Assembly (NCBI GenBank): GCA_965263055.1 | Contig: OZ253581.1 | Coordinates: 1,071,794-1,135,793, forward strand | DNA length: 64,000 nucleotides | Source of the DNA: Vicinamibacterales bacterium | GTDB lineage: Bacteria > Acidobacteriota > Vicinamibacteria > Vicinamibacterales > UBA8438 | Reading direction: 5' to 3' | In this document: in pieces, positions 1 through 64,000 of the stretch | Layout: each line of letters starts with the position of its first letter | Position numbering within the stretch: the stretch's first letter is position 1 | Notes under the pieces: generated by a model | What the model was told of the DNA's origin: nothing | What the model saw: the letters and a program-made list of their open reading frames with translations, nothing else | Database searches by the model: none | Program-made: the position numbers and the translations under genes

Positions 1-224
1 ATCTTCTGCGCACCGATTTCGGTCAGCGTCACGGTGAACTCGGTCTGCTCCTCCTCCACGGGGGCCGCTCCGCCCGCCCCCGCGGCTCCCGCCATCATCA
101 CCGGCATCGCCGCCGCCGCCGAGACGCCCAGCTCGTCCTCGAGCCGTTTGACGAGCCCCGACAGCTCGAGCACGGACATCCCCTTGATGTAGTCGACCAC
201 CTGATTCTGAGTCACTTCAGCCAT
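1..224 (-). CDS. rplL: 50S ribosomal protein L7/L12, N-terminal part (3' end lies outside the window)
   Basis: Reverse translation from ATG at 224 gives MAEVTQNQVVDYIKGMSVLELSGLVKRLEDELGVSAAAA...EEEQTEFTVTLTEIGAQKI. This is the typical L12 N-domain plus Ala-rich hinge. It sits directly downstream of rplJ. Confidence 0.9.
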   Translation of the reverse strand, partial: MAEVTQNQVVDYIKGMSVLELSGLVKRLEDELGVSAAAAMPVMMAGAAGAGGAAPVEEEQTEFTVTLTEIGAQK

Positions 225-226
225 GG

Positions 227-760
227 CTAGCCATCCTCCTTCGCCTTCTTCTCTTCCGCCTGCTTCAACACGGTCAGCAAGTTGCGCGGCGCGGCGCTCA
301 ACAACCGCACGAGATTGGTTGCCGGCGCGTTCAGCGTCATCAGCACCCTCGCCTGCAACTCGGGCTTGCCAGGCAGTTCCGACAAGCCCTTCACTCCCTC
401 CGCCTCGACCGTCTGGCCCTGCACGATCGCCGCCCCGATCGTCAGTGCCTCTGCATCCTTCCCAAAACCGATCAGCGCCTTCGCCAGGGCGACCGGATCG
501 TCGCTGCTGTAGGCGAAGGCGGTCGACCCCGCCAGCCGCTCGGCCAGCGGCTCGAACGACGTCCCCTCGAGCGCGAGCCGCGCGAGGGAGTTCTTCACGA
601 CCCGGTAGCTCCCCTGCGCGTCCCGCACCTTCCGGCGCAGATCGGTCGCCCGGGGCACGTCGAGCCCCTTGAAGTCGACCAGAATGATGCTCTCGGCGCC
701 CGCCAGTTCGGTCCGGAGAGCCTCGAGCCGCGATTCCTTGGTTGCCCTGCTGAGTGCCAT
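227..760 (-). CDS. rplJ: 50S ribosomal protein L10
   Basis: 177-aa track ORF with L10-like sequence. Canonical position between rplA and rplL. Confidence 0.95.
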   Translation of the reverse strand: MALSRATKESRLEALRTELAGAESIILVDFKGLDVPRATDLRRKVRDAQGSYRVVKNSLARLALEGTSFEPLAERLAGSTAFAYSSDDPVALAKALIGFGKDAEALTIGAAIVQGQTVEAEGVKGLSELPGKPELQARVLMTLNAPATNLVRLLSAAPRNLLTVLKQAEEKKAKEDG

Positions 761-793
761 CGTGCTGCCTGTATCCCGTCTGCCCGCGGCCCG

Positions 794-1498
794 CTAGGCC
801 TTGGCGCCCGCCTCGACGCTCGCCGTGTCGATCGGCACGCCCGGACCCATGGTCGACGAGATGGCGATGCTCCGAACGTAGCGGCCCTTGACGGCGGCCG
901 GCCGCGCCTTGATGATGCTTACCGCGAGCACCATCGCGTTCTCCAGCAACTGCGGAACTTCGAACGACACCTTGCCGATCGGCGCGTGTACGACGCCCGC
1001 CTTGTCGACGCGGTACTCCACCTTGCCCGCCTTGATCTCCCCGACCGCCCGGCTGACGTCAAGCGTCACCGTGCCGGTCTTGGGGTTGGGCATCAGGCCG
1101 CGCGGACCGAGCAGGCGTCCGAGCCGGCCGACCACCCGCATCATGTCGGGCGTCGCGACCACCGCGTCGAAGTCGAGCCACCCGCCGGCTATTTTCTCCA
1201 CCAGCTCCTCGCCGCCCACCGTATCGGCGCCCGCCTCCCGCGCTTCCTCCTGCCGGTCGGGGCCGGCGATCACCACCACGTTCTTGGTCCGGCCCAGACC
1301 GTGCGGCAGCAGGACCGTACCACGCACCATCTGATCGGCATGCTTCGGATTCACGCCGAGGCGCATCGCCATCTCCACCGTCTCGTCGAACTTGGCGAAC
1401 GTGAGGCTCTTGAGCAACGGCAGCCCCTCGTCGAGCGTGTACGGCCCCTGCTCCACCTTCGCCTTCGCCGCCGCGAACTGCTTGCCGATCTTCGTCAT
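794..1498 (-). CDS. rplA: 50S ribosomal protein L1
   Basis: 234-aa track ORF with L1-like sequence throughout. Lies in the rplKAJL order. Confidence 0.95.
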
Positions 1499-1932
1499 CC
1501 GTCGACCCTGCCCTCTACCTCGATGCCCATCGACCGCGCGGTTCCCGCGACGATCTCGGCCGCCGCCTCGACCGAATTGGCGTTCAGGTCGGGCATCTTG
1601 GTCCTGGCGATCTCTCGCACCTGCTCCAGCGTCACCCGGCCCACCTTGCTGCGGTTCGGCTCACCCGATCCCTTGGCGATGTTCGCGGCGCGCTTCAGCA
1701 GCACCGCGGCCGGGGGCGTCTTCGTGATGAAGCTGTAGGAGCGGTCCGCGTAGATGGTGACCACGGCCGGAATGATCAGTCCCTCCTGGCTTGCCGTCTT
1801 CGTATTGAACGCCTTGCAGAAGTCCATGATGTTGACGCCGTGCGGACCGAGCGCGGTCCCGACCGGCGGCGCCGGCGTCGCCTTCCCGGCGGCGATCTGG
1901 AGCTTTACCTGTCCGATGATTTTCTTCGCCAT
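1495..1932 (-). CDS. rplK: 50S ribosomal protein L11
   Basis: 145-aa ORF starting [43 protein letters not shown], a classic L11 N-terminus. It overlaps rplA by 4 nt. Confidence 0.95.
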
Positions 1933-1939
1933 GACTGCG

Positions 1940-2482
1940 TCAGATCTTCTCCACCTGCAGGAAGTCGAGCTCCACGGGCGTCGATCGGCCGAAGATGGTC
2001 ACCATCACCCGCAAGGTGTTGCGGTCGGGGTTCACGTCGTCCACCATGCCGTTGAAACTGGCGAACGGCCCTTCGTTGATGCGGACATGATCCCCCTTGT
2101 CGAAGGTGTACTTCGGCTTCGGCTGCTCCGCCGCCACCGTCACCTGGTGGAGGATCTGATCGACTTCCTCGCGCGTCAGCGGGGTCGGCTTCGACCCGGC
2201 GCCGACGAACCCGGTCACTTTCGGCGTGTTCTTGACGACGTGCCAGGCCTGATCGGACATCTGCATCTCGACCAGGATGTAGCCGGGGAAGAACCGCTTC
2301 GTGGTGATCACCTTCCGTCCGCCGCGCATCTCGACGACGTCCTCGGTCGGCACGAGCACCTCGCCGATCTCGTCCTCCATGCCGTAGGCCTGCACGCGCT
2401 GCTTCAGCGAGTCCTCCACCTTCTTCTCGAAGCCGGAGTAGGTGTGCACGATGTACCAGCGCCGGGTCGCCACGTCAGTCAT
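1940..2482 (-). CDS. nusG: Transcription termination/antitermination factor NusG
   Basis: 180-aa ORF with [14 protein letters not shown] and a C-terminal KOW-like [18 protein letters not shown]. secE-nusG-rplK synteny. Confidence 0.95.
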
Positions 2483-2500
2483 CGTTCATCACTCATCCAT

Positions 2501-2761
2501 CTAGGCGCCGAACAACTGGAACACCGACCGGGCGAACCGGTCGAGCACGAGGTCGATCCCCCACAGGTACAGGCCGAACGCTATCGAGACCAGGAGCACG
2601 ACGACGGTGGTCGCCTGCACTTCCTTCCAGGTGGGCCAGGTGACGCGATCCATCTCGTTGCGCACCTGCGCCAGGAAGGTGCGCGACCGGCCCCACCAGC
2701 CGAACACTTCCCCGGCGTAGGTCGTCACGTCGCGCGTCGTCTTCATCCTCGCGGGCTTCAC
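2501..2761 (-). CDS. secE: Preprotein translocase subunit SecE (start may be the internal Met at 2746)
   Basis: 86-aa ORF with a single C-terminal TM helix and the VRNEMDRVTWPTWKEV motif. Located between tRNA-Trp and nusG. Confidence 0.85.
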   Translation of the reverse strand: MKPARMKTTRDVTTYAGEVFGWWGRSRTFLAQVRNEMDRVTWPTWKEVQATTVVVLLVSIAFGLYLWGIDLVLDRFARSVFQLFGA

Positions 2762-2793
2762 GACGTCGTGTCCTTTCGGTCCTCAGCGGCAAC

Positions 2794-2869
2794 TGGCAGG
2801 CCAGGAGGGGCTCGAACCCCCAGCCCCCGGTTTTGGAGACCGGTGCTCTACCAATTGAGCTACTGGCCT
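2794..2869 (-). tRNA. tRNA-Trp (anticodon CCA)
   Basis: Reverse complement AGGCCAGTAGCTCAATTGGTAGAGCACCGGTCTCCAAAACCGGGGGCTGGGGGTTCGAGCCCCTCCTGGCCTGCCA folds as a cloverleaf by eye. It has a 7-bp acceptor, GTTCGAG T-loop, CCA anticodon and an encoded CCA end. Confidence 0.9.
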
Positions 2870-2910
2870 GCGTGTCTCGGGTGCGTGACGCGGCATCCCG
2901 CGCCGGCGCA

Positions 2911-3060
2911 CTACTTCGTCTCCCGGTGCGGCTTGTGCGCACGGCACCAGCGGCAGTACTTGCGCAGCTCCAGCCGGTCAGGCGTCTTCCGCTTGTTCTT
3001 CGTGGTCGTGTAGTTCCGCCGCTTGCACTCGGTACACGCCAGAATCACGATGTTGCGCAT
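2911..3060 (-). CDS. rpmG: 50S ribosomal protein L33 (49 aa, below the ORF-track length cutoff)
   Basis: Manual translation gives [49 protein letters not shown]. It has the CxxC...CxxC zinc-ribbon L33 pattern and lies between tuf and tRNA-Trp. Confidence 0.85.
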
Positions 3061-3093
3061 GGTGCCGCCCCCCGGGCCATTCCGCGTGGATGC

Positions 3094-4281
<1,188 letters not shown>

Positions 4282-4325
4282 GCCTCTCCTGTCCTTCCTC
4301 TTGAGTGCCGTTCCGCCAACGTGCG

Positions 4326-4400
<75 letters not shown>

Positions 4401-4435
4401 CCGAGGCGTCCTCCACACGCCGTAGCGGAAATCAC

Positions 4436-4510
4436 TGGAGCGGGAGACGGGGATCGAACCCGCGACCAACAGCTTGGAAGGCTGTGACTCTACCACTGAG
4501 TTACTCCCGC
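4436..4510 (-). tRNA. tRNA-Gly (anticodon TCC)
   Basis: Reverse complement GCGGGAGTAACTCAGTGGTAGAGTCACAGCCTTCCAAGCTGTTGGTCGCGGGTTCGATCCCCGTCTCCCGCTCCA. Anticodon loop CTTCCAA. Confidence 0.9.
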
Positions 4511-4543
4511 TTCGTTTCCCACGCCCCCGCAGAATCCACGACC

Positions 4544-4630
4544 TGGTGGCGAGGGGAGGATTCGAACCTCCGAAGCCGCTAGGGCGACAGATTTACAGTC
4601 TGTTGCGTTTGACCGCTCCGCAACCTCGCC
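4544..4630 (-). tRNA. tRNA-Tyr (anticodon GTA), class II with long variable arm
   Basis: Reverse complement GGCGAGGTTGCGGAGCGGTCAAACGCAACAGACTGTAAATCTGTCGCCCTAGCGGCTTCGGAGGTTCGAATCCTCCCCTCGCCACCA. Confidence 0.9.
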
Positions 4631-4674
4631 GAATTCTCTTCCGCTGCTGTTCTCGCGTCGCGTCCGCTGTCTGA

Positions 4675-4751
4675 TGGAGCTGGCGAAGGGATTCGAACCC
4701 CCGACCGGCTGATTACAAATCAGCTGCTCTACCGGACTGAGCTACGCCAGC
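4675..4751 (-). tRNA. tRNA-Thr (anticodon TGT)
   Basis: Reverse complement GCTGGCGTAGCTCAGTCCGGTAGAGCAGCTGATTTGTAATCAGCCGGTCGGGGGTTCGAATCCCTTCGCCAGCTCCA. Together with the three tRNAs above it gives the classic Thr-Tyr-Gly-Thr-tuf arrangement. Confidence 0.9.
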
Positions 4752-4801
4752 AGGACGAACCGGGAATCCTAACACACCAGCCGGCACCGCAGCAAGGAAT
4801 C

Positions 4802-5548
4802 TCACCGGCCACTCCCACCGGGCGGCATGCCCGGGCCGGGGGCCGACCGCTGCCGGACTGCCTCGTACAGGGCGATTCCGGCCGCGACGGAAGCGTTCAG
4901 GCTTCCCACCCGGCCACTCAGGGGCAGGGCGGCGAGCCAGTCGCACCGCTCCCGGACGAGATGCCGCAGCCCCCGGCCCTCGCCGCCGACGACGAGCGCC
5001 ACCGGCAGGCGAAGGTCGATGTCGTAGATCGTCCGGGGGGCGTCGGCGTCGAGGCCCACCGTCCAGACGCCCGCCGACCGCAGTTCGGCCAGCGCCCGCG
5101 CGATGTTCACCACCGGCGCCACAGGGAGATGCGCAAGCGCGCCGGCCGAGGCCTTGACCGCCGCCGCGGTCACCGGCGCCGCGCGCCGCGTCGGCATGAC
5201 GAGGCCGGACGCACCGGCCGCCTCCGCCGTCCGGGCGATGGCGCCCAGGTTGTGCGGATCCTCGATGCCGTCCAGCACCACGATCAGCGCCGGCGTCCCG
5301 GCGCCGATCAGATCGACGACACCGCGGGGGTCGGGGGGACGGATCGTCGCCACCACGCCCTGGTGCGAGCCGCCCGACGCGAGGCGATGCAGTTCATCCG
5401 CCTCGGCCCGCCGGACGCGCACCTGCCGCTGCTCGGCGAGACGGAGCAGTTCGTCGAGACGGCCCCGCCGGCCCGTGCTGATGGTGAGCGCCGTCACCCG
5501 TCCGCTGCGGAGCGCCTCGAGCACCGGGTTGACGCCGTATATCACCAT
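4802..5548 (-). CDS. rlmB: SpoU/TrmH-family RNA 2'-O-methyltransferase (RlmB-like)
   Basis: From [17 protein letters not shown]..., with motifs VLDGIEDPHNLGAIARTAEAAG and IPLSGRVGSLNASVAAGIALYE-like. The track ORF's Arg-rich N-terminal extension was discarded. ATGA overlap with the ispDF stop. Confidence 0.8.
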   Translation of the reverse strand: MVIYGVNPVLEALRSGRVTALTISTGRRGRLDELLRLAEQRQVRVRRAEADELHRLASGGSHQGVVATIRPPDPRGVVDLIGAGTPALIVVLDGIEDPHNLGAIARTAEAAGASGLVMPTRRAAPVTAAAVKASAGALAHLPVAPVVNIARALAELRSAGVWTVGLDADAPRTIYDIDLRLPVALVVGGEGRGLRHLVRERCDWLAALPLSGRVGSLNASVAAGIALYEAVRQRSAPGPGMPPGGSGR

Positions 5549-6729
5549 CACGGGATCGGCACGACGGTCGCAACGGCATGGACGACGATCCCCTCGCCGC
5601 GACCCACGGCGTCCATTCCCTCGGCCGTTTTCGCCTTGATGCTGATCGCGCCGGGCGGAATGCCGAGCGGATCGGACAGGCGCGCTCGCATCGCCTCGAT
5701 GTGCGGCCGCAGCCTGGGACGCTGCGCGATCACGACGACGTCGACGTTGCCGGGGGCGAAGCCGTGCGTGCGCACGATCGCCACCGCGCCCCGCAGCAGC
5801 TCGATGCTCGACGCGCCCTCCCACCGCGGGTCCGTGTCGGGAAAATGCCGGCCGATGTCGCCCGCCGCGGCAGCGCCGAGGAGTGCGTCGGTAACCGCGT
5901 GACAGACCGCGTCCGCGTCGGAGTGTCCCGCCAGACCGAAGTCGCACGGGATCTCGACGCCGCCCAGGATCAGGGGACGCCCGGCCGCCGTGCGGTGCGA
6001 GTCGTAACCGAAGCCAATCCGGACCATGCCGCCGCCCTCCCCGGAGAGGCGCGCCACCGCCCCGCCGACGTCCGCCGCCGTCGTCACTTTCAGGTTCGCC
6101 CCGTCTCCCTCCACCAGCCGGACCGCGTGTCCGGCCCGCTCCGCGAGCAGCGCCTCGTCGGTCGCCTCGACGCCGCTCCGTCCCAGGGCGACGGCTTCCC
6201 GCAGGACGTCGAGACGAAAGCCCTGCGGCGTCTGGGCCAGCCAGATGCGGCCGCGCGGCAGCGTCGCCGCCACCATCGGCGGCCCCTCCGTCCCGGCCGC
6301 CTCCTTGACGGTGTCGGTCACCCGAAGCGCGGGGACCGCCGCGCCCGTCTCGGCAGCGGCGTCGATGACGCGGTCTATCAGCGCTTCGGCGCAGAAGGGA
6401 CGCGCCGCATCATGCACCAGCACGATGTCGGTGCCCTCCGGCACGGCGTCGACGCCCGCCGCCACCGAGTCCTGCCGCCGGGCGCCGCCCGCGACAACCC
6501 GGAGCGGCGTCACGCACGACGCCAGCCCGGCCGGCGGCGACGCCGCGCCGTCCGCCGGGAGCACGACGATCAGCTCCGCGACGCGGTCATGCCGATCGAA
6601 CGGCGCGACCCCATACTCCAGCAGCGTCCGACTGCCGGCGAGGCGAAACTGCTTCGGCACTTCGCCGCCGGACCGGAGGCCGCGCCCTCCCGCCGCGATG
6701 ACCGCGGCTACGCGGACGGAATGATCCAT
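5548..6729 (-). CDS. ispDF: Bifunctional IspD/IspF (MEP cytidylyltransferase / MECDP synthase)
   Basis: The N-half has [11 protein letters not shown]...PKQF (IspD). The C-half has [10 protein letters not shown]...[30 protein letters not shown] (IspF). Start chosen at MDHSV (cat 6727-6729); 6762 is the alternative. Confidence 0.9.
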
Positions 6730-7355
6730 CGGCCTGTCTCTTTCCCTCCCGCGGTCTCGCACACCCGCGCCGCGCTCAGATCGAGCACCGCTTCCAGCGC
6801 CGCCGCCGGCACGGGGCGCGGGGCATACACGACGACGAGCGCCCGGACCGCGTCCGGCGTGATCATCGTCCGCGCCGAATCGGACGTCGGATTCCCGAAC
6901 GGCCCCGCCGCGTCGTACAGCGCCGGCCGCCCGCCGACATGCACGACCGGCTTGCCGATGCCGGCGTACTCGTCGCCGTCGGCGCCGCGCCGCAGCTCGA
7001 TCGGTCCGGTCACGCGGTCGAGGTCGTACAGGCCGAACGGCAACTGCGTCACGAGGGAGCAGTGGTTGCAGGCGTCGACGAGGGTGTTGATCCGGGGCCA
7101 GGGCAGGCCACGGCGGACGCGCCGCCGGAGCGCCTCGGACGACGGACGGATGCGGGTCGGGTCGATCCCGAACCGCCGGTACATGGAGCGGACCAGCGCG
7201 ACGCGCGCCTCGGCGGCGGCGCCCACGGTCAGCTCGCGCAGGTCCGGCGCCTCGCCGTCCGCCGTCGAGCGGACCGAAACTCCCTCGACGCGCAGCACCC
7301 CGAGGCGCACCACGTCGATCAGATCGTCAGCGACGCTGACGGGAGTGCCGGTCAT
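6708..7355 (-). CDS. B3/B4 tRNA-binding-domain protein (solo PheT B3/4-like)
   Basis: 215-aa ORF with a sequence pattern ([25 protein letters not shown]) resembling the PheRS-beta B3/4 domain. By-eye call only. Confidence 0.55.
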
Positions 7356-8083
7356 CGCCGCTCCAGGTCCGCCACCGTCGCGGCGATCACTTCCCGCGTC
7401 CGATCCGCGAGGCGGGTCGCATCGGCGCGCGTCAACCCGTCAGTCCGGATCGGTTCGTGGACCACCAGTGCGACATCACCCGGGCAGGTCATCAGCCGAC
7501 CCTTCAGCATGACGTGGCGCGTGCCGCTGACGGCGACCGGCACGACGGCCGCGCCCGCCTCGATCGCCAGGAAGAACAATCCGCGCTTGAACGCCGCGAC
7601 CCGTCCGTCGCGGCTCCGGGTCCCCTCCGGGAAGACGATGAGCGAGTCGCCCCGCCGGATCATCCCCGCGACGTGCGCGAGCGTCGCCGCGCCGGCGTGC
7701 GCGCGATCCACCAGGAGATGCCCGGTCCAGCGGAGGTGCCAGCCGAGCACCGGGAACCGTCCGACCGACGCCTTCGAGATGATCCGCAACTGCGCCGGGA
7801 CCGACGCGAACAGCACCGGAATGTCGTAGATGCTCTGGTGGTTCGAGACGAAGATGTACGACCGGTCGCCGTCGACGCGATCGAAGCCGCGCCCGTCGAC
7901 CCGGACGCCGGTCGTCCCCAGGATCCAGCGCGACCAGGTGCGCGCGCAGCCATGCGCGAGCCGGCCGCGCCGATCGATCAGCATCGAGGCGATCGACAGC
8001 GTCCCCAGCACGATGGTGTAGACCGAGATGGCGGGAATCAGCCAGAAGACGGTCCGCCACCAGTGGAACGGCGGGATCCGCAT
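7352..8083 (-). CDS. plsC: 1-acyl-sn-glycerol-3-phosphate acyltransferase
   Basis: 243 aa with an N-terminal TM, the HX4D motif (NHQSIYD) and the FPEGTRS motif. Confidence 0.8.
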   Translation of the reverse strand: MRIPPFHWWRTVFWLIPAISVYTIVLGTLSIASMLIDRRGRLAHGCARTWSRWILGTTGVRVDGRGFDRVDGDRSYIFVSNHQSIYDIPVLFASVPAQLRIISKASVGRFPVLGWHLRWTGHLLVDRAHAGAATLAHVAGMIRRGDSLIVFPEGTRSRDGRVAAFKRGLFFLAIEAGAAVVPVAVSGTRHVMLKGRLMTCPGDVALVVHEPIRTDGLTRADATRLADRTREVIAATVADLERR

Positions 8084-8086
8084 CCG

Positions 8087-9490
8087 TCAGGCGAGCGCCT
8101 CCAGCGCCTCCTCCACCGAGCCGACGCCCACCAGCTCGCACCCCGCGTCCGACGCGGTGGCCACGGCCTCCGCATCGGCGTTCGCCTCCGGCAGCACGCA
8201 GCGCTTGAAACCGAGTTGCGCCGCTTCCTTCACCCGCAGGTCCGCCTGGGTCGTCCCACGCACCTCGCCCCCCAGGCCTACCTCGCCGAAGATCGCGGTG
8301 CCGGGCCGGACGCCCCGGTTGCGCAGACTGGACGTCACGGCCGCGATCACCCCCAGGTCGGCGGCCGGCTCGTTCACTTGGAGGCCGCCCGCCACGTTGA
8401 CGAAGACATCCTCGCCGGCGAGGCTCAAGCCGGCGCGCTTCTCGAGCACCGCGAGCAGCAGCGACAGCCGGTTGTGATCGATCCCGCTCGCCATCCGCCG
8501 CGCCGTCCCGTAGGCGCCGGACGCCACCAGCGCCTGTACTTCGACCAGGATCGGCCGCGTCCCCTCCGCCGAGCAGAGCACCACCGAGCCGGGCACGCTC
8601 GCCGCGCGCTCCGAGAGGAACAGCCGTGAGGGGTTCGGCACCGGCACGAGGCCGGTCCCGGTCATCTCGAACACCCCCAGCTCGCTCACCGCGCCGAAGC
8701 GGTTCTTCACGGCCCGGACAATCCGGTGCGCGTGGTGCCGCTCCCCCTCGAAGTAGAGGACCGTGTCGACCACGTGCTCCAGCACCTTCGGCCCGGCCAG
8801 GCTGCCCTCCTTCGTCACGTGCCCCACGAGCAGGGTGGGCAGGTTGCGCCGCTTCGCGTTGAACATCAGGTGCGTCGCCGACTCGCGCACCTGCCCGACG
8901 CTGCCCGGCGCGGAGGTGAGCTGCAGGGAGTAGATGGTCTGGATGGAGTCGACCACCACGAGCGCCGGCGACAGCCGGTCGACCGCGTCGAGGAGCCGTT
9001 CCAGGCAGGTTTCCGCCAGCAGATAGAGCGGCGCCGACTCGCTGATGCCGAGCCGCCGCCCCCGCTCCTTCACCTGCCGCTCGGACTCTTCGCCCGACGC
9101 GTAGAGCACCGGACCGATCGTGTCCGCCACTGCGCCGGCCGACTGCAGCAGCAGCGTCGACTTGCCGATCCCCGGCTCGCCCCCCACCAGCACCACCGAG
9201 CCGGCGACGATGCCGCCGCCCAGCACCCGGTCGAACTCGCCGAAGCCGCTCGTGAAGCGCGCCGCCTGCTCCACGTCCACGTCGGCGTAGCGGCGCACCT
9301 CGGCCGGCTCTACCGACGCCGCGCCGCCGTAACGTCCCGGAACGCCGGCGGCGGGGGCGGGCGCCTCCGGCTCCTCGACCATCGTGTTCCAGGCGCCGCA
9401 GTCGCCGCACTGCCCGGTCCACTTGCGCGACTGGCCGCCGCACGACTGGCAGGCGAACACCGTCCGCGCGCCGGTCTTCGCCCTGGGCAT
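8087..9490 (-). CDS. radA: DNA repair protein RadA/Sms
   Basis: 467 aa with an N-terminal zinc finger CQSCGGQSRKWTGQCGDCGAWNT, Walker A GEPGIGKST and a Lon-like C-terminal domain. Confidence 0.95.
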   Translation of the reverse strand: MPRAKTGARTVFACQSCGGQSRKWTGQCGDCGAWNTMVEEPEAPAPAAGVPGRYGGAASVEPAEVRRYADVDVEQAARFTSGFGEFDRVLGGGIVAGSVVLVGGEPGIGKSTLLLQSAGAVADTIGPVLYASGEESERQVKERGRRLGISESAPLYLLAETCLERLLDAVDRLSPALVVVDSIQTIYSLQLTSAPGSVGQVRESATHLMFNAKRRNLPTLLVGHVTKEGSLAGPKVLEHVVDTVLYFEGERHHAHRIVRAVKNRFGAVSELGVFEMTGTGLVPVPNPSRLFLSERAASVPGSVVLCSAEGTRPILVEVQALVASGAYGTARRMASGIDHNRLSLLLAVLEKRAGLSLAGEDVFVNVAGGLQVNEPAADLGVIAAVTSSLRNRGVRPGTAIFGEVGLGGEVRGTTQADLRVKEAAQLGFKRCVLPEANADAEAVATASDAGCELVGVGSVEEALEALA

Positions 9491-9510
9491 CTGTGGTTGA
9501 ACGGGAAAGC

Positions 9511-10668
9511 TCAGCGATTATACGTCCGCCCGATCCGTGCACCGACGCGGCAGAGCACCTCGTGCGGCACCGTGCCGATCGCCCCGGCAACGTCGGCGGC
9601 CCCAATCCGCGCGCCCGCCTGCTCCCCCAGGATCACCACGTCATCGCCCGGACTGGCCGCCACCGCGGTCACGTCGACCGTCAGGGAATCCATGGCGACG
9701 GTCACGATATCGGCCCGTGCGCCGTCGATCAGGACCGACCCGCGTTCCGCGAGACGCAGATCCAGCCCGTCGGCGTAACCTGCCGGGACGATCGCAATGC
9801 GCATCGGCCGGTCGGCGACGAACCGCGCGCCGTAGCCCGCCGACTCGCCCGGCCGCATCCCCTTGACCGCGACGACGCGGCTTCGGAGCGACATCACCGG
9901 CCGGAGGTCGAGGTCGGCCTCGAGCGGCGGCGGCGCAACGCCGTACAGCAACAGGCCGGGACGGACCGCGTCGTACCAGGTGCGCGGGTCGCACAACAGC
10001 GCGGCGCTGTTCGCGGCGTGCCACCGGACACCGGACAGTCCGAGGGCGCCGGCCGACGCGCGGACCGCTTCGAACCGCTCGCGCTGCTCCTCGAACAGCG
10101 GATGGCCGGCCATCTCGGCGGTGGCGAAGTGGGTGTAGACCGCGTCAACCGCCAGGTGCGGCGATCCGACCACGTCCGGAAGGGTCTGGCGCAGGTTGTC
10201 GTCGCGGAAGCCGAACCGGTGCATGCCGGTGTCGATCTTCAGGTGCACGTGCAGCCGCAGGCGACGCGCCGCGGCCGTCTGCGCCAGCGCCCGCGCCGCG
10301 CCGGGCGATGAGACGGTCGGCGTCAGGTCATGGTCGAAGAGCCCCGCCAGGTCGCTTACGCTCAGGGCGCCGAACACCAGGATCGGGGCGGTTACGCCGG
10401 CCGCGCGCAGTTCGATCCCTTCCTCGATGTCGGCGCAGGCCAGCAACGGCATCCGCGGCGCCGGCGCGCCGCTGTCCACCGCGGCGCGTTCGATCGCCAG
10501 CGCGACCGGCGCGGCGCCATGACCGTACGCGTTCGCCTTGACGACCGCGATGACGCGGGGCGGGGCGGGGCGTGCCGCCGCGCCGCCGCCCGCCAGATGG
10601 CGGAGGATCGCGCGGTAGTTGTGGACCAGGGCGTCGAGATCGACAGTGGCGTGGGTCGGACGGATCAC
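9511..10668 (-). CDS. alr: Alanine racemase
   Basis: 385 aa with the PLP-lysine motif VVKANAYGHG and a typical C-terminal beta-domain. Confidence 0.9.
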   Translation of the reverse strand: MIRPTHATVDLDALVHNYRAILRHLAGGGAAARPAPPRVIAVVKANAYGHGAAPVALAIERAAVDSGAPAPRMPLLACADIEEGIELRAAGVTAPILVFGALSVSDLAGLFDHDLTPTVSSPGAARALAQTAAARRLRLHVHLKIDTGMHRFGFRDDNLRQTLPDVVGSPHLAVDAVYTHFATAEMAGHPLFEEQRERFEAVRASAGALGLSGVRWHAANSAALLCDPRTWYDAVRPGLLLYGVAPPPLEADLDLRPVMSLRSRVVAVKGMRPGESAGYGARFVADRPMRIAIVPAGYADGLDLRLAERGSVLIDGARADIVTVAMDSLTVDVTAVAASPGDDVVILGEQAGARIGAADVAGAIGTVPHEVLCRVGARIGRTYNR

Positions 10669-10681
10669 CGGGCTCGAACCG

Positions 10682-12130
10682 TTACTCGTCGTTCAGCAGG
10701 GGGTCCGACAGGAGGCCGGAATCCGATCCCGAGTCGAGATCGTCCGGCAGCTCCGCCACCTCGTCCCGCGCGTAGTCCGGCGGCGCGCCCGGCCGCGACA
10801 GCAGCTCGAAGCGCGTCTGCTCCTTCAGGAAGGCAAGCCTCACCATGCCGGTGGGGCCGTTCCGCTGCTTGCCTATGATGATCTCGGCAATCCCCTCGTT
10901 CTCCGGCGTCCGTTCGTACATCTCCTCCCGGTAGATGAACATCACGACATCGGCGTCCTGCTCGAGCGCGCCCGACTCCCGCAGGTCGGAGAGCTGCGGC
11001 CGGCGATCCGTCCGCGCGCGCGACTCCGGCGCGCGGCTGAGCTGCGAGAGCGCGACGACCGGCACGTTCAGTTCCTTCGCCAACTGCTTCAGCGCACGGG
11101 AGATGGAGGCGAGCTCCTGGGTCCGGTTCTCGAACCGGCCGCGCCCCTGCATCAACTGGAGGTAGTCGATGATCAGCAGGTCGAGACCATGCTCCGCCTT
11201 GAGGCGGCGCGACTTCGCGCGCATCTCGAGCACGCCGGCGCCGGCCGAATCGTCGATGTGCATCCGCATCTCCGCCAGCCGTCCCATCGCGCCGGTCAAG
11301 GCGCCGTAGTCCGCCTGGGTCAGCAGACCGGTCCGGAAGCGGTGCGAATCGACCCGCGCCTCGGACGTGAGCAGGCGCATGAAGAGCTGTTCCCTCGCCA
11401 TCTCGAGACTGAAGACTCCGACCGTCCCATCCGCCTGCGCCACGTTGCGGCCGATGTTCAGCGCCAAGGCGGTCTTCCCCATCGACGGACGGGCCGCGAT
11501 GATGATCAGGTCGGCCTGCTGGAGACCCGCCGTCATCTCGTCGATGTCGTCGAAGCCGGTCGCCACCCCGGTCACGAAGCTCTGCTGCGACTGCAGTCGT
11601 TCGATCGTGTCGCCGCCCGCTTCGACCAGCTTGGCCATGGAGACGAACCCGCTCGAGATGCGGTCCTCGGCGATCTCGAAAATCTCCTGGCCCGCCTGAT
11701 CGAGGATGTCGTCCGCCGTCTGATCGGAGGCGTACGCGGTGGCCGCGATCCGGTTCGCCGAGTTGATCAGGGCGCGGAGGGTCGAATGCTCCTTGACGAT
11801 ACGGGCGTAGTGATCCACGTTGGTGGATCGGGGCACGCCGTCGGCGAGGGACGAGATGTAGGCGGCGCCGCCCACCTGTTCGAGCAGGCTGGCCCGGCCG
11901 AGCTCCGCTCGAAGGGTGACGAGGTCGATCGGATCGCCCCGCTGGGAGAGGACGACCATCGAGTCGAAGACCCGGCGGTGGGCGTCGCGGAAGAAGTCGT
12001 CCGAGTCGATCAGCTCCGCCGCGATGTCGATGGCGGGGTTGTGGACCAGGATGGCGCCGAGCACGCTCCGCTCCGCTTCCAGGTTGTGCGGGAGCACCCG
12101 CTCGGCCTGTCCTGCGACGGTCGGCGCCAT
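10682..12130 (-). CDS. dnaB: Replicative DNA helicase DnaB
   Basis: PHNLEAERSVLGAILV N-domain and Walker A ARPSMGKTALALN. Start set at ATG 12130, preceded by GGGAGGAACG. The track start at 12244 would overlap rplI. Confidence 0.95.
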   Translation of the reverse strand: MAPTVAGQAERVLPHNLEAERSVLGAILVHNPAIDIAAELIDSDDFFRDAHRRVFDSMVVLSQRGDPIDLVTLRAELGRASLLEQVGGAAYISSLADGVPRSTNVDHYARIVKEHSTLRALINSANRIAATAYASDQTADDILDQAGQEIFEIAEDRISSGFVSMAKLVEAGGDTIERLQSQQSFVTGVATGFDDIDEMTAGLQQADLIIIAARPSMGKTALALNIGRNVAQADGTVGVFSLEMAREQLFMRLLTSEARVDSHRFRTGLLTQADYGALTGAMGRLAEMRMHIDDSAGAGVLEMRAKSRRLKAEHGLDLLIIDYLQLMQGRGRFENRTQELASISRALKQLAKELNVPVVALSQLSRAPESRARTDRRPQLSDLRESGALEQDADVVMFIYREEMYERTPENEGIAEIIIGKQRNGPTGMVRLAFLKEQTRFELLSRPGAPPDYARDEVAELPDDLDSGSDSGLLSDPLLNDE

Positions 12131-12176
12131 CGTTCCTCCCGCGGCGCGGACGCCCTGTCCGCCCCGGCTCAAGCGG

Positions 12177-12722
12177 TCAGGATTCCTCGGTCTCGGACGG
12201 CGTCTCCGGCGTCTCGCCGGCAGGCTCGGCCGCCGCTGCGGCATCCTCCGCCGGCGGCGGCACCGGCAGGCGGTCGTAACCCTCCGCCACGACGTTCACC
12301 ACGACCTCGGCGGTCACATCGTGATGCAGCTTGATCGGAACGTTGAACGCGCCCAGCACCTTGATCGGCTCGCGCAGGCGGATCTGCTTCCTGTTGATCT
12401 CCACCTCGGCGCCTTCGAACGCTTCCGCGATGTCGGCCACGGTGACCGAGCCGTACAGCGTCCCGGTCTGGCCCACGCGCCGCACGATCGTGCATTCGAG
12501 CCCCTGCATCCGGCCCGCGACCGCCTCGGCGGCGACCCGTTCGTCCGCTTCGCGCGCCTCCGCCAACGCCCGCTCCCGCTCCACGTGACGCTTGCTCCCC
12601 TCCGTCACCTGCAACGCCAGCTTCTGCGGAAGGAGGTAGTTGCGCGCGTAGCCGTTCGCGACGGTCACGACATCGCCGCGCCGGCCGAGGTTCTCGACGT
12701 GGTTCCTCAGGATGACTTGCAT
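12177..12722 (-). CDS. rplI: 50S ribosomal protein L9 (with acidic/Pro-rich C-terminal tail)
   Basis: 181 aa beginning MQVILRNHVENLGRRGDVVTVANGYARNYLLPQKLA. rpsF-rpsR-rplI synteny. Confidence 0.9.
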   Translation of the reverse strand: MQVILRNHVENLGRRGDVVTVANGYARNYLLPQKLALQVTEGSKRHVERERALAEAREADERVAAEAVAGRMQGLECTIVRRVGQTGTLYGSVTVADIAEAFEGAEVEINRKQIRLREPIKVLGAFNVPIKLHHDVTAEVVVNVVAEGYDRLPVPPPAEDAAAAAEPAGETPETPSETEES

Positions 12723-12759
12723 CGTTGCCCTCTATGGATGACCGATCCGTCCACGGCGA

Positions 12760-13071
12760 TCAGTCGACGACGTACGGGATCAACGCGAGCTGCCGCGCCC
12801 GCTTGATGGCCCGGGTCAGCATCCGCTGACACTTCGCGCAGGTGCCGGAGATCCGCCGCGGCTGGATCTTGCCCCGATCGCCCAGCGCCATCATCAACAT
12901 CCGAACATCCTTGTAGTCGATGTAGTCGACCTTGTCGACGCAGAAGCGGCATACCTTGCGGCGGCGTGCGCCGCCCCCCCGGCGTGGGCCGCCGCCGCTC
13001 CTGCCCGCACTGCTGCCCCTGCCTGCACTACCGCCCCGCCCGCCGCGCCGACCGCCACGCTCATCGCTCAT
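12760..13071 (-). CDS. rpsR: 30S ribosomal protein S18 (with RGG-rich N-terminal extension)
   Basis: 103 aa with the core [16 protein letters not shown]...[34 protein letters not shown]. Confidence 0.9.
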
Positions 13072-13634
13072 GACTTCTTCTCCTCATCCGTCTGCGTATC
13101 CGCCGGTGCATCCGCCGGCGTGACCGGCTGTGCGTTCACCTGCGTATCCACTTCCGCATCCGGCTGCGCATCCGCCGGCGCCGGCGCTACCGGCTCCGCG
13201 TCGCCCGCCGCCGGCTCCACCGCGGCCGCCGCTACCGGTGCGGGGCTCCCGCTCCCGCCCTTCGCGTCCTTCCTGGCCCGGCGGCGGTCGTGCCGGCCCT
13301 GCCGCCGTGCGCGCTTGTGCTCCGCCTTCCGCAACACTTCGTCCACCCGGATCAGCAAGTGGCGCAGCAACTGCTCCATGACGCGGAGCCGCCGCTCCAG
13401 CTCGGTCACCATCTCGCCCGGACCGGTGATCAGGGCGATCACGTAGGTCCCTTCGCGGTGGCGGTTGATCTCGTAGGCGAGGCGGCGGCGGCCCCAGTTG
13501 TCAGTCTTGTCGACGGTCCCGCCCAACTGCCGGACGATCTCGGAGATCCGTTCGTGCAGTTCGTTCACGCCCTCGTCCGGCACCGCCGGACTGATGACGT
13601 AGGCCAATTCGTACTGTCGGTCTGCTTCGCTCAT
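13068..13634 (-). CDS. rpsF: 30S ribosomal protein S6 (long low-complexity C-terminal tail)
   Basis: 188 aa with the N-terminal [11 protein letters not shown]...[20 protein letters not shown]6 core. It overlaps rpsR by 4 nt. Confidence 0.9.
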
Positions 13635-13687
13635 GCTGCTCCTCTCGGACTGAACGGCCGCCGGCCTGCCGGCGGCAAGGAAGCGTT

Positions 13688-14245
13688 TCAGTTAAACCGG
13701 TTCATCGTCTTCTCGATGCCGTCCGCGACGAACGTCTCGACCGCGTCGGCCGCACGCCCAATCATCTCCTCCACCGTTTCGACCTCGTCCCGCTCGAACC
13801 GGGCCAGCACATGATCCGCCACATCACGCCGCGCGTCACCCCGGCCGACGCCCAGCCGCAGGCGCGCGAACTCAACGGTGCCGAGCCACGCGATGATCGA
13901 CGCCAGCCCGTTGTGCCCGCCGTCCGATCCGCCCGGCCGCGCCCGGATTCTGCCGAGCGGCAGGTTGACGTCGTCCGCCACCACCAGCAGCGCCTCGGGC
14001 GCGATCCGGAAGTAGTGCTGCATCCTCTGCACCGCCCCGCCGCTCAGGTTCATGTACGTGAGCGGCTTCGCCAGTATCACCCGGGCTTCCGCGCCCCGCT
14101 GGCGCGCCATCACCGCGTCGGCGGGGGCGCCCTCGAACGTCAGGCCGAGGCGTTCGGCCAGGAGGTCGACGACGTCGAATCCGACGTTGTGCCGTGTGCC
14201 ATCGTACTTCGGAGCCGGATTCCCCAGACCGACGATCAGATGCAC
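13688..14245 (-). CDS. pth: Peptidyl-tRNA hydrolase
   Basis: 185 aa, MHLIVGLGNPAPKYDGTRHNVGF...GGHNGL motifs. Confidence 0.9.
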   Translation of the reverse strand: MHLIVGLGNPAPKYDGTRHNVGFDVVDLLAERLGLTFEGAPADAVMARQRGAEARVILAKPLTYMNLSGGAVQRMQHYFRIAPEALLVVADDVNLPLGRIRARPGGSDGGHNGLASIIAWLGTVEFARLRLGVGRGDARRDVADHVLARFERDEVETVEEMIGRAADAVETFVADGIEKTMNRFN

Positions 14246-14301
14246 GGCATCCTCCGTGCCCCGCCGTCCGCGCCATCGGCCTCATGCCGGGCACGCAGCG
14301 G

Positions 14302-14964
14302 TCAGCTTCCTCCGCCCTCCGCCTCACCCTCCTCTTTCTTGGCCTCGGCGCCCTCGGCCTCACCCGCGGCCGCCTCCTCGTCCTCTTCTTCCTCCTCGTC
14401 GGCATCCACCTTCGGCGCCGTCACATGCACCAGCAGCACGTCGAGGTCGCTCACCGGCGTCCAGGAGACGCCCGCCGTAACGTCCCCGAGGCGGATGCCG
14501 TCGCCGATCATCAACGGCGTGACGTCAACCTCGATGTGTTCCGGGATCGCCGTCGGGAGGCACTCCACCTGAACTTCGCGGGTGATGAAGTCCACCAGGC
14601 CACTCTGCTGCTTGACGCCGGCCGCCTCGCCCGACAGGCGCACCGGTACCGTCACCGTGATCAACTTGTCGAGCGCGACCCGCAGGAAGTCGACGTGCAG
14701 CACGTGGTCGGTTGTCGGGCTGAGTTGCAGATCCTTCACCAGGACCGAGCCGCCCCCGCCGCCCTCCACCTGCAGGTCGACGATGGTGTTGAGCCCCGTG
14801 TCGGAATGGAGGAGACGGAGCAACGCCTTCGGATCGATCGTAATCGCCGCATCACCCTCCGACCCGCCGTACACCACCGCCGGCACCTGACCGGCCCGGC
14901 GGAGGCGGCGCGCTTCGTTCTTGCCGCGCGTCGTCCGGGCGCCGGCTGTCAATGTCACACTCAT
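14302..14964 (-). CDS. rplY: 50S ribosomal protein L25 / general stress protein Ctc
   Basis: 220 aa with RRLRRAGQVPAVVYGG and two-domain Ctc-type length with an acidic tail. prs-ctc-pth synteny. Confidence 0.9.
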   Translation of the reverse strand: MSVTLTAGARTTRGKNEARRLRRAGQVPAVVYGGSEGDAAITIDPKALLRLLHSDTGLNTIVDLQVEGGGGGSVLVKDLQLSPTTDHVLHVDFLRVALDKLITVTVPVRLSGEAAGVKQQSGLVDFITREVQVECLPTAIPEHIEVDVTPLMIGDGIRLGDVTAGVSWTPVSDLDVLLVHVTAPKVDADEEEEEDEEAAAGEAEGAEAKKEEGEAEGGGS

Positions 14965-15019
14965 TCTTGGCTCTTTGCCTCTGACTTCTGCCGGTCTCGC
15001 GGCAATCTACCTACACAAC

Positions 15020-15973
15020 CTACACGAACAGCGACGAAACCGACGTCTCCCGGTGGATGCTCTCTATCGCCTTGCCCAGCAGGCGAGCCACCGACAGCGT
15101 CCGGATCTTCGAGCACGCTTCGAACTCGGGACGCAGCGGGATCGTGTCGGTCACAATCAGGCTCTCGAGCTCCGCCTCCTCGATCCGCTGCAGCGCGGGA
15201 CCCGACAGGACGCCATGCACCGCGCAGGCGATCACGCTTGCGGCCCCGTTCCGCCGCAGCGCGCCCGACGCCTGCGCCAGCGTCCCGGCGGTGTCGACGA
15301 GGTCATCGAGCAGGATGCAGGTCCGGCCCTCCACGTCGCCGACGACGTTCATCACTTCCGCGTGGCCATCCCCCGAGCGCCGCTTGTCGATGATCGCGAG
15401 GTCGGCATGGAGCCGCTTCGCGTAGGCGCGCGCCCGCTCCACGCCGCCGGCGTCGGGCGAGACGATCGTGACATCGCCGTCGTAGCCGGCGCGCGACAGA
15501 TGCTCGATGAAGACCGGCGTGGCGAACAGGTGGTCGACCGGGATGTCGAAGAATCCCTGAATCTGCGCCTTGTGCAGGTCCATCGTCAGAACCCGGTTGG
15601 CGCCCGCGGCGCTCACCAGGTTGGCCACCAGCTTGGCCGAGATCGGCACCCGCGGCTTGTCCTTCCGGTCCTGCCGGCCATAGCCGTAGTACGGCATCAC
15701 GGCGGTGATCCGCGCGGCCGACGACCGCCGGAACGCGTCGATCATCACGCAGAGCTCCACCAGGTGCTGATCGACCGGCGTGCACGTGGGCTGCACGATG
15801 AAGACATCGGTCCCGCGGACGTTCTCGCCGATCTGGAATGCGACCTCCGTGTCGGAGAACCGCCGGAGGGCCGCCCGGCCGAGGCCGACGCCTACCCCCC
15901 GCGCCATCGATTCCGCAAGCGCCGGGTGGGCGCTCCCCGAGAAGATCTTCAACTCTCCGTTGTGCGTCGGCAC
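15020..15973 (-). CDS. prs: Ribose-phosphate pyrophosphokinase
   Basis: 317 aa with LKIFSGSAHPALA, the PYYGYGRQDRK loop and the DLVDTAGT PRPP-binding motif. Confidence 0.95.
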   Translation of the reverse strand: MPTHNGELKIFSGSAHPALAESMARGVGVGLGRAALRRFSDTEVAFQIGENVRGTDVFIVQPTCTPVDQHLVELCVMIDAFRRSSAARITAVMPYYGYGRQDRKDKPRVPISAKLVANLVSAAGANRVLTMDLHKAQIQGFFDIPVDHLFATPVFIEHLSRAGYDGDVTIVSPDAGGVERARAYAKRLHADLAIIDKRRSGDGHAEVMNVVGDVEGRTCILLDDLVDTAGTLAQASGALRRNGAASVIACAVHGVLSGPALQRIEEAELESLIVTDTIPLRPEFEACSKIRTLSVARLLGKAIESIHRETSVSSLFV

Positions 15974-16028
15974 GTTCTTCTCGTCACCCGTTTGTCCGGG
16001 GCAACCCTCTTACCGTGAAACAGTTGGA

Positions 16029-16102
16029 TGGTTGGGGCGGAAGGATTCGAACCCTCGATCCCGGGACCAAAACCCGGAGCCTTGCCGCTTGGCCACGCCC
16101 CA
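16029..16102 (-). tRNA. tRNA-Gln (anticodon TTG)
   Basis: Reverse complement TGGGGCGTGGCCAAGCGGCAAGGCTCCGGGTTTTGGTCCCGGGATCGAGGGTTCGAATCCTTCCGCCCCAACCA. Anticodon loop TTTTGGT. Confidence 0.85.
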
Positions 16103-16169
16103 ACGGTAGCAGCCCGCCGTCCGAATCGATGCCTCCCCGCCGATGCGCAAACGCGGAGTGTAGATCGGA

Positions 16170-17066
16170 TCAAACCACACGGGCAACGGCGGCGAGCCGG
16201 GCATGCGCGGGCGCGTCGGTCGTCCGGGTCCGCCACGTCCGCCACCCCTCGCGCCGCACCGCGCGGCGAGCCCGTTCCGCCGCCGCGTCCGACCGGTAGA
16301 GTCCGATGACCGCCGACCCACTGCCGGTCATCCCGGCGAGGACCGCGCACGACGCCCGGAGTCGCCGCGCCATCTCGCCGATTGCCGGATGGTGGTCCGA
16401 CACCGGCCCCTCCAGGTCGTTCCACAGTCGATCCGGCTGCAATCGCCATCCTCTCGGCAACCCGGACGGTGCGCCGGCGGCCGCCGACGCCAACTCGTCC
16501 CACCACCGATACGCGGCCGGCGTCGACACCCCGAACCCCGGCGACGCGATTACGACCGCATGGGAACCTGCCGGCGCCAACCGGCGCAGCCGCTCCCCCC
16601 GCCCGGTCGCCAGCACGGTGCCCCCTTCCAGGAAGAACGGCACGTCGGATCCGATCGCCGCCGCCACCTCGCGCAGCAGCCGCTCCGGCGCGCGCGGCGC
16701 CCAGAGTTCCCGCAGCGCCCTCAGCGCCGATACCGCGTCGCTGCTCGCACCCCCCAGTCCGGCCCCCGCCGGCACCACCTTCCGCACCGTCACCGCAACG
16801 CCCGACGGATCGCCGTGCCGACCCAGCGCGCTCCAGAACGCCGCCGCCGCTCTCCACACCAGGTTGTCCCGGTCGCGCGGCATCGACGCCGTTCGGCTGC
16901 GCACCGTGAACGGTCCGGGACGCGCCCTGACGGCAAGTGTGTCGGCGAGCGCGATCGACTGCAGGATCGTCCGCACCTCGTGGTATCCATCCGCGCGCAG
17001 GCGGAGCACCTCGAGATGCAGATTGATCTTCGCCGGTGCGCGTACGTCCAACCGCGGCCCGCTCAT
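16170..17066 (-). CDS. ispE: 4-diphosphocytidyl-2-C-methyl-D-erythritol kinase
   Basis: From MSGPRLDVRAPAKINLHLEVL..., with the GHMP motif PAGAGLGGASSDA. Start is cat 17064-17066, in ATGA overlap with the upstream gene. The longer track ORF is a GC-driven extension. Confidence 0.9.
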   Translation of the reverse strand: MSGPRLDVRAPAKINLHLEVLRLRADGYHEVRTILQSIALADTLAVRARPGPFTVRSRTASMPRDRDNLVWRAAAAFWSALGRHGDPSGVAVTVRKVVPAGAGLGGASSDAVSALRALRELWAPRAPERLLREVAAAIGSDVPFFLEGGTVLATGRGERLRRLAPAGSHAVVIASPGFGVSTPAAYRWWDELASAAAGAPSGLPRGWRLQPDRLWNDLEGPVSDHHPAIGEMARRLRASCAVLAGMTGSGSAVIGLYRSDAAAERARRAVRREGWRTWRTRTTDAPAHARLAAVARVV

Positions 17067-17932
17067 CTGCCGTTGGGCGGCGCCGGCGCTTCCGGCGTCT
17101 CCGGCGTCTCCGGCGATACGAGGGGCGACGCGCCGCGCACCCGATCGACGGTGGTCGGCACGTACGCCGCCGGCACATCGATCAGAAACACCGCCGGATG
17201 GAGCGCCGTGTTGATGTTCACCTGCGAGAGCGATCCGGTCAGGTCGGTTGCCTCGGCCCTCTCCGGCGGCCCTGCCACCTCCACCCGGAACGCGCGCGGC
17301 AGGCCGCGGACATGGTCGCTGTACGCCACGGTCAACCGCCCCCGCCGGCCCGCGACGACGACCGGCCCGGCGTCCGCGCCGCCCGGCGCCTCGCGCAGAT
17401 AGGCGACCACGCCCCCGTCGAGGTCGATGATCGTCCAGTCGCCACCCACCCGGCGTCCCGCCACCGTCGCCGCCCCGGGGGACAGGCATCCCGTCAGCAA
17501 CCCCTCCAGGTCCGCCGGATTCAGTTCCAGGCCGGCCAGCGCGTCGAGCAGAACCGCCGGACTGGACCCCGTGATCACCTGCCGGTCGCGCGGCAGCAGC
17601 AGCGTCGCCATTCGATCGTCCGACGCCACCAGGATGAAGAGGGATGCGCCGAACGGAGCGAGCGCCTCCAGCCGAAGGGCGCCTCCCGCCACCGCGCCGC
17701 GGATCCGCGTGCGGCGCAACGGCGCACCGTTCGCCCGGCCTCCAATGGACAGGACGAACTCCATCGATTGCACCGCGCGGCACGCCCCGGTCGCCGAATC
17801 CCAGATCGCGGCGTGATCCGTCAGCGGCACGCCGGTTCCGGTCGGCAGCTCGATCCCGCGCCGGGCCGGCGCGCAGGCGCTGACGACCGCCAGCAGCGCC
17901 AGAAGCAGGAGTGAACGTCGAATGGAGCGCAC
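17063..17932 (-). CDS. Lipoprotein, LolB-like by position and size
   Basis: 289 aa with a signal peptide and lipobox (LLAVVSAC). It sits immediately upstream of ispE, as lolB does in proteobacteria. The sequence call itself is weak. Confidence 0.45.
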   Translation of the reverse strand: MRSIRRSLLLLALLAVVSACAPARRGIELPTGTGVPLTDHAAIWDSATGACRAVQSMEFVLSIGGRANGAPLRRTRIRGAVAGGALRLEALAPFGASLFILVASDDRMATLLLPRDRQVITGSSPAVLLDALAGLELNPADLEGLLTGCLSPGAATVAGRRVGGDWTIIDLDGGVVAYLREAPGGADAGPVVVAGRRGRLTVAYSDHVRGLPRAFRVEVAGPPERAEATDLTGSLSQVNINTALHPAVFLIDVPAAYVPTTVDRVRGASPLVSPETPETPEAPAPPNGR

Positions 17933-17954
17933 CGATCGGTGGCTGACCTATGAG

Positions 17955-19904
17955 CTAACGGCCAGCGTCGTCAATCTTTCGCTGGACCACGTCCGGATCG
18001 ATCCCGTCGCGGTCGCCGTTCAGCGCGCGTTCCCACGCCGCGATCGCCTCGTCGACTCGGCCGAGACGGTGCAGCAGGTCGCCCAGGTGGTCCTGCACGA
18101 CCGAGTTGCTCTGCAACTGATCGCCCGCCGCCCGCAGTGGCGCCTCGGCGAGGTCGAGCCGATCCAGCTTGAAGTACGCCCAGCCGAGGCTGTCGAGGTA
18201 CGACCCGTTGTGCGGATCCATCTCGATCGCCCGCTCGATGAGCGCGACCGATTCGCTCAGCCGCTCCCCCCGCTCGGCCAGCATGTAGCCGAGGTAGTTA
18301 AGGGCGGCGGCGTGCTCCGAATCCTCCTCGATCACTTCGCGGAACATCTGCTCCGCTTCGGCGAAGCGGCCGGTCTGCTCGAAGACGGAGCCCAACTGGA
18401 ACGTGATCGACGTCACCGCGGGGAACCGCTCGCGCGCCGCTTCGAGCAGCGCGATCGCGTCGGCGTGGCGGTCATGCTGGCCGTAGTAGCCCGCCAGCGC
18501 GAGGTGCGTGCGGACATCGTCCGGGTTGCCCTCCAGCACCGTGCGGAGCGCCTGCCCGCCCGCCTCCACGTCGCCGCTCCGCGCCAGCAGGTCGGCGTCG
18601 ATCATCTCGACCGACAGGTTGTCCGGATTGTTCACGCGCGCGCGGCGCAGAGCGTCCCGCGCATCCTGATCGCGGTCCGCGTCGACATAGGCCTGCGCCA
18701 GGCGGGCCAGGAACCGCACGTCTGACGGCATCAGCGCGACCGCCCCCTCGTACACGCGGATCGCGCCGTCGCTATCCTCCAGCGCCTCGTACGCGAAGCC
18801 GAGCCGGTCGAACACGGTCACCAGCCGCTCGGGGCGGACCTCCTCCGAAAGAGCCCGCGCCAGGATCGGCGCCAGCGTATCGACCATCCGCTGGTACTCG
18901 CGCCGCCGCTCGAAGACCTGCGCCAGCGTCGATGGCCCGCGCAACCCGTCCGGCTCCAGTTCGATCAACCGCGCCGCGGCGGTCTCGGCCGCGTCGAAGT
19001 TGTTGGTCTCCAGCTCGACTTCCGCCAGCAGCCGCCAGGCGAGGGCGTCGCGCGGACGCATCTCGATCAGGTCTTCGATCACGCCGCGCGCGCGTGCCGG
19101 CTCGCCGGCTTCGAGGAGCGTGCCCGCGAGCCGCTGCCGGACGCTGGCGTTGCGCGGATTGAGTGAGGCGGCCCGCTCGTAGGCCTCGGCCGCGTCGCTC
19201 CACCGGCGGCGGCGCTCGTACATCTCGCCCAGCCGCGCGAGCCCCTGGTACGTCGGACGGCTGTTGACGACCGCCTCCTCGAGCGTCGCCAGCGCCTCGT
19301 CCGGCCGCCCTGCCTGCTCGTACGCCTGCGACAGCAGGAGGCGCGACGGCTGGTAGCCGAGCTGATCCTTCGCGAGCGCCTCCAGCAGGTCGATCGCATC
19401 GTCGTTCTCACCGGCCCGGAGGTAGAGGCGGGCCAGCGTCAATTCCACCTGCAGGTCGGGAACCACCGTGTCGCGCGCCTGCTCCATGTGGGCAATCGCC
19501 TGGTCGACACCCTCGGGCGTCGCCTCGCGGGACATCGCCGCCGGCGCAAGGTTCAGCCCGAGCACCCGGTGCGCGCTCACGTTGGAGGGGTCACGCTCGA
19601 TCGCCTCGTTCGCGGCGGCGAGCGATTCGGTCTCCCGGCCGGCGCGGGCATAGAGCCCGGCCAGCTCGGCCAGCGGCTCGCCCGCCTCGGGGTCGAGGCG
19701 GGCCGCGTCGCGGAGCGCCTGAATGGCGCCGTCGGTGTTGTCTTCGCCCTCGAGATGGCGGCCCAGCATGAAGAGGCGGTACGCCTCGGCGCGATCGCCC
19801 GTATCTGCGTCGGGCGCGGAGGAAGTTTGCGCGGCGGCGGGCACCCCGGCCATCGGGGCGAGCAGCAGCGCGACGCCGAACAGGACAAAGGTCGGCCAGC
19901 GCAT
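17955..19904 (-). CDS. Secreted tetratricopeptide-repeat protein
   Basis: Start set at MRWPTFVLFGVALLLAPMAGVPAAAQ (signal peptide; cat 19902-19904). The body is made of many A/L/Y-rich 34-aa TPR-like units. Confidence 0.8.
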   Translation of the reverse strand: MRWPTFVLFGVALLLAPMAGVPAAAQTSSAPDADTGDRAEAYRLFMLGRHLEGEDNTDGAIQALRDAARLDPEAGEPLAELAGLYARAGRETESLAAANEAIERDPSNVSAHRVLGLNLAPAAMSREATPEGVDQAIAHMEQARDTVVPDLQVELTLARLYLRAGENDDAIDLLEALAKDQLGYQPSRLLLSQAYEQAGRPDEALATLEEAVVNSRPTYQGLARLGEMYERRRRWSDAAEAYERAASLNPRNASVRQRLAGTLLEAGEPARARGVIEDLIEMRPRDALAWRLLAEVELETNNFDAAETAAARLIELEPDGLRGPSTLAQVFERRREYQRMVDTLAPILARALSEEVRPERLVTVFDRLGFAYEALEDSDGAIRVYEGAVALMPSDVRFLARLAQAYVDADRDQDARDALRRARVNNPDNLSVEMIDADLLARSGDVEAGGQALRTVLEGNPDDVRTHLALAGYYGQHDRHADAIALLEAARERFPAVTSITFQLGSVFEQTGRFAEAEQMFREVIEEDSEHAAALNYLGYMLAERGERLSESVALIERAIEMDPHNGSYLDSLGWAYFKLDRLDLAEAPLRAAGDQLQSNSVVQDHLGDLLHRLGRVDEAIAAWERALNGDRDGIDPDVVQRKIDDAGR

Positions 19905-19978
19905 GAGGAATCGATTGTTCCACAGGTGGGGCGGCGGAGTCCACGTCGCGGTCGCGTCACAGTTACAATGGCGGGGCG

Positions 19979-20188
19979 ATGCCCATCCACCCCGAGCTGC
20001 TCGCGATCCTCGCCTGCCCCGCCTGCCGGACACCGGTCGCCCTGACGGCGGATGGCTCGGGCCTCCGTTGCGCCCGGTGCCGCCGCGTCTATCCGATCAA
20101 GGACGACATCCCGGTGATGCTCGTCGACGAGGCGACCATCGACGGAGCGCCGGCCGACCAGGCGACGGACGACACCTCGACGTCATGA
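19979..20188 (+). CDS. Trm112/UPF0434-family small zinc-ribbon protein
   Basis: 69 aa, LLAILACPACRTPV...LRCARCRRVYPIKDDIPVMLVDEA. Confidence 0.8.
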   Translation: MPIHPELLAILACPACRTPVALTADGSGLRCARCRRVYPIKDDIPVMLVDEATIDGAPADQATDDTSTS

Positions 20189-21408
20189 CGCTGGCGCGCT
20201 TCGAGACCGCCGCCTGGTGGCTTCTGCCGCTCTTTGTCTTCGTGCTGCCGCTCTCCATCGCCGCCTCCGGCATTCTGCTCACCGCGCTGCTCGCCGTCTG
20301 GATCGGTCTTCTCGTCACCGCGGGCGAGCGCCCTTCCGTCCCGCCGTTCTTCTGGCCGCTCGCCGCGTACGCCGGCTGGACGCTCGTCACCGTCCCGTTC
20401 TCGATCGATCCGGCGGCCAGCCTGATCGAATCGCGCGAGGTGTTGCTCTACCTGAGCGTGCCGGTCGTGTACCGCCTTGCGCGGGGCGAGCGCGCCTGGT
20501 CGATGACGAATGTCGTGCTGACGGCGGGGGCCCTCACCGCGGCGATCGGCATCGTGCAGTACGGCGTCCTGGAGTTCGACAACCTCGGGCGCCGGCCGAG
20601 CGGTTCGATGGGGCACTACATGACGTACGCCGGGCTGCTGATGCTCGCCATCGGCACCGCCGTGGCGCGCGTCGCGTTCGGCGCGCGCGATCGCCTCTGG
20701 GCGGCGCTGATGCTGCCGGCGCTGGTCGCGGCGCTCGCGGTGACGCTGACGCGCGGCGCGTGGATCGGCGCCGTCGCCGCGGTGGGCCTGCTGCTGGTGC
20801 TGCGCGACTGGCGTCTGCTGTTGCTGGCGCCGGTGGCCGCGGCCGGCCTCTACTTCGTTGCGCCTGCCGCCGTCACCGACCGCGCGCTGTCGATCATCGA
20901 TCCGGCGAACCCCACGAACCGCGACCGGGTGGCGATGCTGACGGTCGGCGCCGGCATGGTGCGCGACCATCCGCTCACCGGCGTCGGGCCGGAGATGGTG
21001 CTGCGACGCTACGGCGAGTACCGCCCGGACAACGCGGTGAACGACGTGAACCCGCACCTGCACAACGTCCCGTTCCAGATTGCCGCCGAGCGCGGGCTGC
21101 CGGCGCTCGCGCTCTGGGGCTGGTTCGTCGTCGCCGTCGTAATCGATCTCGCCCGGCGCTTCCGCCGGCCGGAGACGCGTACGCTCGCCGCCGCCGGTCT
21201 CGCCGCGGTCGCCGCGATGCTCGTCGGCGGCCAGTTCGAATACAACTTCGGCGACTCCGAGTTCCTGCTCCTCTTTCTCGTCCTGATAACGCTCCCGGCC
21301 GCCGCCAGCGCAACGCTCGGTGCGCCGGCCTCCCCTGGTGCGCCGGCCTCCAGGCCGGCATCGGGTACACCGGCATCCCCCGACACCCCGGCATCCCGCC
21401 CCCACTGA
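20185..21408 (+). CDS. O-antigen ligase / Wzy_C-family polytopic membrane protein
   Basis: Starts at ATG 20185, in ATGA overlap with the Trm112 stop. About 10 TM helices, with LTLTRGAWIGAVAAVGLL and a periplasmic-loop pattern typical of the Wzy_C family. The C-terminal PAS-rich tail is encoded by a repeat element. Confidence 0.7.
   Translation: MTLARFETAAWWLLPLFVFVLPLSIAASGILLTALLAVWIGLLVTAGERPSVPPFFWPLAAYAGWTLVTVPFSIDPAASLIESREVLLYLSVPVVYRLARGERAWSMTNVVLTAGALTAAIGIVQYGVLEFDNLGRRPSGSMGHYMTYAGLLMLAIGTAVARVAFGARDRLWAALMLPALVAALAVTLTRGAWIGAVAAVGLLLVLRDWRLLLLAPVAAAGLYFVAPAAVTDRALSIIDPANPTNRDRVAMLTVGAGMVRDHPLTGVGPEMVLRRYGEYRPDNAVNDVNPHLHNVPFQIAAERGLPALALWGWFVVAVVIDLARRFRRPETRTLAAAGLAAVAAMLVGGQFEYNFGDSEFLLLFLVLITLPAAASATLGAPASPGAPASRPASGTPASPDTPASRPH
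21319..21360. repeat. REP-like GC-rich repeat unit (inverse orientation relative to the 28855 copies)
   Basis: GGTGCGCCGGCCTCCCCTGGTGCGCCGGCCTCCAGGCCGGCA. It equals the reverse complement of 28855-28892 apart from a 3-nt insertion. It contains the palindrome GCCGGCCTCCAGGCCGGC. Confidence 0.7.
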
Positions 21409-21412
21409 CCTC

Positions 21413-23065
21413 TTGCGCCGACATCACGCCCTCGCGGCAGCGATCTTCCTGGCCCTCACCGTTCTCCACACCTGGCCGCTGGCGAGCGATCCGGCCCGGA
21501 TGTCACGCATCCACGACGACGAGTGGCTCAATGCGTGGGCGGTCTCCTGGGTCGCGCACCAGTTGCCGCGCGACCCGCTTCACCTGTTCGACGCCAACAT
21601 GTTCCATCCGGCCGATCAGGCGTTCAGGTACACCGAGCCGCTCGTTGTCCCGGCGATCATCGGCGCCCCGTTTCGCTGGCTCGGCGCCTCGCCCCTCCTG
21701 ACGCACAACCTGCTCGTCCTCGCCGGCTTCCTGCTGACCGCGCTGGCGATGTACCGGCTGGTGGTCCATTGGACCGGCGATCCCTGGAGCGGCATCCTGG
21801 CCGGCGCGCTGCTGACGTTCGGCACCGCGATGCTGACGCGCACCGCGCACATTCAGTTCCTGCATTTCTATGCGTTTCCCTTCGCGGTGCTGGCCCTCGA
21901 TCGGCTGCTGACCGGCGGGCGGGCGCGCGATGCGGCGTGGGTCGGCGTCTGGGTGATCGTCGCGGCGATGACCTCGGGGTATCTCGCCGTGCTCGTCGTG
22001 ACCACCCTCGGCGCCGCGTTCGTCATGCGGGCCGGCGACTGGTGGGGACGGCGCGGGGCCGGCATCGCCGCGCGGCTCGGCGCCGCGGCCGCCGTGACGG
22101 GAGCCGTGCTCGCCCTCCTGATGCGGCCCTACCTGGGGGCGGACCTGCGACGCAGCTCGGTCGTCGATGCCGACAGCATCGGCGCGTCCCTGCAGGCGTT
22201 CCTGCGGACCGCGGCCGATCTGCACTACGCGCTCTGGAGCGAGCGGTTCTGGAGCGGGGATGCGCCGAGCGCGATGTTCCCCGGCTTCGTCGCGATCGCC
22301 CTGGCGGGCGCCGCACTCGCCGCGCGCCGCCGCTTCGCGCCCCGCGGCATCCGGCGGATGCTCACAGGCATCGGCGCCACCGGCATCGTCCTCTCTCTCG
22401 GCATGCTGACCCCGGTCTACGGCGCGGTCGCCATCGTCATGCCGCCGCTCCTCGGCCTGCGCTCGCCGTCCCGCTTCGCGGTGCTGGCGGTCTTCGCGCT
22501 CGCGGCGCTCGCCGGCATCGGCTGGAGCGCCGTGCGCGCGCGCCTGAACCCGCGCTGGCACACCGCCGCCGCCGCGAGCCTCCTCGTGCTCGCCACCATC
22601 GAGAGCCTGCACGCGCCGATCCCGTACCGGCCGCTGCAGCGGAACGAATGGTATCCACCGATCTACCGGGCACTCGAGACGGCGCCGGCCGGACCGATCG
22701 CCGAGCTCCCGCTGCACCGACCCGGTTTGTTCCAGCAGAACGCGCGCTATCTGCTGGCCTCCACGCAGCACTGGCGGCCAATCCTCAACGGCTTCGGCGG
22801 GTTCCGTCCGGCCGGCTACGCGCTGGCCGCCCGGCGCCTCGCGACCTTCCCCTCCGACAGCGCGGTGGACTACCTGCGGTCCGTCGGGGTGCAGACGGTG
22901 ATCGTGCACGGCGACCGGTTGCGAACCTTCCAGTTCCACCGTCTGCTGCGGCTGGCAGCCCGCCAGCCGGACGTCCGGCTGGAGGCGGAAGTCGGCCGAG
23001 ACCTGGTCTACCGCATCGCGCCACAAGACGGCCGTGAAACGGTTACCATCCGGCCTGGTCGATGA
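21413..23065 (+). CDS. GT-C-like polytopic membrane protein (start uncertain: TTG 21413 or track start 21320)
   Basis: N-terminal TM followed by the acidic loop motif HDDEWLNAWAVSW. It has many TM helices and a C-terminal soluble region. Architecture resembles polyprenyl-phosphate-sugar-dependent glycosyltransferases. Confidence 0.5.
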   Translation: MRRHHALAAAIFLALTVLHTWPLASDPARMSRIHDDEWLNAWAVSWVAHQLPRDPLHLFDANMFHPADQAFRYTEPLVVPAIIGAPFRWLGASPLLTHNLLVLAGFLLTALAMYRLVVHWTGDPWSGILAGALLTFGTAMLTRTAHIQFLHFYAFPFAVLALDRLLTGGRARDAAWVGVWVIVAAMTSGYLAVLVVTTLGAAFVMRAGDWWGRRGAGIAARLGAAAAVTGAVLALLMRPYLGADLRRSSVVDADSIGASLQAFLRTAADLHYALWSERFWSGDAPSAMFPGFVAIALAGAALAARRRFAPRGIRRMLTGIGATGIVLSLGMLTPVYGAVAIVMPPLLGLRSPSRFAVLAVFALAALAGIGWSAVRARLNPRWHTAAAASLLVLATIESLHAPIPYRPLQRNEWYPPIYRALETAPAGPIAELPLHRPGLFQQNARYLLASTQHWRPILNGFGGFRPAGYALAARRLATFPSDSAVDYLRSVGVQTVIVHGDRLRTFQFHRLLRLAARQPDVRLEAEVGRDLVYRIAPQDGRETVTIRPGR

Positions 23066-25071
23066 GCGATCCGACACGCACGCGTGAACGGCGGGCGACG
23101 ATTGCCGTCTGCGCCGGCGTAACACTGCTCGCCGCCACGCTCGCATTCTGGTGGACCACGACGAACCGCTACCGGCTGACCGGCGACGAGCCGCACTACT
23201 TCATCCTGGCAGCCAGCCTGCTGCGGGACGGCGATGTCGACGTCCGCAACAACTTCGATGAGGATGCCGCCACGGGCGAGATCTATGGCCCGATTTCAGG
23301 CCGACACGTCCAGACGTACAACGGCCGAGAGTACTCGAATCATGCGCCCGGCCTGAGCGCTCTTCTGGTCCCTCCGTTTGCAGTCGGCGGGACGGTCGCA
23401 GGCCGGCTGCTGCTCTGTCTCCTGATCACGCCGATCCTCGGCTGGGCCTGTTGGCGCTGGCTCGAAGGACGCGCGCCACCGCGAGACGTAGCACTCGCTA
23501 TCGCAGGCGTACTGCTGTGTCCGGTGATACTGCTGGGATCCGGACAGGTGTACGGCGACCTCCTGGCCGGTGTCGTGATCGTGGGGCTGGCCGTCTGGTT
23601 GTGGAACCGTGTGGGTCGAGATGAGACAGCCGCGTCACAACGACGCTCGCCCCTAGCGTGGATGCTCTTCGGCTTGGTCGCAGGTCTCCTCCCCTGGCTG
23701 CACATGAAGTATCTCGGCGTCACCGCGCTGTTCGGTCTGCTCGCGGCTTGGCAGGTCTGGCGTGAACGACCGTGGCGCTACGTGAATGCACGCAGCCCTT
23801 GGTGGGGGTACGCTTCAGCGGGTGCATTTCTCCTGATTGGCCCAGCCACGTTCCTTGCCTCTCAGGTGGCAACCCATGGCCGACCGCTTGCCGGCTTGGG
23901 AGGTCAAATGACGGGAACCCCATACCTCCTGGCCTTGGAGTATCTGATCGGCGAACACCTCGATCAATCACACGGCCTCTTCTGGCACCAGCCGCTGTTC
24001 CTGTTCGGACTCATCGCGCTCGGCTGGATGATCAGAGTGCGGCATCCCCTCGTGATCCCTTGGCTACTCCTCTATGGCTCGCTGATGGCGCCGCCCGCGC
24101 TACTGGCCGAATGGGGTGGCATGCCACTTGGACGGTTCAACTGGGGCGGCATCTGGCTCTGGCTCCTTCCGATAGGCTGGTGGATGGGGGCGGAACGAGC
24201 CAACCTTGAACGATATGTCCGTCCGATGGTGCTGGCGGCGTTCGCGTACCAAGCGATTCTGGCGTGTCGCTGGATTCCGAATCCGACGGATCTCTTACTG
24301 TCTCCGCGATCGAGCCTGGTCTGGGGGCGCGATTCACTGTTCCCGCTGCCGGTCCGCTACATCTTTCCCCACTTCTATCTCAGCGCCGGAGACGGTTGGT
24401 GGGTCGTACGTTACCTGGAGTATCTGCCTAACTTGATCTGGGTGACAGCGGCCGTGCTGATGATCGTCACCGGATGGATGTGGAGCGCCGAAGGACGGCG
24501 TCGCCTGCGCCCGGTGTGGGTCAGCGGCGTTGCCGTGGCGGCGCTGCTGCTGCCGGTCGAACCAACCGCCGACCGGGAAGCACCACGTGACGACGGGCTT
24601 CATGACCCGATGGTGCAATCAATTGGGAGCACGTTCGCCCGCCGGTTCGAAGCGGAACGAATGACGCCGATGCAGGCAGCGTCCCGGACTACGCGTGAGG
24701 ACCCCAACGCCAGCGATGGGTACGCTCGGGACACTGCTGCAGCCTTCGAAAGTATGGACCGGTTCGTGGTTTTTGGCCCCTACCTGCGCCTCGATTCTGG
24801 CCGGTATCGCGTCGAGGCGACACTGCGCCTCGCCGAACCCACCGAGCTCAGAGTTGCCGGCCGGTTTGAAGTAACGGCATCGCGCGGGCGCACCGTCCTG
24901 GGCAGCGTCTTGGTCGCTTCCGACCGCCTGCCGACCGATGGCAGCTACACGAAGGTCGCGGTCAGCTTCGACGCCACGGAACCGTTGGACGATGTCGAGT
25001 TCCGGGTCGCCGCCACACCGGGGGTTGATCTCCTGATCGACTGCTTCGACCTGGTTCCGGTGCTGCCATGA
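23062..25071 (+). CDS. Large polytopic membrane protein of the GDEPHY-motif family, with C-terminal soluble domain
   Basis: 669 aa. The first loop is LTGDEPHYFILAASLLRDGDVDVRNNFDEDAATGEIYGP. It is a paralog of 26796-28739 and overlaps the upstream gene by 4 nt. Confidence 0.6.
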   Translation: MSDPTRTRERRATIAVCAGVTLLAATLAFWWTTTNRYRLTGDEPHYFILAASLLRDGDVDVRNNFDEDAATGEIYGPISGRHVQTYNGREYSNHAPGLSALLVPPFAVGGTVAGRLLLCLLITPILGWACWRWLEGRAPPRDVALAIAGVLLCPVILLGSGQVYGDLLAGVVIVGLAVWLWNRVGRDETAASQRRSPLAWMLFGLVAGLLPWLHMKYLGVTALFGLLAAWQVWRERPWRYVNARSPWWGYASAGAFLLIGPATFLASQVATHGRPLAGLGGQMTGTPYLLALEYLIGEHLDQSHGLFWHQPLFLFGLIALGWMIRVRHPLVIPWLLLYGSLMAPPALLAEWGGMPLGRFNWGGIWLWLLPIGWWMGAERANLERYVRPMVLAAFAYQAILACRWIPNPTDLLLSPRSSLVWGRDSLFPLPVRYIFPHFYLSAGDGWWVVRYLEYLPNLIWVTAAVLMIVTGWMWSAEGRRRLRPVWVSGVAVAALLLPVEPTADREAPRDDGLHDPMVQSIGSTFARRFEAERMTPMQAASRTTREDPNASDGYARDTAAAFESMDRFVVFGPYLRLDSGRYRVEATLRLAEPTELRVAGRFEVTASRGRTVLGSVLVASDRLPTDGSYTKVAVSFDATEPLDDVEFRVAATPGVDLLIDCFDLVPVLP

Positions 25072-25093
25072 CGTGGCGTCTCGCCAGCCCCTT

Positions 25094-25987
25094 CTAGATC
25101 GGTTCGACGTAGACGGTCAGGACACGCACGCCCAACTCGCGCGCGTCGTCCCCCACGCCCAACTCGGAGGGGACGAAGGTCTGATCGACGAGCAGCTCCA
25201 GTCGGACCACGTCGTCGGATCCGAGCTCGGCCGTCGTGAGCGTTCGATCAATCATCACGGGGGCGGAGGTGCGGAGGGACAGTTCCTCCAGCATCTGCTC
25301 GCCGATCCGGAGACTGAACTGCTGCGGCGTATCGAACACATCGGGTCGTCCTGCCACCTCCAGCATCAGGCGCGCGTCGCCCCTGGGATTCTGGAAAGAG
25401 ACCACGCCGTGGCCGGTAGACCAGCGCCAGGATACCTCGCCGTTCGGCTGAGACTCGACCCCGTGCCAGCCTTCCTCGTAGACCAGGAAGCTGCTCTCGT
25501 GTTGCGGCGTGAACGTGATGGAGGCGGTGCGGTAGGCGTTCTGGCCGATATGGTCACCTGCGAGCGCCAACCGCTCACCGGTCGACGCCAGGTGCAACCC
25601 GACGGCAATCTCTGCTTCCCCGATATACGGATAGAGCGGCGCCATGATCCGGCGCGTGTACCAGATGGTCTGTCCCGGCTCCCACTCGCTCGTCGGCGTC
25701 GCCGGCCGATGATCGTCACTCCAGATCCGCTCGCCGTTGTTGTCGAGCACCTGGGCGAAGACGGTGTAGTCGTCCGTCATCGGCACGAGGTCCGGCAATA
25801 CATCGAATCTAAACGTCATCTCGAGCGGTCCGCCGACCGGCACGCTCGTCCGGTCCAACTGCAGGTTGACGCGCGCTACCGGCGAACCGGACGCTCCGCC
25901 GCCACAGGCGGTGGCGGGCAGTAGCGACGCCGCCAGCACGATCGCTGCGGCTACGGTCCGTAGTCCGCTGATGAAGTGGTGCCGCAT
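25094..25987 (-). CDS. Lipoprotein of unknown function
   Basis: Start at MRHHFISGL (cat 25985-25987) with lipobox LLPATAC. The beta-rich body has no recognised motif. It is the last gene of a minus-strand GT-C/GT2 operon. Confidence 0.55.
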   Translation of the reverse strand: MRHHFISGLRTVAAAIVLAASLLPATACGGGASGSPVARVNLQLDRTSVPVGGPLEMTFRFDVLPDLVPMTDDYTVFAQVLDNNGERIWSDDHRPATPTSEWEPGQTIWYTRRIMAPLYPYIGEAEIAVGLHLASTGERLALAGDHIGQNAYRTASITFTPQHESSFLVYEEGWHGVESQPNGEVSWRWSTGHGVVSFQNPRGDARLMLEVAGRPDVFDTPQQFSLRIGEQMLEELSLRTSAPVMIDRTLTTAELGSDDVVRLELLVDQTFVPSELGVGDDARELGVRVLTVYVEPI

Positions 25988-26053
25988 CAACAAGGAGCAT
26001 ACCATTGGCTCCACGACGCTGGAGCTTGTGAAACCAAGGGATCGCGCGCGACG

Positions 26054-26734
26054 TCAGAAGCGGTACTTCAGAAGTGTCCAGACCGCCTGGAAGAAGTCCT
26101 TCCAGGAGATCTTCTTCCCCTCCGCAAAACTCCGCCCCTGGTACCGGATTGGCACCTCGTGAATCGGGATCCCGCGCTTCAGGATCTTGGCGGTAATCTC
26201 CGGCTCGAAATCGAAACTGTTCGACACGGTCTCGATCTGCTGCAGTAACGTCCGGTCAATCAGCTTGTAGCACGTCTCCATGTCGGTAAGCGACGAGCCG
26301 TAACAGCAGTTGGTAAGCCAGGTCAGCAGGCGGTTCCCGACGCGGTGACGGATCGCCATAGCCGGGCGCCCGGCCGCTAGACGCGAGCCGTACACCACCT
26401 GCGCCTTCTCCTTCACCGCAGCGTCGAGCAGCCCAGCGTAGTCGGCCGGATCGTACTCGAGGTCGGCATCCTGCACGATCACGTAGTCGCCGGTGGCGCG
26501 AGCGAAACCGGCCCTGAGCGCCGCCCCCTTCCCCTGGTTGGCGGGCTGCAGCAGCAGGGTCATCCCGTCCCCCTCGCGCGCCGCCCGCTCCCGCAGCAGC
26601 TCGCGCGTCCCGTCGGTGGAGCCGTCGTCCACGACGATCACCTCCGTATCCAGATCGACCGCCGCAACACGGTCGAGCAGTTCGATGATCGTCGCCCGTT
26701 CGTTATAGACCGGGATCACAATGGAAAGACGCAT
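26054..26734 (-). CDS. Family-2 glycosyltransferase, polyprenyl-phosphate sugar synthase-like (Dpm1/ArnC/GtrB type)
   Basis: From [26 protein letters not shown]...[11 protein letters not shown]...FDFEPE. About 226 aa and soluble. Start is cat 26732-26734. Confidence 0.85.
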
Positions 26735-26795
26735 GGCCAGGAGTGCAAGACGCCGCAGACGGTCTACTGCCCCCGTGGTGACATCGAAGACCGGA

Positions 26796-28739
26796 TCAAG
26801 GAGCTGCTCGACGGGCCGCAAATCGACCGCACGGGTCCGGCGCAGCCGGGTGGCAGGCGCCGCCGAGGTCTCCGGGACCATCAAGTAGGCCGCCACGGCC
26901 GGCCTGCCGGGCATCCCCGACGCGCCGGAGATCGATGTAGTCGATCTCGAAGCCCTGTCTGCCGCGCACGCGGAACTCCACGTCCCGGAAGCTCCGGTCG
27001 GCATGGAACGACAGTGTCAGGAACGATGCCCTCGACCCGGACACTCGGAAAGCGCGTCTAGCGATCTGGTTGCCGCCCCGAGAGGAAACGACCTCCAGGA
27101 CTCCGGCTGTCGGTACTCCCGGCCGCACGGCCGCCACGATCTCGTACGCGCCCGGATCGAGGGAAACCCACGGTCCGGCCACGGCGAACGCGTGCTCCCG
27201 GTCCTGCCGGCACACAAGACCGTTACTGGCGTGCGATTGCGGATAAGCCGTGCAGCGTCTCGGCATGTGCTCCGCCTCGTAACGGCGCAGCGGCGATGTC
27301 GTTTCGCGCCCCAGGGGATCATCGACTGGCAGCAAGAACAACGCGGCGACGGCGGTGGCGAGAGCAGGCAGGCACCGCCACCGGCGCAACCAGCCCGCGG
27401 CGACCAATGCCAGAGCCGCGCAGGCCCAGACGACGTTTGGGGCATACCCGATGTTGCCGTGCGGACCAAGCTTCGGCAACGACAACATTATCGGGACAGG
27501 AAAGAGGGATGGCTGCCACAGGTCAGGAGCGAACAGCCCATTAAAGAGCCGCTGCGGGGCGGGAATCCAGGAGACCGCGAGCGCCGCCTGATACGCGATC
27601 CCGGCGAGCAGGACCAGCCCTACGGCGTACGGCGAGCGCCACCCCCGCAACTCGCGAACGGCGATCCCAACAGGAACGAGCCAGAGCCACATCGCCGACC
27701 AGCCGAAGCGCCCGGCAGGGCCCACGTGGCCACCGTAGGGAATCTGCTGCAGCGCGTTCGGGACGACGACCGACGCGTACAGCAGCAGCCAAGGCAGCAC
27801 CAGCGGATGCCGGCGGCGGATCATCCAGCCCAGCGCCACGAGGCCAGACAACAGGAGCGGCTGCGACACGAACATTCCGTGCACCTGATCGAGATGCTGA
27901 CCCAGTACGAGCTCGATTGCGCGAGCAACATCAAAGTTCAGCTCCCCACCACCGCGGCCACCCAGGAGATCTCCGAAGTACGTCCAGGAGAAGGTGGCGA
28001 ACAGGGCGGGTCCAGCCAGGAAGAGCATGGCGAACGTGGCGTACATCACGGGTGTAAACCGCACCCGGTGGCGCCACAATTCGCCAGCTCCCATCGCCGC
28101 GAGCACTGCCGTGGGCGCGTAATACTTCACATGCAGCCAACACAGGAGTCCCGCGAAGAGCCAGTAGACGCACCAGGAACCGGCGTGCGCGCGCGGGCCA
28201 GTTCGCCACAACCAGCTCGCCAATGCGAAGATCGCCACCCCGCCGGCAAGGTCCGGGTAGAGCTGCGACGAGCCGAACACGACCGGGCTGCACGCCAGCA
28301 CGCCGAGCGTGGCGAGCATCGCGTTGATGGGGTCGAGGACCGTGCAGCACCAGCGATAGACTGCCACGCCGAGGGTCAGCGTCAGCAGCAGGACGAGCGA
28401 GACTCGCGCCCCGGCGGTGCCGTCCAACCCGAAGGGAATTGCCAGAATGACGCCGAGTCCCGGCATGTGCTGCGGTCCACCAGTGCGCATCAAGGCGTGT
28501 GGCTGCATGGGAGCCGGGAAGATCTCCCCGTTGATTGCGTCGTGCTGGTAGTTGTTGCGGACATCGAAGTCGAAGTCGCGCAGTACGCTGGCTGCAATGA
28601 TCAGGTAGTGCGGCTCGTCACCGTCGACGGCAAGCGGCTGGACTGTCGCGAGAACGGCCGCGGGCACGACCACTAGTACGGCCAACAGCACTAGGAGTGG
28701 CAGTCGTGGGAGCCGTCGGCGCTCGGCGGACCTGTACAT
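26796..28739 (-). CDS. Large polytopic membrane protein, GDEPHY-motif family (paralog of 23062-25071)
   Basis: Start at [19 protein letters not shown] (cat 28737-28739). It shares [38 protein letters not shown] and [39 protein letters not shown] with the paralog. Confidence 0.6.
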
Positions 28740-28843
28740 TACGATAGGATACCGTGGCCTATGATCCACCGCTAGCCAGCCAGCGGTGGGGGTGCACGTC
28801 CCTCCGAGGCGGTGAAAGAGGGGCAGGTGCTGCCGTAAGGGAG

Positions 28844-29527
28844 ATGCACCTTCATGCCGGCCTGGAGGCCGGCGCACCAGGGGCCGGCGCACATCACGGC
28901 CGGTCTGGAGGCCGACGCACCAGGGGCCGGCGCACCGTCGCGGTCGCACTGGCCGCCCTTGCCCTGACCGGCGCGCGTAGTGCGGCAGGCGCGGAGTCGT
29001 GGAGCGCCACTTCCGGGGACGTGCACGTTCGCTGCCGCCTCACGGTCGGCGGCAGCTTCGATGTAGTCACATCCGCACTCTCCGGAACGCTTGAGCGCGC
29101 GACGCCGGACGGCGCGGACTACTCCGGCGAACTCCGGGTAGACCTCGCGACACTCGACAGCGGCATCGGGTTGCGGAACTCCCATCTCCGCGACAACTAC
29201 CTCGAGGTGGAACGAGGCCCGGAGTTCCGGCATGCCGTGCTCTCGGACATCGTGCTCGACGATCCGCTGCCCGCCAGCGCCGGCCGCCACGAGACGGCGT
29301 TCTCGGGAACACTCTCCCTGCACGGCGTGGAGCGCCCGGTCGAAGGCGAGGCGGAGCTGCGCCGCCGCGACGGTCGGATGCAGGTGGAGGCGACGTTCTC
29401 CATCAGCCTGGAAGCGTTCGACATCCCGCCGCCGCGGTACCTGGGTGTCGGCGTCCGCGACACCGTGGAGATCACCGTCACGTTCGATGCGGCGCGCGCT
29501 GATGAGCCGTCGGGCGCCACGCCATGA
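28844..29527 (+). CDS. YceI-like periplasmic (polyisoprenoid-binding-like) protein
   Basis: DLATLDSGIGLRNSHLRDNYLEVERGPEFRHAVL and the overall beta-barrel pattern are typical of the YceI family. The N-region of the signal peptide is encoded by two tandem repeat units, so the start is uncertain. Confidence 0.65.
   Translation: MHLHAGLEAGAPGAGAHHGRSGGRRTRGRRTVAVALAALALTGARSAAGAESWSATSGDVHVRCRLTVGGSFDVVTSALSGTLERATPDGADYSGELRVDLATLDSGIGLRNSHLRDNYLEVERGPEFRHAVLSDIVLDDPLPASAGRHETAFSGTLSLHGVERPVEGEAELRRRDGRMQVEATFSISLEAFDIPPPRYLGVGVRDTVEITVTFDAARADEPSGATP
28855..28935. repeat. Two tandem REP-like units (28855-28892 and 28898-28935)
   Basis: TGCCGGCCTGGAGGCCGGCGCACCAGGGGCCGGCGCAC and GGCCGGTCTGGAGGCCGACGCACCAGGGGCCGGCGCAC, separated by 5 nt. 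Confidence 0.7.
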
Positions 29528-30684
29528 CCTGGTCCGGAGGAAGGCGCGCCGCCGCGCGCATCGCGCTCACCGCCGCGTCGTTGCTGGCGGCATGGGGCGC
29601 CGGGCCCGTGTTCGCCGAACCGACGTTCCTGTCCAGGCAGTACCCACGCTGCACCGCCTGTCACTACTCGGAGTCGGGCGGCGGGCTGTTGACGCCGTAC
29701 GGACGGTCGCTGTCGCGGGAGGAGATCTCGACGTTCGGCCGCCAGGGCGCCGGCGTGGACCCGACGCAGCCGGCCGCCGACGAGGAAGGCTTCCTCTTCG
29801 GCGCCCTCGGGAGCGAGAGCCCGCTGCAGCTCGGCCTCGACATCCGGCCCTCGCATCTGGGCGTCAACGTGCCCGGCCGAACCCTGGCCGACCGCAATTT
29901 CCTCATGACCCTCGATCTGCAAGCGGCCTGGCGTCGCGACCGCTGGACCGCCTACGGCACGGTCGGACGCCAGCCCCGTGCCAGCGGCGGCCGGGTGGTG
30001 TCGTACGAGCACTGGGTCTCCTACCAGGTTGCCGACGGCGTGAGCGTGCGCGGCGGACGGTTCCTGCCGGCCTACGGCGTCCGGTTCGCCGACCACACGT
30101 CGTTCACCCGCGAGCGGCTCGACCTCGCCCAGGACGATCAGATCTACGGCGTCGAGGTGGGCGTGTCGACCGATCGGACGCTGCTACAGGTATCCGCCGG
30201 CCCGGGACGCGCCGAATCACTGATCGACGGCGACGGACGTAGCGCGTTCACCGGAAGCGGCCGGTTCCAGTTCGACGTCGGACCCCGCACCGTCCTCGCG
30301 GGATCCGTCCGCCACCGCGGCGCGTCGGACGCCGGCCCCTCACGCACCGGAGGCGGGCTCTCCTTCGGCTACGCCCCGACCGCCTGGCTCACCACCTGGA
30401 CGCATGCGGACGTTCAGCACCAGGCGCTGCGGACGAGCAGCCGCTCCTACATCGTCGCCAACCAGACGTCGGTCGAGGCGGTGCGCGGCCTCTGGCTCCG
30501 CGTGTCGCCGCAGGTGCGCTGGACGGATCGCGACCCGCGGGGCGAAATCCGCCGCATGGTCTACGGCCTGGACTTCTATCCACGCACCCACTGGCACGTC
30601 AACGTCTCGTACTACCGCGACCACCTCCCGTTCAACGGCCAGCGCGTGCAGACGCTGCTTGCCCAGTTGCACCTCTATCTGTAA
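29524..30684 (+). CDS. Putative outer-membrane beta-barrel protein with N-terminal CxxCH heme-attachment motif
   Basis: 386 aa. A signal peptide (…GAGPVFAEP) is followed by YPRCTACHYSESGGGLLTPYGR. After that come many alternating-hydrophobicity strands, ending LLAQLHLYL. It overlaps the YceI gene by 4 nt. Confidence 0.5.
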   Translation: MTWSGGRRAAARIALTAASLLAAWGAGPVFAEPTFLSRQYPRCTACHYSESGGGLLTPYGRSLSREEISTFGRQGAGVDPTQPAADEEGFLFGALGSESPLQLGLDIRPSHLGVNVPGRTLADRNFLMTLDLQAAWRRDRWTAYGTVGRQPRASGGRVVSYEHWVSYQVADGVSVRGGRFLPAYGVRFADHTSFTRERLDLAQDDQIYGVEVGVSTDRTLLQVSAGPGRAESLIDGDGRSAFTGSGRFQFDVGPRTVLAGSVRHRGASDAGPSRTGGGLSFGYAPTAWLTTWTHADVQHQALRTSSRSYIVANQTSVEAVRGLWLRVSPQVRWTDRDPRGEIRRMVYGLDFYPRTHWHVNVSYYRDHLPFNGQRVQTLLAQLHLYL

Positions 30685-30695
30685 CGCTAGCTTCC

Positions 30696-31166
30696 GTGAC
30701 GACAACCCTGCGCTGCTTCCTATCACTTCCGCTGGTTCTGGTTCTCGCGCTGGGTGTCGCCGCCTGCGGTGCGGATTCCCCGCCCGCGCCGACCACCCCG
30801 ACGCCGACTACCCCGACTCCGCCGCCACCGGCGCCGGATCCCAACGAATTGATGCCCACGTTGTCGAGCATCCAGAGCCTCGTGTTCACCCCGCAATGCG
30901 TCATGTGTCACGGGGACGACGTAGCGGAGGCCGGTCTCAATCTGGAAGAAGGGACGTCGTTCGCGTCGCTCGTCAACGTGCCCAGCACTCAGGTGGCGCT
31001 CGATCTCGTAGAGCCGAACGACGCGGAGAACAGCTATCTGATCCACAAGCTCGACGGCCGCGACGGCATCGTCGGCGACCGGATGCCCTACGATGCCGAG
31101 TTCCTCTCCGAGGCGGACATCGACGTCATCAAGCAGTGGATCAAAGACGGCGCGCAGGACAACTGA
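30696..31166 (+). CDS. Lipoprotein with single CxxCH; Planctomycete-type cytochrome c (PSCyt1)-like domain
   Basis: 156 aa with lipobox LGVAAC and a Pro/Thr linker. It then reads IQSLVFTPQCVMCHGDD..AGLNLEEG...NSYLIHKL...DRMPYDAEFLSEADIDVIKQWIKDGA. Confidence 0.6.
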   Translation: MTTTLRCFLSLPLVLVLALGVAACGADSPPAPTTPTPTTPTPPPPAPDPNELMPTLSSIQSLVFTPQCVMCHGDDVAEAGLNLEEGTSFASLVNVPSTQVALDLVEPNDAENSYLIHKLDGRDGIVGDRMPYDAEFLSEADIDVIKQWIKDGAQDN

Positions 31167-31257
31167 CCGCCGAGCTGCACCACTCACGCAAACTCATGTG
31201 ATTATTGTTGCTGCTTGCGCTGGTTCAGCACAGGCCCCGCACCACAAGTTAGCGTAG

Positions 31258-33210
31258 ATGGCACCGCTGCAACGTGCTCACGTCGTCGCCTTTGGCGCCG
31301 TTCTACTGGTCGCTATCTGGCTGCGCGCACCGCAGATCTCCACAGGCCTACCATACTTCTATGATGCGGACGAAACGACCCAGTTCAACCGGTTGGTGCG
31401 GATGGTCCAGACCAACGACTACCACCCTTACTTCTTCCATTACCCGTCGCTGGACCTCTACTTGCGGATGCCCGCGTTGGCGGGTGGCTTCCTGTGGTCG
31501 GCACGAGAGGGCGACATAAGTTCCATTCACGAGATCGTCAGGATCGACATTATCGCACCCGACCGGATCGCCAGAACGGCATCGCATCCGCGCATCGTCA
31601 TGTGGGTGCGCTCCGTCACTCTGTTCTTCAGCCTGCTGATGCTCGTTGCGACGGTAGGAATTGCGCGCAGGCTCACTGCCTCACCTTGGGTGGCGGTCCT
31701 AGCGGGGGTGTTCGTGGCGTGCTCCCCACCGCTGATCGAGGACTCGGAAAAGATCGGCGTCGACACGCTGATGGCAGCAATGTGCGTCGTGACCGTGTGG
31801 CTGTCGTTGCGCACCATGGAGCAGCCGAGCGTGGGGCGAGCGGCACTGGCAGGACTAGCGGCGGGGCTCGCCATATCGAGCAAGTACAACGCCATGCCGA
31901 TCGTCATCGTGCCAGCGCTGGCTTGCCTGCTCTCGGTCCGCTGCTCGCCTGGCATGCTGACGGCGGCGTTGGGTCTACCGGCAGTCGGGTTTTTCGCCGG
32001 GACTCCGTACGGTTTGTTCTATCCTGCCGACCTCCTCAACGGAATGGCGGACGGGATCACGTACTACTCACTCCCTGGAAGCTCCGGTCCGCGCATCGAG
32101 CCTGGCTGGCCGCACGCAGCGCGCTTTCTCGGTTGGTTGTCAAGGAATGCGATGGGTGTCTCAGTCACGCTGGCCGGCATCACCGGCGCCGCCCTGCTGC
32201 CGATCGCCGACCGACACCGCCGCGCGGCGATCGTGATGCTGGCGTTCCCACTGGCGTTCGGCGTGTTTATGGTCAATCAGCACGCCGCCTTTTTCCGCAA
32301 CATGCTCGTATTGATCCCGTTCTTCGCCGTTGCCGCAGCATGGGCGGCGGAGCGGCTGGCAAAGCACCTGTCCCGGCAACCGTGGATGCCGTTTGGGGGA
32401 AGGGCGGTCATGCCAATGCTCGTCTTCCTCCTTCTCGCACAGCCGGTAGTCATGGCTATCAACCTGTGGCAGGAGACAGGGACGGCGCCTGAGAGCCGAC
32501 GCCTGGTCAGCGCGTGGCTGGCAGAGGCCGTTAGTCCGGAGACGGAAACGGCAATCACCGAAGAACTGCGGCTACCAGCGGCAGACTATCGTACTACGGG
32601 CATCACGATGGCACGCACCGATCAGTTGACCGATCCGAAGCGGCTGTTTCTGGACGGCTATGACCGAATTGTCGTCGGTCCGAACTTCGAGCTCCCCGCG
32701 CACGCCACGGACCTGTTGCAGGTACACCGGATCTTTGCGGGCGATCGCTACCAGACCTACATTCCGCGCAATCCGGAAATAACGATCTACAACCTGCCTG
32801 CCACGCTCGCGTACCACCCAGGGGTGCGTGAGCTGGTCGCACGCGACCCACGCTACGAGCTGACCGACGGCGTCGTGCGCACGCGCATCGCGCGGCTCGC
32901 GCTCGATGGTCTGGGCTCGGGAACAGTCCAAACGCCGCACTCAACCATCACACTTGATCTCCGCACGCCGTGGCCGTCGCAGTCCTGTCGACTCGAGCTG
33001 CCCCGTTGGCAATCACCCGAGCTTTGCGCTGACCTCCCGCCCGGACACCGGGAGACGCGATCCGTCACGATCCCCACGGATGTACTGGCCGGACAGAGTT
33101 GGTTGTGGATCGTCGTCCGCCGCGTCCACCTGGATCCCGATTCCACGCGGGAGCGCAGGCTCCGACTCGGGATGGTGGTGGACGCGCTGACCGTAAGTCC
33201 GGCGCCGTAG
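31258..33210 (+). CDS. GT39/ArnT-like (GT-C) polytopic glycosyltransferase-like protein
   Basis: 650 aa. The N-terminal TM is followed by the loop motif YFYDADETTQFNRLVRM. There are about 11 TM helices and a roughly 230-aa C-terminal soluble domain. Confidence 0.55.
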   Translation: MAPLQRAHVVAFGAVLLVAIWLRAPQISTGLPYFYDADETTQFNRLVRMVQTNDYHPYFFHYPSLDLYLRMPALAGGFLWSAREGDISSIHEIVRIDIIAPDRIARTASHPRIVMWVRSVTLFFSLLMLVATVGIARRLTASPWVAVLAGVFVACSPPLIEDSEKIGVDTLMAAMCVVTVWLSLRTMEQPSVGRAALAGLAAGLAISSKYNAMPIVIVPALACLLSVRCSPGMLTAALGLPAVGFFAGTPYGLFYPADLLNGMADGITYYSLPGSSGPRIEPGWPHAARFLGWLSRNAMGVSVTLAGITGAALLPIADRHRRAAIVMLAFPLAFGVFMVNQHAAFFRNMLVLIPFFAVAAAWAAERLAKHLSRQPWMPFGGRAVMPMLVFLLLAQPVVMAINLWQETGTAPESRRLVSAWLAEAVSPETETAITEELRLPAADYRTTGITMARTDQLTDPKRLFLDGYDRIVVGPNFELPAHATDLLQVHRIFAGDRYQTYIPRNPEITIYNLPATLAYHPGVRELVARDPRYELTDGVVRTRIARLALDGLGSGTVQTPHSTITLDLRTPWPSQSCRLELPRWQSPELCADLPPGHRETRSVTIPTDVLAGQSWLWIVVRRVHLDPDSTRERRLRLGMVVDALTVSPAP

Positions 33211-33955
33211 CGTTCGCTGGCGACCGAGTTCTCGATAGTGCCGTCCACGCCGCGACCGTTGTACCTCGCCATTGAGGATGGCCAGAACGCGACGACCGGG
33301 CGAAGCGCAAATAGCGTCGGGCGTCAGGCGGCCAGGGAGGTCGAGCAGGTCTAATTCTGGGTGACTATGGATTTAATGCCAGCCTATCCGGACTTTCCGT
33401 CGCGGCGGCGGCCATTCGCCGAGCGTCCGCCAGTACGACACGGCAAGTCATTTATATAGTTTGAGGTAGTCAGGCCAGTACACCCACGCTCCCCATTCTG
33501 TACCCCACAAGGTGAACGGGACCGCATAGTGCCACAGACGCCTTCCGCGAGCAAACCAGACCTGGGCAACCGTGGTACAGGGATCCAGATCAACCGCGTC
33601 GATCCGCCAGATCCGAACCACTGCGACAGACGACGACGCGGCAACATCGAGTCAGAACGGATCCACTCTTGAGGATCCGAGCTCACTCACCAGATCACGA
33701 AAGCACACGAAAACCGGCCACGGAAAAAGCTGGCTCCTGACCGGTTATAGTGTCAGGAAGCAGCTTACTCAACGTGCCACATTGGGACTGGCAGGGGGCT
33801 CCGCCCCTCGACCCCCGGACAGAGATACCGTGCGGGCTGGGGATTCAGGCCCGGCCGTCGCCGGGTCGCTGAGGTTGCCACAAATGGGAAATTTACGGTG
33901 GCCACCAACATGGTCACCCGGCGTTGCACCGCCGTTGCGGCCGGCGCCGGGTTCG

Positions 33956-35098
33956 ATGGCCTCGGCAGCCCGTTCGTGGTCGTCGAGCCGCCACACGAGC
34001 GGGGGACGCCGCGCGGTCGAAGTCGCCGACAGGGCCACCCATCAGAAGCGCTACGGTCCGGCGTCGCGGCTGCTGCATGCGCTGGCGCTCGAGCGCCCCT
34101 TCGTCGCGGAGACCTGGCTCGACGTCGAGGAACTGCTGCACGGCCGCAATCTACCCGCAGCGGACGGCGGCGCGCATGTCTTCGTTACCGGTTTGGCACG
34201 CGCCGGCACCACGATGTTGATGCGGCTGCTACACGCCTCGGGCCGGTTCGCGTCGCTCAGCTACCGCGACATGCCATTCGTCCTGGCGCCGAACCTCTGG
34301 GCCTCGCTCACGCGACGGTCGCGGCGCGACCTCCCGGCGCAGGAACGGGCGCACGGCGACGGTGTCGTCGTCGATGCCGACAGTCCGGAAGCGCTCGACG
34401 AGGTCTTCTGGCGCGTCGTCTGCGGGAGCGACTACATCGGACCGAACACGCTGTCGCCGATGGAGGCGGACCGCGACGCGATGGATCGCTTCCGCCGCTA
34501 CGTCGCCCTGGTTCTGAAGCGGTATGGGTCCGACCGATACCTGTCGAAGAACAACAACAACCTGCTGCGGCTGCCGTCGTTACGCCGCGCGTTCCCGAAT
34601 GCGCACTTGGTTGTCCCGTTCCGCGATCCGCTGCGCCAGGCGGCGTCACTCCTGACGCAACACCGGCGCTTCTCCCAACAGCAGCGGGACGATCCGTTCA
34701 CCCGCCGCTACATGGCCTGGCTCGTGCATCACGAGTTCGGTCTCGACCACCGCCCGTTCGCGTTTGCGGGCAGCAACGCGCCCGCAGATGCGGACCGCGA
34801 TGACCCGGCGTACTGGCTGCAGCAGTGGGTCGCCGCCTACTCGCACGCGCTGGAGTGCGCGGACGAGACCGCCATCAATCCGATATTCGTCAGCTACGAA
34901 TGGATTTGCGCCGAGCCGGAGCGGGCTTGCGAGGCGCTGGCGTCACGTCTCGATCTTCCCCCGACGGCGCTCACGTTCGCGCCCCGCCGCTCCCCGACCG
35001 ACACGCCGGCAATCGCCGACCGCCCGCTGGTCGGCCGGGCGTGGGAGCTGTACGCGGCGCTCGACGAGCGGAGCCGGCGAGATGCGGCGACGCCATAG
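33956..35098 (+). CDS. Sulfotransferase-family protein
   Basis: PAPS 5'-phosphosulfate loop VFVTGLARAGTTMLMRLL and a later RYLSKNNNN segment. Start chosen at ATG 33956, within the longer track ORF (33572), so it is uncertain. Confidence 0.65.
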   Translation: MASAARSWSSSRHTSGGRRAVEVADRATHQKRYGPASRLLHALALERPFVAETWLDVEELLHGRNLPAADGGAHVFVTGLARAGTTMLMRLLHASGRFASLSYRDMPFVLAPNLWASLTRRSRRDLPAQERAHGDGVVVDADSPEALDEVFWRVVCGSDYIGPNTLSPMEADRDAMDRFRRYVALVLKRYGSDRYLSKNNNNLLRLPSLRRAFPNAHLVVPFRDPLRQAASLLTQHRRFSQQQRDDPFTRRYMAWLVHHEFGLDHRPFAFAGSNAPADADRDDPAYWLQQWVAAYSHALECADETAINPIFVSYEWICAEPERACEALASRLDLPPTALTFAPRRSPTDTPAIADRPLVGRAWELYAALDERSRRDAATP

Positions 35099-35158
35099 CG
35101 CTGTTCAACTGGGGGCGTGCTATATCATGGGCGCGTCTTGTGCATCGCAGATCGTCTA

Positions 35159-35428
35159 ATGCGACGGGTGGCGGCGCTGGTTCCGGTGGCGTTGCTGGCG
35201 TGGGCACCGGCAGCGGAGGCCTACATCGGGCCTGGCGTCGGCTTGGGCGCGATTGCGCTCGTCGCGGGGATGATCGGGTCGATCGTCCTCTGGTTCACGG
35301 CGATCCTCTGGTATCCGTTCCGGCGCATGCTGCACCGGCGGCGCGAGGCGATGAAGCGATCCGCCGAGCCGGCTGACACCCTGCAGGCAACCGACGCGCC
35401 GGCGGCGGAAGACCGCGCCGCGTCCTGA
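35159..35428 (+). CDS. Small secreted/membrane-anchored protein (signal peptide, YIGPGVG, TM, basic tail)
   Basis: MRRVAALVPVALLAWAPAAEAYIGPGVGLGAIALVAGMIGSIVLWFTAILWYPFRRMLHRRRE. No family recognised. Coding status is inferred only from the hydrophobicity pattern. Confidence 0.35.
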   Translation: MRRVAALVPVALLAWAPAAEAYIGPGVGLGAIALVAGMIGSIVLWFTAILWYPFRRMLHRRREAMKRSAEPADTLQATDAPAAEDRAAS

Positions 35429-35693
35429 TTCACCGGCAGCCCTGATCGCCATCAGTCACGCGGTTGCGAAGACGTTGAGCGATGTGCTCTTCGCCGGCAA
35501 GCTGGCCGCCAACAAGGGAGCGTCTGCGCTGCTGCCGCAACCGCCGATCTCCCGCTGTCGCTGGTGGTGACGGGCGATGGTCCCGCGCGGGCGTTGCCAT
35601 TGCCGCCGCCCTGTTGAAGCGTTGCGCGCCTCCCTGTGACGGGCGAAGCGGGCCGGGCCGTGTCAACGTCTTTGAGACAACCTGATTCAGCAT

Positions 35694-36812
35694 TTACTGT
35701 AGCGACTCCACGCCATCGACGCGGTGCAACGACGACCGATCGAGCGGCGGTCGCGGCCGGGCAACGACCGCATGCTGCGAGTCGTCCGGGGTGCCGGTCG
35801 TCGGTCCTGGGGCATCCTGGCGGGTCGTTCTCGACGGCCGATTGATCCATACGGCGGTCGGCAAGGTTTCTGGGCGTGGTGGTCCGCTGACGAATCGCTC
35901 CGGATGCGCGGCGTAGGCCACGAGGCGGGTGCGGTGACGCAGGTCGAAGATCGCCGGCGCGCGGCCGTAATGCACGTCGGCCGGCGTGAGATAGCTGAGG
36001 CCGCTGTGGTGGTGGGCATCATTGTACCAAGCCAAGAGGTCGTGGCAGATGGCGCGCGCGTGTTCGAGTGCGCCGAACCGCTTCGGAAACTCCGGCCGAT
36101 ACTTGAAGGTGCGAAACTGCGCCTCCGAGAACGGATTGTCATTGCTCACGCGCGGCCGCGAGTGGCTGGCCGCGATGCCGAGGTCGGAGAACAACAGCGC
36201 GACGAGCTTGCTGCGCATGGGCGCGCCGCGGTCGGCGTGAATCGTGAGCTGCTGCGGCTGGATACGCTGCTTCGCGCAGGTCTGCTCGATCAAGCGCTCG
36301 GCCAAGTGGGCGCTCTCCTTGACCGCCACCATCCAGCCCACGACGTAGCGGCTGAAGAGGTCGAGGATCACATACAGCGAGTAGTAGAGAGAGGGAACCG
36401 GGCCCTTCAGCTTGGTGATGTCCCAGGACCAGACCTGATTCGGCGCCGTCGCGACGAGCTCGGGTTTGACGTACGCCGGATGCCGCACCTGGTCGCGGCG
36501 CTCCCGCACTTCGTCGGCCTCGGCGAGCACCCGATACATCGTGCGCGGGGAGCAGAGGTAGGTCTGCTCCTCAAGCAACGTCGCATAGACTTCGGCGGGC
36601 GATTGATCGACAAACCGCGCGCTGTGCAACGTGTCGCGGACGGCTCGCCGTTCGGCAGGGACCAGCGCGCGCGGCGACGGCGCGCGGGGCCGCCGGGGCG
36701 TCGCCGGCGGCGTGGGCCGGCGCCGCCGATAGAGCGACGCGCGGGACACGCCGATGCTCTGACACAACGCCGACGTCTCGCCCTTCGCCGTGACGGCCTC
36801 GATCGCGCGCAT
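35694..36812 (-). CDS. IS3-family transposase OrfB (HTH_21 + rve integrase core, DDE)
   Basis: LCQSIGVSRASLYRRRR, WSWDITKL, IHADRGAPMRS and SNDNPFSEAQFRTFKYRPEF. The frame stays open upstream to the A-run at 36869-36876, which is -1 relative to orfA. Confidence 0.8.
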   Translation of the reverse strand: MRAIEAVTAKGETSALCQSIGVSRASLYRRRRPTPPATPRRPRAPSPRALVPAERRAVRDTLHSARFVDQSPAEVYATLLEEQTYLCSPRTMYRVLAEADEVRERRDQVRHPAYVKPELVATAPNQVWSWDITKLKGPVPSLYYSLYVILDLFSRYVVGWMVAVKESAHLAERLIEQTCAKQRIQPQQLTIHADRGAPMRSKLVALLFSDLGIAASHSRPRVSNDNPFSEAQFRTFKYRPEFPKRFGALEHARAICHDLLAWYNDAHHHSGLSYLTPADVHYGRAPAIFDLRHRTRLVAYAAHPERFVSGPPRPETLPTAVWINRPSRTTRQDAPGPTTGTPDDSQHAVVARPRPPLDRSSLHRVDGVESLQ

Positions 36813-36868
36813 CAGTCGGTCTCGTCGGTGTCGAGGGGTTTCAGGGGGATCTCCAGGATCTCGGCAAC

Positions 36869-36877
36869 TTTTTTTTA
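36869..36877 (-). promoter_or_regulatory. Programmed -1 frameshift slippery motif (A AAA AAA G) of the IS3 element, preceded by T giving an in-frame TAA
   Basis: Minus strand reads GCC CTC TAA AAA AAA GTT in the orfA frame. The orfB frame is CCT CTA AAA AAA AGT. Confidence 0.5.
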
Positions 36878-37300
36878 GAGGGCGATGATCGTCTCGGCCC
36901 GCTGCAGCTTCCGCTGGAGCCTGCGGTTCTCGGCTTCCAACTGCTTCACACGCGGGTCGATCGGACGTGGGGTCGGGCCGCGCCGACGTCCCCGCATGTC
37001 CCGCAGGGCGCCCTGCTCACGCTGCCGTCGCCAGTTCGCCAAGTGCGAGCTATACAAGCCTTCTCGGCGCAGCAGCGCCCCCAGCTCGCCAGGCCGCTTG
37101 CACGCGTCCGCCTGCTTGAGGATGCCGAGCCGATACTCCGCCGTGAACCGGCGGCGCTCGGCTTTCGCCGGCACTTCAGGATCGGGTGCCGTCGCGGCTG
37201 ACGTAGCCGTGGGCCCGAAGGCTCCGGTCGCCCTCCGGGCTCCCCCCGCGTTCGGCCCCGCGACCACGTCCATCTCCACGGCTGGTGGCATGCGATTCAT
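36875..37300 (-). CDS. IS3-family transposase OrfA (HTH + leucine zipper), prematurely terminated
   Basis: FTAEYRLGILKQADAC..GELGALLRREGLYSSHLANWRRQRE and a heptad LEAENRRLQRKLQRAETIIAL. It ends at a TAA, after which the same frame continues KKVAEILEIPLKPLDTDETD-TGA. Confidence 0.75.
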   Translation of the reverse strand: MNRMPPAVEMDVVAGPNAGGARRATGAFGPTATSAATAPDPEVPAKAERRRFTAEYRLGILKQADACKRPGELGALLRREGLYSSHLANWRRQREQGALRDMRGRRRGPTPRPIDPRVKQLEAENRRLQRKLQRAETIIAL

Positions 37301-37352
37301 CCATCAAACCCTCCCCCGCCCCGACACTAATCTCAATAGGGAGGTTGTCTCA

Positions 37353-37772
37353 CAGATCATTGGCACAAGGGGCAAGGTGGGGAGCCGTTTTGCCGCCCTC
37401 GAGCCGATCGCGCAAGGGCTCGGGCGACTCTACGGCTCGGTCGAGGCGGACGTGGCCCGCGGCCTGGCGCTACGGATGGACCACGGCAGCCAGTATCTGT
37501 CAGACCACTTCCTCAACCAGGTCCGCTACTGGGGCATCCACCCCAGCTTCGGCTTGCTTGAAGAACCGGAAACCAACGGGGTCGTCGAGCGCTGGAATCG
37601 CACGCTCAGGGAGCCAGCGATCTACGGCCGGGTCTTTCACAGCCTCGCCGAAGTACGCGCCGCCGTCGCCGCGTTCGTCGAACGCTACAACCAGTGCTGG
37701 CGCCTCGAGAAGCTCTCCTATCGCACGCCACTCGAAGCGCGCGAGGAGTACAAGCTACGTCAAGCCGCGTAG
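37353..37772 (+). pseudogene. C-terminal fragment of a second rve-type transposase, abutting the IS3 end
   Basis: Translation reads ...LRMDHGSQYLSDHFLNQVRYWGIHPSFGLLEEPETNGVVERWNRTLRE...FVERYNQCWRLEKLSYRTPLEARE. This is the last D..E part of the DDE core plus tail. No N-terminal part is present on either side of the IS3. Confidence 0.65.
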
Positions 37773-37820
37773 CGCAAACGTGTGTCCAAGAAACCGCGTG
37801 CGGTACAGATGAAGCATAAA

Positions 37821-38590
37821 CTACTGTAAATACCTCCATCGTCGAGACGATGTTTGGCAGCATCGTGGACGCTTCCTTCCCGGTGATTGCGTTCCCTCAA
37901 GCTGTCCCTCGTGGCCATCCAGCAGCGTCGGCGTATCCCGCTGCAGCAGAACGGACCGCCCGAGCACCAGCGCGTCCATGCAGGTCGCCATGAAGCAGCG
38001 CCAAGCGTCATCGGGCGTCCGGACGATCGGCTCGCCCCGAACGTTGAAGCTGGTGTTGACCGTGACGGGGCAGCCGGTCTTCGCTTCGAACGTCCGCAGT
38101 AGCGTATCGAACCGGCCGTGCCGCGCGGCATCGACCGTCTGCAGACGGGCCGAGTAGTCGACATGCGTCACCGCCGGCACGTCGGAGCGGACGGCGCGTA
38201 GGCGGTCGAACCCCTGCCGGCCGTCGCCGTCCACCGGCCGCCTCCGCGCCTCGGCGACCGGCGCGACGATCGACATGTAGGGACGGTCGTCGTCCGGGCG
38301 CAACAGAAAGTAGTCGCTGCACCGCTCCCGCAGCACCGCCGGCGCGAAGGGACGGACGACTCGCGGAACTTGATCTGCAGGTTCATCCGCGACTGCATCT
38401 TGGGGTCGCGGGGATCGCCCAGGATGCTGCGCGATCCAAGGGCGCGCGGACCGAACTCCATCCGTCCCTGGAACCAGCCGACCACCTGCCCCGCCGCGAT
38501 CAAGTCCGCGACCGCCGCGCAGAGCGCCTGATCGTCGGCGTAGTCGTCGCGGGGCGCGCCCGGGAACGTGCCGGATGGTCGTGACCCTGG
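37821..38590 (-). pseudogene. Carbamoyltransferase (NodU/CmcH family) C-terminal domain only, with a 1-nt frameshift
   Basis: One frame reads VVGWFQGRMEFGPRALGSRSILGDPRDPKMQSRMNLQIKFRES. The next frame reads RPFAPAVLRERCSDYF...VTHVDYSARLQTVD...PVTVNTSFNVRGEPIV. The junction is near 38356, and the N-terminal half of the enzyme is absent. Confidence 0.7.
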
Positions 38591-38667
38591 CGGGCATCGC
38601 GATGCGTCACCTCTGGCTGGCGCGCGACCGCTAGGGACCGGCATCCCCCTACGCGCCGTACTGGAAG

Positions 38668-39150
38668 GTGGCACTGCACGCCGGAATGGCGCTCGCCGGC
38701 CTAGCCGTGATCGGCCGCGTGCTGGCAGCACGTCTGCCCGCTCTGAATCCGCCGCCGCTCTGGCACGACGACCTGGTGTACGTCGCCGTCATCCGGTCCG
38801 AGAGCTTCCTCGACATGGTGACCGCGCCGATCCATGTCGCGCCCGGTCCGCTCGTCCTGTGGCGTGGGATGCACACGCTTATCCCCGATCCTGAATGGGC
38901 CCTCCAGCTCTTGCCGTTCGTTTGCGGCATCGCGGCGATTCCGCTGATGGCGTTCGTCGCCTGGCGGCTGACGGGCGACGACGCCGTGGCGCTGCTGGCC
39001 GGAGCGGTCACGTCGCTGGTACAACTCCTCGCCGACTACACAATACCGCGTGGCGGCCCGCCGGCCGGCTGTGTTGCTGACGCCGCAGGCGCTGATGTCC
39101 TTCCTGAACAGGAAGATTTCGAGGGGAGCGACCTGTACCTTTCTGGATGA
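38668..39150 (+). pseudogene. N-terminal fragment of a GT-C-like membrane protein
   Basis: TM, then PPLWHDDLVYVAVIRSESF, then two or three more TM helices. It then runs into non-membrane sequence before the IS110 remnant. The fragment interpretation is an inference. Confidence 0.4.
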
Positions 39151-39339
39151 CCTTGCGCGGATAATCGCGTAGAGGTCGGGCAGGCCGCCGGGAGCTACCG
39201 GGGAGCGACGTGTGTCTTCGAGCACTGGGTCGGAATTTGTGCCCGGCGGTCCAGCCATCGATGGATGCCCCGTGGGGAGTCTGCGGCGCAGAGCGCCAGT
39301 ACAGGTCTCGGCAGGCATCGTTGGCGCGCCCGTTCGATC

Positions 39340-39717
39340 AACGGCAGACGAGGAGGTGCGGGTTGCAGCTGGGGTGGTTCGTTGGTGTCGACTGGGGTTC
39401 ACAGACGCACCAGGCGTGCGTGACTGATGCGGCCGGGGAAGTGGTCGCAGCGCGGGCGTTCGAGCACGGCGGCCAGAGGCTCTCGGAGATGGCGGACTTG
39501 GCTGTTGTCGATGGCGGGCGGCGAGGCGGTTGCGGTCGGCGTGGCGATCGAGGTGCCGCGCGATCCGGTGGTTGAGAGCCTGATGGAGCGGGGCTTCGTG
39601 GTCCACTCGATCAATCCGAAGCAGCTTGACCGCTTCCGGGACCGTATCTCGCCGGCGGGCGCGAAGGACGACCGTCGGGACGCGCGGGTGCTGGCCGCGG
39701 CGCTGCGCAAGCTCCGG
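39340..39717 (+). pseudogene. IS110-family transposase N-terminal (DEDD) fragment, frameshifted and 3'-truncated
   Basis: One frame reads WFVGVDWGSQTHQACVTDAAGEVVAARAFEHGGQRLSEMADL. The next reads VAVGVAIEVPRDPVVESLMERGFVVHSINPKQLDRFRDRISPAGAKDDRRDARVLAAALR. Similarity stops at about 39717. Confidence 0.7.
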
Positions 39718-39939
39718 TCAACCCCCATGCATTTCTTCTCTGGTCAACCGTCGCCCGACGTTCAGTCTGCCTTGCAGTTCGCGCATTACGTGCACGGCCT
39801 CAGCGGCTTGTCGCTTGCGGCCGACGTAGTCCGCCAGCCACCGGCGGAACTGCTCGTTCAAGGTCGTGCGCTCGCTGGCCGCCCTCTGGCGCGCTGCCTC
39901 GATCAAACCGTCGTCGGCACTCAAGGTGATGTTCTTCAT
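39718..39939 (-). CDS. Ribbon-helix-helix type II antitoxin-like protein (VapB-like), no cognate toxin gene
   Basis: [39 protein letters not shown]...LTREEMHGG. 73 aa. Start is cat 39937-39939. Confidence 0.55.
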
Positions 39940-39943
39940 GGGT

Positions 39944-41578
39944 TCAGTGGCGGAAATGCCGCCGCCCGGTGAAGACCATGGCGAGGTTCTGCTCGTCCGC
40001 GGCGGCGACCACGTCGGCGTCCCGCACCGATCCGCCGGGCTGGGCGACCGCCGTCGCACCCGCCTGAGCGATCGCGTCGAGCCCGTCCCGGAACGGGAAG
40101 AAGGCGTCCGACGCGGCCACCGTCCCCCGCAGGTCCGTGCCGGCCTGCGCGGCCGCCTTCATGGTGGCGACGTTCACCGCATCGACGCGGCTCATCTGAC
40201 CCGCCCCCACCGCCGCCGCGCGATCCGCGCGCGCAAAGATCACCGTGTTCGACTTCACATGCGCGCAGACGCGCCACGCGAACCGGAGGGCTGTCCACTC
40301 CGCGGCGGTCGGCGCCCGCTTCGTGACGACCCGGATCGGCTCCCCCGGCACCACCTCGACGCGGTCACCCCATGGCTCGGCGCATTCGACGACGCGGTCC
40401 CGCTCCTGCACCAGCCAGGCGCCCAGGATGGAGCGGACGTCGCGCCGCCCCGCATCGTCGCCGCCGCTGAAGTCGGCCACCACCAGGCGGAGGTTCTTCT
40501 TCTTCGCCAGCACGGCGCGCGCCTCGTCGTCGACGGCCGGCACGACGACGCATTCGATGAACGTCTCCGCGATGGCCACCGCGGTCGCGCCGTCGAGCGG
40601 CCCGTTCAACCCGACGATCCCGCCGAACGCCGACATCGGGTCCACCTCGCGCGCCGTGACGTAGGCGTCGCGCAGGCTTCCGGCCGTCGCCACGCCGCAC
40701 GGGTTGGTGTGCTTGATCACCGCGGCGGCGGGCTCGTCGAACTCATGCGCCAGGCGCGCGGCGGCGTCCAGGTCGAGCAGGTTGGTGAACGACAGCGCCT
40801 TCCCCTGGAGAACTTGCGCACTGCCGAAGCCCCAGCTCCGGTCGGCGTAGAGCGCCGCCCGCTGGTGCGGGTTCTCGCCGTAGCGCAGATCGCGCAGTTT
40901 CGTCGCCCGGAGGTGCAGGTGGTCCGGCGCCACGCCATCCAGCGTCAGCGCGGATCGGGTGAACGACGCGCCGTCCGTCTCGACCGCCTCGAGCGCGGCG
41001 GCGATCGTGGCGTCGTAGTCGGCGGTGTGCGCGAACGCCTTGCGGGCCAGCTCGAAGCGGAACCGCCGGCCGTCCGGGGCGCCACCCGCCGCCGCGGCTC
41101 GCGCGTTCGTCCGGTCGAGCAGGTCGAGCACCCGCGAGTAGTCGCCCGGGTCGACCACGATCAGGACGTCCTCGAAGTTCTTGGCGGCCGCGCGCACCAT
41201 GCTGGGACCGCCGATGTCGATCTGCTCGATCAGGTCATCGACCGATGCGTCCGACGCCGCAGTCTGCGCGAACGGGTAAAGGTTCACCACCACCAGGTCG
41301 ATCGGCGTGATCCCCTGCCCGTCGATGGCCGCGAGGTCGTCCGGCCGGCTGCGGCGCGCCAGGATGCCGCCATGCACCGCCGGGTGGAGCGTCTTCACGC
41401 GGCCGTCCATCATCTCCGGGAAGCCGGTCACCGCGGAGACGCCAGTCACCGCGAGCCCCGCCTCCGCGAGCGCACGCGCCGTCCCGCCGGTCGAAATCAG
41501 TTCCGCTCCCCGATCGATCAGCCCGCGGGCGAAGTCGACCAGGCCGGCCTTGTCCGAAACACTCAGCAGTGCACGCAT
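39944..41578 (-). CDS. purH: Bifunctional AICAR transformylase / IMP cyclohydrolase
   Basis: 544 aa, [20 protein letters not shown]...ELISTGGTA...[13 protein letters not shown], ending in RHFRH. Confidence 0.95.
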
Positions 41579-41590
41579 CTTCAGGTCAGG

Positions 41591-42058
41591 CTACGTGAAC
41601 CACGTATCACTCCTGCGCGTACGCAGGAGCCAGAGCAGAGGGAGCCACATCTCGCGCGCGAACGGCACCGGGCGGTCGTCAATCAGCACGTCGCAATCGT
41701 CCTTCGCGCCGACCAGCGCATAGAGCGCATGGAGGGCGTCGACATCGGCCGGATAGAAGCGTGCCCGATGACGCAGATGCTTCCCCTCGCCGGCGGTCCG
41801 ATACTCGGCGGACGCCTTCGCCAGCTCCACGGCCCGCGCATAGTCCTCGCCCTCGAACGGCGGGAAGCTGAGCGTGACGGAGAACGGCCGTTCGGTCCGC
41901 CCGAACAACATTTCGTCAAGGTCGGGATCGAGCGCGGCCAGTTCCTCGTCGGTCGGGTGCTCGGGAAGCTCGGCGTACGGCCAGAACGATTCGCTGGGAC
42001 GGTGTGGGGGCCGTTCGTCCAACGGTGGGCGATCGGGGTCGATCCGGCTGTCGCTCAT
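41591..42058 (-). CDS. Hypothetical protein
   Basis: 155-aa ORF with plausible composition, tightly spaced upstream of purH. No motif recognised. Confidence 0.45.
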   Translation of the reverse strand: MSDSRIDPDRPPLDERPPHRPSESFWPYAELPEHPTDEELAALDPDLDEMLFGRTERPFSVTLSFPPFEGEDYARAVELAKASAEYRTAGEGKHLRHRARFYPADVDALHALYALVGAKDDCDVLIDDRPVPFAREMWLPLLWLLRTRRSDTWFT

Positions 42059-42105
42059 CGCGGGGTCCGGGATCGTACCATACCCATCGGACCCGAGTAA
42101 TCAAG

Positions 42106-43524
42106 ATGCCGTCCAACCCGCGCGTCATTCCGTCGATTGAACAGCTCCGGCAGGAGGAGGCGGTGCGGCGCCTGGAAGCGCGCTATGGGCGCGAAGCGAC
42201 CGTCGCGGCGCTCCGTCACGAGACCGCGGCGTTGCGCGAGCGGCTGACCGGCGGTTCGGGCGGCGGGCCGGCGGACCCCGACGACGCCGCCGCCGTCATT
42301 CTGGCTGGCCTCGAACCGCGTCTGCGCGCCGCGATCGCGCCGTCGCTCCGGCCCGTCATCAACGCCACGGGCGTCATCGTCCATACGAACCTGGGGCGCG
42401 CGCCGCTCGCCCGGGCGGCGCTCGAACGCATCGCGGAGGTGGCGTCGGGGTACGCCAACCTGGAATACGACCTCGCGGCGGGGAAGCGCGGGTCACGCAC
42501 GGTGCATGCGGCGACGCTGCTGACGCAACTGACCGGCGCCGAGGCGGCGGTCGTGGTGAACAACAACGCGGCCGCGGTGCTCCTGGTGCTGGCCGCGCTG
42601 GCGGACGGCCGCGAAGTGATCATCTCGCGCGGCGAGCTGGTGGAAATCGGCGGGGGCTTCCGGATCCCGGACGTGATGCGGCAGTCCGGAGCGATCCTGC
42701 GCGAGGTGGGCACCACCAACCGGACGCGCGCGGCGGACTACGCCGCGGCCATCGGCGAACGGACGGCGCTGATCCTCCGGGTCCACCCGTCGAACTTCCG
42801 GATCGAAGGCTTCACCGAGCGGCCGCCGCTCGCGGAGCTGGCGCAGTTGGGCGCGCGCTTCGACATTCCGGTGGCGGAGGATCTCGGGAGCGGGCGGTTG
42901 GCCGGCGGGGCGGCTGCACGCCCAATCGGTGGCGGGGCGGCCGCCGTCACAATCGGTGACGAGCCGACGGTGGGCGCCAGCATCGACGCCGGCGTGAGTG
43001 TCTGCACGTTCAGCGGCGACAAGCTGCTGGGCGGACCGCAAGCGGGGATCATCGTCGGCCGGCGGGCGCTCCTCGAACGCGTCCGGCGGCACCCCCTGAT
43101 GCGCGCGCTGCGAGTCGACAAGCTGACGATCGCCGCGCTGGAAGCGACGCTGATCGAACACGCCAAGGGTCAGGCGGACCGGACTGTGCCGGTGGCCCGG
43201 ATGATCGCCGCGCCGGTGGAAGAGCTGGCGGCGCGGGCCGAGGCACTGTGCGCGCGACTGAGCGGCGCGGCGGGTCTGCGCGTCGCCGCGGAGGCCAGCG
43301 AAGCGGCCATCGGCGGAGGGAGCACGCCGGGGATCACCCTCGAAAGCCGCGCACTTGTGGTCGCGCCGACCGGCCGGTCGGCGGACGACCTCGCCGCCGC
43401 GCTGCGCGCCAATGAGCCGCCGGTGATCGGTCGGATTGCCGGCGACGCTCTCTGGCTGGATCTGCGCACCGTCCTGCCGGAACAGGACGACGCAGTGGCG
43501 GCGGCGCTGCTACGTCAGGCGTGA
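42106..43524 (+). CDS. selA: L-seryl-tRNA(Sec) selenium transferase
   Basis: From MPSNPRVIPSIEQLRQ..., with NATGVIVHTNLGRAPL and the FSGDKLLGGPQAGIIVG PLP-lysine motif. Start set at ATG 42106. Confidence 0.9.
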   Translation: MPSNPRVIPSIEQLRQEEAVRRLEARYGREATVAALRHETAALRERLTGGSGGGPADPDDAAAVILAGLEPRLRAAIAPSLRPVINATGVIVHTNLGRAPLARAALERIAEVASGYANLEYDLAAGKRGSRTVHAATLLTQLTGAEAAVVVNNNAAAVLLVLAALADGREVIISRGELVEIGGGFRIPDVMRQSGAILREVGTTNRTRAADYAAAIGERTALILRVHPSNFRIEGFTERPPLAELAQLGARFDIPVAEDLGSGRLAGGAAARPIGGGAAAVTIGDEPTVGASIDAGVSVCTFSGDKLLGGPQAGIIVGRRALLERVRRHPLMRALRVDKLTIAALEATLIEHAKGQADRTVPVARMIAAPVEELAARAEALCARLSGAAGLRVAAEASEAAIGGGSTPGITLESRALVVAPTGRSADDLAAALRANEPPVIGRIAGDALWLDLRTVLPEQDDAVAAALLRQA

Positions 43525-43703
43525 ACGTCGGTCGTCGCGCGCCGCTTCGGACAGGCGCCGCACCGGAGCGACTCGCCGTGGGCGTCAAGGGGATCTTCGC
43601 CGCCGCATGAGCCGCGCAGGCAGGGGTAGCGGAAGAGCAGGCCGACCGCCATCGCCAGCATGATGACCGCGATTGCCGCGACGGTCAGCAGAAACAGCCC
43701 CAC
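43515..43703 (-). CDS. nqrM: NqrM-like Na+-NQR maturation protein
   Basis: 62 aa with one TM helix, then RGSCGG...CGACP, a Cys pattern like NqrM/DUF539. Located near apbE and nqr. Confidence 0.6.
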   Translation of the reverse strand: MGLFLLTVAAIAVIMLAMAVGLLFRYPCLRGSCGGEDPLDAHGESLRCGACPKRRATTDVHA

Positions 43704-43804
43704 GTCCTCATCCTACACCCGGCACCATGCCGTGCGCCCTGCATGGTGCGCCGGCGTCCACGCCGGCAACCCTGGAGCCCCATCATCTACAATCCGGACA
43801 GGCC

Positions 43805-44848
43805 GTGACCCGACTCCTTCCCGCGGCAACCCTCGTCTGCTGCCTCACCGCCTGCACCGCCGCGCCGCCCGAGGCGTCCAATCCGCCGGCCCCTCAAACG
43901 CACCGCTTCGGCGGCGACACCATGGGCACCACCTACGAGGTGACCGTGGTCGCGGAGGCGCTCGACGACGCCCGGCTCGCCGCACTCGACACTGCCGTTG
44001 CGGAGGCCCTCGCGCGCATCGACGCGGCCATGTCCACGTGGCGGCCCGAATCCGAGTTGAGCCGCTTCAACCGCGCCGAGACGACCGATCCCTTCCCGGT
44101 TTCCGCGGAGATGGTCACCGTCATCGATCACGCGCTGGCCGTGAGCGCGCTGACCGGCGGCGCGTTCGACGTCACGGTCGGACCGCTGGTCGATGCCTGG
44201 GGATTCGGCCCGCCCGGGCATCCCCCCGCCGCGCCGGCCGAGGCCGACCTCACACGCCTCCGCGAGCAGGTCGGGTGGGAACAGTTGGCGGTGGACGTTG
44301 CGGCGTCAACCATCCGGAAGCGCTCGCCCGGCGTGTCGGCGGACCTCTCGGCCCTCGCGAAGGGCTACGCCGTCGATCGGGTGGCGGAGCTGCTGGAGCG
44401 CGAGGGATTCGCGAACCACCTGGTGGAAGTGGGCGGTGAAGTGCGCGCCGCCGGGTGGAGCGTGCGCGACGAGGCGTGGCGCGTCGGCATCGAGCGACCG
44501 TCCGCCGGACCGCCCGCCGTCCACCTCGCCGTGATGCTCAGCGGGCAGGCTCTCGCCACCTCCGGCGACTACCGCAACACCTATCTCCTCGACGGACAGC
44601 ACGTCTCACACACCATCGATCCCCGCACCGGCCGGCCAGTCGCGCACGCGCTCGCCTCCGTCAGCGTCATCGATCCGCTGTGCGTCCGAGCGGACGCCAT
44701 CGCGACAGCACTGATGGTCCTCGGCCCGGATGCTGGCTACACCCTGGCCGCCGGACAGGACTGGCCCGCGCTCTTCATCGTCCGCCGGCCAGACAGCACA
44801 CTGGAAGAACGCGCCACGCCCGCCTGGGCGCAGTTCACCGCTCCGTAG
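43805..44848 (+). CDS. apbE: FAD:protein FMN transferase (ApbE), lipoprotein
   Basis: GTG 43805 gives VTRLLPAATLVCCLTAC (lipobox). It continues with RFGGDTMGTTYEV and GLSADLSALAKGYAVD-like motifs. The track start at 43673 overlaps nqrM and is less likely. Confidence 0.85.
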   Translation: MTRLLPAATLVCCLTACTAAPPEASNPPAPQTHRFGGDTMGTTYEVTVVAEALDDARLAALDTAVAEALARIDAAMSTWRPESELSRFNRAETTDPFPVSAEMVTVIDHALAVSALTGGAFDVTVGPLVDAWGFGPPGHPPAAPAEADLTRLREQVGWEQLAVDVAASTIRKRSPGVSADLSALAKGYAVDRVAELLEREGFANHLVEVGGEVRAAGWSVRDEAWRVGIERPSAGPPAVHLAVMLSGQALATSGDYRNTYLLDGQHVSHTIDPRTGRPVAHALASVSVIDPLCVRADAIATALMVLGPDAGYTLAAGQDWPALFIVRRPDSTLEERATPAWAQFTAP

Positions 44849-44988
44849 GGCGGGCGCCGTGACCGCCCGGCGGGACGGACATATGGGGAAGGGGCATTCT
44901 GCGACAACGTGTACATTGAATATCTGAAGTTCAAAGTACACGCCCGGCCGAAATGCCCGGATCCACAACATACGAGGAGCGGCTGGTG

Positions 44989-46215
44989 CTACCCGAAGTC
45001 GTCGAAGAGGATGTTGTCCCGCTCCACGCCAAGGCTGTCGAGCATCCGCATGCACGCCGTGAGCATCATGGGCGGCCCGCAGATGTAGTACTCGATGTCC
45101 TCCGGCGCGGGATGGTCCTTCAGGTAGTTCTCGTAGACGACCTGGTGGATGAAGCCGGTGAGGCCGTCCCAGTTGTCTTCGGGCAGCGGCTCCGAGAGCG
45201 CGAGGCGCCACTTGAAATTGTCGTTTTCGGCCGTGATCCGGTTGAAGTCGTCGAGGTAGAACGCTTCCCGCAGGCTGCGCGCGCCGTACCAGTACGTGAC
45301 CTTGCGGTTGGTGTGGACGCGCCGGAACTGATCGAAGATGTGCGACCGCATCGGGGCCATGCCGGCGCCGCCGCCGATGAACACCATCTCGGCGTCGGTG
45401 TCCTTCGCGAAGAACTCGCCGAACGGACCGGCGATGGTCACCTCGTCGCCCGGCTTCAGGCTGAAGAGGTAGCTCGTCATCTTGCCCGGCGGGGTCCCTT
45501 CCGGCGCCCGCGGCGGCGGCGAGGCGATCCGGACGTTCAGCATGATGACGCCCTTCTCCTCCGGGAAGTTCGCCATCGAGTAGGCGCGCGTCACCGGCTC
45601 GTCGAGCACCGCGATGTAGCGCCAGAGGTTGAACTTGTCCCAGTCGGCGCGGTACTCCTCCTCGACCTCGTAGTCGCGATAGTCGTAGGTCCCGGGCGGC
45701 GCCTCGATCTGGATGTAGCCGCCGGCCCGGAACGGCACCTCGTCGCCGACCGGCAGCTCCAGGATCAGCTCCTTGATGAACGTGGCGACGTTGTGGTTCG
45801 ACCGGACCTTGCAGGTCCACTGGCGGACGTCGAAGACCTCCGCCGGGATCTCGATCGCCATGTCCTGCTTCACCTTCACCTGGCAGGAGAGCCGCACGCC
45901 CGAGCGCTCCTCTCCCCGGGTCAGGTGGCTCCGCTCGGTCGGCAGCACCGCGCCGCCCCCGTCGCAGACCGTCACCTTGCAGACGCCGCAGCTTCCCTTG
46001 CCGCCGCACGCCGACGGCACGAACAGCTTGCTGTCGGCCAGGGTGCCGAGCAGCGTGCCCCCCGCCGGCGTGTGGAGCGCCTTCTCCGGATCGCCGTTCA
46101 CGGTGATCGTCACCTCGCCCGTCGCGACGAGCTGCCGGCGCGCCATCATCAGCAGGCCGACGAGCGACACGATGACGAACGAGAACATCGCAACGCCGAG
46201 GGTGACGGTAACCAT
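44989..46215 (-). CDS. nqrF: Na+-translocating NADH:quinone oxidoreductase subunit F
   Basis: N-terminal TM, 2Fe-2S motif [12 protein letters not shown]...C, FAD motif RAYSMAN and NADH motif [13 protein letters not shown]. Start is cat 46213-46215. Confidence 0.95.
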
Positions 46216-46217
46216 CG

Positions 46218-46835
46218 CTACAGTTGCACTCCCGCGAAGGCCATGAAGCCGATGGCCATCAGCCCCACCAGCATGAAGGTCAGCCCGAGGCCGCGCAGGC
46301 CGGCGGGCGGGTTCGAGTAGCGCAGCCGCTCGCGGATGCCGGCCAGCGCAACGACGGCGAGCGCCCAGCCGATGCCGGAGCCGAGGCCGAAGACGGTGCT
46401 CTCGGCCAGCGTGTAGCTGCGCTCCACCATGAAGAGCGACGCCCCGAGGATGGCGCAGTTGACGGCGATCAGCGGCAGGAAGATCCCGAGCGCGGCATGG
46501 AGCGGCGGCGCGAAGCGGTCGAGGACCATCTCGACTATCTGCACCATGGCGGCGATCGTCCCGATGTACGACAGGAAGCCGAGGAACGACAGGTCGTACT
46601 CCGCGAGCGACGGATGCAGCCACGCCAACGCGCCCGGGCTGAGCAGCCAGCCGTAGATCAGGTTGTTCATCGGCACCGTGATCGTCAGGACGAAGATCAC
46701 GGCGCCCCCCAGGCCGATGGCGGTGGTCACCTGGCGCGACACGGCGAGGAACGAGCACATGCCCAGGAAGAAGGCGAGCGCCATGTTCTCGACGAAGATC
46801 GACCGGACCGCCAGGCTGAGGTAATGCTCGACCAT
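46218..46835 (-). CDS. nqrE: Na+-NQR subunit E
   Basis: 205-aa polytopic protein with the NqrE/RnfA-family pattern ([15 protein letters not shown]). Position fits the B-C-D-E-F order. Confidence 0.95.
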
Positions 46836-46850
46836 CTGCTGCGCCCCTCG

Positions 46851-47471
46851 CTACTCCGCTTCCACCTGCTCCGGCTTCCAGGTCCGGATCGCCCAGATCA
46901 GGAGGCCGATGATGAAGAACGCCGCCGGCGACAGCACCATCAACCCGTTCGGCGTGTACCAGCCCCCCTCGCTTGCGAGCGGCAGGACCGTCGTGCCGAA
47001 GACGGAGCCGGATCCGAACAGCTCGCGCAGGAGCGCCGTCACCATCAGGATCAGTCCGTAGCCCAGGCCGTTGCCCAGGCCGTCGATCAGGCTGAGGCGG
47101 GGCGGGTTCTGCATGGCGAACGCCTCGGCTCGGCCCATGATGATGCAGTTGGTGATGATCAGTCCGACGAAGACCGAGAGTTGCTTCGACAGCTCGAACA
47201 GGTACGCCTTCAGCACCTGATCGACCACGATGACGAGCGACGCGATGATCGTGAGCTGCACGATGATCCGGATGCTGGTCGGGATCTGCGACCGAAGCGC
47301 GCTCACCAGCAAGTTGGACGACATCAGCACCGCGACCACCGCCACGCTCATCACCAGCGCGGTGTCCATGCGGGTGGTCACCGCCAGGGCGGAGCAGATG
47401 CCGAGCACCTGCAGCGCGATCGGGTTGTTGTTGAAGAGCGGATCGATGAGCGCGTCGCGCGGCTTCGTCAT
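46851..47471 (-). CDS. nqrD: Na+-NQR subunit D
   Basis: From [32 protein letters not shown]. Start is cat 47469-47471, in ATGA overlap with the nqrC stop. Confidence 0.95.
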
Positions 47472-48247
47472 CCCGCCAGCTCCTCCCGTCGCAGCCGATC
47501 GAGATACGGACCGAATCCCTCGACGTCCAGCCAGAAGCGGAGCATGTTGGTGACGCCGCGGCTGGTCATGGTCGCCCCCGCCAGGCCGTCCACCCGGTAC
47601 GGGTCGTCCGCCGGCGGACCGGCCAGCCCCTTGATGACCGCGATCTCCGGCGTGCCGTCGGGGCCGAACGCCCTCCGCCCGTCCCAGAGCGCCTTCCAGC
47701 GCGGGTTGTCCACCTCGCCGCCGAGGCCGGGCGTCTCCTTGTGCTCGTAGTAGGTGAGGCCGCGGATCGTCTCGAGGTCGGCGTCGATCGCCACGAAGCC
47801 GTAGAGGATCCCCCAGAGGCCGAGGCCGTGAACCGGCAGCACCACCAGGTCGAGCTCGCCGTCCGCCCCGATCAGCTCGTAGACCAGCACCTCGTCCGCG
47901 ACGCGCATCAGCCCGGCGTTGTTCGGCGGCGCATCCTCGCTGAGGTCCGGGTCGGCCGCCGCGAGGCGCCCATTGAAGCCGACCGGGTCGGTGCCCGACT
48001 CCTCGCCCGTCCGGCGATCGATCACCACCTGGCGGATCGGCGCGAACCGCTCGGCGATCTGCTCCTCCGACAGCGACTCGTCCGAGTCGGCCAGACCCGC
48101 GGCGACCAGGACGTTCCGCTGCATGTCGAGCATCTGGTTCGCTTCCTGCCGGTCGCGCAGGGTGACGGCGGACGACGACACCACGATGGCGCACACAACG
48201 CAGATGATCGCAGCGAAGACCAGGTTGTAGACGACGCTACCCTGCAT
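47468..48247 (-). CDS. nqrC: Na+-NQR subunit C (FMN-binding)
   Basis: 259 aa with an N-terminal [11 protein letters not shown] and the flavinylation site [12 protein letters not shown]. Confidence 0.9.
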
Positions 48248-49460
48248 AACGCGCCTTTCGCCGGCGGAGGTTCGCGCGGATCGCGAAGTAGTCGATCAGC
48301 GGCGCGAACAGGTTCATGAAGAGGATCGCCAGCATCATTCCTTCAGGATACGCCGGGTTCACGACGCGGATCAGGACGCACAGGAACCCGATCAGAAAAC
48401 CGTACACCCAGTGCCCGCGGAGGGCCGACGGCGCGGAGACCGGATCCGTCGCCATGTAGACGGTTCCGAACGCCCAGCCGCCCGCCAGTAGGTGCCACAC
48501 CGGGCCGACGTCGAAGAACGGGTTGGTGGCGGAGCCGATCGCGTTCAGGGCCATCGCGGTGGCGACCGTCCCCGCGAGCACGCTCAGCATGATGCGCCAC
48601 GACCCGACGCCGGTGACGATCAGCAGCGCGGCGCCGGCGAGGCACGCGAGCGCGGACGTCTCTCCCATCGAGCCGGGGAGGAAGCCGATGAACGCGTTCC
48701 AGGGGTCGAAGCCCGCCCCGGCGACGGCCGCCGTCCCCCCCAGCGTCGCGTCGGCCAGAATGGTGGCCCCGCTCACCGCGTCGGTCGACGTGTCGGCCGC
48801 AATCCAGACCGCGTCGCCCGACATCTCCGCCGGATAGGCGAAGAAGACGAACGCGCGCGCGACGAGGGCCGGGTTCAGGACGTTCATCCCGGTGCCGCCG
48901 AAGATCTCCTTGCCGACGACGACGCCGAACGAGATGCCGAGCGCCACCTGCCAGAGCGGCACCGTCGGCGGCAGCACCAGCGGAAAGAGCATCCCGGTCA
49001 CGAGGAAGCCCTCGTTCAGCTCGTGCTTCCGAACCAACGCGAACAGCGCCTCCCAGAGGCCGCCCACCGCGAAGGTGACCAGCAGGATCGGCAGGTAGTA
49101 GAGGCCGCCATGCGCCAGGCAGCTCACCAGGTTCTCCGGGGCGAAGCCGAGGCCCAGCGCTTCCATCGCCCCGGTCTGCCAGGTGTCGAGCGGCGCCGCG
49201 CCGCGCGCGATCGCCAGGTTCGCCTGGTAGCCGGTGTTGTGGAAGGCCATGTAGACGCAGCCGGTGAGCGCGACGACGACGGTCATCATCAGCCGCTTCA
49301 GGTCGAGCCCGTCGCGGACATGGGACGGTCCGGCGGTCACCTGTCCGGGGGTGTAGAGGAAGGTGTCCTGCGCCTCCCAGAGCGGATACAGCTTCTCGAG
49401 CCGTCCCCCCTTTTCGAAGTGATGCGCCTGCGAGTCGAGCAGGTGTCGCAGCCATTTCAT
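48237..49460 (-). CDS. nqrB: Na+-NQR subunit B (alternative TTG start at 49481)
   Basis: [38 protein letters not shown] is the NqrB-specific N-terminus. The flavinylation region is [10 protein letters not shown]. Confidence 0.9.
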
Positions 49461-49701
49461 CGTGTGGATGCCGGCCGGCAACGGCGTGGCGTTGCTGATC
49501 GGACGTTGCTTTGTGAAAAAAGTATCAAGCGCAGGCCGAAAAAAGACCGCGGCGCAATGCCGACGGCTCTCGGCCTCCCCTCTCGGTGAATCGTAGCGTA
49601 CGGTGCGATTTTACACCACTTGACGGGACACTACCGATCCGCAACCATTGCCGCTTGTCCAGCAACCGGCGACTGCGCGGAAACACTGTTGGGAGAGCAC
49701 G

Positions 49702-52455
49702 ATGCCGATCATCAGAGACCTGCAGGAAGCGTTGAAGAACAGGCGGTCGAAGCCGGCCGATGCACTTCAGGCGGCGGTCGCAGCCGCGCAGGAGGAACGG
49801 GCTGCGTTGAGCGCGATGTTGCAGCAGATCAAGCCCCATGCTGCAAAGATGTCGAAGATTGGCGCATCGGTGAAGCAGGTGACCGAGCGCTCCTCGCGCG
49901 CGGCGGCCACATTGGAGGATTTGTCGAGCCGGCTGTCGGCGGTCGAAGCCACGACAGAGAGCGTCAAGGCCCTCGAGGGCCGAGTCCAGTCGCTCGTCGA
50001 TTCCGTCGATCGGGCGCAGCGGACGGCGCAGAATCTGCTGGCCGCTGACGGCGACCTCGCCAAGCACCGCCAAGCGATACAGCAGCTCACCAAGCAGGGG
50101 ATCGAGGCGTCCGCGAACTTCAGTGCCCTTGACAAGGAACGCGCGATTCTGAAAGGCGCTCAGGAGGAGCTGCGGCAGACGCAGGCTGTCGTGAAGGCCT
50201 CTTCCGACAAGTCGGGTACGCTCGCGGACGATCTCGACCGGCTCCGCGGGCAGGCGTCCCAGTTGCAACAGGATCACGATCGCCTGAGAGAGTCGTTGCG
50301 CAAGACGCGAGAGAACGCGGACCAGACTGCCCGGACCGCCCGCGACGTGGAGGAGCAGCTCGAACCGCTCACCCAGGTTCACGAGCTGAGCAAGACTACC
50401 GACGAACGGCTGTCTAACCTGAATGCGCTCGCCGAGCACGTGCTCAGCAAGGTGAAGTCGCTTGAGAGCCAGAGGCAGACGGTCGAGCATGCGGTGGTCG
50501 AATCGAATCGGTTGAGCGAGATGGTCTGGAAAATGGAGGTCCAGATCGGCAAGCTCGACGAGGCGAACAAGCAGGCGGCGCAGGTCGACGAGACGGCGCA
50601 ACGGATCGAGCAGGTCTCGAAGGGGATCACCGCACGTTTTGAGCAGGGGGAGAAGATCCGAGAAAGTTACACTACCAGCCTCGCAGCGCTCGAAACGGGA
50701 CGCACGGAGCTCGTCGAATTTGTCAAGGATTACACCGAGCGGCTGGCCATCGAACGTAAGACGCTGGACGGTCACGATGGGCGAGTGCGGACGCTTCAAA
50801 GCGCGCTCTCCGTGGCCGAACGCGACATCGGCAGTCTCTCCAACAAGGCCGGGGCCGTGGCGACGATGCAGCAGCGGGCCGACGATCTCGGTGGCCAGCT
50901 TGAGGGCTTTGGCGGTCGCGTGCAGCAGCTTGAGGCGCGGGCGGGCGAGCTGGAGAAGCTGGAGAAGGGCTTGAGCGGGATGGAAGCGCTGATCGAGGAG
51001 GTCGAACGTCGGCAGACGGCGTTGGCGCAGGGGCACTCGGAGCTCGACGCCCTTCGCAAGGAAGTCGACCAGTTTCACGTGGCGCACGCCGATGTCGTCA
51101 AGGCGCGGGACCAGATCAACACCGACCGGGGCGCGCTCGAGGCGTTCGTCAACCGGATAGACGAGTTCCGCCGGGGCATGCCAGCACTCGAGTCCGGCAT
51201 GGACGCGGTCAGCAAGAAGCTGTCGGTCGTCGACGAGGCAACGCAGAGAGCCGCGTCCCTGGAGACGACGGTCGACGATCTTGACAACCGGATGGCGCGC
51301 ATCGCCGATCATCAACAACTGGTCGAGAAAGTCGGTACGCGTCTGGATGGGCTCAACACACTGAGCGCTTCCGTTGACGAACGGGTTGCCGAGCAACTAA
51401 CCCGTCAGCAGGCGGTGATGGCGCTCAAGAACGAGTGCGACGGTGTCGATGTCCAGATTGATGACGCACAGAAAAAGTTGCGGAGGGTGGCCGCGCTCCA
51501 GAACACGCTCTTGCCACTGACGACCCAGGTGGCCGCGTTGAAGACGCGGATCGATGGGCTCGTAGGCGCATGCAAGGAATACGACGCCGAAAGGGCTGAC
51601 CTGACCGAGCAAGAGCGGCGCATCTCCGAAACGGCCGACCGCACCCGCGACGTGGCGACGACGGTTGACGACCAGATCCGGCGAGTCCAGGAGGCTTCGG
51701 AAGAACTCGGCCGGGTTTCGACGCTCAAGGACGAGCTGCTGCAGGAGCTGGGCCGCGCTCAGAAGCACCAACGCGACGTCAGCGCGCGCATGAAGACCGG
51801 GGATGAACAGATCAAACGAGTCGATCTGCAGCTTGTGCAGCTCGATCAGCGACATTCCCAACTGGCGTTCTCCGACAAACGGATTGCCGCGGCGGAGAAG
51901 CGGATCTCCGAACTCCAGGCCCTGGAAGAGGGCGTCGAGCGGCAGATGCAGGCCGTCATTGCGCATGGAGACGCGGTGGGCGCCGTCAAGAAGGAGATCG
52001 ACAACGTTCACCAGATCAGTCAGCAGAGCAAGACCGACCTGCAGGAGATCATCAAGCAGCGTACGCAGATCGACACGCTGCACCAACTACTCAACGCAGC
52101 AGGGAAACGCGTTGGCGAAACGGAGCGGCAAGTGGCCGCCATCGAGTCCCGCAGGGCGATGATCGGCGAGTTGCAACTCAAGACGAGCATGATCGGCAAC
52201 GTGCTGAAGGACGTGCACGTGAATCTCGAACTGCTCGCCGAGCAGCGCGCCATTGTCGATCACGCGCTCGAGGGGATGACGCGTGTGCAGGAAGACACCC
52301 GGAACGCACAGGCGACACTCAAGGCGCTTCAAGCCGAGCGACAGCTCGCCGAACGGATCGAACGCGGCATCAAGCGGCTGCGGACCGAGACGACCGCAGC
52401 GTGGACGGATGTCGAAGCACCGGGGGAAGATGCCAAGGTGCGGCGACCGGCCTGA
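49702..52455 (+). CDS. Very large all-alpha coiled-coil protein with no enzymatic motif, TM helix or signal peptide
   Basis: ATG 49702 is preceded by GGGAGAG. About 918 aa of heptad-like E/Q/R/K/L/A-rich sequence. GC is visibly lower than in the flanking genes. The long antisense ORF (49525-51396) is typical of coiled-coil coding DNA. Confidence 0.75.
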   Translation: MPIIRDLQEALKNRRSKPADALQAAVAAAQEERAALSAMLQQIKPHAAKMSKIGASVKQVTERSSRAAATLEDLSSRLSAVEATTESVKALEGRVQSLVDSVDRAQRTAQNLLAADGDLAKHRQAIQQLTKQGIEASANFSALDKERAILKGAQEELRQTQAVVKASSDKSGTLADDLDRLRGQASQLQQDHDRLRESLRKTRENADQTARTARDVEEQLEPLTQVHELSKTTDERLSNLNALAEHVLSKVKSLESQRQTVEHAVVESNRLSEMVWKMEVQIGKLDEANKQAAQVDETAQRIEQVSKGITARFEQGEKIRESYTTSLAALETGRTELVEFVKDYTERLAIERKTLDGHDGRVRTLQSALSVAERDIGSLSNKAGAVATMQQRADDLGGQLEGFGGRVQQLEARAGELEKLEKGLSGMEALIEEVERRQTALAQGHSELDALRKEVDQFHVAHADVVKARDQINTDRGALEAFVNRIDEFRRGMPALESGMDAVSKKLSVVDEATQRAASLETTVDDLDNRMARIADHQQLVEKVGTRLDGLNTLSASVDERVAEQLTRQQAVMALKNECDGVDVQIDDAQKKLRRVAALQNTLLPLTTQVAALKTRIDGLVGACKEYDAERADLTEQERRISETADRTRDVATTVDDQIRRVQEASEELGRVSTLKDELLQELGRAQKHQRDVSARMKTGDEQIKRVDLQLVQLDQRHSQLAFSDKRIAAAEKRISELQALEEGVERQMQAVIAHGDAVGAVKKEIDNVHQISQQSKTDLQEIIKQRTQIDTLHQLLNAAGKRVGETERQVAAIESRRAMIGELQLKTSMIGNVLKDVHVNLELLAEQRAIVDHALEGMTRVQEDTRNAQATLKALQAERQLAERIERGIKRLRTETTAAWTDVEAPGEDAKVRRPA

Positions 52456-52469
52456 CAGTCCCACTGGTG

Positions 52470-52585
52470 TCGACGGTCACGACGTAGCGGGTTGACGGAT
52501 TCAGCGCGGCCAGCTCCGCCTCTCCCCGCAGGTCGGTGACCGCGACGCGCGTCGTGGCGGCATCGTCGAAGTGTACTCCGCAGCG
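52470..52585 (-). pseudogene. Remnant of the 5' end of a TonB-dependent-receptor-like paralog
   Basis: 52470-52564 matches 55498-55592 with a handful of mismatches. 52559-52585 matches 55745-55769 (start codon/5'UTR). This implies an internal deletion across the shared GCATC. Confidence 0.6.
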
Positions 52586-52673
52586 TTTTCCTATCCGCGG
52601 TCCTGAGACTTCAGTTCGGGGAGGCGTGGATGGTGTTCGCGGCCCGGTTCGCGGAGATACTCTCGGAAGCCCC

Positions 52674-52907
52674 TTAGCCGAGGTAGGGTTTCGCGTCCTC
52701 GAACCGTTCGATTCCGTCTGGCGCGAACACCAGGTCAACGTCGAACCCATTGCGCATCGTCTTCTGGATGAACACGTCTGCATCCTGCGTGGTGTCCGGG
52801 AAGCCGTGGAGGATGGCTCCCGTCTTGCCGATGAACAGGTAGGTGACTCCGTGGCGATGGAAGGCGTCTCGCAGGTCCTCGACCTGCTTGTAGCTAATCG
52901 CTCCCAT
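52674..52907 (-). CDS. Small protein with minimal Pol-beta-type nucleotidyltransferase signature
   Basis: 77 aa. HGVTYLFIGKTGAILHGFPDTTQDADVFI fits the G-x(n)-D-x-D pattern. It overlaps the upstream small ORF by 14 nt. Confidence 0.4.
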   Translation of the reverse strand: MGAISYKQVEDLRDAFHRHGVTYLFIGKTGAILHGFPDTTQDADVFIQKTMRNGFDVDLVFAPDGIERFEDAKPYLG

Positions 52908-53142
52908 CGCTCCTGTAGCCCAGCCAGTCCGGCAGGTTCTCGTTGCACCAGCGGCGATAATCCGCCGTGCTCTCGAAGGATCTGTACGGCTGGTCGTCGA
53001 GCACCGGCTTGTACGTGTGGACGAAGGCGTACCGCAGGTGGAGATCGAGCGGCCGGGCGGCCGCGGCGTCGAATTCGTCTCGCCATGCGCGATTCATGTC
53101 CATATTGTGCCTCATCGGGTCAGGGTGCGGAGCGGACCTCAT
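52894..53142 (-). CDS. Small hypothetical ORF upstream of the NTase-like ORF (possible starts 53142, 53115, 53103)
   Basis: ...MDMNRAWRDEFDAAAARPLDLHLRYAFVHTYKPVLDDQPYRSFESTADYRRWCNENLPDWLGY. It is read in the same frame as the truncated receptor ORF, so coding status is uncertain. Confidence 0.3.
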   Translation of the reverse strand: MRSAPHPDPMRHNMDMNRAWRDEFDAAAARPLDLHLRYAFVHTYKPVLDDQPYRSFESTADYRRWCNENLPDWLGYRSDGSD

Positions 53143-53153
53143 GGAGCGTGACT

Positions 53154-53184
53154 TGCAATTTTGAATTTCAAATGCAAAATTGCA
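53154..53184. repeat. AT-rich inverted repeat TGCAATTTTG-N11-CAAAATTGCA (candidate operator/promoter)
   Basis: Read directly from the sequence. It is by far the most AT-rich 30-40 nt noticed in this window. It lies where receptor homology ends and just upstream of the two small ORFs. Confidence 0.6.
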
Positions 53185-53199
53185 TGATCCGCTACGTTT

Positions 53200-55747
53200 C
53201 GCTCGATCCACCCAGTTCCCACCGATCTGGAACCCTTGGCCCCAGGTGTACGACGAGCTGACCTTGAACAGATGCGCGATCGAGCCGGGCTGGACCCCCA
53301 CCTGGTGCGGCGCACGCGGGTCCAGCCAGATCACGTCGCCCTGGAAGTCGGCGTTCGAATCGGAGTTGGTGTTCCCCGTGGCGTCGCCGTAGGTGTAGGC
53401 GGCCAGCGCCTGCCAGTTGTCCCGCAGCCGCTGCCGGAACGTGAATTCCACACCCTGATAGTCCCGCCGGCCGCCGGCGAGCGTCGCGATGATGAAGTTC
53501 GACTCGGGGAAGCTGTCGTAGCCGAAACAGTCGAGGCCGAGGAAGAGCGAGTCCGGATGCTCGACCGGCCCCGGATAGGCCGTCGTGCCGTCGCCGCGGA
53601 AGGCGTACAGCGCCAGGTCGTAGTCCTCGATGATGTCGCGCGTCCGGCGCCGCGTGTACAGCGCCATGAAGCTGCGGCCCCGGCCGAGGTCCGTCTCGTA
53701 GCTCAACTGGAGGTCGTCGGTCCAGGGCGTCTTCGTGGTCGGCGCGAACAGCGCGTCGGCCTGCTGCGGCCCGCCGCGCACCCGGTACGTCACCCACTGA
53801 TCGTTCGCATACACCTGCTCTTCGCGCGTCGATCCGCTGAGGGTGCCGGCAAAGTTGGTCAGGTTGTTGCGGATCGGATCGTAGTAGCGGCCGTAGAACG
53901 CGCTGACCCGCTGCTGGCCGCGGCCCGACGGGTCGTATGACACGCTCAGGCGCGGCGCCAACGTCCAGTCGAAGGTGAAGACGTTCGAGCCGTCGGTCGC
54001 GACATGCTCGAACCGCTCGGCGCGCGCGCCAATGTTGAACGACAGGTTGTCGGTGACGTTGAACGTGTCCTGCACGAACAGGCTCAGGCCGTCCGAGCGG
54101 GTCTCCTGCGATCCCAGCGCGGTCTGCACCAGCCGGTCGTAGTTGATAGCGCCGTGCGGATTGCCGGCCGTGCTGTCAAACACCAGGCCGGCGCCCAGCT
54201 CGTCCTGCGTGATCGTGCCGTCGCGGTTCCCGTCGTACAGGGCATAGAACTCGGCCCGGTTCGCCAGCCCGTCAATGGCCCGGATGAAGCCCGTGTAGTC
54301 GCTGCTGTTCGTCGGGTCGAACTGCGTATTCGTGAAGCTGCCGGCGATCAGGCCGCCGGCCGTGAGGCCGGACAACGCCGGCGACAGCGACACGTACAAT
54401 CCGCCGTCGTAGGTGGTGTCACGGAAGTTCCTGTTCCGCATGAACTCGACCGCCGAGCTGCTCGTCCTCGAGTGTCCGCACGTCGGTGTCGCGGAAGACG
54501 ACGCTGTTGCGCGGGCCGGGCACGACCGCGAAGTCGGACACCTCCCCGTTGTGCCGGCTGTACGACCCCTCCACCAGCACGCCGCCGAACAGGCGGTTGT
54601 ACTTCAGGTGGTAGTTGTTGCCCCCCTGCACGCGGCGCCTGTCGCGTGCGTTCGTCACGTCGCGGTCGCGGCTGCCGCTGATGTCCGTCGGATCGTTCAG
54701 GAACGTGAAGCTCAGCGTGTCGGCGGTGGTCGGCGCCCAAGTGCCGCGGCCGTAGAACTGATCCTGCGTGTTCTCGACGCTGCGGATGACGTCCACCCCG
54801 TCCAGGGCGACCACCGTGTCGCTGCGCTCCAGGCGGCGGTAGCTGCCGAAAAACCACGCCTCGTTGGCCACGATCGGTCCCCCGCCGGTGACCGCCGCGT
54901 CGAAGCGCGAGAACGCCAGGTCCGCGGCGTTGCGGTTCTCGGCGACGAGGCCGTCGTTCTGAAAGAAGTAGTTGACCGAACCGCTGAACTGCTCGGTCCC
55001 GGACTTCGTGATGACGCTCGACAGCAGGCCGGGCGCGCCGACGTATTCGGCGGGTATGCCGCCGGTCAGCACCTGCTGCTCCTGGATGATCTCGGTATTG
55101 AGGTTGGCGCCGAAGGTGCCGCTCACGCCGTCGGTGACGTTGATCCCGTCGATGTAGTAGAAATTGTCGCGCGACACGCTCGTATTGCCGCCGATGTCGC
55201 TGTAGTTGAGTCCCGACTTCGACGCCGGGTTGCCGGGCGACTCCGGATCGTCCGGAAACACGCCCGGCACCAGTTGCAGATAGCTCTGGTAGGTGCGCCC
55301 CGTCGGGACCGCCTCTGTCAGGTCGAGGGTGATGTCCTCGGCCACCACCGCGCTCGTCACGTCCACCACCGGAGACGCGGCGGTCACCACCACGGTCTCG
55401 GCCACGTTGCCGGCCGTCAACGTGACCCGGGCCGACGCCGTCTGGCCCGCGCGGACCAGGAAATCTTCCTGCCGGCTCGTCTGGAATCCCTGGAGTTCGA
55501 CGGTCACGACGTAGCGAGTTAACGGATTCAGCGCGGCCAGCTCCGCCTCTCCACGCATGTCGGTGACCGCGACGCGCGTCGTGGCGGCATCCTCCGCCGC
55601 GGCGGTCACCGTGGCGCCGGGGACCGCCAGACTGTCCTGATCGGTGACGAAGACACGTATGTTCCCCGTCGTGGTGACCTGGGCGCCGGCAGATCCAGCG
55701 GCCATGGCTGCCAGCAGCACAGGCGGGACCAACCATCGACGCAGCAT
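53200..55747 (-). pseudogene. TonB-dependent-receptor-like outer-membrane protein with N-terminal CarboxypepD_reg domain; frameshifted and 3'-truncated
   Basis: Signal peptide MLRRWLVPPVLLAAMAAGSAGAQ, then TGNIRVFVTD...GATVTA...TDMRGEAELAALNPLTRYVVTVELQGFQ, then plug/barrel-like sequence. The reading frame switches between track ORFs 54419-55747 and 52894-54441. Barrel-like sequence ends at about 53200. Confidence 0.65.
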
Positions 55748-55841
55748 CGTCGAACTGTACTCCGCAGCAACCCATATGGGCGTGTCTTCAGCGCCCTGCT
55801 AGACTCACGTCGCTTACAACGACGCCAGCACCCTTGCGAGC

Positions 55842-57098
55842 ATGAGACATTGACGGGAACCACTCTCCCGGCTATCTGCCGCCGCTGGCACCCCAGCGCG
55901 TTCCGCAGCGGCTCCTGGTATTGGCTCGGAGCGGTCTCTCTGACGGTGCTCTGGTTGGCGACCGTCGGACTGGCGCCTGACGCCGGGCTCACCCGCAGCT
56001 ATTGGTATCCAGGCGACGCCGCGACCGAACCGATCCTCGACGAACGAATCATGGCCGTCGATCTAGCTTTCATCGACGAGCGAAGCCGGCCGACCCGGAA
56101 CTACCGGGTTCGCTGGCAAGGTGTGTGGTTCTCGCCGCGAGCCGAACGCGTTGACTTTTATGCAGGAGCGGACGACGGCGTCATCCTTCGAGTGGATGGC
56201 GACACCGTCCTGGAACGCAATCCAGCGCTGGGCATGCACACGGTGGCCCGAACCGTGGAGCTCGCGGCGGGAGCGCATCGGCTGGAAATCGACCACTGGC
56301 AAGACGGCGGCGCGCGGAGCTTGAATGTGCAATGGGCGCCCGCCGGCGACACCCGGGCGCCCCTGAGCCCGACTCGTCTATTCCCAGAGGATCCGGGCGC
56401 ACTCGGCTACTGGCTGCGCGTCTCCGCGATGCAATTGCCCGTCCTCGTCCTGTTGGTGTGGGCGACAGGCGTTGCGGTGCTGGCCGGGCGAACAGTCTGG
56501 CGAACCATATATCGAAGGGTCACGAGCCTGAGTCCGGACGAGCGTTGGCGCCGCCTGCGTACCGTCCTGTTTCCCGCCTTGCTCGGCCCCAGCCAGCTCC
56601 TTCTCTTCGGCCCGTGGACGGTGCACGTCACCAATCGGACCGAGTTCCTGGTGGGATTCTGGGAACTCGCATCCGGCTGGGTCTGGCTCATCGGACCCAT
56701 CGTCGGCGCCCTGATGGCACTCGGGATCGTCATGCCGGTCCGATGGTTCCGACGTTACGTAGCGGGACTTTGCGCGGTCGGGGTGCTGCTCTGGGCGCAG
56801 GGGAACCTGCTGCTCGCCGACTACGGGCTGCTGGACGGCGGCGGGCTCGACCTGGCATCGCACGCGTGGCGAACACCGTTCGAAGCCGGCTTGTGGGTGG
56901 GCGTGCTTCTTCTCGCCGTGGTATTCGCCAACATGGTCGCTCGCGTCGCGACCGTTGGGAGCGTGGTGCTGGTGACGCTACAGGCAACCGTCCTTTTGGT
57001 CCCGGTCGGCAGAGTGGCAACGGCCGACGTACCCTCAACGCCAACCGCCGAGACCGCCTGGCGGTTGCCGCCGCCAGAGATCTACGAACTCTCAAGCA
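55842..57098 (+). repeat. Direct repeat copy 1 (segmental duplication; partner 62744-64000+)
   Basis: By-eye alignment, checked at three separated points (55842/62744, 56291/63193, 57091/63993). All three give the same 6902-nt offset. Mismatches are scattered and no indels were noticed. Confidence 0.85.
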
Positions 57099-58657
57099 CG
57101 CGCAACCTCATCCACATCGTGCTCGACATGTTCCCGTCAGATACGTTCGCCGACATCCTGGACGCCGACCGTTCCGCCTTCGATCGTGACTGGCCCGGTT
57201 TCACGTTCTTCGCCAATCACCTCGGCGTCCATCGAACCACGAGGGGCTCCATGCCCGCGATGCTCTCGGGCGTCGCCTTTCGTAACGAGATGCCGTTCCG
57301 CGAGTTCCTCGCTCGCCATCCATCCGTCTTCCACGCACTCGGCCAGCAAGGCTATCGACTCCGATCGGCGACCTCCATCAGTAGCGACCATCCGAACCCG
57401 TCGTTCTCCGGGGTCGACGCCGCGATCCGATACGACATCCCGACGCCTTACGGCAGCTACCGTGACTATGTCGATGTCGCGACAGCGCAATTGCTGGACC
57501 TATCGCTGTTTCGGCACGCGCCGCACCCATTCAAGCCTGGCATCTACCGTGATCGGCAATGGTTCTTCCAACAGCAGATCGAGTCGCGCCGGGGACCGGC
57601 GGCGACAGCGGAGCGGCCCTTTGGAGACACCGCGTTTCTGCGTGAGTTCGCCAATCGGATCACCCGAGGCGTCGACGCGCCGGTGTACACGCTCCTCCAC
57701 GTGATTACGCCGCACCCGCCGGTCGTGACGGACGCGGACTGCGCGTACGCGCTTAATCGGACGCCCACTGCGGGAGACTTCGCGAACCAGGCACGGTGCG
57801 CCTTGTCAGTGGTCCAGACGCTGCACCATCGACTTCGGTCCCTCGATCTCTACGACCGAAGCGCCATCATCGTCACCTCCGACCACGGACTGAACCTCCT
57901 GCCTGAAGATCAGCATCCATTGCGCCATATGAGATCGCCGGCCGGGGTAACTTTCGCCAAGATCGAGCCTGACGCCACCCCTGTGCTCCTGGTTAAGCCG
58001 GTCGACGCCCGTGGTCCGCTGCAGATCTCGTACGCTCCCACCTCGATTACCGACGTGCCCGCCACTCTGCTCGACCTCGCAGGCCTCCCCGACACTCTGG
58101 GACGTGGCACGTCGGTACTCAGGATGGATCCAGCAGCCTCCCGGCAGCGCACATATGCACACCATGAGCCAGGCGACAGCCCGGATCCTTTCTACGATGC
58201 TCTCTACGTGTTCGCTGTCAACGGGCGGGTCACCGACCCAGATGCCTGGAGCTATCACCGGTCGGTATTCGGGCCCACGGATGATCGCGCAGCGCAACGC
58301 CGAGAGCATCAGATCGGATTGTCTGCAGATCCGGATGACACGGCAACCCAGTCTGGCACTCCCATCTACCGGACCGACGGATACGCGGTCTTTTACGCGG
58401 CGGCCGAGAACTCGCGCGTTACGTTCGATGTCCGCAGGATACCGGCCATGGCCGCTGCCCAGACGGTGACCGTGCGGATCGACGGCGACATCGTTGACCA
58501 ACAGCTACTCGCGGACGACGCTTGGCACACGCTCTCATACCCGGTCGAGGCGCGGTCTTCCGAAGACAGCCCGTTCTGCATCGAGTTGCTGACGAGTCCG
58601 GTCTGGTACGACGCAACAGGCGAGTCCTACGGTCTGATGCTGCGGGGCGACATCTGA
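55850..58657 (+). CDS. PA14-domain + polytopic membrane + alkaline-phosphatase/sulfatase-superfamily (LtaS/MdoB-like) protein
   Basis: 935 aa with a TTG start and an N-terminal TM. PA14-like: NYRVRWQGVWFSP..DFYAGADDGVILRVDGDTV...HRLEIDHWQDGGARSLNVQW. Several TM helices follow. Sulfatase-fold motifs are IHIVLDMFPSD, HRTTRGSMPAMLSG and IIVTSDHG. There is an extra C-terminal domain of about 200 aa. Confidence 0.7.
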   Translation: MTGTTLPAICRRWHPSAFRSGSWYWLGAVSLTVLWLATVGLAPDAGLTRSYWYPGDAATEPILDERIMAVDLAFIDERSRPTRNYRVRWQGVWFSPRAERVDFYAGADDGVILRVDGDTVLERNPALGMHTVARTVELAAGAHRLEIDHWQDGGARSLNVQWAPAGDTRAPLSPTRLFPEDPGALGYWLRVSAMQLPVLVLLVWATGVAVLAGRTVWRTIYRRVTSLSPDERWRRLRTVLFPALLGPSQLLLFGPWTVHVTNRTEFLVGFWELASGWVWLIGPIVGALMALGIVMPVRWFRRYVAGLCAVGVLLWAQGNLLLADYGLLDGGGLDLASHAWRTPFEAGLWVGVLLLAVVFANMVARVATVGSVVLVTLQATVLLVPVGRVATADVPSTPTAETAWRLPPPEIYELSSTRNLIHIVLDMFPSDTFADILDADRSAFDRDWPGFTFFANHLGVHRTTRGSMPAMLSGVAFRNEMPFREFLARHPSVFHALGQQGYRLRSATSISSDHPNPSFSGVDAAIRYDIPTPYGSYRDYVDVATAQLLDLSLFRHAPHPFKPGIYRDRQWFFQQQIESRRGPAATAERPFGDTAFLREFANRITRGVDAPVYTLLHVITPHPPVVTDADCAYALNRTPTAGDFANQARCALSVVQTLHHRLRSLDLYDRSAIIVTSDHGLNLLPEDQHPLRHMRSPAGVTFAKIEPDATPVLLVKPVDARGPLQISYAPTSITDVPATLLDLAGLPDTLGRGTSVLRMDPAASRQRTYAHHEPGDSPDPFYDALYVFAVNGRVTDPDAWSYHRSVFGPTDDRAAQRREHQIGLSADPDDTATQSGTPIYRTDGYAVFYAAAENSRVTFDVRRIPAMAAAQTVTVRIDGDIVDQQLLADDAWHTLSYPVEARSSEDSPFCIELLTSPVWYDATGESYGLMLRGDI

Positions 58658-58791
58658 CGCGACCCTCAACCCGCGCTGACCTGGGCGAGCGCGGCTTGAG
58701 CTGGGCGAAAGCCAATCCTGACAGATCCCCGAGCTGTCTCCGCCCGCCCAACAGTTAACATTGTCCGGCACGACACAGGGCCGAAGACGCG

Positions 58792-59211
58792 ATGAGCCTG
58801 GCAGACGCGCGCTGGATCGACATTCGCCACAACGACGACGCGCGGGGAACGCTGACGGCGCTGGAAGGCGACGAACTTCCGTTTCCGGTCCGGCGGGTTT
58901 TCTACATGCACGGCGTGCCGGAGGGTGGCGAGCGCGGCGCGCATGCGCACCGCTACACGCAGCAGTGCCTGATCGCGGTGGCGGGCGCGTTCACGGTCGA
59001 TTTGTCGGACGGCGCGGCCACGGCCACCTACGTCCTCGACGATCCGAACCGCGCCCTCTATCTGCCGGTCATGACCTGGGCGCACCTGCGCAACTTCCTG
59101 CCCGACACGGTGGCGCTGGCCCTCTGCGATACGGTCTACAATCCGGCCCACGTCGTCCGTTCGTGGGACGAATACCGCCGGCTGGTTCAGGAGATGTCAC
59201 CTACCCCATGA
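58792..59211 (+). CDS. WxcM/FdtA-like cupin (NDP-4-keto-6-deoxyhexose 3,4-ketoisomerase-like)
   Basis: 139 aa, DDARGTLTALEGDELPFPVRRVFYMHGVPEGGERGAHAHRYTQQCLIAVAGAF.V.L.DG, the typical FdtA cupin pattern. Confidence 0.75.
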   Translation: MSLADARWIDIRHNDDARGTLTALEGDELPFPVRRVFYMHGVPEGGERGAHAHRYTQQCLIAVAGAFTVDLSDGAATATYVLDDPNRALYLPVMTWAHLRNFLPDTVALALCDTVYNPAHVVRSWDEYRRLVQEMSPTP

Positions 59212-60644
59212 GCGGCGCGCAGCCCATCGAGAGCGCGGACCGGCCCGGATTCCTGGCCTCGGCCCTGTCCGCCGAAGGCCGCTTCTCCGACGTCTCCGCC
59301 GCCCGCCGCTGGCTGCACGAGCGCCGCCGGACGCAGCGGTGCCACGTCGAACGGATCCCGTTCGCGGCTCTGCGGGGATGGTGCTTCGAGCCGGACTCCG
59401 GTGACCTCACGCACGACTCGGGACACTTCTTCCGCGTGCAGGGCGTCCGGGCCCGGTCCGACTTCCCCGCCCCCCTCCGTTTCGAGCAGCCGATCGTCAA
59501 CCAGCCCGAGATCGGCGTCCTCGGCATCCTCGCCAAGCGCTTCGACGGCGTCCTGCATTTTCTGCTTCAGGCCAAGATGGAACCGGGCAACATCGACCTC
59601 GTCCAGTTGTCGCCTACGGTCCAGGCGACGCGGAGCAACTACACGCGCGTGCACGGCGGCAAGCGCCCGCGCTATCTCGACTTCTTCCTGCGGCGCGGTG
59701 TCAACCGCGTGCTGGTGGATCAGCTCCAGTCCGAGCAGGGGCTCTTCTTCCTGCGCAAGCGCAACCGGAACATCATCGTGGAGACCCGCGAGGACGTCCC
59801 GCTCCACAACGACTTCCACTGGCTGACGCTCGGGCAGATCAAGAGGCTGATGCAGGAACCGCACACTGTCAACATGGACACCCGCACGGTGATTGCGGCC
59901 GTCCCGCTGGTGGGCGGCGGGGGCGAGGCGCCGGCCGCCGGCAGCCCGCCCCAGCCCGCCGCAGGCAGCTTCGGAGAGGCGCTCATCGCATCGACGCTGG
60001 CCCGGGACGAGGGATGCCAGCCGATCGAGGCAGTGCTGAGTTGGCTGACCGAGATTCGCGCGTGCGCCGAAATCGACTGCCAGCCGTGCGGGCTGAGCAG
60101 CGTGCCGGGGTGGGAGCGCGACGCGCACGAGCTGCGCCAGCGCGACGGCCGGTACTTCCGGGTCTTCGGGGTCGAGGTGGAATCGGACGCCCGCAAGGTG
60201 CCGGGGTGGACGCAGCCGATGGTCCAGCCGGTGGAGACGGGCATCGCCGCCTTCGTCACGCGGCGCATCGGCGGCCTGCTGCACTTCCTGGTGCAGGCGC
60301 GCATGGAACCGGGCGTCTGGAACCTGATCGAGCTCGGTCCGACCGTGCAGTGGCTGCCCGGCGTCCCGACCGACAAAGATCAGGCGCCTTACCTGCTGGA
60401 GGAGGTCATCACCGGGGCCGCGGGCGTCGTCCGGCACCGCTCGACCCAGTGCGAGGAGGGGGGACGCTTCTACCGGTACGCCACCGAGAACATCATCCTC
60501 GAGCTGGACCCGGTCGACGACCGGCCGGCGCCGCCGAACTACACCTGGGTCACCCTCAGCCAACTGAACACGCTGATCCGCTACGGCAACCATTTGAACA
60601 TCGAGGCCCGCAGCGTGCTCGCCTGTCTCGACGTCCAAGGCTAG
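59208..60644 (+). CDS. NDP-hexose 2,3-dehydratase (EvaA/TylX3-type, duplicated domain)
   Basis: ATG 59208 is in ATGA overlap with the upstream stop. Two repeats of the pattern EIGVLGILAKRFDGVLHFLLQAKMEPGN / GIAAFVTRRIGGLLHFLVQARMEPGV are present. It also has SEQGLFFLRKRNRNIIVE...DFHWLTLGQIKRLM...VNMDTRTV. Confidence 0.8.
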   Translation: MSGAQPIESADRPGFLASALSAEGRFSDVSAARRWLHERRRTQRCHVERIPFAALRGWCFEPDSGDLTHDSGHFFRVQGVRARSDFPAPLRFEQPIVNQPEIGVLGILAKRFDGVLHFLLQAKMEPGNIDLVQLSPTVQATRSNYTRVHGGKRPRYLDFFLRRGVNRVLVDQLQSEQGLFFLRKRNRNIIVETREDVPLHNDFHWLTLGQIKRLMQEPHTVNMDTRTVIAAVPLVGGGGEAPAAGSPPQPAAGSFGEALIASTLARDEGCQPIEAVLSWLTEIRACAEIDCQPCGLSSVPGWERDAHELRQRDGRYFRVFGVEVESDARKVPGWTQPMVQPVETGIAAFVTRRIGGLLHFLVQARMEPGVWNLIELGPTVQWLPGVPTDKDQAPYLLEEVITGAAGVVRHRSTQCEEGGRFYRYATENIILELDPVDDRPAPPNYTWVTLSQLNTLIRYGNHLNIEARSVLACLDVQG

Positions 60645-60651
60645 CCACGCC

Positions 60652-61626
60652 GTGCACCTGCTGTTCCTCGGCTATTCCAGCATCGTCCGGCGGCGCGTGC
60701 TGCCCGCCGCACGGTCCGTCCCCGCGATCCGTCGCGTCTCGGTCGCCTCGCGCAGCCAGGGGCGGGACGGGGCGGAGGCCCGCGCCGAGGGCGATGGCAC
60801 GGTTGACCGCTGGCATTCGGACTACGACGAAGCACTCGCCTCCGCCGCGGCCGATCTGGTCTACGTGTCGGGCGCCAACGCGGACCACGCGGAGTGGGTG
60901 ATGCGCGCCCTCGGTCACGGCTGCCACGTCATCGTGGACAAGCCCGCGTTCCTGGACCTAGAGACCGCCGAGGCGGCGGTGCGCCTCGCGCGGGAGCAGA
61001 ACCGGGGCCTGGCCGAGGCGACGGTCTTCCTGTTCCACCCGCAGGCGGCGGCGCTGCGCGCGCTCGTCGACCCGGCCGAGTCGCCTGTCACCCGCGCCAC
61101 CGCCACGTTCTCGTTTCCGCCGCTGCCGCCGGGCGACTTCCGCTACCGCGCCGACCTCGGCGGCGGCAGCCTCTACGACCTCGGCCTCTACGCCGCGGCG
61201 ACGAACCGGCTGCTGTTCGGCGCCGCCCCGGACGACGTGCACTGCAAGGTCCTCTCGCAGCATACCTCGCCAGACGCCGGCGTCGACACGTCGTTCAGCG
61301 TGCTGCTGACCCACAGCGACGGCGGATCCCTGGTGGGCCATTTCGGCTTCGTCACGGCGTATCAGAACCGGCTGTCCGTGGTGACCCGCTCCCGGACCAT
61401 CGATGCGGATCGCCTATTCACGACACCGCCGGACCTGGCGTGCACGCTGCGAGTGCGCGAGGGGCACGACGACCACGCCGTGCCAGTGGCGCCGGGCGAC
61501 GCCTTCGCGCTCTTTCTCGAAGCGTTCGTCGACGCGACAAAGCGGCGCGAGTTCGGCCCCTTCGAACGCGCCCTGCTGGACGACGCCGCGCTGATCGCCC
61601 GCCTGCGCCGGGCGGCCGGGCTCTAG
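60652..61626 (+). CDS. Gfo/Idh/MocA-family oxidoreductase (candidate NDP-hexose C3-ketoreductase)
   Basis: 324 aa with a Rossmann N-terminus LLFLGYSSIVRRRVLPA and HAEWVMRALGHGCHVIVDKP (EKP-like motif). The functional assignment comes from context with the 2,3-dehydratase. Confidence 0.6.
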   Translation: MHLLFLGYSSIVRRRVLPAARSVPAIRRVSVASRSQGRDGAEARAEGDGTVDRWHSDYDEALASAAADLVYVSGANADHAEWVMRALGHGCHVIVDKPAFLDLETAEAAVRLAREQNRGLAEATVFLFHPQAAALRALVDPAESPVTRATATFSFPPLPPGDFRYRADLGGGSLYDLGLYAAATNRLLFGAAPDDVHCKVLSQHTSPDAGVDTSFSVLLTHSDGGSLVGHFGFVTAYQNRLSVVTRSRTIDADRLFTTPPDLACTLRVREGHDDHAVPVAPGDAFALFLEAFVDATKRREFGPFERALLDDAALIARLRRAAGL

Positions 61627-61630
61627 GACC

Positions 61631-62737
61631 ATGGCGATCCAGGTCTGGGACTACCGGGCGGAGTACGAGGCGGAGCGGGAGGATCTCCTCGCCGCCGTGG
61701 ATCAGGTGGCGCGCTCGGGACGCCTGATCCTCGGCGAGAGCGTCCAAAGCTTCGAGCGCGAGCTGGCGGCGTACTGCGGCGCCGGGCACGGGGTCGGCGT
61801 GGGCAGCGGCACCGATGCGCTGGTGCTGGCGCTGCGGGCGCTCGACCTACAGCCGGGCGACGAAGTGATCACTACGTCGAATACCGCCATCCCGACCGTG
61901 TCGGCCATCGTCACTGCGGGCGGGACGCCCCGCTTCGTGGACATCGAACGAGACACCTACCTGATGGACGTATCGCAGCTCGACGCGGCCATCACGGAAA
62001 GGACCCGATGCATCATCCCGGTGCACCTCTTCGGGCAGTGCGTGGCGATGGACCGCGTGCGGGCGGCAGTCGAGCGCCGCGGAATTGTGGTGCTCGAAGA
62101 CTGCGCGCAGAGCACCGGGGCAAAGCAGGCGGGGCGCGGCGCGGGCTCGCTGTCAGACATTGCGGCGTTCTCGTTCTACCCCACCAAGGTCCTCGGCGGC
62201 TACGGCGACGGCGGCATGGTGGTCACCTCGGACGAGGGGCTCGCCACGCGCGTACGGCGGCTCCGAATGTACGGCACCGAGGGACGCTACTTTGCCGAGG
62301 AACACGGCTACAACTCGCGGCTCGACGAGCTGCACGCAGAAATCCTCCGGCGGAAGCTCCGGCGCCTCGACGTGTACATCGAAAGGCGTCGCGGGTTCGC
62401 GCGCCGCTACGACGCGGCGCTCCGGGACTCCGGCCTGCTGCTGCCGGTCACCGCGCCCGGGAACCACCACGTCTACTACCTCTACGTCGTGCGACATCCG
62501 GCCCGCGATGCGATCCTGCAGGAACTGGCCGCGCGGGACATCCTGGTCAACGTCAGCTACCGGTGGCCCATCCACACGATGCCGGCCTACTCGCACCGCG
62601 GCTATCCGGAAGGTTCGTTGCCCGAGACCGAGCAGGCGGCACGGGAGATCTTCTCGCTGCCCATGTATCCTTCGCTGACGGACGCCGAACAAGATCGCGT
62701 TTGCGAGGGGTTGCACGAGATTCTGCCTCGCTCGTAG
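61631..62737 (+). CDS. DegT/DnrJ/EryC1/StrS-family PLP-dependent sugar aminotransferase
   Basis: 368 aa: ILGESVQSFERELAAYCGAGHGVGVGSGTDAL, IPVHLFGQ, and FSFYPTKVLGGYGDGG (PLP Lys). Confidence 0.9.
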   Translation: MAIQVWDYRAEYEAEREDLLAAVDQVARSGRLILGESVQSFERELAAYCGAGHGVGVGSGTDALVLALRALDLQPGDEVITTSNTAIPTVSAIVTAGGTPRFVDIERDTYLMDVSQLDAAITERTRCIIPVHLFGQCVAMDRVRAAVERRGIVVLEDCAQSTGAKQAGRGAGSLSDIAAFSFYPTKVLGGYGDGGMVVTSDEGLATRVRRLRMYGTEGRYFAEEHGYNSRLDELHAEILRRKLRRLDVYIERRRGFARRYDAALRDSGLLLPVTAPGNHHVYYLYVVRHPARDAILQELAARDILVNVSYRWPIHTMPAYSHRGYPEGSLPETEQAAREIFSLPMYPSLTDAEQDRVCEGLHEILPRS

Positions 62738-62743
62738 ATTCGG

Positions 62744-64000
62744 ATGAGACCTTGACGGGAACCACTCTCCTGACTATCTGCCGCCGCTGGTACCCCAGCT
62801 CGTTCCGCGCAGGCTCCTGGTATTTGCTCGGAGCGGTCTCACTGACGTTGTTCTGGTTGGCGACCATCGTACTGGCGCCTGATACCGGGCTCACGCGCAG
62901 CTATTGGTATCCAGCCGACGCCGCGACCGAACCGATCATTGAGGAACGAGTCACGGCCGTCGATCTGGCGTTCATCGACGAGCGAAGCCGGCCGACCCGG
63001 AACTACCGGGTTCGCTGGCGGGGTGTGTGGTTCTCGCCGCGAGCCGAACGCGTTGACTTTCATGCAGGAGCCGACGACGGCGTCATCCTTCGAGTGGACG
63101 GCGACACCATCCTGGAACGCAATCCAGCGGTGGGCATGCATACGACGGCGCGCACCGTGGAGCTTGCGGCAGGAGTGCATCGGCTGGAAATCGACCACTG
63201 GCAAGACGGCGGCGCGCGGAGCCTGGATCTGCAATGGGCGCCCGCCGGCGACACTCCGGCGCCCCTTAACCCGACTCGCCTATTCCCAGAGGATCCGGGC
63301 GCACTGGGCTACTGGCTGCGCTTCGCCGCGATGCGATTGTCCGTGCTCGTCCTGCTGGTCTGGGCGACAGGCGTTGCGGTGCTGGTCGGGCGAACAGTCT
63401 GGCGAACAATCTATCGAAGGGTCACGATCCCGAGCCCGGAGGAGATTCGGCGCCGCCTGCGCGCCATACTGTTCCCTGCGGCGCTCGGCCCCAGCCAGCT
63501 CCTTCTCTTCGGCCCGTGGACGGTGCACGAGACCAACCGGACCGAGTTCCTGGTGGGGTTCTGGGAACTCGCATCCGGCTGGGTCTGGCTCATCGGACCC
63601 GTCGTCGGCACCCTAGCGACACTCGGCATCGTCATGCCGGCCAGGTGGTTCCCACGGTACGTAGCGGGACTCTGCGCGGTCGGGGTGCTGCTCTGGGCGC
63701 AGGGGAACCTGCTACTCGCCGACTACGGGCTACTGGATGGCAGCGGGCTCGACCTGGCATCCCACGCGTGGCGAATGCCGTTCGAAGCCGGCCTATGGAT
63801 CTGTGTACTCCTTCTCGCCGTGGTATTCGCCGACATGGTCGCTCGCGTAGCGCCCGTCGCGTGCGTGGCGCTGGTGGCGCTACAGGCAACCGTCCTCTTG
63901 GTCCCGGTCGGCAGAGTGGCAACAACCGACGTACCCTCGACGCCAACCGCCGAGACCGTTTGGTGGTTGCCGCCGCCAGAGATCTACGAACTCTCAAGCA
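62744..64000 (+). repeat. Direct repeat copy 2 (continues beyond the window)
   Basis: See copy 1. Confidence 0.85.
62752..64000 (+). CDS. Second PA14 + polytopic (+ presumably sulfatase) protein, paralog of 55850-58657; partial, runs off the window
   Basis: TTG 62752 sits in the same context as the first copy. Manual translation gives LTGTTLLTICRRWYPSSFRAGSWY...NYRVRWRGVWFSP...HRLEIDHWQDGGARSLDLQW...PPPEIYELSS. It is colinear with copy 1 at a constant offset of 6902 nt. Confidence 0.75.
   Translation, partial: MTGTTLLTICRRWYPSSFRAGSWYLLGAVSLTLFWLATIVLAPDTGLTRSYWYPADAATEPIIEERVTAVDLAFIDERSRPTRNYRVRWRGVWFSPRAERVDFHAGADDGVILRVDGDTILERNPAVGMHTTARTVELAAGVHRLEIDHWQDGGARSLDLQWAPAGDTPAPLNPTRLFPEDPGALGYWLRFAAMRLSVLVLLVWATGVAVLVGRTVWRTIYRRVTIPSPEEIRRRLRAILFPAALGPSQLLLFGPWTVHETNRTEFLVGFWELASGWVWLIGPVVGTLATLGIVMPARWFPRYVAGLCAVGVLLWAQGNLLLADYGLLDGSGLDLASHAWRMPFEAGLWICVLLLAVVFADMVARVAPVACVALVALQATVLLVPVGRVATTDVPSTPTAETVWWLPPPEIYELSS

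Follow-up and report, generated by a model that had tools for sequence, protein, structure and literature searches.

We analysed a window of 64,000 nt (the whole stretch of DNA considered here) from the genome of a soil Acidobacterium (Vicinamibacterales), at the end of which two paralogous membrane-protein genes bracket four genes for the synthesis of a deoxy-aminosugar (Table 1). This paralogue-cassette-paralogue layout, described in a first-pass annotation of the sequence, is real, and the close spacing of its genes is as claimed there. Copy 2 of the paralogue begins 14 nt past the aminotransferase stop and so is probably co-transcribed with the cassette. About 290 nt past its own stop lies the start of a GT2 glycosyltransferase gene that directly follows the DegT aminotransferase gene at two related loci (L043 and L009; other loci are given by L numbers). 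On the left, the TonB-dependent receptor gene adjoins paralogues in the same position in L009, L011 and L043, and it is unsplit in L011 (1075 aa). The locus is bounded by an nqr operon and this receptor gene at one end and by genes for GT2 glycosyltransferase and UDP-glucose dehydrogenase at the other. Genes for Wzx/Wzy, an ABC-transporter (exporter), a chain-length regulator or an initiating transferase were not seen within the flanks examined.

Table 1 Features of the locus, with window coordinates.
Feature	Coordinates	Strand	Remarks
TonB-dependent-receptor-like outer-membrane protein gene	52894..55747	-	Two overlapping ORFs (52894-54441 and 54419-55747); Pfam CarboxypepD_reg, OMP_b-brl_4, TonB_dep_Rec_b-barrel; conserved left flank of the variable locus
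Class I leader, ~50 nt 5' of copy 1	55791..55841	+	Outside the repeat common to copy 2; from junction comparison
Repeat copy 1, type A paralogue	55842..58674; gene 55850-58657	+	935 aa, TTG start; Pfam Sulfatase PF00884, E 1.2e-9
FdtA/QdtA-type NDP-hexose 3,4-ketoisomerase	58792..59211	+	139 aa; Pfam FdtA E 3.3e-35; PDB 7n67, 2pa7 (FdtA) E 1e-17 to 1e-21
NDP-hexose 2,3-dehydratase (EvaA-type)	59208..60644	+	478 aa; ATGA overlap at 59208; Pfam Hexose_dehydrat E 7e-140; PDB 4j7g (EvaA) E 5e-117
GFO/IDH/MocA-family NDP-sugar 3-ketoreductase	60652..61626	+	324 aa; 7-nt gap (60644 to 60652); Pfam match; best PDB match 3rbv (KijD10 sugar 3-ketoreductase) E 2.3e-31
DegT-family PLP sugar aminotransferase	61631..62737	+	368 aa; 4-nt gap (61626 to 61631); Pfam E 2e-109; PDB top match 7b0d, 5.5e-96
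Repeat copy 2, type B paralogue	62744..64000; TTG 62752	+	939 aa; ORF continues past the window, stop at window-equivalent 65571

Positions 55842-57098 and 62744-64000 form an ungapped alignment (offset 6902 nt) with 122 mismatches in 1257 nt (90.3% identity; 41, 25 and 55 mismatches at codon positions 1, 2 and 3). This bears out the first-pass description of a colinear repeat with about one mismatch in ten and no indels. Upstream of the copies, identity is just 30% over 200 nt, and the true repeat start is therefore 55842, 8 nt before the TTG of each ORF. An ENA contig (ERZ25068833:ctg54148; L001) is 100% identical to window positions 51631-64000 and extends 1.9 kb beyond the window; on it copy 2 is a complete ORF of 939 aa, against 935 aa for copy 1, so the second copy is full length. 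Over the entire genes (2852 alignment columns, 13 of them gaps), the copies share 85.2% nucleotide and 81% amino acid identity, and homology stops ~17 nt past the stop codon. Divergence ranges from 10% in the 5' half to 25% in the core, and ten perfect tracts of 39-82 nt are shared, the longest (82 nt) at window position 58363. Overall dS is 0.32 and dN 0.109 (dN/dS 0.34), and both copies are evidently under purifying selection. Every paralogue copy appears to be a full-length, expressed enzyme.

The paralogue is an inner-membrane protein of roughly 935 aa. Copy 1 begins with TM1 (aa 24-42) and a PA14 domain (~aa 45-180), after which comes a multi-pass TM block (aa 185-385); the catalytic domain, of the alkaline-phosphatase fold, spans aa ~410-790, and a beta-sandwich (aa 791-935) forms the C-terminus. 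The protein had been labelled a PA14-sulfatase, and the first half of that label stands: the Pfam PA14 match of copy 1 is borderline (16.6 bits against a cut-off of 24), and a family profile matched the PA14 domain of RsgI3 in the PDB (E 2.6e-13). The second half does not, as Sulfatase is the Pfam name for the fold and the formylglycine motif (C/S-x-P-x-R) is absent from the paralogues, which we accordingly rejected as formylglycine sulfatases. The best catalytic-domain sequence match of the family profile in the PDB was LtaS (E 7.8e-8). The invariant T464 aligns with the LtaS 'GKT' motif, which we take to hold the nucleophile Thr, and D426, D678 and H679 are invariant among 64 homologues. The top Foldseek match was full-length PbgA/YejM (6xlp, E 3e-10, 677 aligned columns), and many carbohydrate sulfatases also matched (E ~1e-9). 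The AlphaFold model has a pLDDT of ~85 for aa 410-935 and below 50 over most of aa 1-400, so the topology rests on hydropathy: there are seven hydrophobic segments, which puts the PA14 and catalytic domains on one and the same membrane face. These analyses show the order to be an N-in TM helix, a periplasmic PA14 glycan-binding domain, a multi-pass TM block, a periplasmic alkaline-phosphatase-fold domain of the LtaS/PbgA kind and the beta-sandwich.

The four genes between the paralogues encode, by Pfam and PDB matches for every enzyme, the deoxy-aminosugar cassette first proposed. Below its top match, the named PDB matches of the DegT-family aminotransferase were DesV (2oga, 1.8e-86), QdtB (3frk) and WbpE, and the enzyme is predicted to be closest to C-3 aminotransferases of the DesV/QdtB type. 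Going by the enzyme families, dTDP-4-keto-6-deoxyglucose would be converted by the 2,3-dehydratase, 3-ketoreductase, 3,4-ketoisomerase and C-3 aminotransferase to a dTDP-3-amino-2,3,6-trideoxyhexose, the presumptive product of the pathway. The same four genes occur in the same order, without paralogues, in contigs of 26-69% GC from unrelated bacteria. When clustered at 90% identity, the dehydratase has 136 members and FdtA 146, and each paralogue is a singleton. The cassette is an independent module, far more conserved and far more widespread than the paralogues. It adjoins a paralogue in 10/10 cassette-bearing Vicinamibacterales loci examined, a biased sample in that nine were retrieved with the paralogue as query and the tenth (L001) via the aminotransferase. 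The first-pass annotation did not recognise the combination at this locus as a described system, and no description of it was found in the literature searched, nor of a compact operon of dehydratase, 3-ketoreductase, 3,4-ketoisomerase and C-3 aminotransferase in a cell-envelope context.

We infer that the paralogues may act like LtaS, GacH, EptA, OpgB or BcsG. The PA14 and beta-sandwich domains would hold a surface glycan, to which the Thr nucleophile would pass a phospho-substituent obtained from a lipid donor in the membrane, and different catalytic-core types would give different decorations or acceptor specificities. Alternatively, the paralogues could be periplasmic hydrolases tethered to the membrane (phosphatase, phosphodiesterase or sulfatase) that obtain nutrients from PA14-bound environmental glycans, with the cassette next to them by chance. 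The Pfam Sulfatase and Foldseek carbohydrate-sulfatase matches and the adjoining TonB-dependent receptor gene would fit such a role, and Acidobacteria are known polysaccharide degraders. The family also occurs alone in unrelated contexts (L016, L017 and L018), often adjoining IS elements or integrases and without glycan genes, which leaves only circumstantial grounds for tying its function to the cassette or a glycan. However, the paralogues lack the C/S-x-P-x-R motif and have an invariant Thr aligned with that of LtaS (presumably the nucleophile), and a six-helix TM block such as theirs is usual in lipid-donor transferases but not in tethered hydrolases. The tight spacing (14 nt) from the sugar operon, seen in three genomes, the adjacency to the cassette in all ten loci (with the retrieval bias noted) and the sibling PA14+PMT_2 (GT-C) membrane proteins near the locus in relatives also argue against a scavenging hydrolase, which we consider unlikely but a serious candidate.

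Comparison of paralogues across loci indicates that they are mosaics, in which conserved 5' (~1.2 kb) and 3' (~0.45 kb) segments have been repeatedly exchanged by gene conversion and the cores are discrete; both co-resident and imported paralogue copies seem to have been exchange partners. In codons 421-790, dS is 0.53 between copies 1 and 2 and 0.07-0.13 between copy 2 and L011_1, L002_2 and L010_3. At the DNA level, nt 1186-2358 of copy 2 are 91-99% identical to these three genes and 71-88% to copy 1; for the catalytic core, identity to copy 1 is only 71-83%, against 91-99% to orthologues in other Vicinamibacterales. Past nt ~2359, the best matches of copy 2 change to copy 1 (up to 95%, in a stretch that contains the 82-nt perfect tract) and L013_2, and the best match of copy 1 changes donor every 150 nt. 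At other loci, L010_2 and L010_3 have a dS of 0.00 over codons 1-200 against 0.55 for the core, and for L002_1 and L010_1 dS is 0.01 (core) and 0.21 (N-terminus). The catalytic cores of copies 1 and 2 are old, distinct types, each with near-identical orthologues elsewhere. Duplication with capture of a sugar module was one of the origins first suggested, and we considered it as a recent tandem or segmental duplication of one gene that took in the module between its copies. The 90% identity of the 5' 1.26 kb and the coincidence of the repeat boundaries with the gene ends are what such an event would leave. The orthologue comparison contradicts it, since each core is far closer to genes elsewhere than to its neighbour; moreover, the leaders of the two copies are unrelated, each common to a different haplotype class, and the cassette is independent of, older and more widespread than the paralogue family. 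We regard recent duplication with capture as very improbable.

Relatives carry one to three paralogues (P) between the same flanks, and the cassette, where there is one, precedes, separates or follows them; six or more arrangements exist among close relatives. L009 and L043 have the layout P-P-cassette-GT2-GT2-Ugd, L002 has P-P-cassette, L010 has P-P-P-AAA-cassette and L011 has cassette-B-A. In L014, a closed genome of 4.14 Mb, the cassette precedes a single P, and L015 (P-AAA-P-IS66) lacks the cassette. The flank of L014 matches the window at 99.3% nucleotide identity, a value that drops to 86.5% over the cassette and the paralogue after it. The class I leader is also found 5' of paralogues in relatives that have paralogues before the cassette; GCGCCCTGCTAGACTCA...GCGAGC precedes both paralogue starts in L043 and the second in L009. 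The DegT-to-paralogue junction of copy 2 recurs in L011 and L014, and a ~55-nt duplicate of the DegT 3' end is found on the second paralogue in L011. The pieces of the synteny are therefore shared with relatives, but the exact order A - cassette - B was seen only in the window haplotype. The layout here is a variant of a common locus type and not a conserved system.

An order seen once could be an assembly chimera, in which two co-occurring strain haplotypes (paralogues-then-cassette and cassette-then-paralogues) were joined inside the conserved cassette and which exists in no cell. The ENA contig is a long-read assembly at 4x coverage and, being 100% identical to the NCBI record, is probably not independent of it; the split receptor ORF may be a sequencing error, and the window pairs a class I left junction with a class II right junction. 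A simple join would, however, yield A-B-cassette-B-A-Uma2. Instead, copy 1 directly adjoins the cassette and the class I GT2 start comes after copy 2, an order that would take two or more additional joins. Both paralogue ORFs and 4/4 cassette ORFs are intact, and the 6.9-kb unit fits within normal long-read lengths. We find a chimera improbable.

The suggestion that the structure is recombination-prone is well supported by the gene-conversion mosaics and the many arrangements. A further proposal was a programmed or high-frequency loop-out, in which RecA recombination between copies 1 and 2 would delete the cassette along with one paralogue and leave a single chimera, turning the surface modification off in a subpopulation. 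Such a deletion is mechanistically possible: the copies are 2.8-kb direct repeats in the same orientation with perfect tracts, inter-paralogue recombination clearly occurs in the lineage, and a haplotype without the cassette exists (L015). The on/off switch is unsupported. The copies are 10-25% diverged, and such divergence lowers the rate of homologous recombination by orders of magnitude. The deletion is irreversible and therefore no switch. L015 differs from the predicted product in keeping two paralogues, an AAA gene and IS66, and the simple product (a single chimera without the cassette) was not seen at any of 11 Vicinamibacterales loci that share these flanks. A programmed or high-frequency loop-out switch has little chance of being correct.

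On balance we favour, with somewhat better than even confidence, a hypervariable locus for a surface glycan, in which homologous recombination shuffles the genes of the modifying enzymes. Homologies among the paralogues would drive unequal recombination, changing their number between one and three and moving the cassette before, between or after them or removing it. A - cassette - B would be one such haplotype, in which copy 1 keeps its stand-alone leader and copy 2 occupies the DegT-coupled position seen in L011 and L014. The variation may diversify the cell surface from strain to strain, for instance under pressure from phages or predators, with no programmed switch.

Characterised structural homologues with strong scores exist for 4/4 cassette enzymes in the actinomycete dTDP-2,6-dideoxy and 3-amino-2,3,6-trideoxy sugar pathways (EvaA, KijD10, DesV) and the FdtA/QdtB route to Fuc3N/Qui3N, where the chemistry of every step is established. 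Unlike the actinomycete pathways, the cassette has no surrounding polyketide or natural-product cluster. Like the paralogues, LtaS of S. aureus and Listeria and streptococcal GacH join a multi-pass membrane domain at the N-terminus to an extracytoplasmic domain of the alkaline-phosphatase fold, and the paralogues share with LtaS the Thr at the 'GKT'-aligned position (which we assume to be the nucleophile) and the Asp and Asp-His metal ligands. The paralogues differ in their low identity (~15%, with no family-level match in NCBIfam or Pfam), greater length (~935 aa against ~650 aa for the LtaS type), extra N-terminal TM+PA14 module and 145-aa C-terminal beta-sandwich, and in their Gram-negative Acidobacterium host with one to three mosaic copies. 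The gene for GacH lies inside a glycan biosynthesis cluster, a setting like that of the paralogue genes, and the enzyme decorates a side-chain sugar (bioRxiv 10.1101/337519). PbgA/YejM, EptA/MCR-1, OpgB and BcsG likewise combine an inner-membrane TM bundle with a periplasmic sulfatase-fold domain, and this group modifies lipid A, periplasmic glucans or cellulose with phospholipid donors. TM-scores of the paralogue against them are low (0.24-0.36; the model is unreliable in its TM part), none has PA14, EptA_B_N and DUF1705 were undetected in the paralogues, and PbgA/YejM, the best fold match, is chiefly a regulator or binder and not a transferase.

Mosaic paralogues under concerted evolution, such as surface-protein gene families, likewise have conserved ends homogenised by gene conversion around central segments of discrete types, and vary from strain to strain in copy number and order, as here. 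Unlike those families, this locus has no silent cassettes, dedicated recombinase or invertase, and shows no sign of within-clone switching. Hypervariable O-antigen, capsule and EPS loci, which lie between conserved housekeeping genes, are similar: here too, conserved flanks (99.3% between the window and L014) enclose a region variable in gene order, content and sequence (86.5% or absent), with IS elements, gene remnants, sugar-nucleotide genes and GT2 glycosyltransferases alongside. In contrast to those loci, it is the modifying-enzyme paralogues that vary here, and the sugar-synthesis genes are the most conserved part.

The first-pass annotation had proposed that the four-gene sugar cassette is flanked by direct repeats at a constant offset of 6902 nt. 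We confirmed this: the ungapped alignment of 55842-57098 with 62744-64000 has 122 mismatches in 1257 nt (90.3% identity). The gene spacings it reported are also correct (an ATGA overlap at 59208, gaps of 7 and 4 nt, and 14 nt from the aminotransferase stop to copy 2). Because the GC content of the window is 68%, most overlapping ORFs in a mechanical ORF list are spurious, and the genes used here were picked out by GC3. Upstream, the two copies share only 30% identity over 200 nt, the random level, so the repeat starts 8 nt 5' of the TTG that opens each ORF. Copy 1 has a leader of about 50 nt (55791-55841) that is common to paralogues of haplotypes in which the paralogues come first, and copy 2 joins the 3' end of the aminotransferase gene (DegT) at the same junction as in L011 and L014, two loci of relatives. 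These different junction sequences account for the exact start of the repeat at 55842.

Copy 2 runs off the window and was followed on a 30-kb ENA contig (ERZ25068833:ctg54148; L001). Identity to window 51631-64000 is 100%, and the contig, which also encodes the aminotransferase protein, continues for 1.9 kb past the window end, to 370 nt 3' of copy 2. On it, copy 2 is an intact ORF of 939 aa (935 aa for copy 1) and is thus full length, not a short truncated remnant. The two proteins share 81% amino acid identity with four gap positions. DNA homology spans the entire gene (2852 columns, 85.2% identity) and stops about 17 nt past the stop codon. Whole-gene dS is 0.32 and dN is 0.109, and the dN/dS of 0.34 indicates that both copies are maintained by selection. 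Both copies start with ATGAGAC(A/C)TTGACG (55842-55852 and 62744-62754), where the relatives' loci L043 and L009 have ATGAGACATTTGGTGGCG, encoding M-R-H-L-V-A. Since the copies are 1 nt shorter, the ancestral ATG is out of frame (ATG AGA CAT TGA) and TTG must be the start. The shorter variant is common to both copies, L011 and L014, another sign of a common sequence pool.

Positions of the genes and other elements discussed (window coordinates unless another sequence is named).
Feature	Sequence	Position (strand)	Remark
Copy 1, type A paralogue	window	55850-58657 (+)	935 aa
Copy 2, type B paralogue	window	from 62752	TTG start
FdtA/QdtA-type 3,4-ketoisomerase	window	58792-59211	Pfam E 3e-35; FdtA 2pa7/7n67, E 1e-17 to 1e-21
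2,3-dehydratase	window	59208-60644	EvaA 4j7g, E 5e-117
GFO-family 3-ketoreductase	window	60652-61626	KijD10 3rbv, E 2.3e-31
DegT aminotransferase	window	61631-62737	7b0d, E 5.5e-96; then C-3 enzymes DesV 2oga 1.8e-86, QdtB 3frk 1.5e-77, WbpE
TonB-dependent-receptor-like gene	window	52894-55747 (-)	two ORFs, 442 aa and 515 aa, overlapping 23 nt at 54419-54441
98-nt direct repeat, 95% identity	window	52470-52567	just past stop of coiled-coil gene
98-nt direct repeat, 95% identity	window	55497-55594	in CarboxypepD_reg-coding 5' part of receptor gene
Coiled-coil protein gene	window	49648-52455 (+)	935 aa; 99% identity in L014
Homologue of 596-625-aa gene	window	26796-28949	about 87% nucleotide identity
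Palindromic element	window	21337-21361, 28854-28878, 43745-43769	
Palindromic element	L001	about 14064-14089	just after copy 2
Two integrase-core (rve/rve_3) transposase genes	window	35694-37772	opposite strands; IS elements about 18 kb upstream of the locus
Sulfotransfer_3 protein	window	33572-35098 (+)	508 aa; E 1.8e-16
Five-tRNA cluster and separate tRNA-Gln	window	2794-4751, 16029-16102 (-)	Trp, Thr, Gly, Tyr, Thr in cluster
AAA_14/DUF4143 ATPase gene or fragment	L010	11370-12608	
AAA_14/DUF4143 ATPase gene or fragment	L015	12936-14174	
AAA_14/DUF4143 ATPase gene or fragment	L014	5507-5986	
TM+PA14 protein	L004	6815-9262	
TM+PA14 protein	L005	4158-6416	PMT_2 (GT-C)-like
TM+PA14 protein	L006	1674-4037	
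TM+PA14 protein	L006	4138-6363	PMT_2 (GT-C)-like
TM+PA14 protein	L002	4461-6647	
Cassette in metagenome contig	L031	9568-13445	
Cassette in metagenome contig	L026	9122-13454	

Comparison of the two copies by region gave dS values of 0.14 (codons 1-200), 0.22 (codons 201-420), 0.53 (codons 421-790, the catalytic core) and 0.32 (codons 791-935). The core of copy 2 matched paralogues of relatives (L011_1, L002_2 and L010_3; the suffix is the paralogue number in the locus) with dS of 0.07-0.13 and 91-99% nucleotide identity in 150-nt windows, and its termini matched the same three with dS of 0.15-0.38. From nt ~2359, the best matches of copy 2 switch to copy 1 and L013_2, and one region of this 3' part reaches 99% identity and contains a perfect tract of 82 nt at window 58363. 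Copy 1 and L013_2 share 97% amino acid identity at the C-terminus (dS 0.06; core dS 0.38), and the best-matching relative of copy 1 changes every 150 nt. Among relatives, L010_2 and L010_3 have a dS of 0.00 over codons 1-200 and 0.55 in the core, and L002_1 and L010_1 have a dS of 0.01 in the core and 0.21 at the N-terminus. Per-region trees agree with this mosaic pattern. In the core tree copy 2 groups with the sequences P0024, P0037, P0032 and P0044, and in the C-terminus tree its nearest sequence is copy 1. By core ranking, copy 1 is tenth among the 63 comparators of copy 2, and copy 2 is 36th among those of copy 1.

We interpret these comparisons as evidence that the catalytic cores fall into discrete, conserved types (A, B and B' at least), and that the 5' ~1.2 kb and 3' ~0.45 kb of the gene are exchanged repeatedly by gene conversion, within and between genomes. 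It had been suggested that the layout arose by duplication with capture of the sugar module. The core dS of 0.53 between the copies, against 0.07-0.13 to the orthologues of copy 2, contradicts and excludes a recent event of this kind, to which we now give almost no credence.

In relatives, the interval has the nqr operon, with or without a TonB-dependent-receptor-like gene (TBDR), on one side and Uma2/GT2/Ugd on the other (GT2, glycosyltransferase; Ugd, UDP-glucose dehydrogenase). With P for a paralogue, the layouts were P-P-cassette-GT2-GT2-Ugd in L009 and L043 (in L043 the DegT stop overlaps the GT2 start), P-P-cassette in L002 (identified as far as the cassette), IS-P-P-P-AAA(DUF4143)-cassette in L010, P-X-P-cassette in L003, (fragment)-P-cassette in L007 and L008, TBDR-cassette-B-A in L011, P-P-Uma2-GT2-Ugd in L013, cassette, single P and Uma2 in L014, and P-AAA-P-IS66-Ugd, without the cassette, in L015. 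The left flank of L014, a closed 4.14-Mb genome, is 99.3% identical to window 47955-52471. There, the receptor gene is mostly deleted and copy 1 is absent, and the cassette and following paralogue are 86.5% identical to the window. Per-gene cassette identities to relatives gave no clear pattern for a breakpoint inside the cassette between haplotypes with the paralogues first (class I) and with the cassette first (class II). In L011, an extra copy of ~55 nt from the DegT 3' end is attached to the second paralogue, a footprint of unequal recombination. Some 290 nt past the copy 2 stop, homology over 79 nt marks the start of the GT2 gene, which in L043 and L009 adjoins DegT, so that GT2 is probably the 3' neighbour of copy 2.

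The order A-cassette-B was found only in the window genome and was absent from the 10 other cassette-bearing or same-flank loci. An assembly chimera at this locus would need several coincident joins, and all ORFs are intact; we therefore regard it as very unlikely, even at a coverage of 4x and with two public records (ENA and NCBI) that are not independent. The first-pass annotation also raised the possibility that loop-out between the repeats serves as an on/off switch. Such a deletion is mechanistically possible but irreversible, and the copies are 10-25% diverged, not near-identical (85.2% overall, 90.3% over the 5' 1.26 kb, longest perfect tract 82 nt). The predicted product, TBDR, a single chimeric paralogue and GT2, was not found in L002-L015 or L043. 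Public data represent this genome by a single contig sequence. We thus found no support for a switch and see only a slim chance that loop-out explains the layout.

No Wzx/Wzy, ABC exporter or initiating transferase was found in the window upstream of the locus or in the 10-kb flanks of relatives. The upstream part holds housekeeping genes (nqr, purH, selA and apbE), and the flanks hold only GT2, GT1/GT4, methyltransferase and Ugd genes; within this scope the locus does not have the make-up of a classical O-antigen or capsule cluster. No sigma-70-like promoter sites were detected in L001 3900-14311, where terminator-like sites were within about two standard deviations of the shuffle mean and all inside genes. 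Rfam and tRNA scans of 50-64 kb returned nothing. In three relatives, an AAA_14/DUF4143 ATPase gene or fragment, absent from the window, is located between paralogues or between paralogues and cassette. IS or integrase genes also flank paralogues in L010, L015 and two loci of distant family members (L017 and L018).

The receptor-like gene is a single 1075-aa ORF in L011 and is also split in L009 and L043 (336 and 574 aa). Two explanations fit the split: the gene is truly frameshifted or a pseudogene, or the low-coverage assemblies carry a long-read indel error. The 98-nt repeat copy outside the receptor gene, located just past the coiled-coil gene, looks like the remnant of a second, deleted receptor gene; L014 keeps this remnant (97% identity) and has lost most of its receptor gene. 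The coiled-coil gene encodes a protein of exactly the length of copy 1, and we rejected it as a third paralogue, as it is an unrelated, all coiled-coil protein with weak, below-threshold Pfam hits; the equal length is coincidental. L009, L011 and L043 have a 596-625-aa gene at this position, with a homologue elsewhere in the window. A dispersed GC-rich palindromic element, (A/T)TGCCGGCCTGGAGGCCGGCGCACC, is REP-like in look, with 3 window matches vs 0 expected from shuffles. Several related loci also carry it between genes. The tRNA genes are in an ordinary housekeeping context.

Functional annotation of the paralogues identified only the generic Sulfatase domain (PF00884, E 1.2e-9) and a borderline PA14 hit in Pfam, and NCBIfam had no model for them at E <= 1e-3. 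For PA14 (Pfam gathering threshold 24 bits), copy 2 scored 25.1 and copy 1 scored 16.6, below the threshold. Comparison with the PDB also detected PA14, with a single sequence (6qdi, E 8.9e-10) and with a family profile built from 64 homologues (RsgI3 6qe7, E 2.6e-13), in a region of low AlphaFold confidence. The AlphaFold model is poor for aa 1-400, has helices over aa 183-383, and has a well-folded domain at aa 410-935 (pLDDT ~85) with an alkaline-phosphatase fold and a C-terminal beta-sandwich. The best Foldseek match was full-length PbgA/YejM (6xlp, E 3e-10), followed by S1 sulfatases (E ~1e-9), phosphonate monoester hydrolases and LtaS. The family profile also reached LtaS (E 7.8e-8 over aa 589-762). 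As LtaS was reached by the profile alone and no curated HMM matched, the paralogues represent a distinct family within the superfamily.

D426, D678 and H679, at the metal-binding Asp and Asp-His positions of the superfamily, are invariant in the 64 homologues. This fold and these ligands are common to the whole superfamily, so they are not diagnostic for sulfatases. The formylglycine motif C/S-x-P-x-R is absent; the equivalent segment (H-R-T-T-R-G-S-M-P-A-M-L-S-G) has no Cys, its S-M-P-A-M lacks the Arg, and S467 is outside conserved columns. T464 is invariant in the 64 homologues instead, and we reject a type I (formylglycine) sulfatase identity. Aligning the family profile to Listeria LtaS (4uoo) places family 'hrTT' over LtaS 'GKT', the motif in which we take the LtaS nucleophile Thr to lie; this is a motif-level match in a low-scoring part of the alignment. 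At that level, T464 is the predicted counterpart of the Thr nucleophile in the loop after the second strand of LtaS/EptA/OpgB enzymes.

Hydropathy indicates hydrophobic segments at aa 24-42, 193-211, 277-295, 304-322, 346-364 and 366-384, and a weaker one near 236-254. This suggests one TM helix 5' of PA14 and about six after it, which would make both PA14 and the catalytic domain periplasmic. The predicted order of an N-terminal multi-pass membrane domain and an extracytoplasmic catalytic domain is a feature of LtaS/EptA/OpgB-type enzymes. The paralogues, which have an additional PA14 module, therefore form a distinct family among the membrane-anchored alkaline-phosphatase-superfamily proteins of the LtaS/EptA/OpgB/PbgA group. 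More than 120 homologues (~930 aa, 54-84% identity) were found, few of them named, as 'sulfatase-like hydrolase/transferase [Acidobacteria bacterium]'; the nearest genomes to the window are Vicinamibacterales MAGs (Acidobacteriota). That the paralogues are scavenging hydrolases unrelated to the cassette is a serious alternative for protein function, although we consider it unlikely.

The N-terminal TM+PA14 module also occurs in 730-815-aa membrane proteins of relatives (~30% identity to paralogue aa 18-182). Two of these have a PMT_2 (GT-C)-like fusion, at 20-23 bits and below the Pfam cut-off of 26.1 bits. Such nearby proteins would fit a set of periplasm-facing, lipid-linked-donor enzymes that modify glycoconjugates, and in this order PA14 seems to be a 'handle' shared by several types of periplasmic enzyme that modify glycans. 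The window also encodes a Sulfotransfer_3 protein.

The chemistry of the four sugar-enzyme families is established, and the cassette encodes the four enzymes expected for a predicted dTDP-3-amino-2,3,6-trideoxyhexose pathway (2,3-dehydratase, 3-ketoreductase, 3,4-ketoisomerase and C-3 aminotransferase). By the economical route that this chemistry suggests, dTDP-4-keto-6-deoxyglucose would undergo 2,3-dehydration, reduction of the 3-keto group, 3,4-keto isomerisation and C-3 transamination to the final dTDP sugar. No rmlA or rmlB was found among the ORFs scanned in window 33-64 kb, and no NCBIfam model matched FdtA or the dehydratase.

Cassette proteins are ~90-95% identical across the Vicinamibacterales genomes compared. 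Clusters at 90% identity have 136 members for the dehydratase and 146 for FdtA, and each paralogue is a singleton at the same threshold. A scan with the dehydratase revealed all four genes, in unchanged order, in metagenome contigs of 26%-69% GC (L019-L042), with dehydratase identities of 34-74%. With identity at most 74%, this metagenome scan yielded no close Vicinamibacterales relatives and added no cases of synteny, and no paralogue was found beside the cassette in the matching contigs (up to 10 kb of flank). One low-GC contig has the cassette within a typical glycan cluster with UDP-GlcNAc 2-epimerase, cytidylyltransferase and ABC transporter genes; after the cassette of a 66%-GC contig come genes for a methyltransferase and a YfhO-like GT-C protein. 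Distant paralogue-family members are solitary or tandem, often beside IS elements or integrases, and without sugar genes. Cassettes thus occur without paralogues and paralogues without cassettes, which makes their association lineage-specific and not obligatory. As a sugar module, the four-gene operon appears to be widespread, and its product seems to be uncharacterised.

Given the architecture, conservation, mosaicism and variable layouts of the locus, we lean slightly towards a strain-variable envelope-glycan locus that combines the cassette sugar with lipid-donor phosphotransferase paralogues and is shuffled by homologous recombination. The cassette would supply an unusual amino sugar, and the paralogues, as predicted periplasmic lipid-donor phosphotransferases (GacH, LtaS, EptA, OpgB or BcsG-like), would use the core types for alternative decorations. 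Homologous recombination via the conserved gene ends would shuffle cores, copy number and order. In this reading, topology, catalysis, donor, acceptor, selective driver and the link with the sugar made by the cassette are all predicted. More tentatively, and in our view doubtfully, the conserved 5' (TM-PA14-TM) and 3' (beta-sandwich) segments could be recombination handles that swap discrete cores of an as yet undescribed family of PA14-anchored LtaS-like transferases, giving a combinatorial, recombinase-free decoration of a glycan with an unusual 3-amino-2,3,6-trideoxy sugar. If true, Vicinamibacterales would swap cores within and between genomes, a modular diversification of surface glycans without a recombinase.

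Acidobacteria rank among the most abundant bacteria of soils, and to our knowledge next to nothing is known of their envelope glycans or the strain variation of these. The locus provides three leads. The first is an uncharacterised architecture, PA14 fused to an LtaS/PbgA-like predicted membrane phosphotransferase, with sibling PA14-GT-C proteins nearby in relatives. The second is a clean case of natural mosaic evolution, in which cores are kept as discrete types and gene ends are homogenised. The third is a compact, highly conserved four-gene operon for a predicted 2-deoxy-3-amino sugar, in a cell-surface context and in bacteria of 26% to 69% GC; this sugar chemistry is usually tied to antibiotic biosynthesis. 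We see no paradigm change here but a lead for glycobiology and soil phage-host studies, and not a new class of genetic element. The suggestion that the system is undescribed holds in one respect: in full-text searches of the accessible literature, we found neither the PA14-sulfatase-like family nor the locus described, nor the combination of the four enzymes in an envelope context. It does not hold for the parts, since every element is of a known kind: a variable glycan locus, the LtaS-like superfamily, sugar-nucleotide enzyme families and concerted evolution of paralogues.

Follow-up and report, generated by a model that had tools for sequence, protein, structure and literature searches.

What use does an uncultured soil bacterium of the Vicinamibacterales (Acidobacteriota) have for an NDP-hexose 2,3-dehydratase, an enzyme whose family is known in cultured bacteria almost only from antibiotic clusters (PMC8987622)? 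The gene is one of four tightly packed genes on the + strand at positions 58792-62737 of a 64,000-nucleotide stretch of DNA, referred to here as the window. Our analysis indicates that the product is most likely a 2-deoxy amino sugar destined for the cell surface and not for an antibiotic.

The four enzymes of the cassette

The first-pass annotation of this DNA had named a family for each of the four proteins, and matches to Pfam and to solved structures bear out all four names. The first gene (58792..59211, 139 aa) encodes an FdtA/QdtA-type cupin, a putative dTDP-sugar 3,4-ketoisomerase, which matches PF05523 (FdtA) in the Pfam scan with 121 bits (E 3e-35) and the PDB ketoisomerases 7n67, WlaRB (5tpu), FdtA (2pa7) and QdtA with E-values of 1e-21 to 1e-13. 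Its RG-HAH motif (H51, H53) aligns to the histidine pair of FdtA. The second gene (59208..60644, 478 aa), the start of which overlaps the cupin stop as ATGA, encodes the protein on which the reading of the locus turned, and its annotation as a hexose 2,3-dehydratase holds: PF03559 is matched over two stretches (463 bits, E 7e-140), and EvaA (PDB 4j7g) matches both halves of this two-domain enzyme with E 5e-117. Residues E125 and E176 are the equivalents of the EvaA catalytic glutamates E139 and E190, and are invariant across 17 homologues.

After a gap of 7 nt and with a GTG start, the third gene (60652..61626, 324 aa; PF01408 and PF22725) encodes a Gfo/Idh/MocA enzyme, predicted to be an NAD(P)-dependent dTDP-sugar ketoreductase. 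The sugar 3-ketoreductase KijD10 (3rbv) is by far its best solved relative (E 2e-31, the next match being 1e-16), and K97 and Y180 align to the KijD10 catalytic residues K102 and Y186. The fourth gene follows after 4 nt (61631..62737, 368 aa) and encodes a PLP-dependent sugar aminotransferase of the DegT/DnrJ/EryC1 family (PF01041, 366 bits, E 2e-109), with the Schiff-base lysine K186 within an FYPTK motif. These E-values lie far outside the range of chance, and together the genes make up an operon-like module.

The aminotransferase also bears on which carbon carries the nitrogen. Its best solved relatives, 7b0d, DesV, QdtB and WbpE (E 1e-96 to 1e-70), are C3 enzymes wherever the function is known, whereas the C4 enzymes perosamine synthase, ArnB, DesI and WecE match more weakly (E 1e-57 to 1e-36). 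The annotation had predicted a 2,6-dideoxy or 2,3(4),6-trideoxy amino sugar; that class stands, and this grouping with C3 enzymes narrows it to a 3-amino-2,3,6-trideoxyhexose. Amination at C4, giving a 4-amino-2,4,6-trideoxyhexose of the kedarosamine or tolyposamine-precursor type with the cupin in some other role, would be the simplest route following a dehydratase and a 3-ketoreductase, and is apparently what other cassettes found in our survey (types II and III, below) do using DesI-like enzymes. We nevertheless consider it highly improbable here, since the C3 enzymes outrank the C4 enzymes by 20-50 orders of magnitude in E-value and the window aminotransferase is just 24-37% identical to those DesI-like enzymes.

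Recurrence of the unit and the order of reactions

Our survey of EvaA homologues covered 102 non-redundant loci, and 26 of these have the same set of four genes, which we call type I. Thus, while the annotation was right about the combination of genes, its description of that combination as an unusual mix needs refining: the cassette is a conserved, recurrent unit and no peculiarity of one genome. The cupin lies directly upstream in 24 of the 25 type I loci that have upstream sequence, all 20 that have downstream sequence encode an aminotransferase sharing 50% or more identity with the window copy, and the gene order is unchanged even at 36% EvaA identity. Metagenome-assembled genomes (MAGs) labelled Acidobacteria, Chloroflexota and Flavobacteriaceae are among the type I loci. 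An intact HAH cupin is found only alongside a C3-clade aminotransferase; loci with no cupin (n=44) or with a HAL-variant cupin (n=9) have a C4-type aminotransferase resembling DesI and perosamine synthase, or none.

One way to view the cassette is as two separate pathways drawing on one precursor, with the cupin and aminotransferase making a dTDP-3-amino-3,6-dideoxyhexose of the Fuc3N/Qui3N type and the dehydratase and reductase making a dTDP-4-keto-2,6-dideoxyhexose that a reductase elsewhere would finish. Each half has a classical precedent, the first in the O-antigen and S-layer pathways of FdtA+FdtB and QdtA+QdtB, which the window cupin and aminotransferase match, and the second in the 2,6-dideoxy pathway of EvaA and a 3-ketoreductase. 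However, the fixed order of four genes across distant lineages, with frames that overlap or nearly abut, argues against two products, as does a reductase subfamily specific to type I cassettes. In Vicinamibacterales, moreover, neither a 4-ketoreductase, SDR enzymes included, nor an N-acyltransferase accompanies the cassette. We therefore regard two sugars as very improbable.

For a single product we infer all of the chemistry: substrate, order of steps, product and stereochemistry, as well as the glycan that accepts the sugar. The starting sugar would be dTDP-4-keto-6-deoxy-D-glucose, supplied by rmlA/rmlB encoded elsewhere in the genome. The EvaA-type dehydratase would strip the C2 hydroxyl to give a 3,4-diketo-2,6-dideoxy sugar, reduction at C3 by the Gfo/Idh/MocA enzyme would give the 4-keto-2,6-dideoxy sugar, the FdtA-type cupin would convert this 4-keto sugar to its 3-keto isomer, and the DegT enzyme would transaminate C3, leaving an amino sugar to be incorporated into a cell-envelope glycan. 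We favour this order because it uses each enzyme in its family's known reaction type and leaves no keto group unreduced, which fits the missing SDR 4-ketoreductase beside Vicinamibacterales cassettes. The product class, dTDP-3-amino-2,3,6-trideoxyhexose, we consider probable; the exact order we put forward tentatively, at a little under an even chance. Taken overall, conversion of dTDP-4-keto-6-deoxyglucose to dTDP-3-amino-2,3,6-trideoxyhexose for an envelope glycan is the best explanation of the locus, and one that may equally prove right or wrong.

The proposed route combines parts of several known pathways. Like the 2,6-dideoxyhexose pathways of KijB1/KijD10, Gra-orf27/26, OleV/OleW and SpnO/SpnN, the cassette has a Gfo/Idh/MocA gene immediately after the dehydratase gene, and its reductase retains the catalytic Lys and Tyr of KijD10. 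The type I reductases nevertheless form a separate subfamily from the canonical 3-ketoreductases that adjoin EvaA elsewhere, one that is rare and found in metagenomes only; identity of the reductase to KijD10 is 27-35% (about 32%), compared with 35-49% for the EvaA-adjacent reductases of other environmental cassette types, so its regiochemistry may differ. With the dTDP-Fuc3N and dTDP-Qui3N pathways (FdtA/FdtB, QdtA/QdtB, WlaRA/RB/RG, Tyl1a/TylB) the cassette shares an FdtA-type ketoisomerase with the histidine pair, a C3 aminotransferase and a surface-glycan setting. Those pathways, however, retain the C2 hydroxyl and have neither a 2,3-dehydratase nor a 3-ketoreductase, and the putative isomerase of the cassette would need to accept a 2-deoxy substrate. 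The ketoisomerase Tyl1a reportedly accepts the 2-deoxy analogue of its substrate.

The same product class is reached in actinomycetes, by the epivancosamine (EvaA-E), daunosamine (DnmT/J/U/V), ristosamine, acosamine and angolosamine pathways, in which an EvaA-type two-domain dehydratase with the same catalytic glutamates also acts first. The main rival to our favoured order follows the daunosamine or ristosamine sequence: like EvaB and DnmJ, the aminotransferase would directly aminate the 3,4-diketo sugar, the cupin would epimerise a position adjoining the 4-keto group in place of an RmlC/EvaD-type cupin, and the Gfo enzyme would take over 4-ketoreduction from an SDR of the EvaE or DnmV kind. 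The cassette does lack an RmlC-type epimerase and an SDR 4-ketoreductase, having the FdtA-type cupin and the divergent reductase instead. Its aminotransferase is 57-59% identical to enzymes of Streptomyces and Paractinoplanes clusters (L013 and L017), its closest actinomycete relatives; these clusters have EvaA but neither a Gfo enzyme nor an FdtA cupin, as on the direct route, and L013 also has an RmlC-type epimerase adjoining EvaA. The separateness of the type I reductases also sits well with this order. So does one locus (L021, duplicated as L022) in which the cupin is lacking but the remaining three genes of the type I set are kept, together with a methyltransferase: the cupin may thus be dispensable, as expected if it only sets the D/L configuration. 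Type II cassettes, moreover, combine their cupin with an aminotransferase of the C4 type, a setting in which a ketoisomerase would have no purpose. Against this, the histidine pair of true ketoisomerases is intact in all type I cupins and one of the two is lost in type II, KijD10 remains the nearest solved relative of the reductase, and two reaction types not known for their families would be needed, an FdtA-type cupin epimerase and a KijD10-like 4-ketoreductase. We therefore think the direct route unlikely, and retain dehydration, C3 reduction, ketoisomerisation and C3 transamination as the working order.

Genomic setting: envelope or antibiotic

The cassette very probably serves the envelope. 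Four diverged copies (L023-L026) lie within O-antigen/capsule-type loci beside Wzm/Wzt (with a Wzt_C domain), Wzx, Wzy_C, Bac_transf, Glycos_transf_4 and GT1/2/4, which greatly strengthens the surface-glycan reading that the annotation had offered as a possibility. Among 76 neighbour ORFs from 12 type I loci, the Pfam tally is headed by methyltransferases, GT2, SDR sugar enzymes and ABC transporters, with no PKS/NRPS family among the 25 commonest listed. Counted against an envelope sugar are the absence of a glycosyltransferase, flippase or polymerase adjoining the cassette in the window and the distance of 24-37 kb to the closest glycan genes there. We found no report of a 3-amino-2,3,6-trideoxyhexose in bacterial surface glycans in the literature searched.

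Alternatively, the sugar might decorate a secreted small molecule, with the remaining cluster past the window end or at another place in the genome. The history of the dehydratase family favours this, as do plasmid records with a homologue, which are actinomycete in 90 of 90 cases, and the contig is readable only to 370 nt past the second membrane-protein gene. However, as the annotation had claimed, Pfam scans of the window find no PKS/NRPS, antibiotic-type GT-B, rmlA or rmlB; nor do they find rmlC or an SDR reductase. A tblastn search of the window with RmlA/B/C of Streptomyces and an EryCIII-type transferase as queries found no match. The Streptomyces L013 antibiotic cluster has an EryCIII-type transferase, a SARP regulator, an MFS exporter and RmlA/B/C, none of which has a homologue in the window, and the cassette likewise differs from the actinomycete pathways in having no aglycone genes nearby and an acidobacterial host. 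The annotation had allowed that a conventional cluster might begin just beyond the window; the next gene is instead a sulfatase-fold paralogue, and in the closest genomes the following 8-10 kb contain transposases, Uma2 and an AAA ATPase along with a UDP-glucose dehydrogenase fragment and GT2 genes; these are insertion sequences and housekeeping or glycan genes. Together with the diverged copies in polysaccharide loci, this makes a natural product very unlikely.

The flanking membrane proteins

The annotation had described the neighbours as envelope proteins, and this is what we find. Upstream lie a TonB-dependent receptor on the - strand (52894-55747) and a 935-aa LtaS/PbgA-like membrane protein on the + strand (55850..58657; PF00884). 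Downstream, 14 nt past the aminotransferase stop, begins a + strand paralogue of the latter (62752..64000, cut by the window end; 939 aa in full), which is 81% identical in protein and 91% identical in DNA over the first 300 nt. The complete paralogue gene is visible in L001 and L107, and one or two membrane-protein copies adjoin the cassette in its closest relatives (L002, L004-L006).

The 935-aa protein has an N-terminal helix, a PA14 lectin-like domain (residues 80-186; 6qdi, E 9e-10), about six helices, an LtaS/PbgA-like alkaline-phosphatase-fold domain and a C-terminal beta domain. In its AF2 model (pLDDT 72.6) the top fold matches are PbgA (6xlp) and LtaS (2w5q/4uor). Residues D426, T464, D678 and H679 are invariant across 30 homologues, and this Asp/Thr/Asp-His set, like the multi-helix anchor with a periplasmic sulfatase-fold domain, is shared with LtaS, PbgA (YejM) and EptA; the nucleophile is thus likely to be Thr, and not a Cys- or Ser-derived formylglycine. 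The flanking proteins differ from these relatives in their added PA14 and C-terminal beta domains, and the minority of homologues that carry a source name all come from Acidobacteria MAGs.

The four cassette enzymes and their predicted activities

The cassette comprises four consecutive reading frames on the plus strand, encoding an FdtA-type cupin of 139 aa (58792-59211; PF05523 FdtA, 121 bits), an EvaA-type dehydratase of 478 aa (59208-60644; two copies of PF03559 Hexose_dehydrat, 463 bits), a Gfo/Idh/MocA reductase of 324 aa with a GTG start (60652-61626; PF01408 and PF22725, for its Rossmann and C-terminal domains) and a DegT_DnrJ_EryC1 aminotransferase of 368 aa (61631-62737; PF01041, 366 bits). 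An ATGA overlap joins the stop codon of the cupin gene to the start of the dehydratase gene, and the remaining intergenic gaps are 7 and 4 nt. The first-pass annotation had named these four families from the sequence alone, and both Pfam and matches to solved structures bear the assignments out, including that of the 478-aa protein to the Nudix-derived hexose 2,3-dehydratase family. None of the five proteins searched reached an NCBIfam equivalog cut-off.

The dehydratase aligns to EvaA (PDB 4j7g) across both halves with an E-value of 5e-117, and its residues E125 and E176, invariant in 17 homologues, align in an ungapped block with EvaA E139 and E190, the catalytic glutamates of that 2,3-dehydratase (PMC8987622). 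Its predicted activity is C2 dehydration of dTDP-4-keto-6-deoxyglucose. The cupin matches the ketoisomerase structures 7n67, 5tpu, 2pa7 and 4zu7 at E-values of 1e-21 to 1e-14, with FdtA, QdtA and WlaRB among its solved relatives. Its residues H51 and H53, within an RG-HAH motif, align with the FdtA histidine pair (His49/His51), which is reportedly catalytic, and the pair is present in all cupins of the window's cassette type (type I). We regard the cupin as a putative 3,4-ketoisomerase, which would act here on a 2-deoxy substrate.

The best solved match of the reductase, far above all others, is the sugar 3-ketoreductase KijD10 (E 2e-31), whose K102 and Y186 align with K97 and Y180, the tyrosine column being marked by the Y186F mutant chain 3rc7. 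A role for the Gfo enzyme as a WbpB/GnnA-type 3-dehydrogenase, paired with the aminotransferase, was considered and rejected on the ground that KijD10 is its sole strong solved relative. No WbpB- or GnnA-named 3-dehydrogenase appeared among the PDB matches of the reductase, which include the weak matches 6nor (2.4e-7) and 7bvj (8.5e-4).

In the aminotransferase the Schiff-base (PLP-binding) lysine is K186, in the motif FYPTK as aligned to 7b0d, and not a histidine as in the dehydrases. Catalytic residues are thus retained in each of the four enzymes, so all four look active. The best solved relatives of the aminotransferase are 7b0d, DesV, QdtB and WbpE. Ranked by E-value, as distinct from a curated phylogeny, it lies nearer to C3 enzymes (DesV 2e-87, QdtB 2e-78, WbpE 9e-71) than to C4 enzymes (perosamine synthase 3e-57, ArnB 2e-50, DesI 2e-36, WecE 5e-36), and the amine is therefore expected at C3. 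A reading that places the amine at C4 is less likely.

Recurrence and contexts of the cassette

We collected 106 loci encoding an EvaA homologue (102 after removal of duplicates) from species-representative genomes, metagenome contigs and contigs encoding database matches, with mechanical ORF calls and a quick neighbour-joining (NJ) tree. Type I was assigned to loci whose reductase was at least 39% identical to that of the window, and to those having a reductase together with an aminotransferase of at least 50% identity to the window's. On this basis 26 of the 102 loci are of type I, 9 of type II and 44 of type III, and 23 are unclassifiable, being too short or otherwise.

The order of genes in type I loci is invariably cupin-dehydratase-reductase-aminotransferase. 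Of 25 loci whose upstream sequence is long enough to tell, 24 have the cupin directly upstream of the dehydratase, and a C3-type aminotransferase is found in all 20 that extend far enough downstream. The sole cupin-less exception (L021/L022, 9332-14324) has smpB in the cupin's place, its dehydratase, reductase, aminotransferase and methyltransferase being intact. The nearest genomes are Vicinamibacterales MAGs (Acidobacteriota), with dehydratases 91-94% identical to that of the window; MAGs with the labels Acidobacteria/Vicinamibacterales, Chloroflexota (L010) and Flavobacteriaceae (L015) are among the carriers of type I.

Type II loci (L058, L067, L070, L072, L075, L077, L087, L092 and L093) form a narrow clade in the NJ tree. 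Their cupin has HAL in place of HAH, with loss of a histidine, their reductase is canonical and KijD10-like, and their aminotransferase shows the reverse ranking, with the C4 enzymes DesI and perosamine synthase as its best solved relatives. Type III loci (within L011-L106) have a canonical reductase and no cupin, and their aminotransferase is absent or only 24-37% identical to the window's; such pairs of EvaA-type dehydratase and canonical 3-ketoreductase are common on environmental contigs. Across the surveyed loci, the intact HAH isomerase motif was found only alongside a C3-type aminotransferase.

The type I reductases form a separate subfamily. They score 75-139 bits against KijD10 (27-35% identity), compared with mostly 190-266 bits (35-49% identity) for the reductases of types II and III, three of which are lower (L042 171, L067 164 and L038 115 bits). 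Across 5.8 billion protein clusters, 240 proteins belong to this subfamily at E <= 1e-40, and every one of them comes from a metagenome or MAG. The first-pass annotation had called the presence of an isomerase together with a dehydratase/reductase pair an unusual mix. The combination is confirmed, as a recurrent unit (26 of the 102 EvaA loci) and not a peculiarity of this genome. The window cassette belongs to a class widespread in metagenomes and apparently uncharacterised.

Four diverged type I loci, with dehydratase identities of 48-54%, lie inside classical surface-polysaccharide loci. In L023 the neighbours are Wzy_C, SDR enzymes, Wzm, Wzt with a Wzt_C domain, methyltransferases, GT2 and GT1; in L024, and similarly in L025, they are GT4, GT2, a WecA-type Glycos_transf_4, Wzt and Wzm; and in L026 they are a Wzx flippase, glycosyltransferases and Bac_transf. 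A Pfam tally of 76 ORFs neighbouring 12 type I loci was headed by methyltransferases (12), GT2 (9), SDR sugar enzymes (8), RmlD-type enzymes (7) and ABC transporters (5), with no PKS or NRPS in the top 25 of 73 families. The tally for 13 type III loci was alike, consisting mostly of SDR sugar enzymes, GT1/2/4, Wzx-type flippases and methyltransferases. Surface glycans that contain 2-deoxy sugars may thus be widespread among uncultured bacteria. The antibiotic layout is different: in the Streptomyces cluster L013 an EryCIII-type glycosyltransferase, a SARP regulator, an RmlC-type epimerase beside EvaA, an MFS exporter and RmlA/RmlB accompany the dehydratase, and none of these companions was found in the ORFs of the window that were scanned. 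On 72,556 sequenced plasmids, EvaA homologues occurred in 90 records, all from actinomycetes.

In three Vicinamibacterales-related loci the gene directly after the aminotransferase encodes a class I SAM methyltransferase (about 245 aa; L003 15681-16424, L019 13522-14259 and L021 13566-14324). Its PDB matches are to generic class I enzymes only (best E 2e-8), with the sugar N-methyltransferase CalS10 at 4e-6, and it may act on a sugar N or O. A tblastn search finds no such gene in the window, where the amine may therefore stay unmodified or be acted on by an enzyme whose gene lies elsewhere.

Predicted product and order of reactions

Since the dehydratase would remove the C2 hydroxyl and the amine is expected at C3, the product is most likely a dTDP-3-amino-2,3,6-trideoxyhexose. 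The first-pass annotation had predicted a 2,6-dideoxy or 2,3(4),6-trideoxy amino sugar; a 2-deoxy amino sugar still fits, and the aminotransferase ranking narrows the choice to a 3-amino-2,3,6-trideoxyhexose.

The order of steps that we favour would start from dTDP-4-keto-6-deoxyglucose, for which genes elsewhere in the genome would be the source. The dehydratase would take off the C2 hydroxyl, the reductase would reduce C3, the cupin would perform 3,4-ketoisomerisation and the aminotransferase would transaminate C3. This order is favoured because every enzyme keeps the reaction known for its family, all four are used, and no residual keto group is left; the last of these fits with the lack of any SDR reductase next to the cassette in the present lineage. 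It is favoured additionally because the intact isomerase motif occurs solely with a C3-type aminotransferase. A reading in which the cassette serves two products is less likely.

A different order is chemically sensible, in which dehydration is followed by direct C3 transamination of the diketo sugar, the cupin then acts as an epimerase and the Gfo enzyme as a 4-ketoreductase. This would parallel the logic of daunosamine and epivancosamine biosynthesis one-to-one, and it draws support from the placement of the reductase in a distinct subfamily, from the 57-59% identity of the aminotransferase to the actinomycete enzymes of that logic and from the type I locus that lacks a cupin (L021). However, it needs two reaction types for which these families are not known, and we prefer early C3 reduction followed by ketoisomerisation. 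Both orders lead to the same product class, differing in their intermediates and possibly in D/L configuration.

Enzymes of the 2,3-dehydratase family are textbook members of antibiotic pathways, and 3-amino-2,3,6-trideoxyhexoses are not yet known outside drugs such as daunorubicin and the vancomycin-class glycopeptides. A 2022 review of nucleotide-sugar dehydratases covers 2,3-dehydratases from antibiotic pathways only (PMC8987622). Our literature search, which covered only a minority of subscription journals, found no link among EvaA-type dehydratases, FdtA-type isomerases and 3-ketoreductases, and nothing tying acosamine, ristosamine, daunosamine or angolosamine to an O-antigen or capsule. 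Each enzyme of the cassette is an ordinary member of its family, the reductase being divergent; it is their combination, fixed order and polysaccharide context that we did not find described. The surveyed loci point to a large uncharacterised reservoir of 2,3-dehydratase chemistry in polysaccharide-type loci of uncultured bacteria, within which one well-defined four-gene unit should make a 3-amino-2,3,6-trideoxyhexose.

We propose tentatively, as a reading that we would not yet call probable, that type I cassettes encode an undescribed route, with C3 reduction and ketoisomerisation ahead of transamination, giving a 3-amino-2,3,6-trideoxyhexose that several uncultured Gram-negative phyla would build into glycans of the O-antigen or capsule type. 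If so, this would be the first 'antibiotic'-type 2-deoxy amino sugar in bacterial surface polysaccharides, and it would extend the surface-glycan repertoire of bacteria by 2-deoxy amino sugars, which are acid-labile and easily missed by standard hydrolysis. The cassette would also offer new enzymes for glycodiversification, including a ketoisomerase for 2-deoxy sugars or a Gfo-type 4-ketoreductase. It would likewise give a first handle on the envelope chemistry of the Vicinamibacterales, which are abundant in soil and whose genomes compared here are all uncultured MAGs.

Flanking membrane proteins and surroundings in the window

The cassette is bordered on both sides by paralogous genes for proteins of about 935 aa (55850-58657, plus strand, 935 aa; and 62752-64000, plus strand, cut by the window end). 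The protein has an N-terminal helix, a PA14 lectin-like domain (residues 80-186; match to PDB 6qdi, E 9e-10), about six further helices, a sulfatase-fold domain (PF00884) and a C-terminal beta domain; its AF2 model has a pLDDT of 72.6. Its best fold matches are full-length PbgA/YejM (6xlp) and LtaS (2w5q, 4uor), at E-values of 2e-9 to 5e-9. All 30 homologues compared share the residues D426, T464, D678 and H679 and, by analogy, a Thr nucleophile with Asp and Asp-His metal ligands would fit the pattern of LtaS/EptA-type phosphotransferases and not that of formylglycine sulfatases. Among the homologues listed nearly all come from ENA metagenome assemblies, and the four whose source is named are Acidobacteria MAGs.

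The downstream paralogue begins 14 nt past the aminotransferase stop and is thus probably co-transcribed with the cassette. In four surveyed loci (L002 and L004-L006) one or two copies precede the cassette, and they are absent in relatives at 78-80% identity. The envelope context put forward in the first-pass annotation is supported by these LtaS/PbgA-like genes beside the window cassette and by the copies in O-antigen/capsule-type loci (L023-L026), and in Vicinamibacterales the product may be handled together with the PA14-bearing membrane enzymes. The first 300 nt of the two genes in the window are 91% identical (55842-56141 and 62744-63043). Relatives also show tandem expansion of the family: L004 and L005 each have two copies ahead of the cassette. 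A promoter scan of 55.5-64 kb gave no promoter-like sites, and terminator-like sites there were weak and all inside genes.

Two absences noted in the first-pass annotation also hold within the 64-kb window. Pfam scans of the selected ORFs found no PKS/NRPS or other aglycone gene, GT-B transferase or antibiotic-type regulator or exporter, and tblastn with L013 proteins was negative; no match was obtained by tblastn with RmlA, RmlB, RmlC, an EryCIII-type transferase, SDR sugar enzymes or the cassette-linked methyltransferase of other loci. Past the window end, sequence was read on a 30-kb contig that ends 370 nt after the second membrane-protein gene. Homologues of the genes downstream of the L002 cassette were sought in the window by tblastx, and the short matches of 22-42% identity, scattered window-wide, were discarded as high-GC noise.

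Ribosomal and other housekeeping genes occupy 1-16 kb of the window. They are followed by a glycan-type stretch (19723-35098) with Wzy_C (19723-21408), a GT2 (26054-27016), a PMT_2 GT-C (31258-33210), a sulfotransferase (33530-35098) and a number of large ORFs to which Pfam gives no match, then by insertion sequences (35.7-40 kb) and by purH, selA, apbE and the nqr operon (40-49.6 kb). Wzy_C, GT2 and PMT_2 thus sit 24-37 kb upstream of the cassette, separated from it by housekeeping genes, and the window cassette itself is not embedded in an O-antigen/capsule-type locus; the stretch may be a candidate source of a transferase for the sugar. Vicinamibacterales cassettes lie in a variable region, with transposases, Uma2, an AAA_14 ATPase, a GT2 with DUF2304, or a methyltransferase and large unannotated membrane proteins as neighbours.

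Between the nqr operon and the cassette stand a coiled-coil protein of 935 aa (49648-52455, plus strand), with weak Pfam matches only (e.g. BLOC1_2), and a TonB-dependent receptor (CarboxypepD_reg and OMP beta-barrel; 52894-55747, minus strand), whereas in L002 the nqr genes lead directly to the membrane-protein gene and the cassette. The receptor is divided between two ORFs (54419-55747 and 52894-54441) with a 23-nt overlap, the result of either a frameshift in a pseudogene or an indel in the assembly; the label '4x' on the matching metagenome contig hints at low coverage. A 98-nt direct repeat of 95% identity (52470-52567 and 55497-55594) places a copy of the receptor's 5' part just beyond its 3' end, and looks like the remnant of a duplication or rearrangement.
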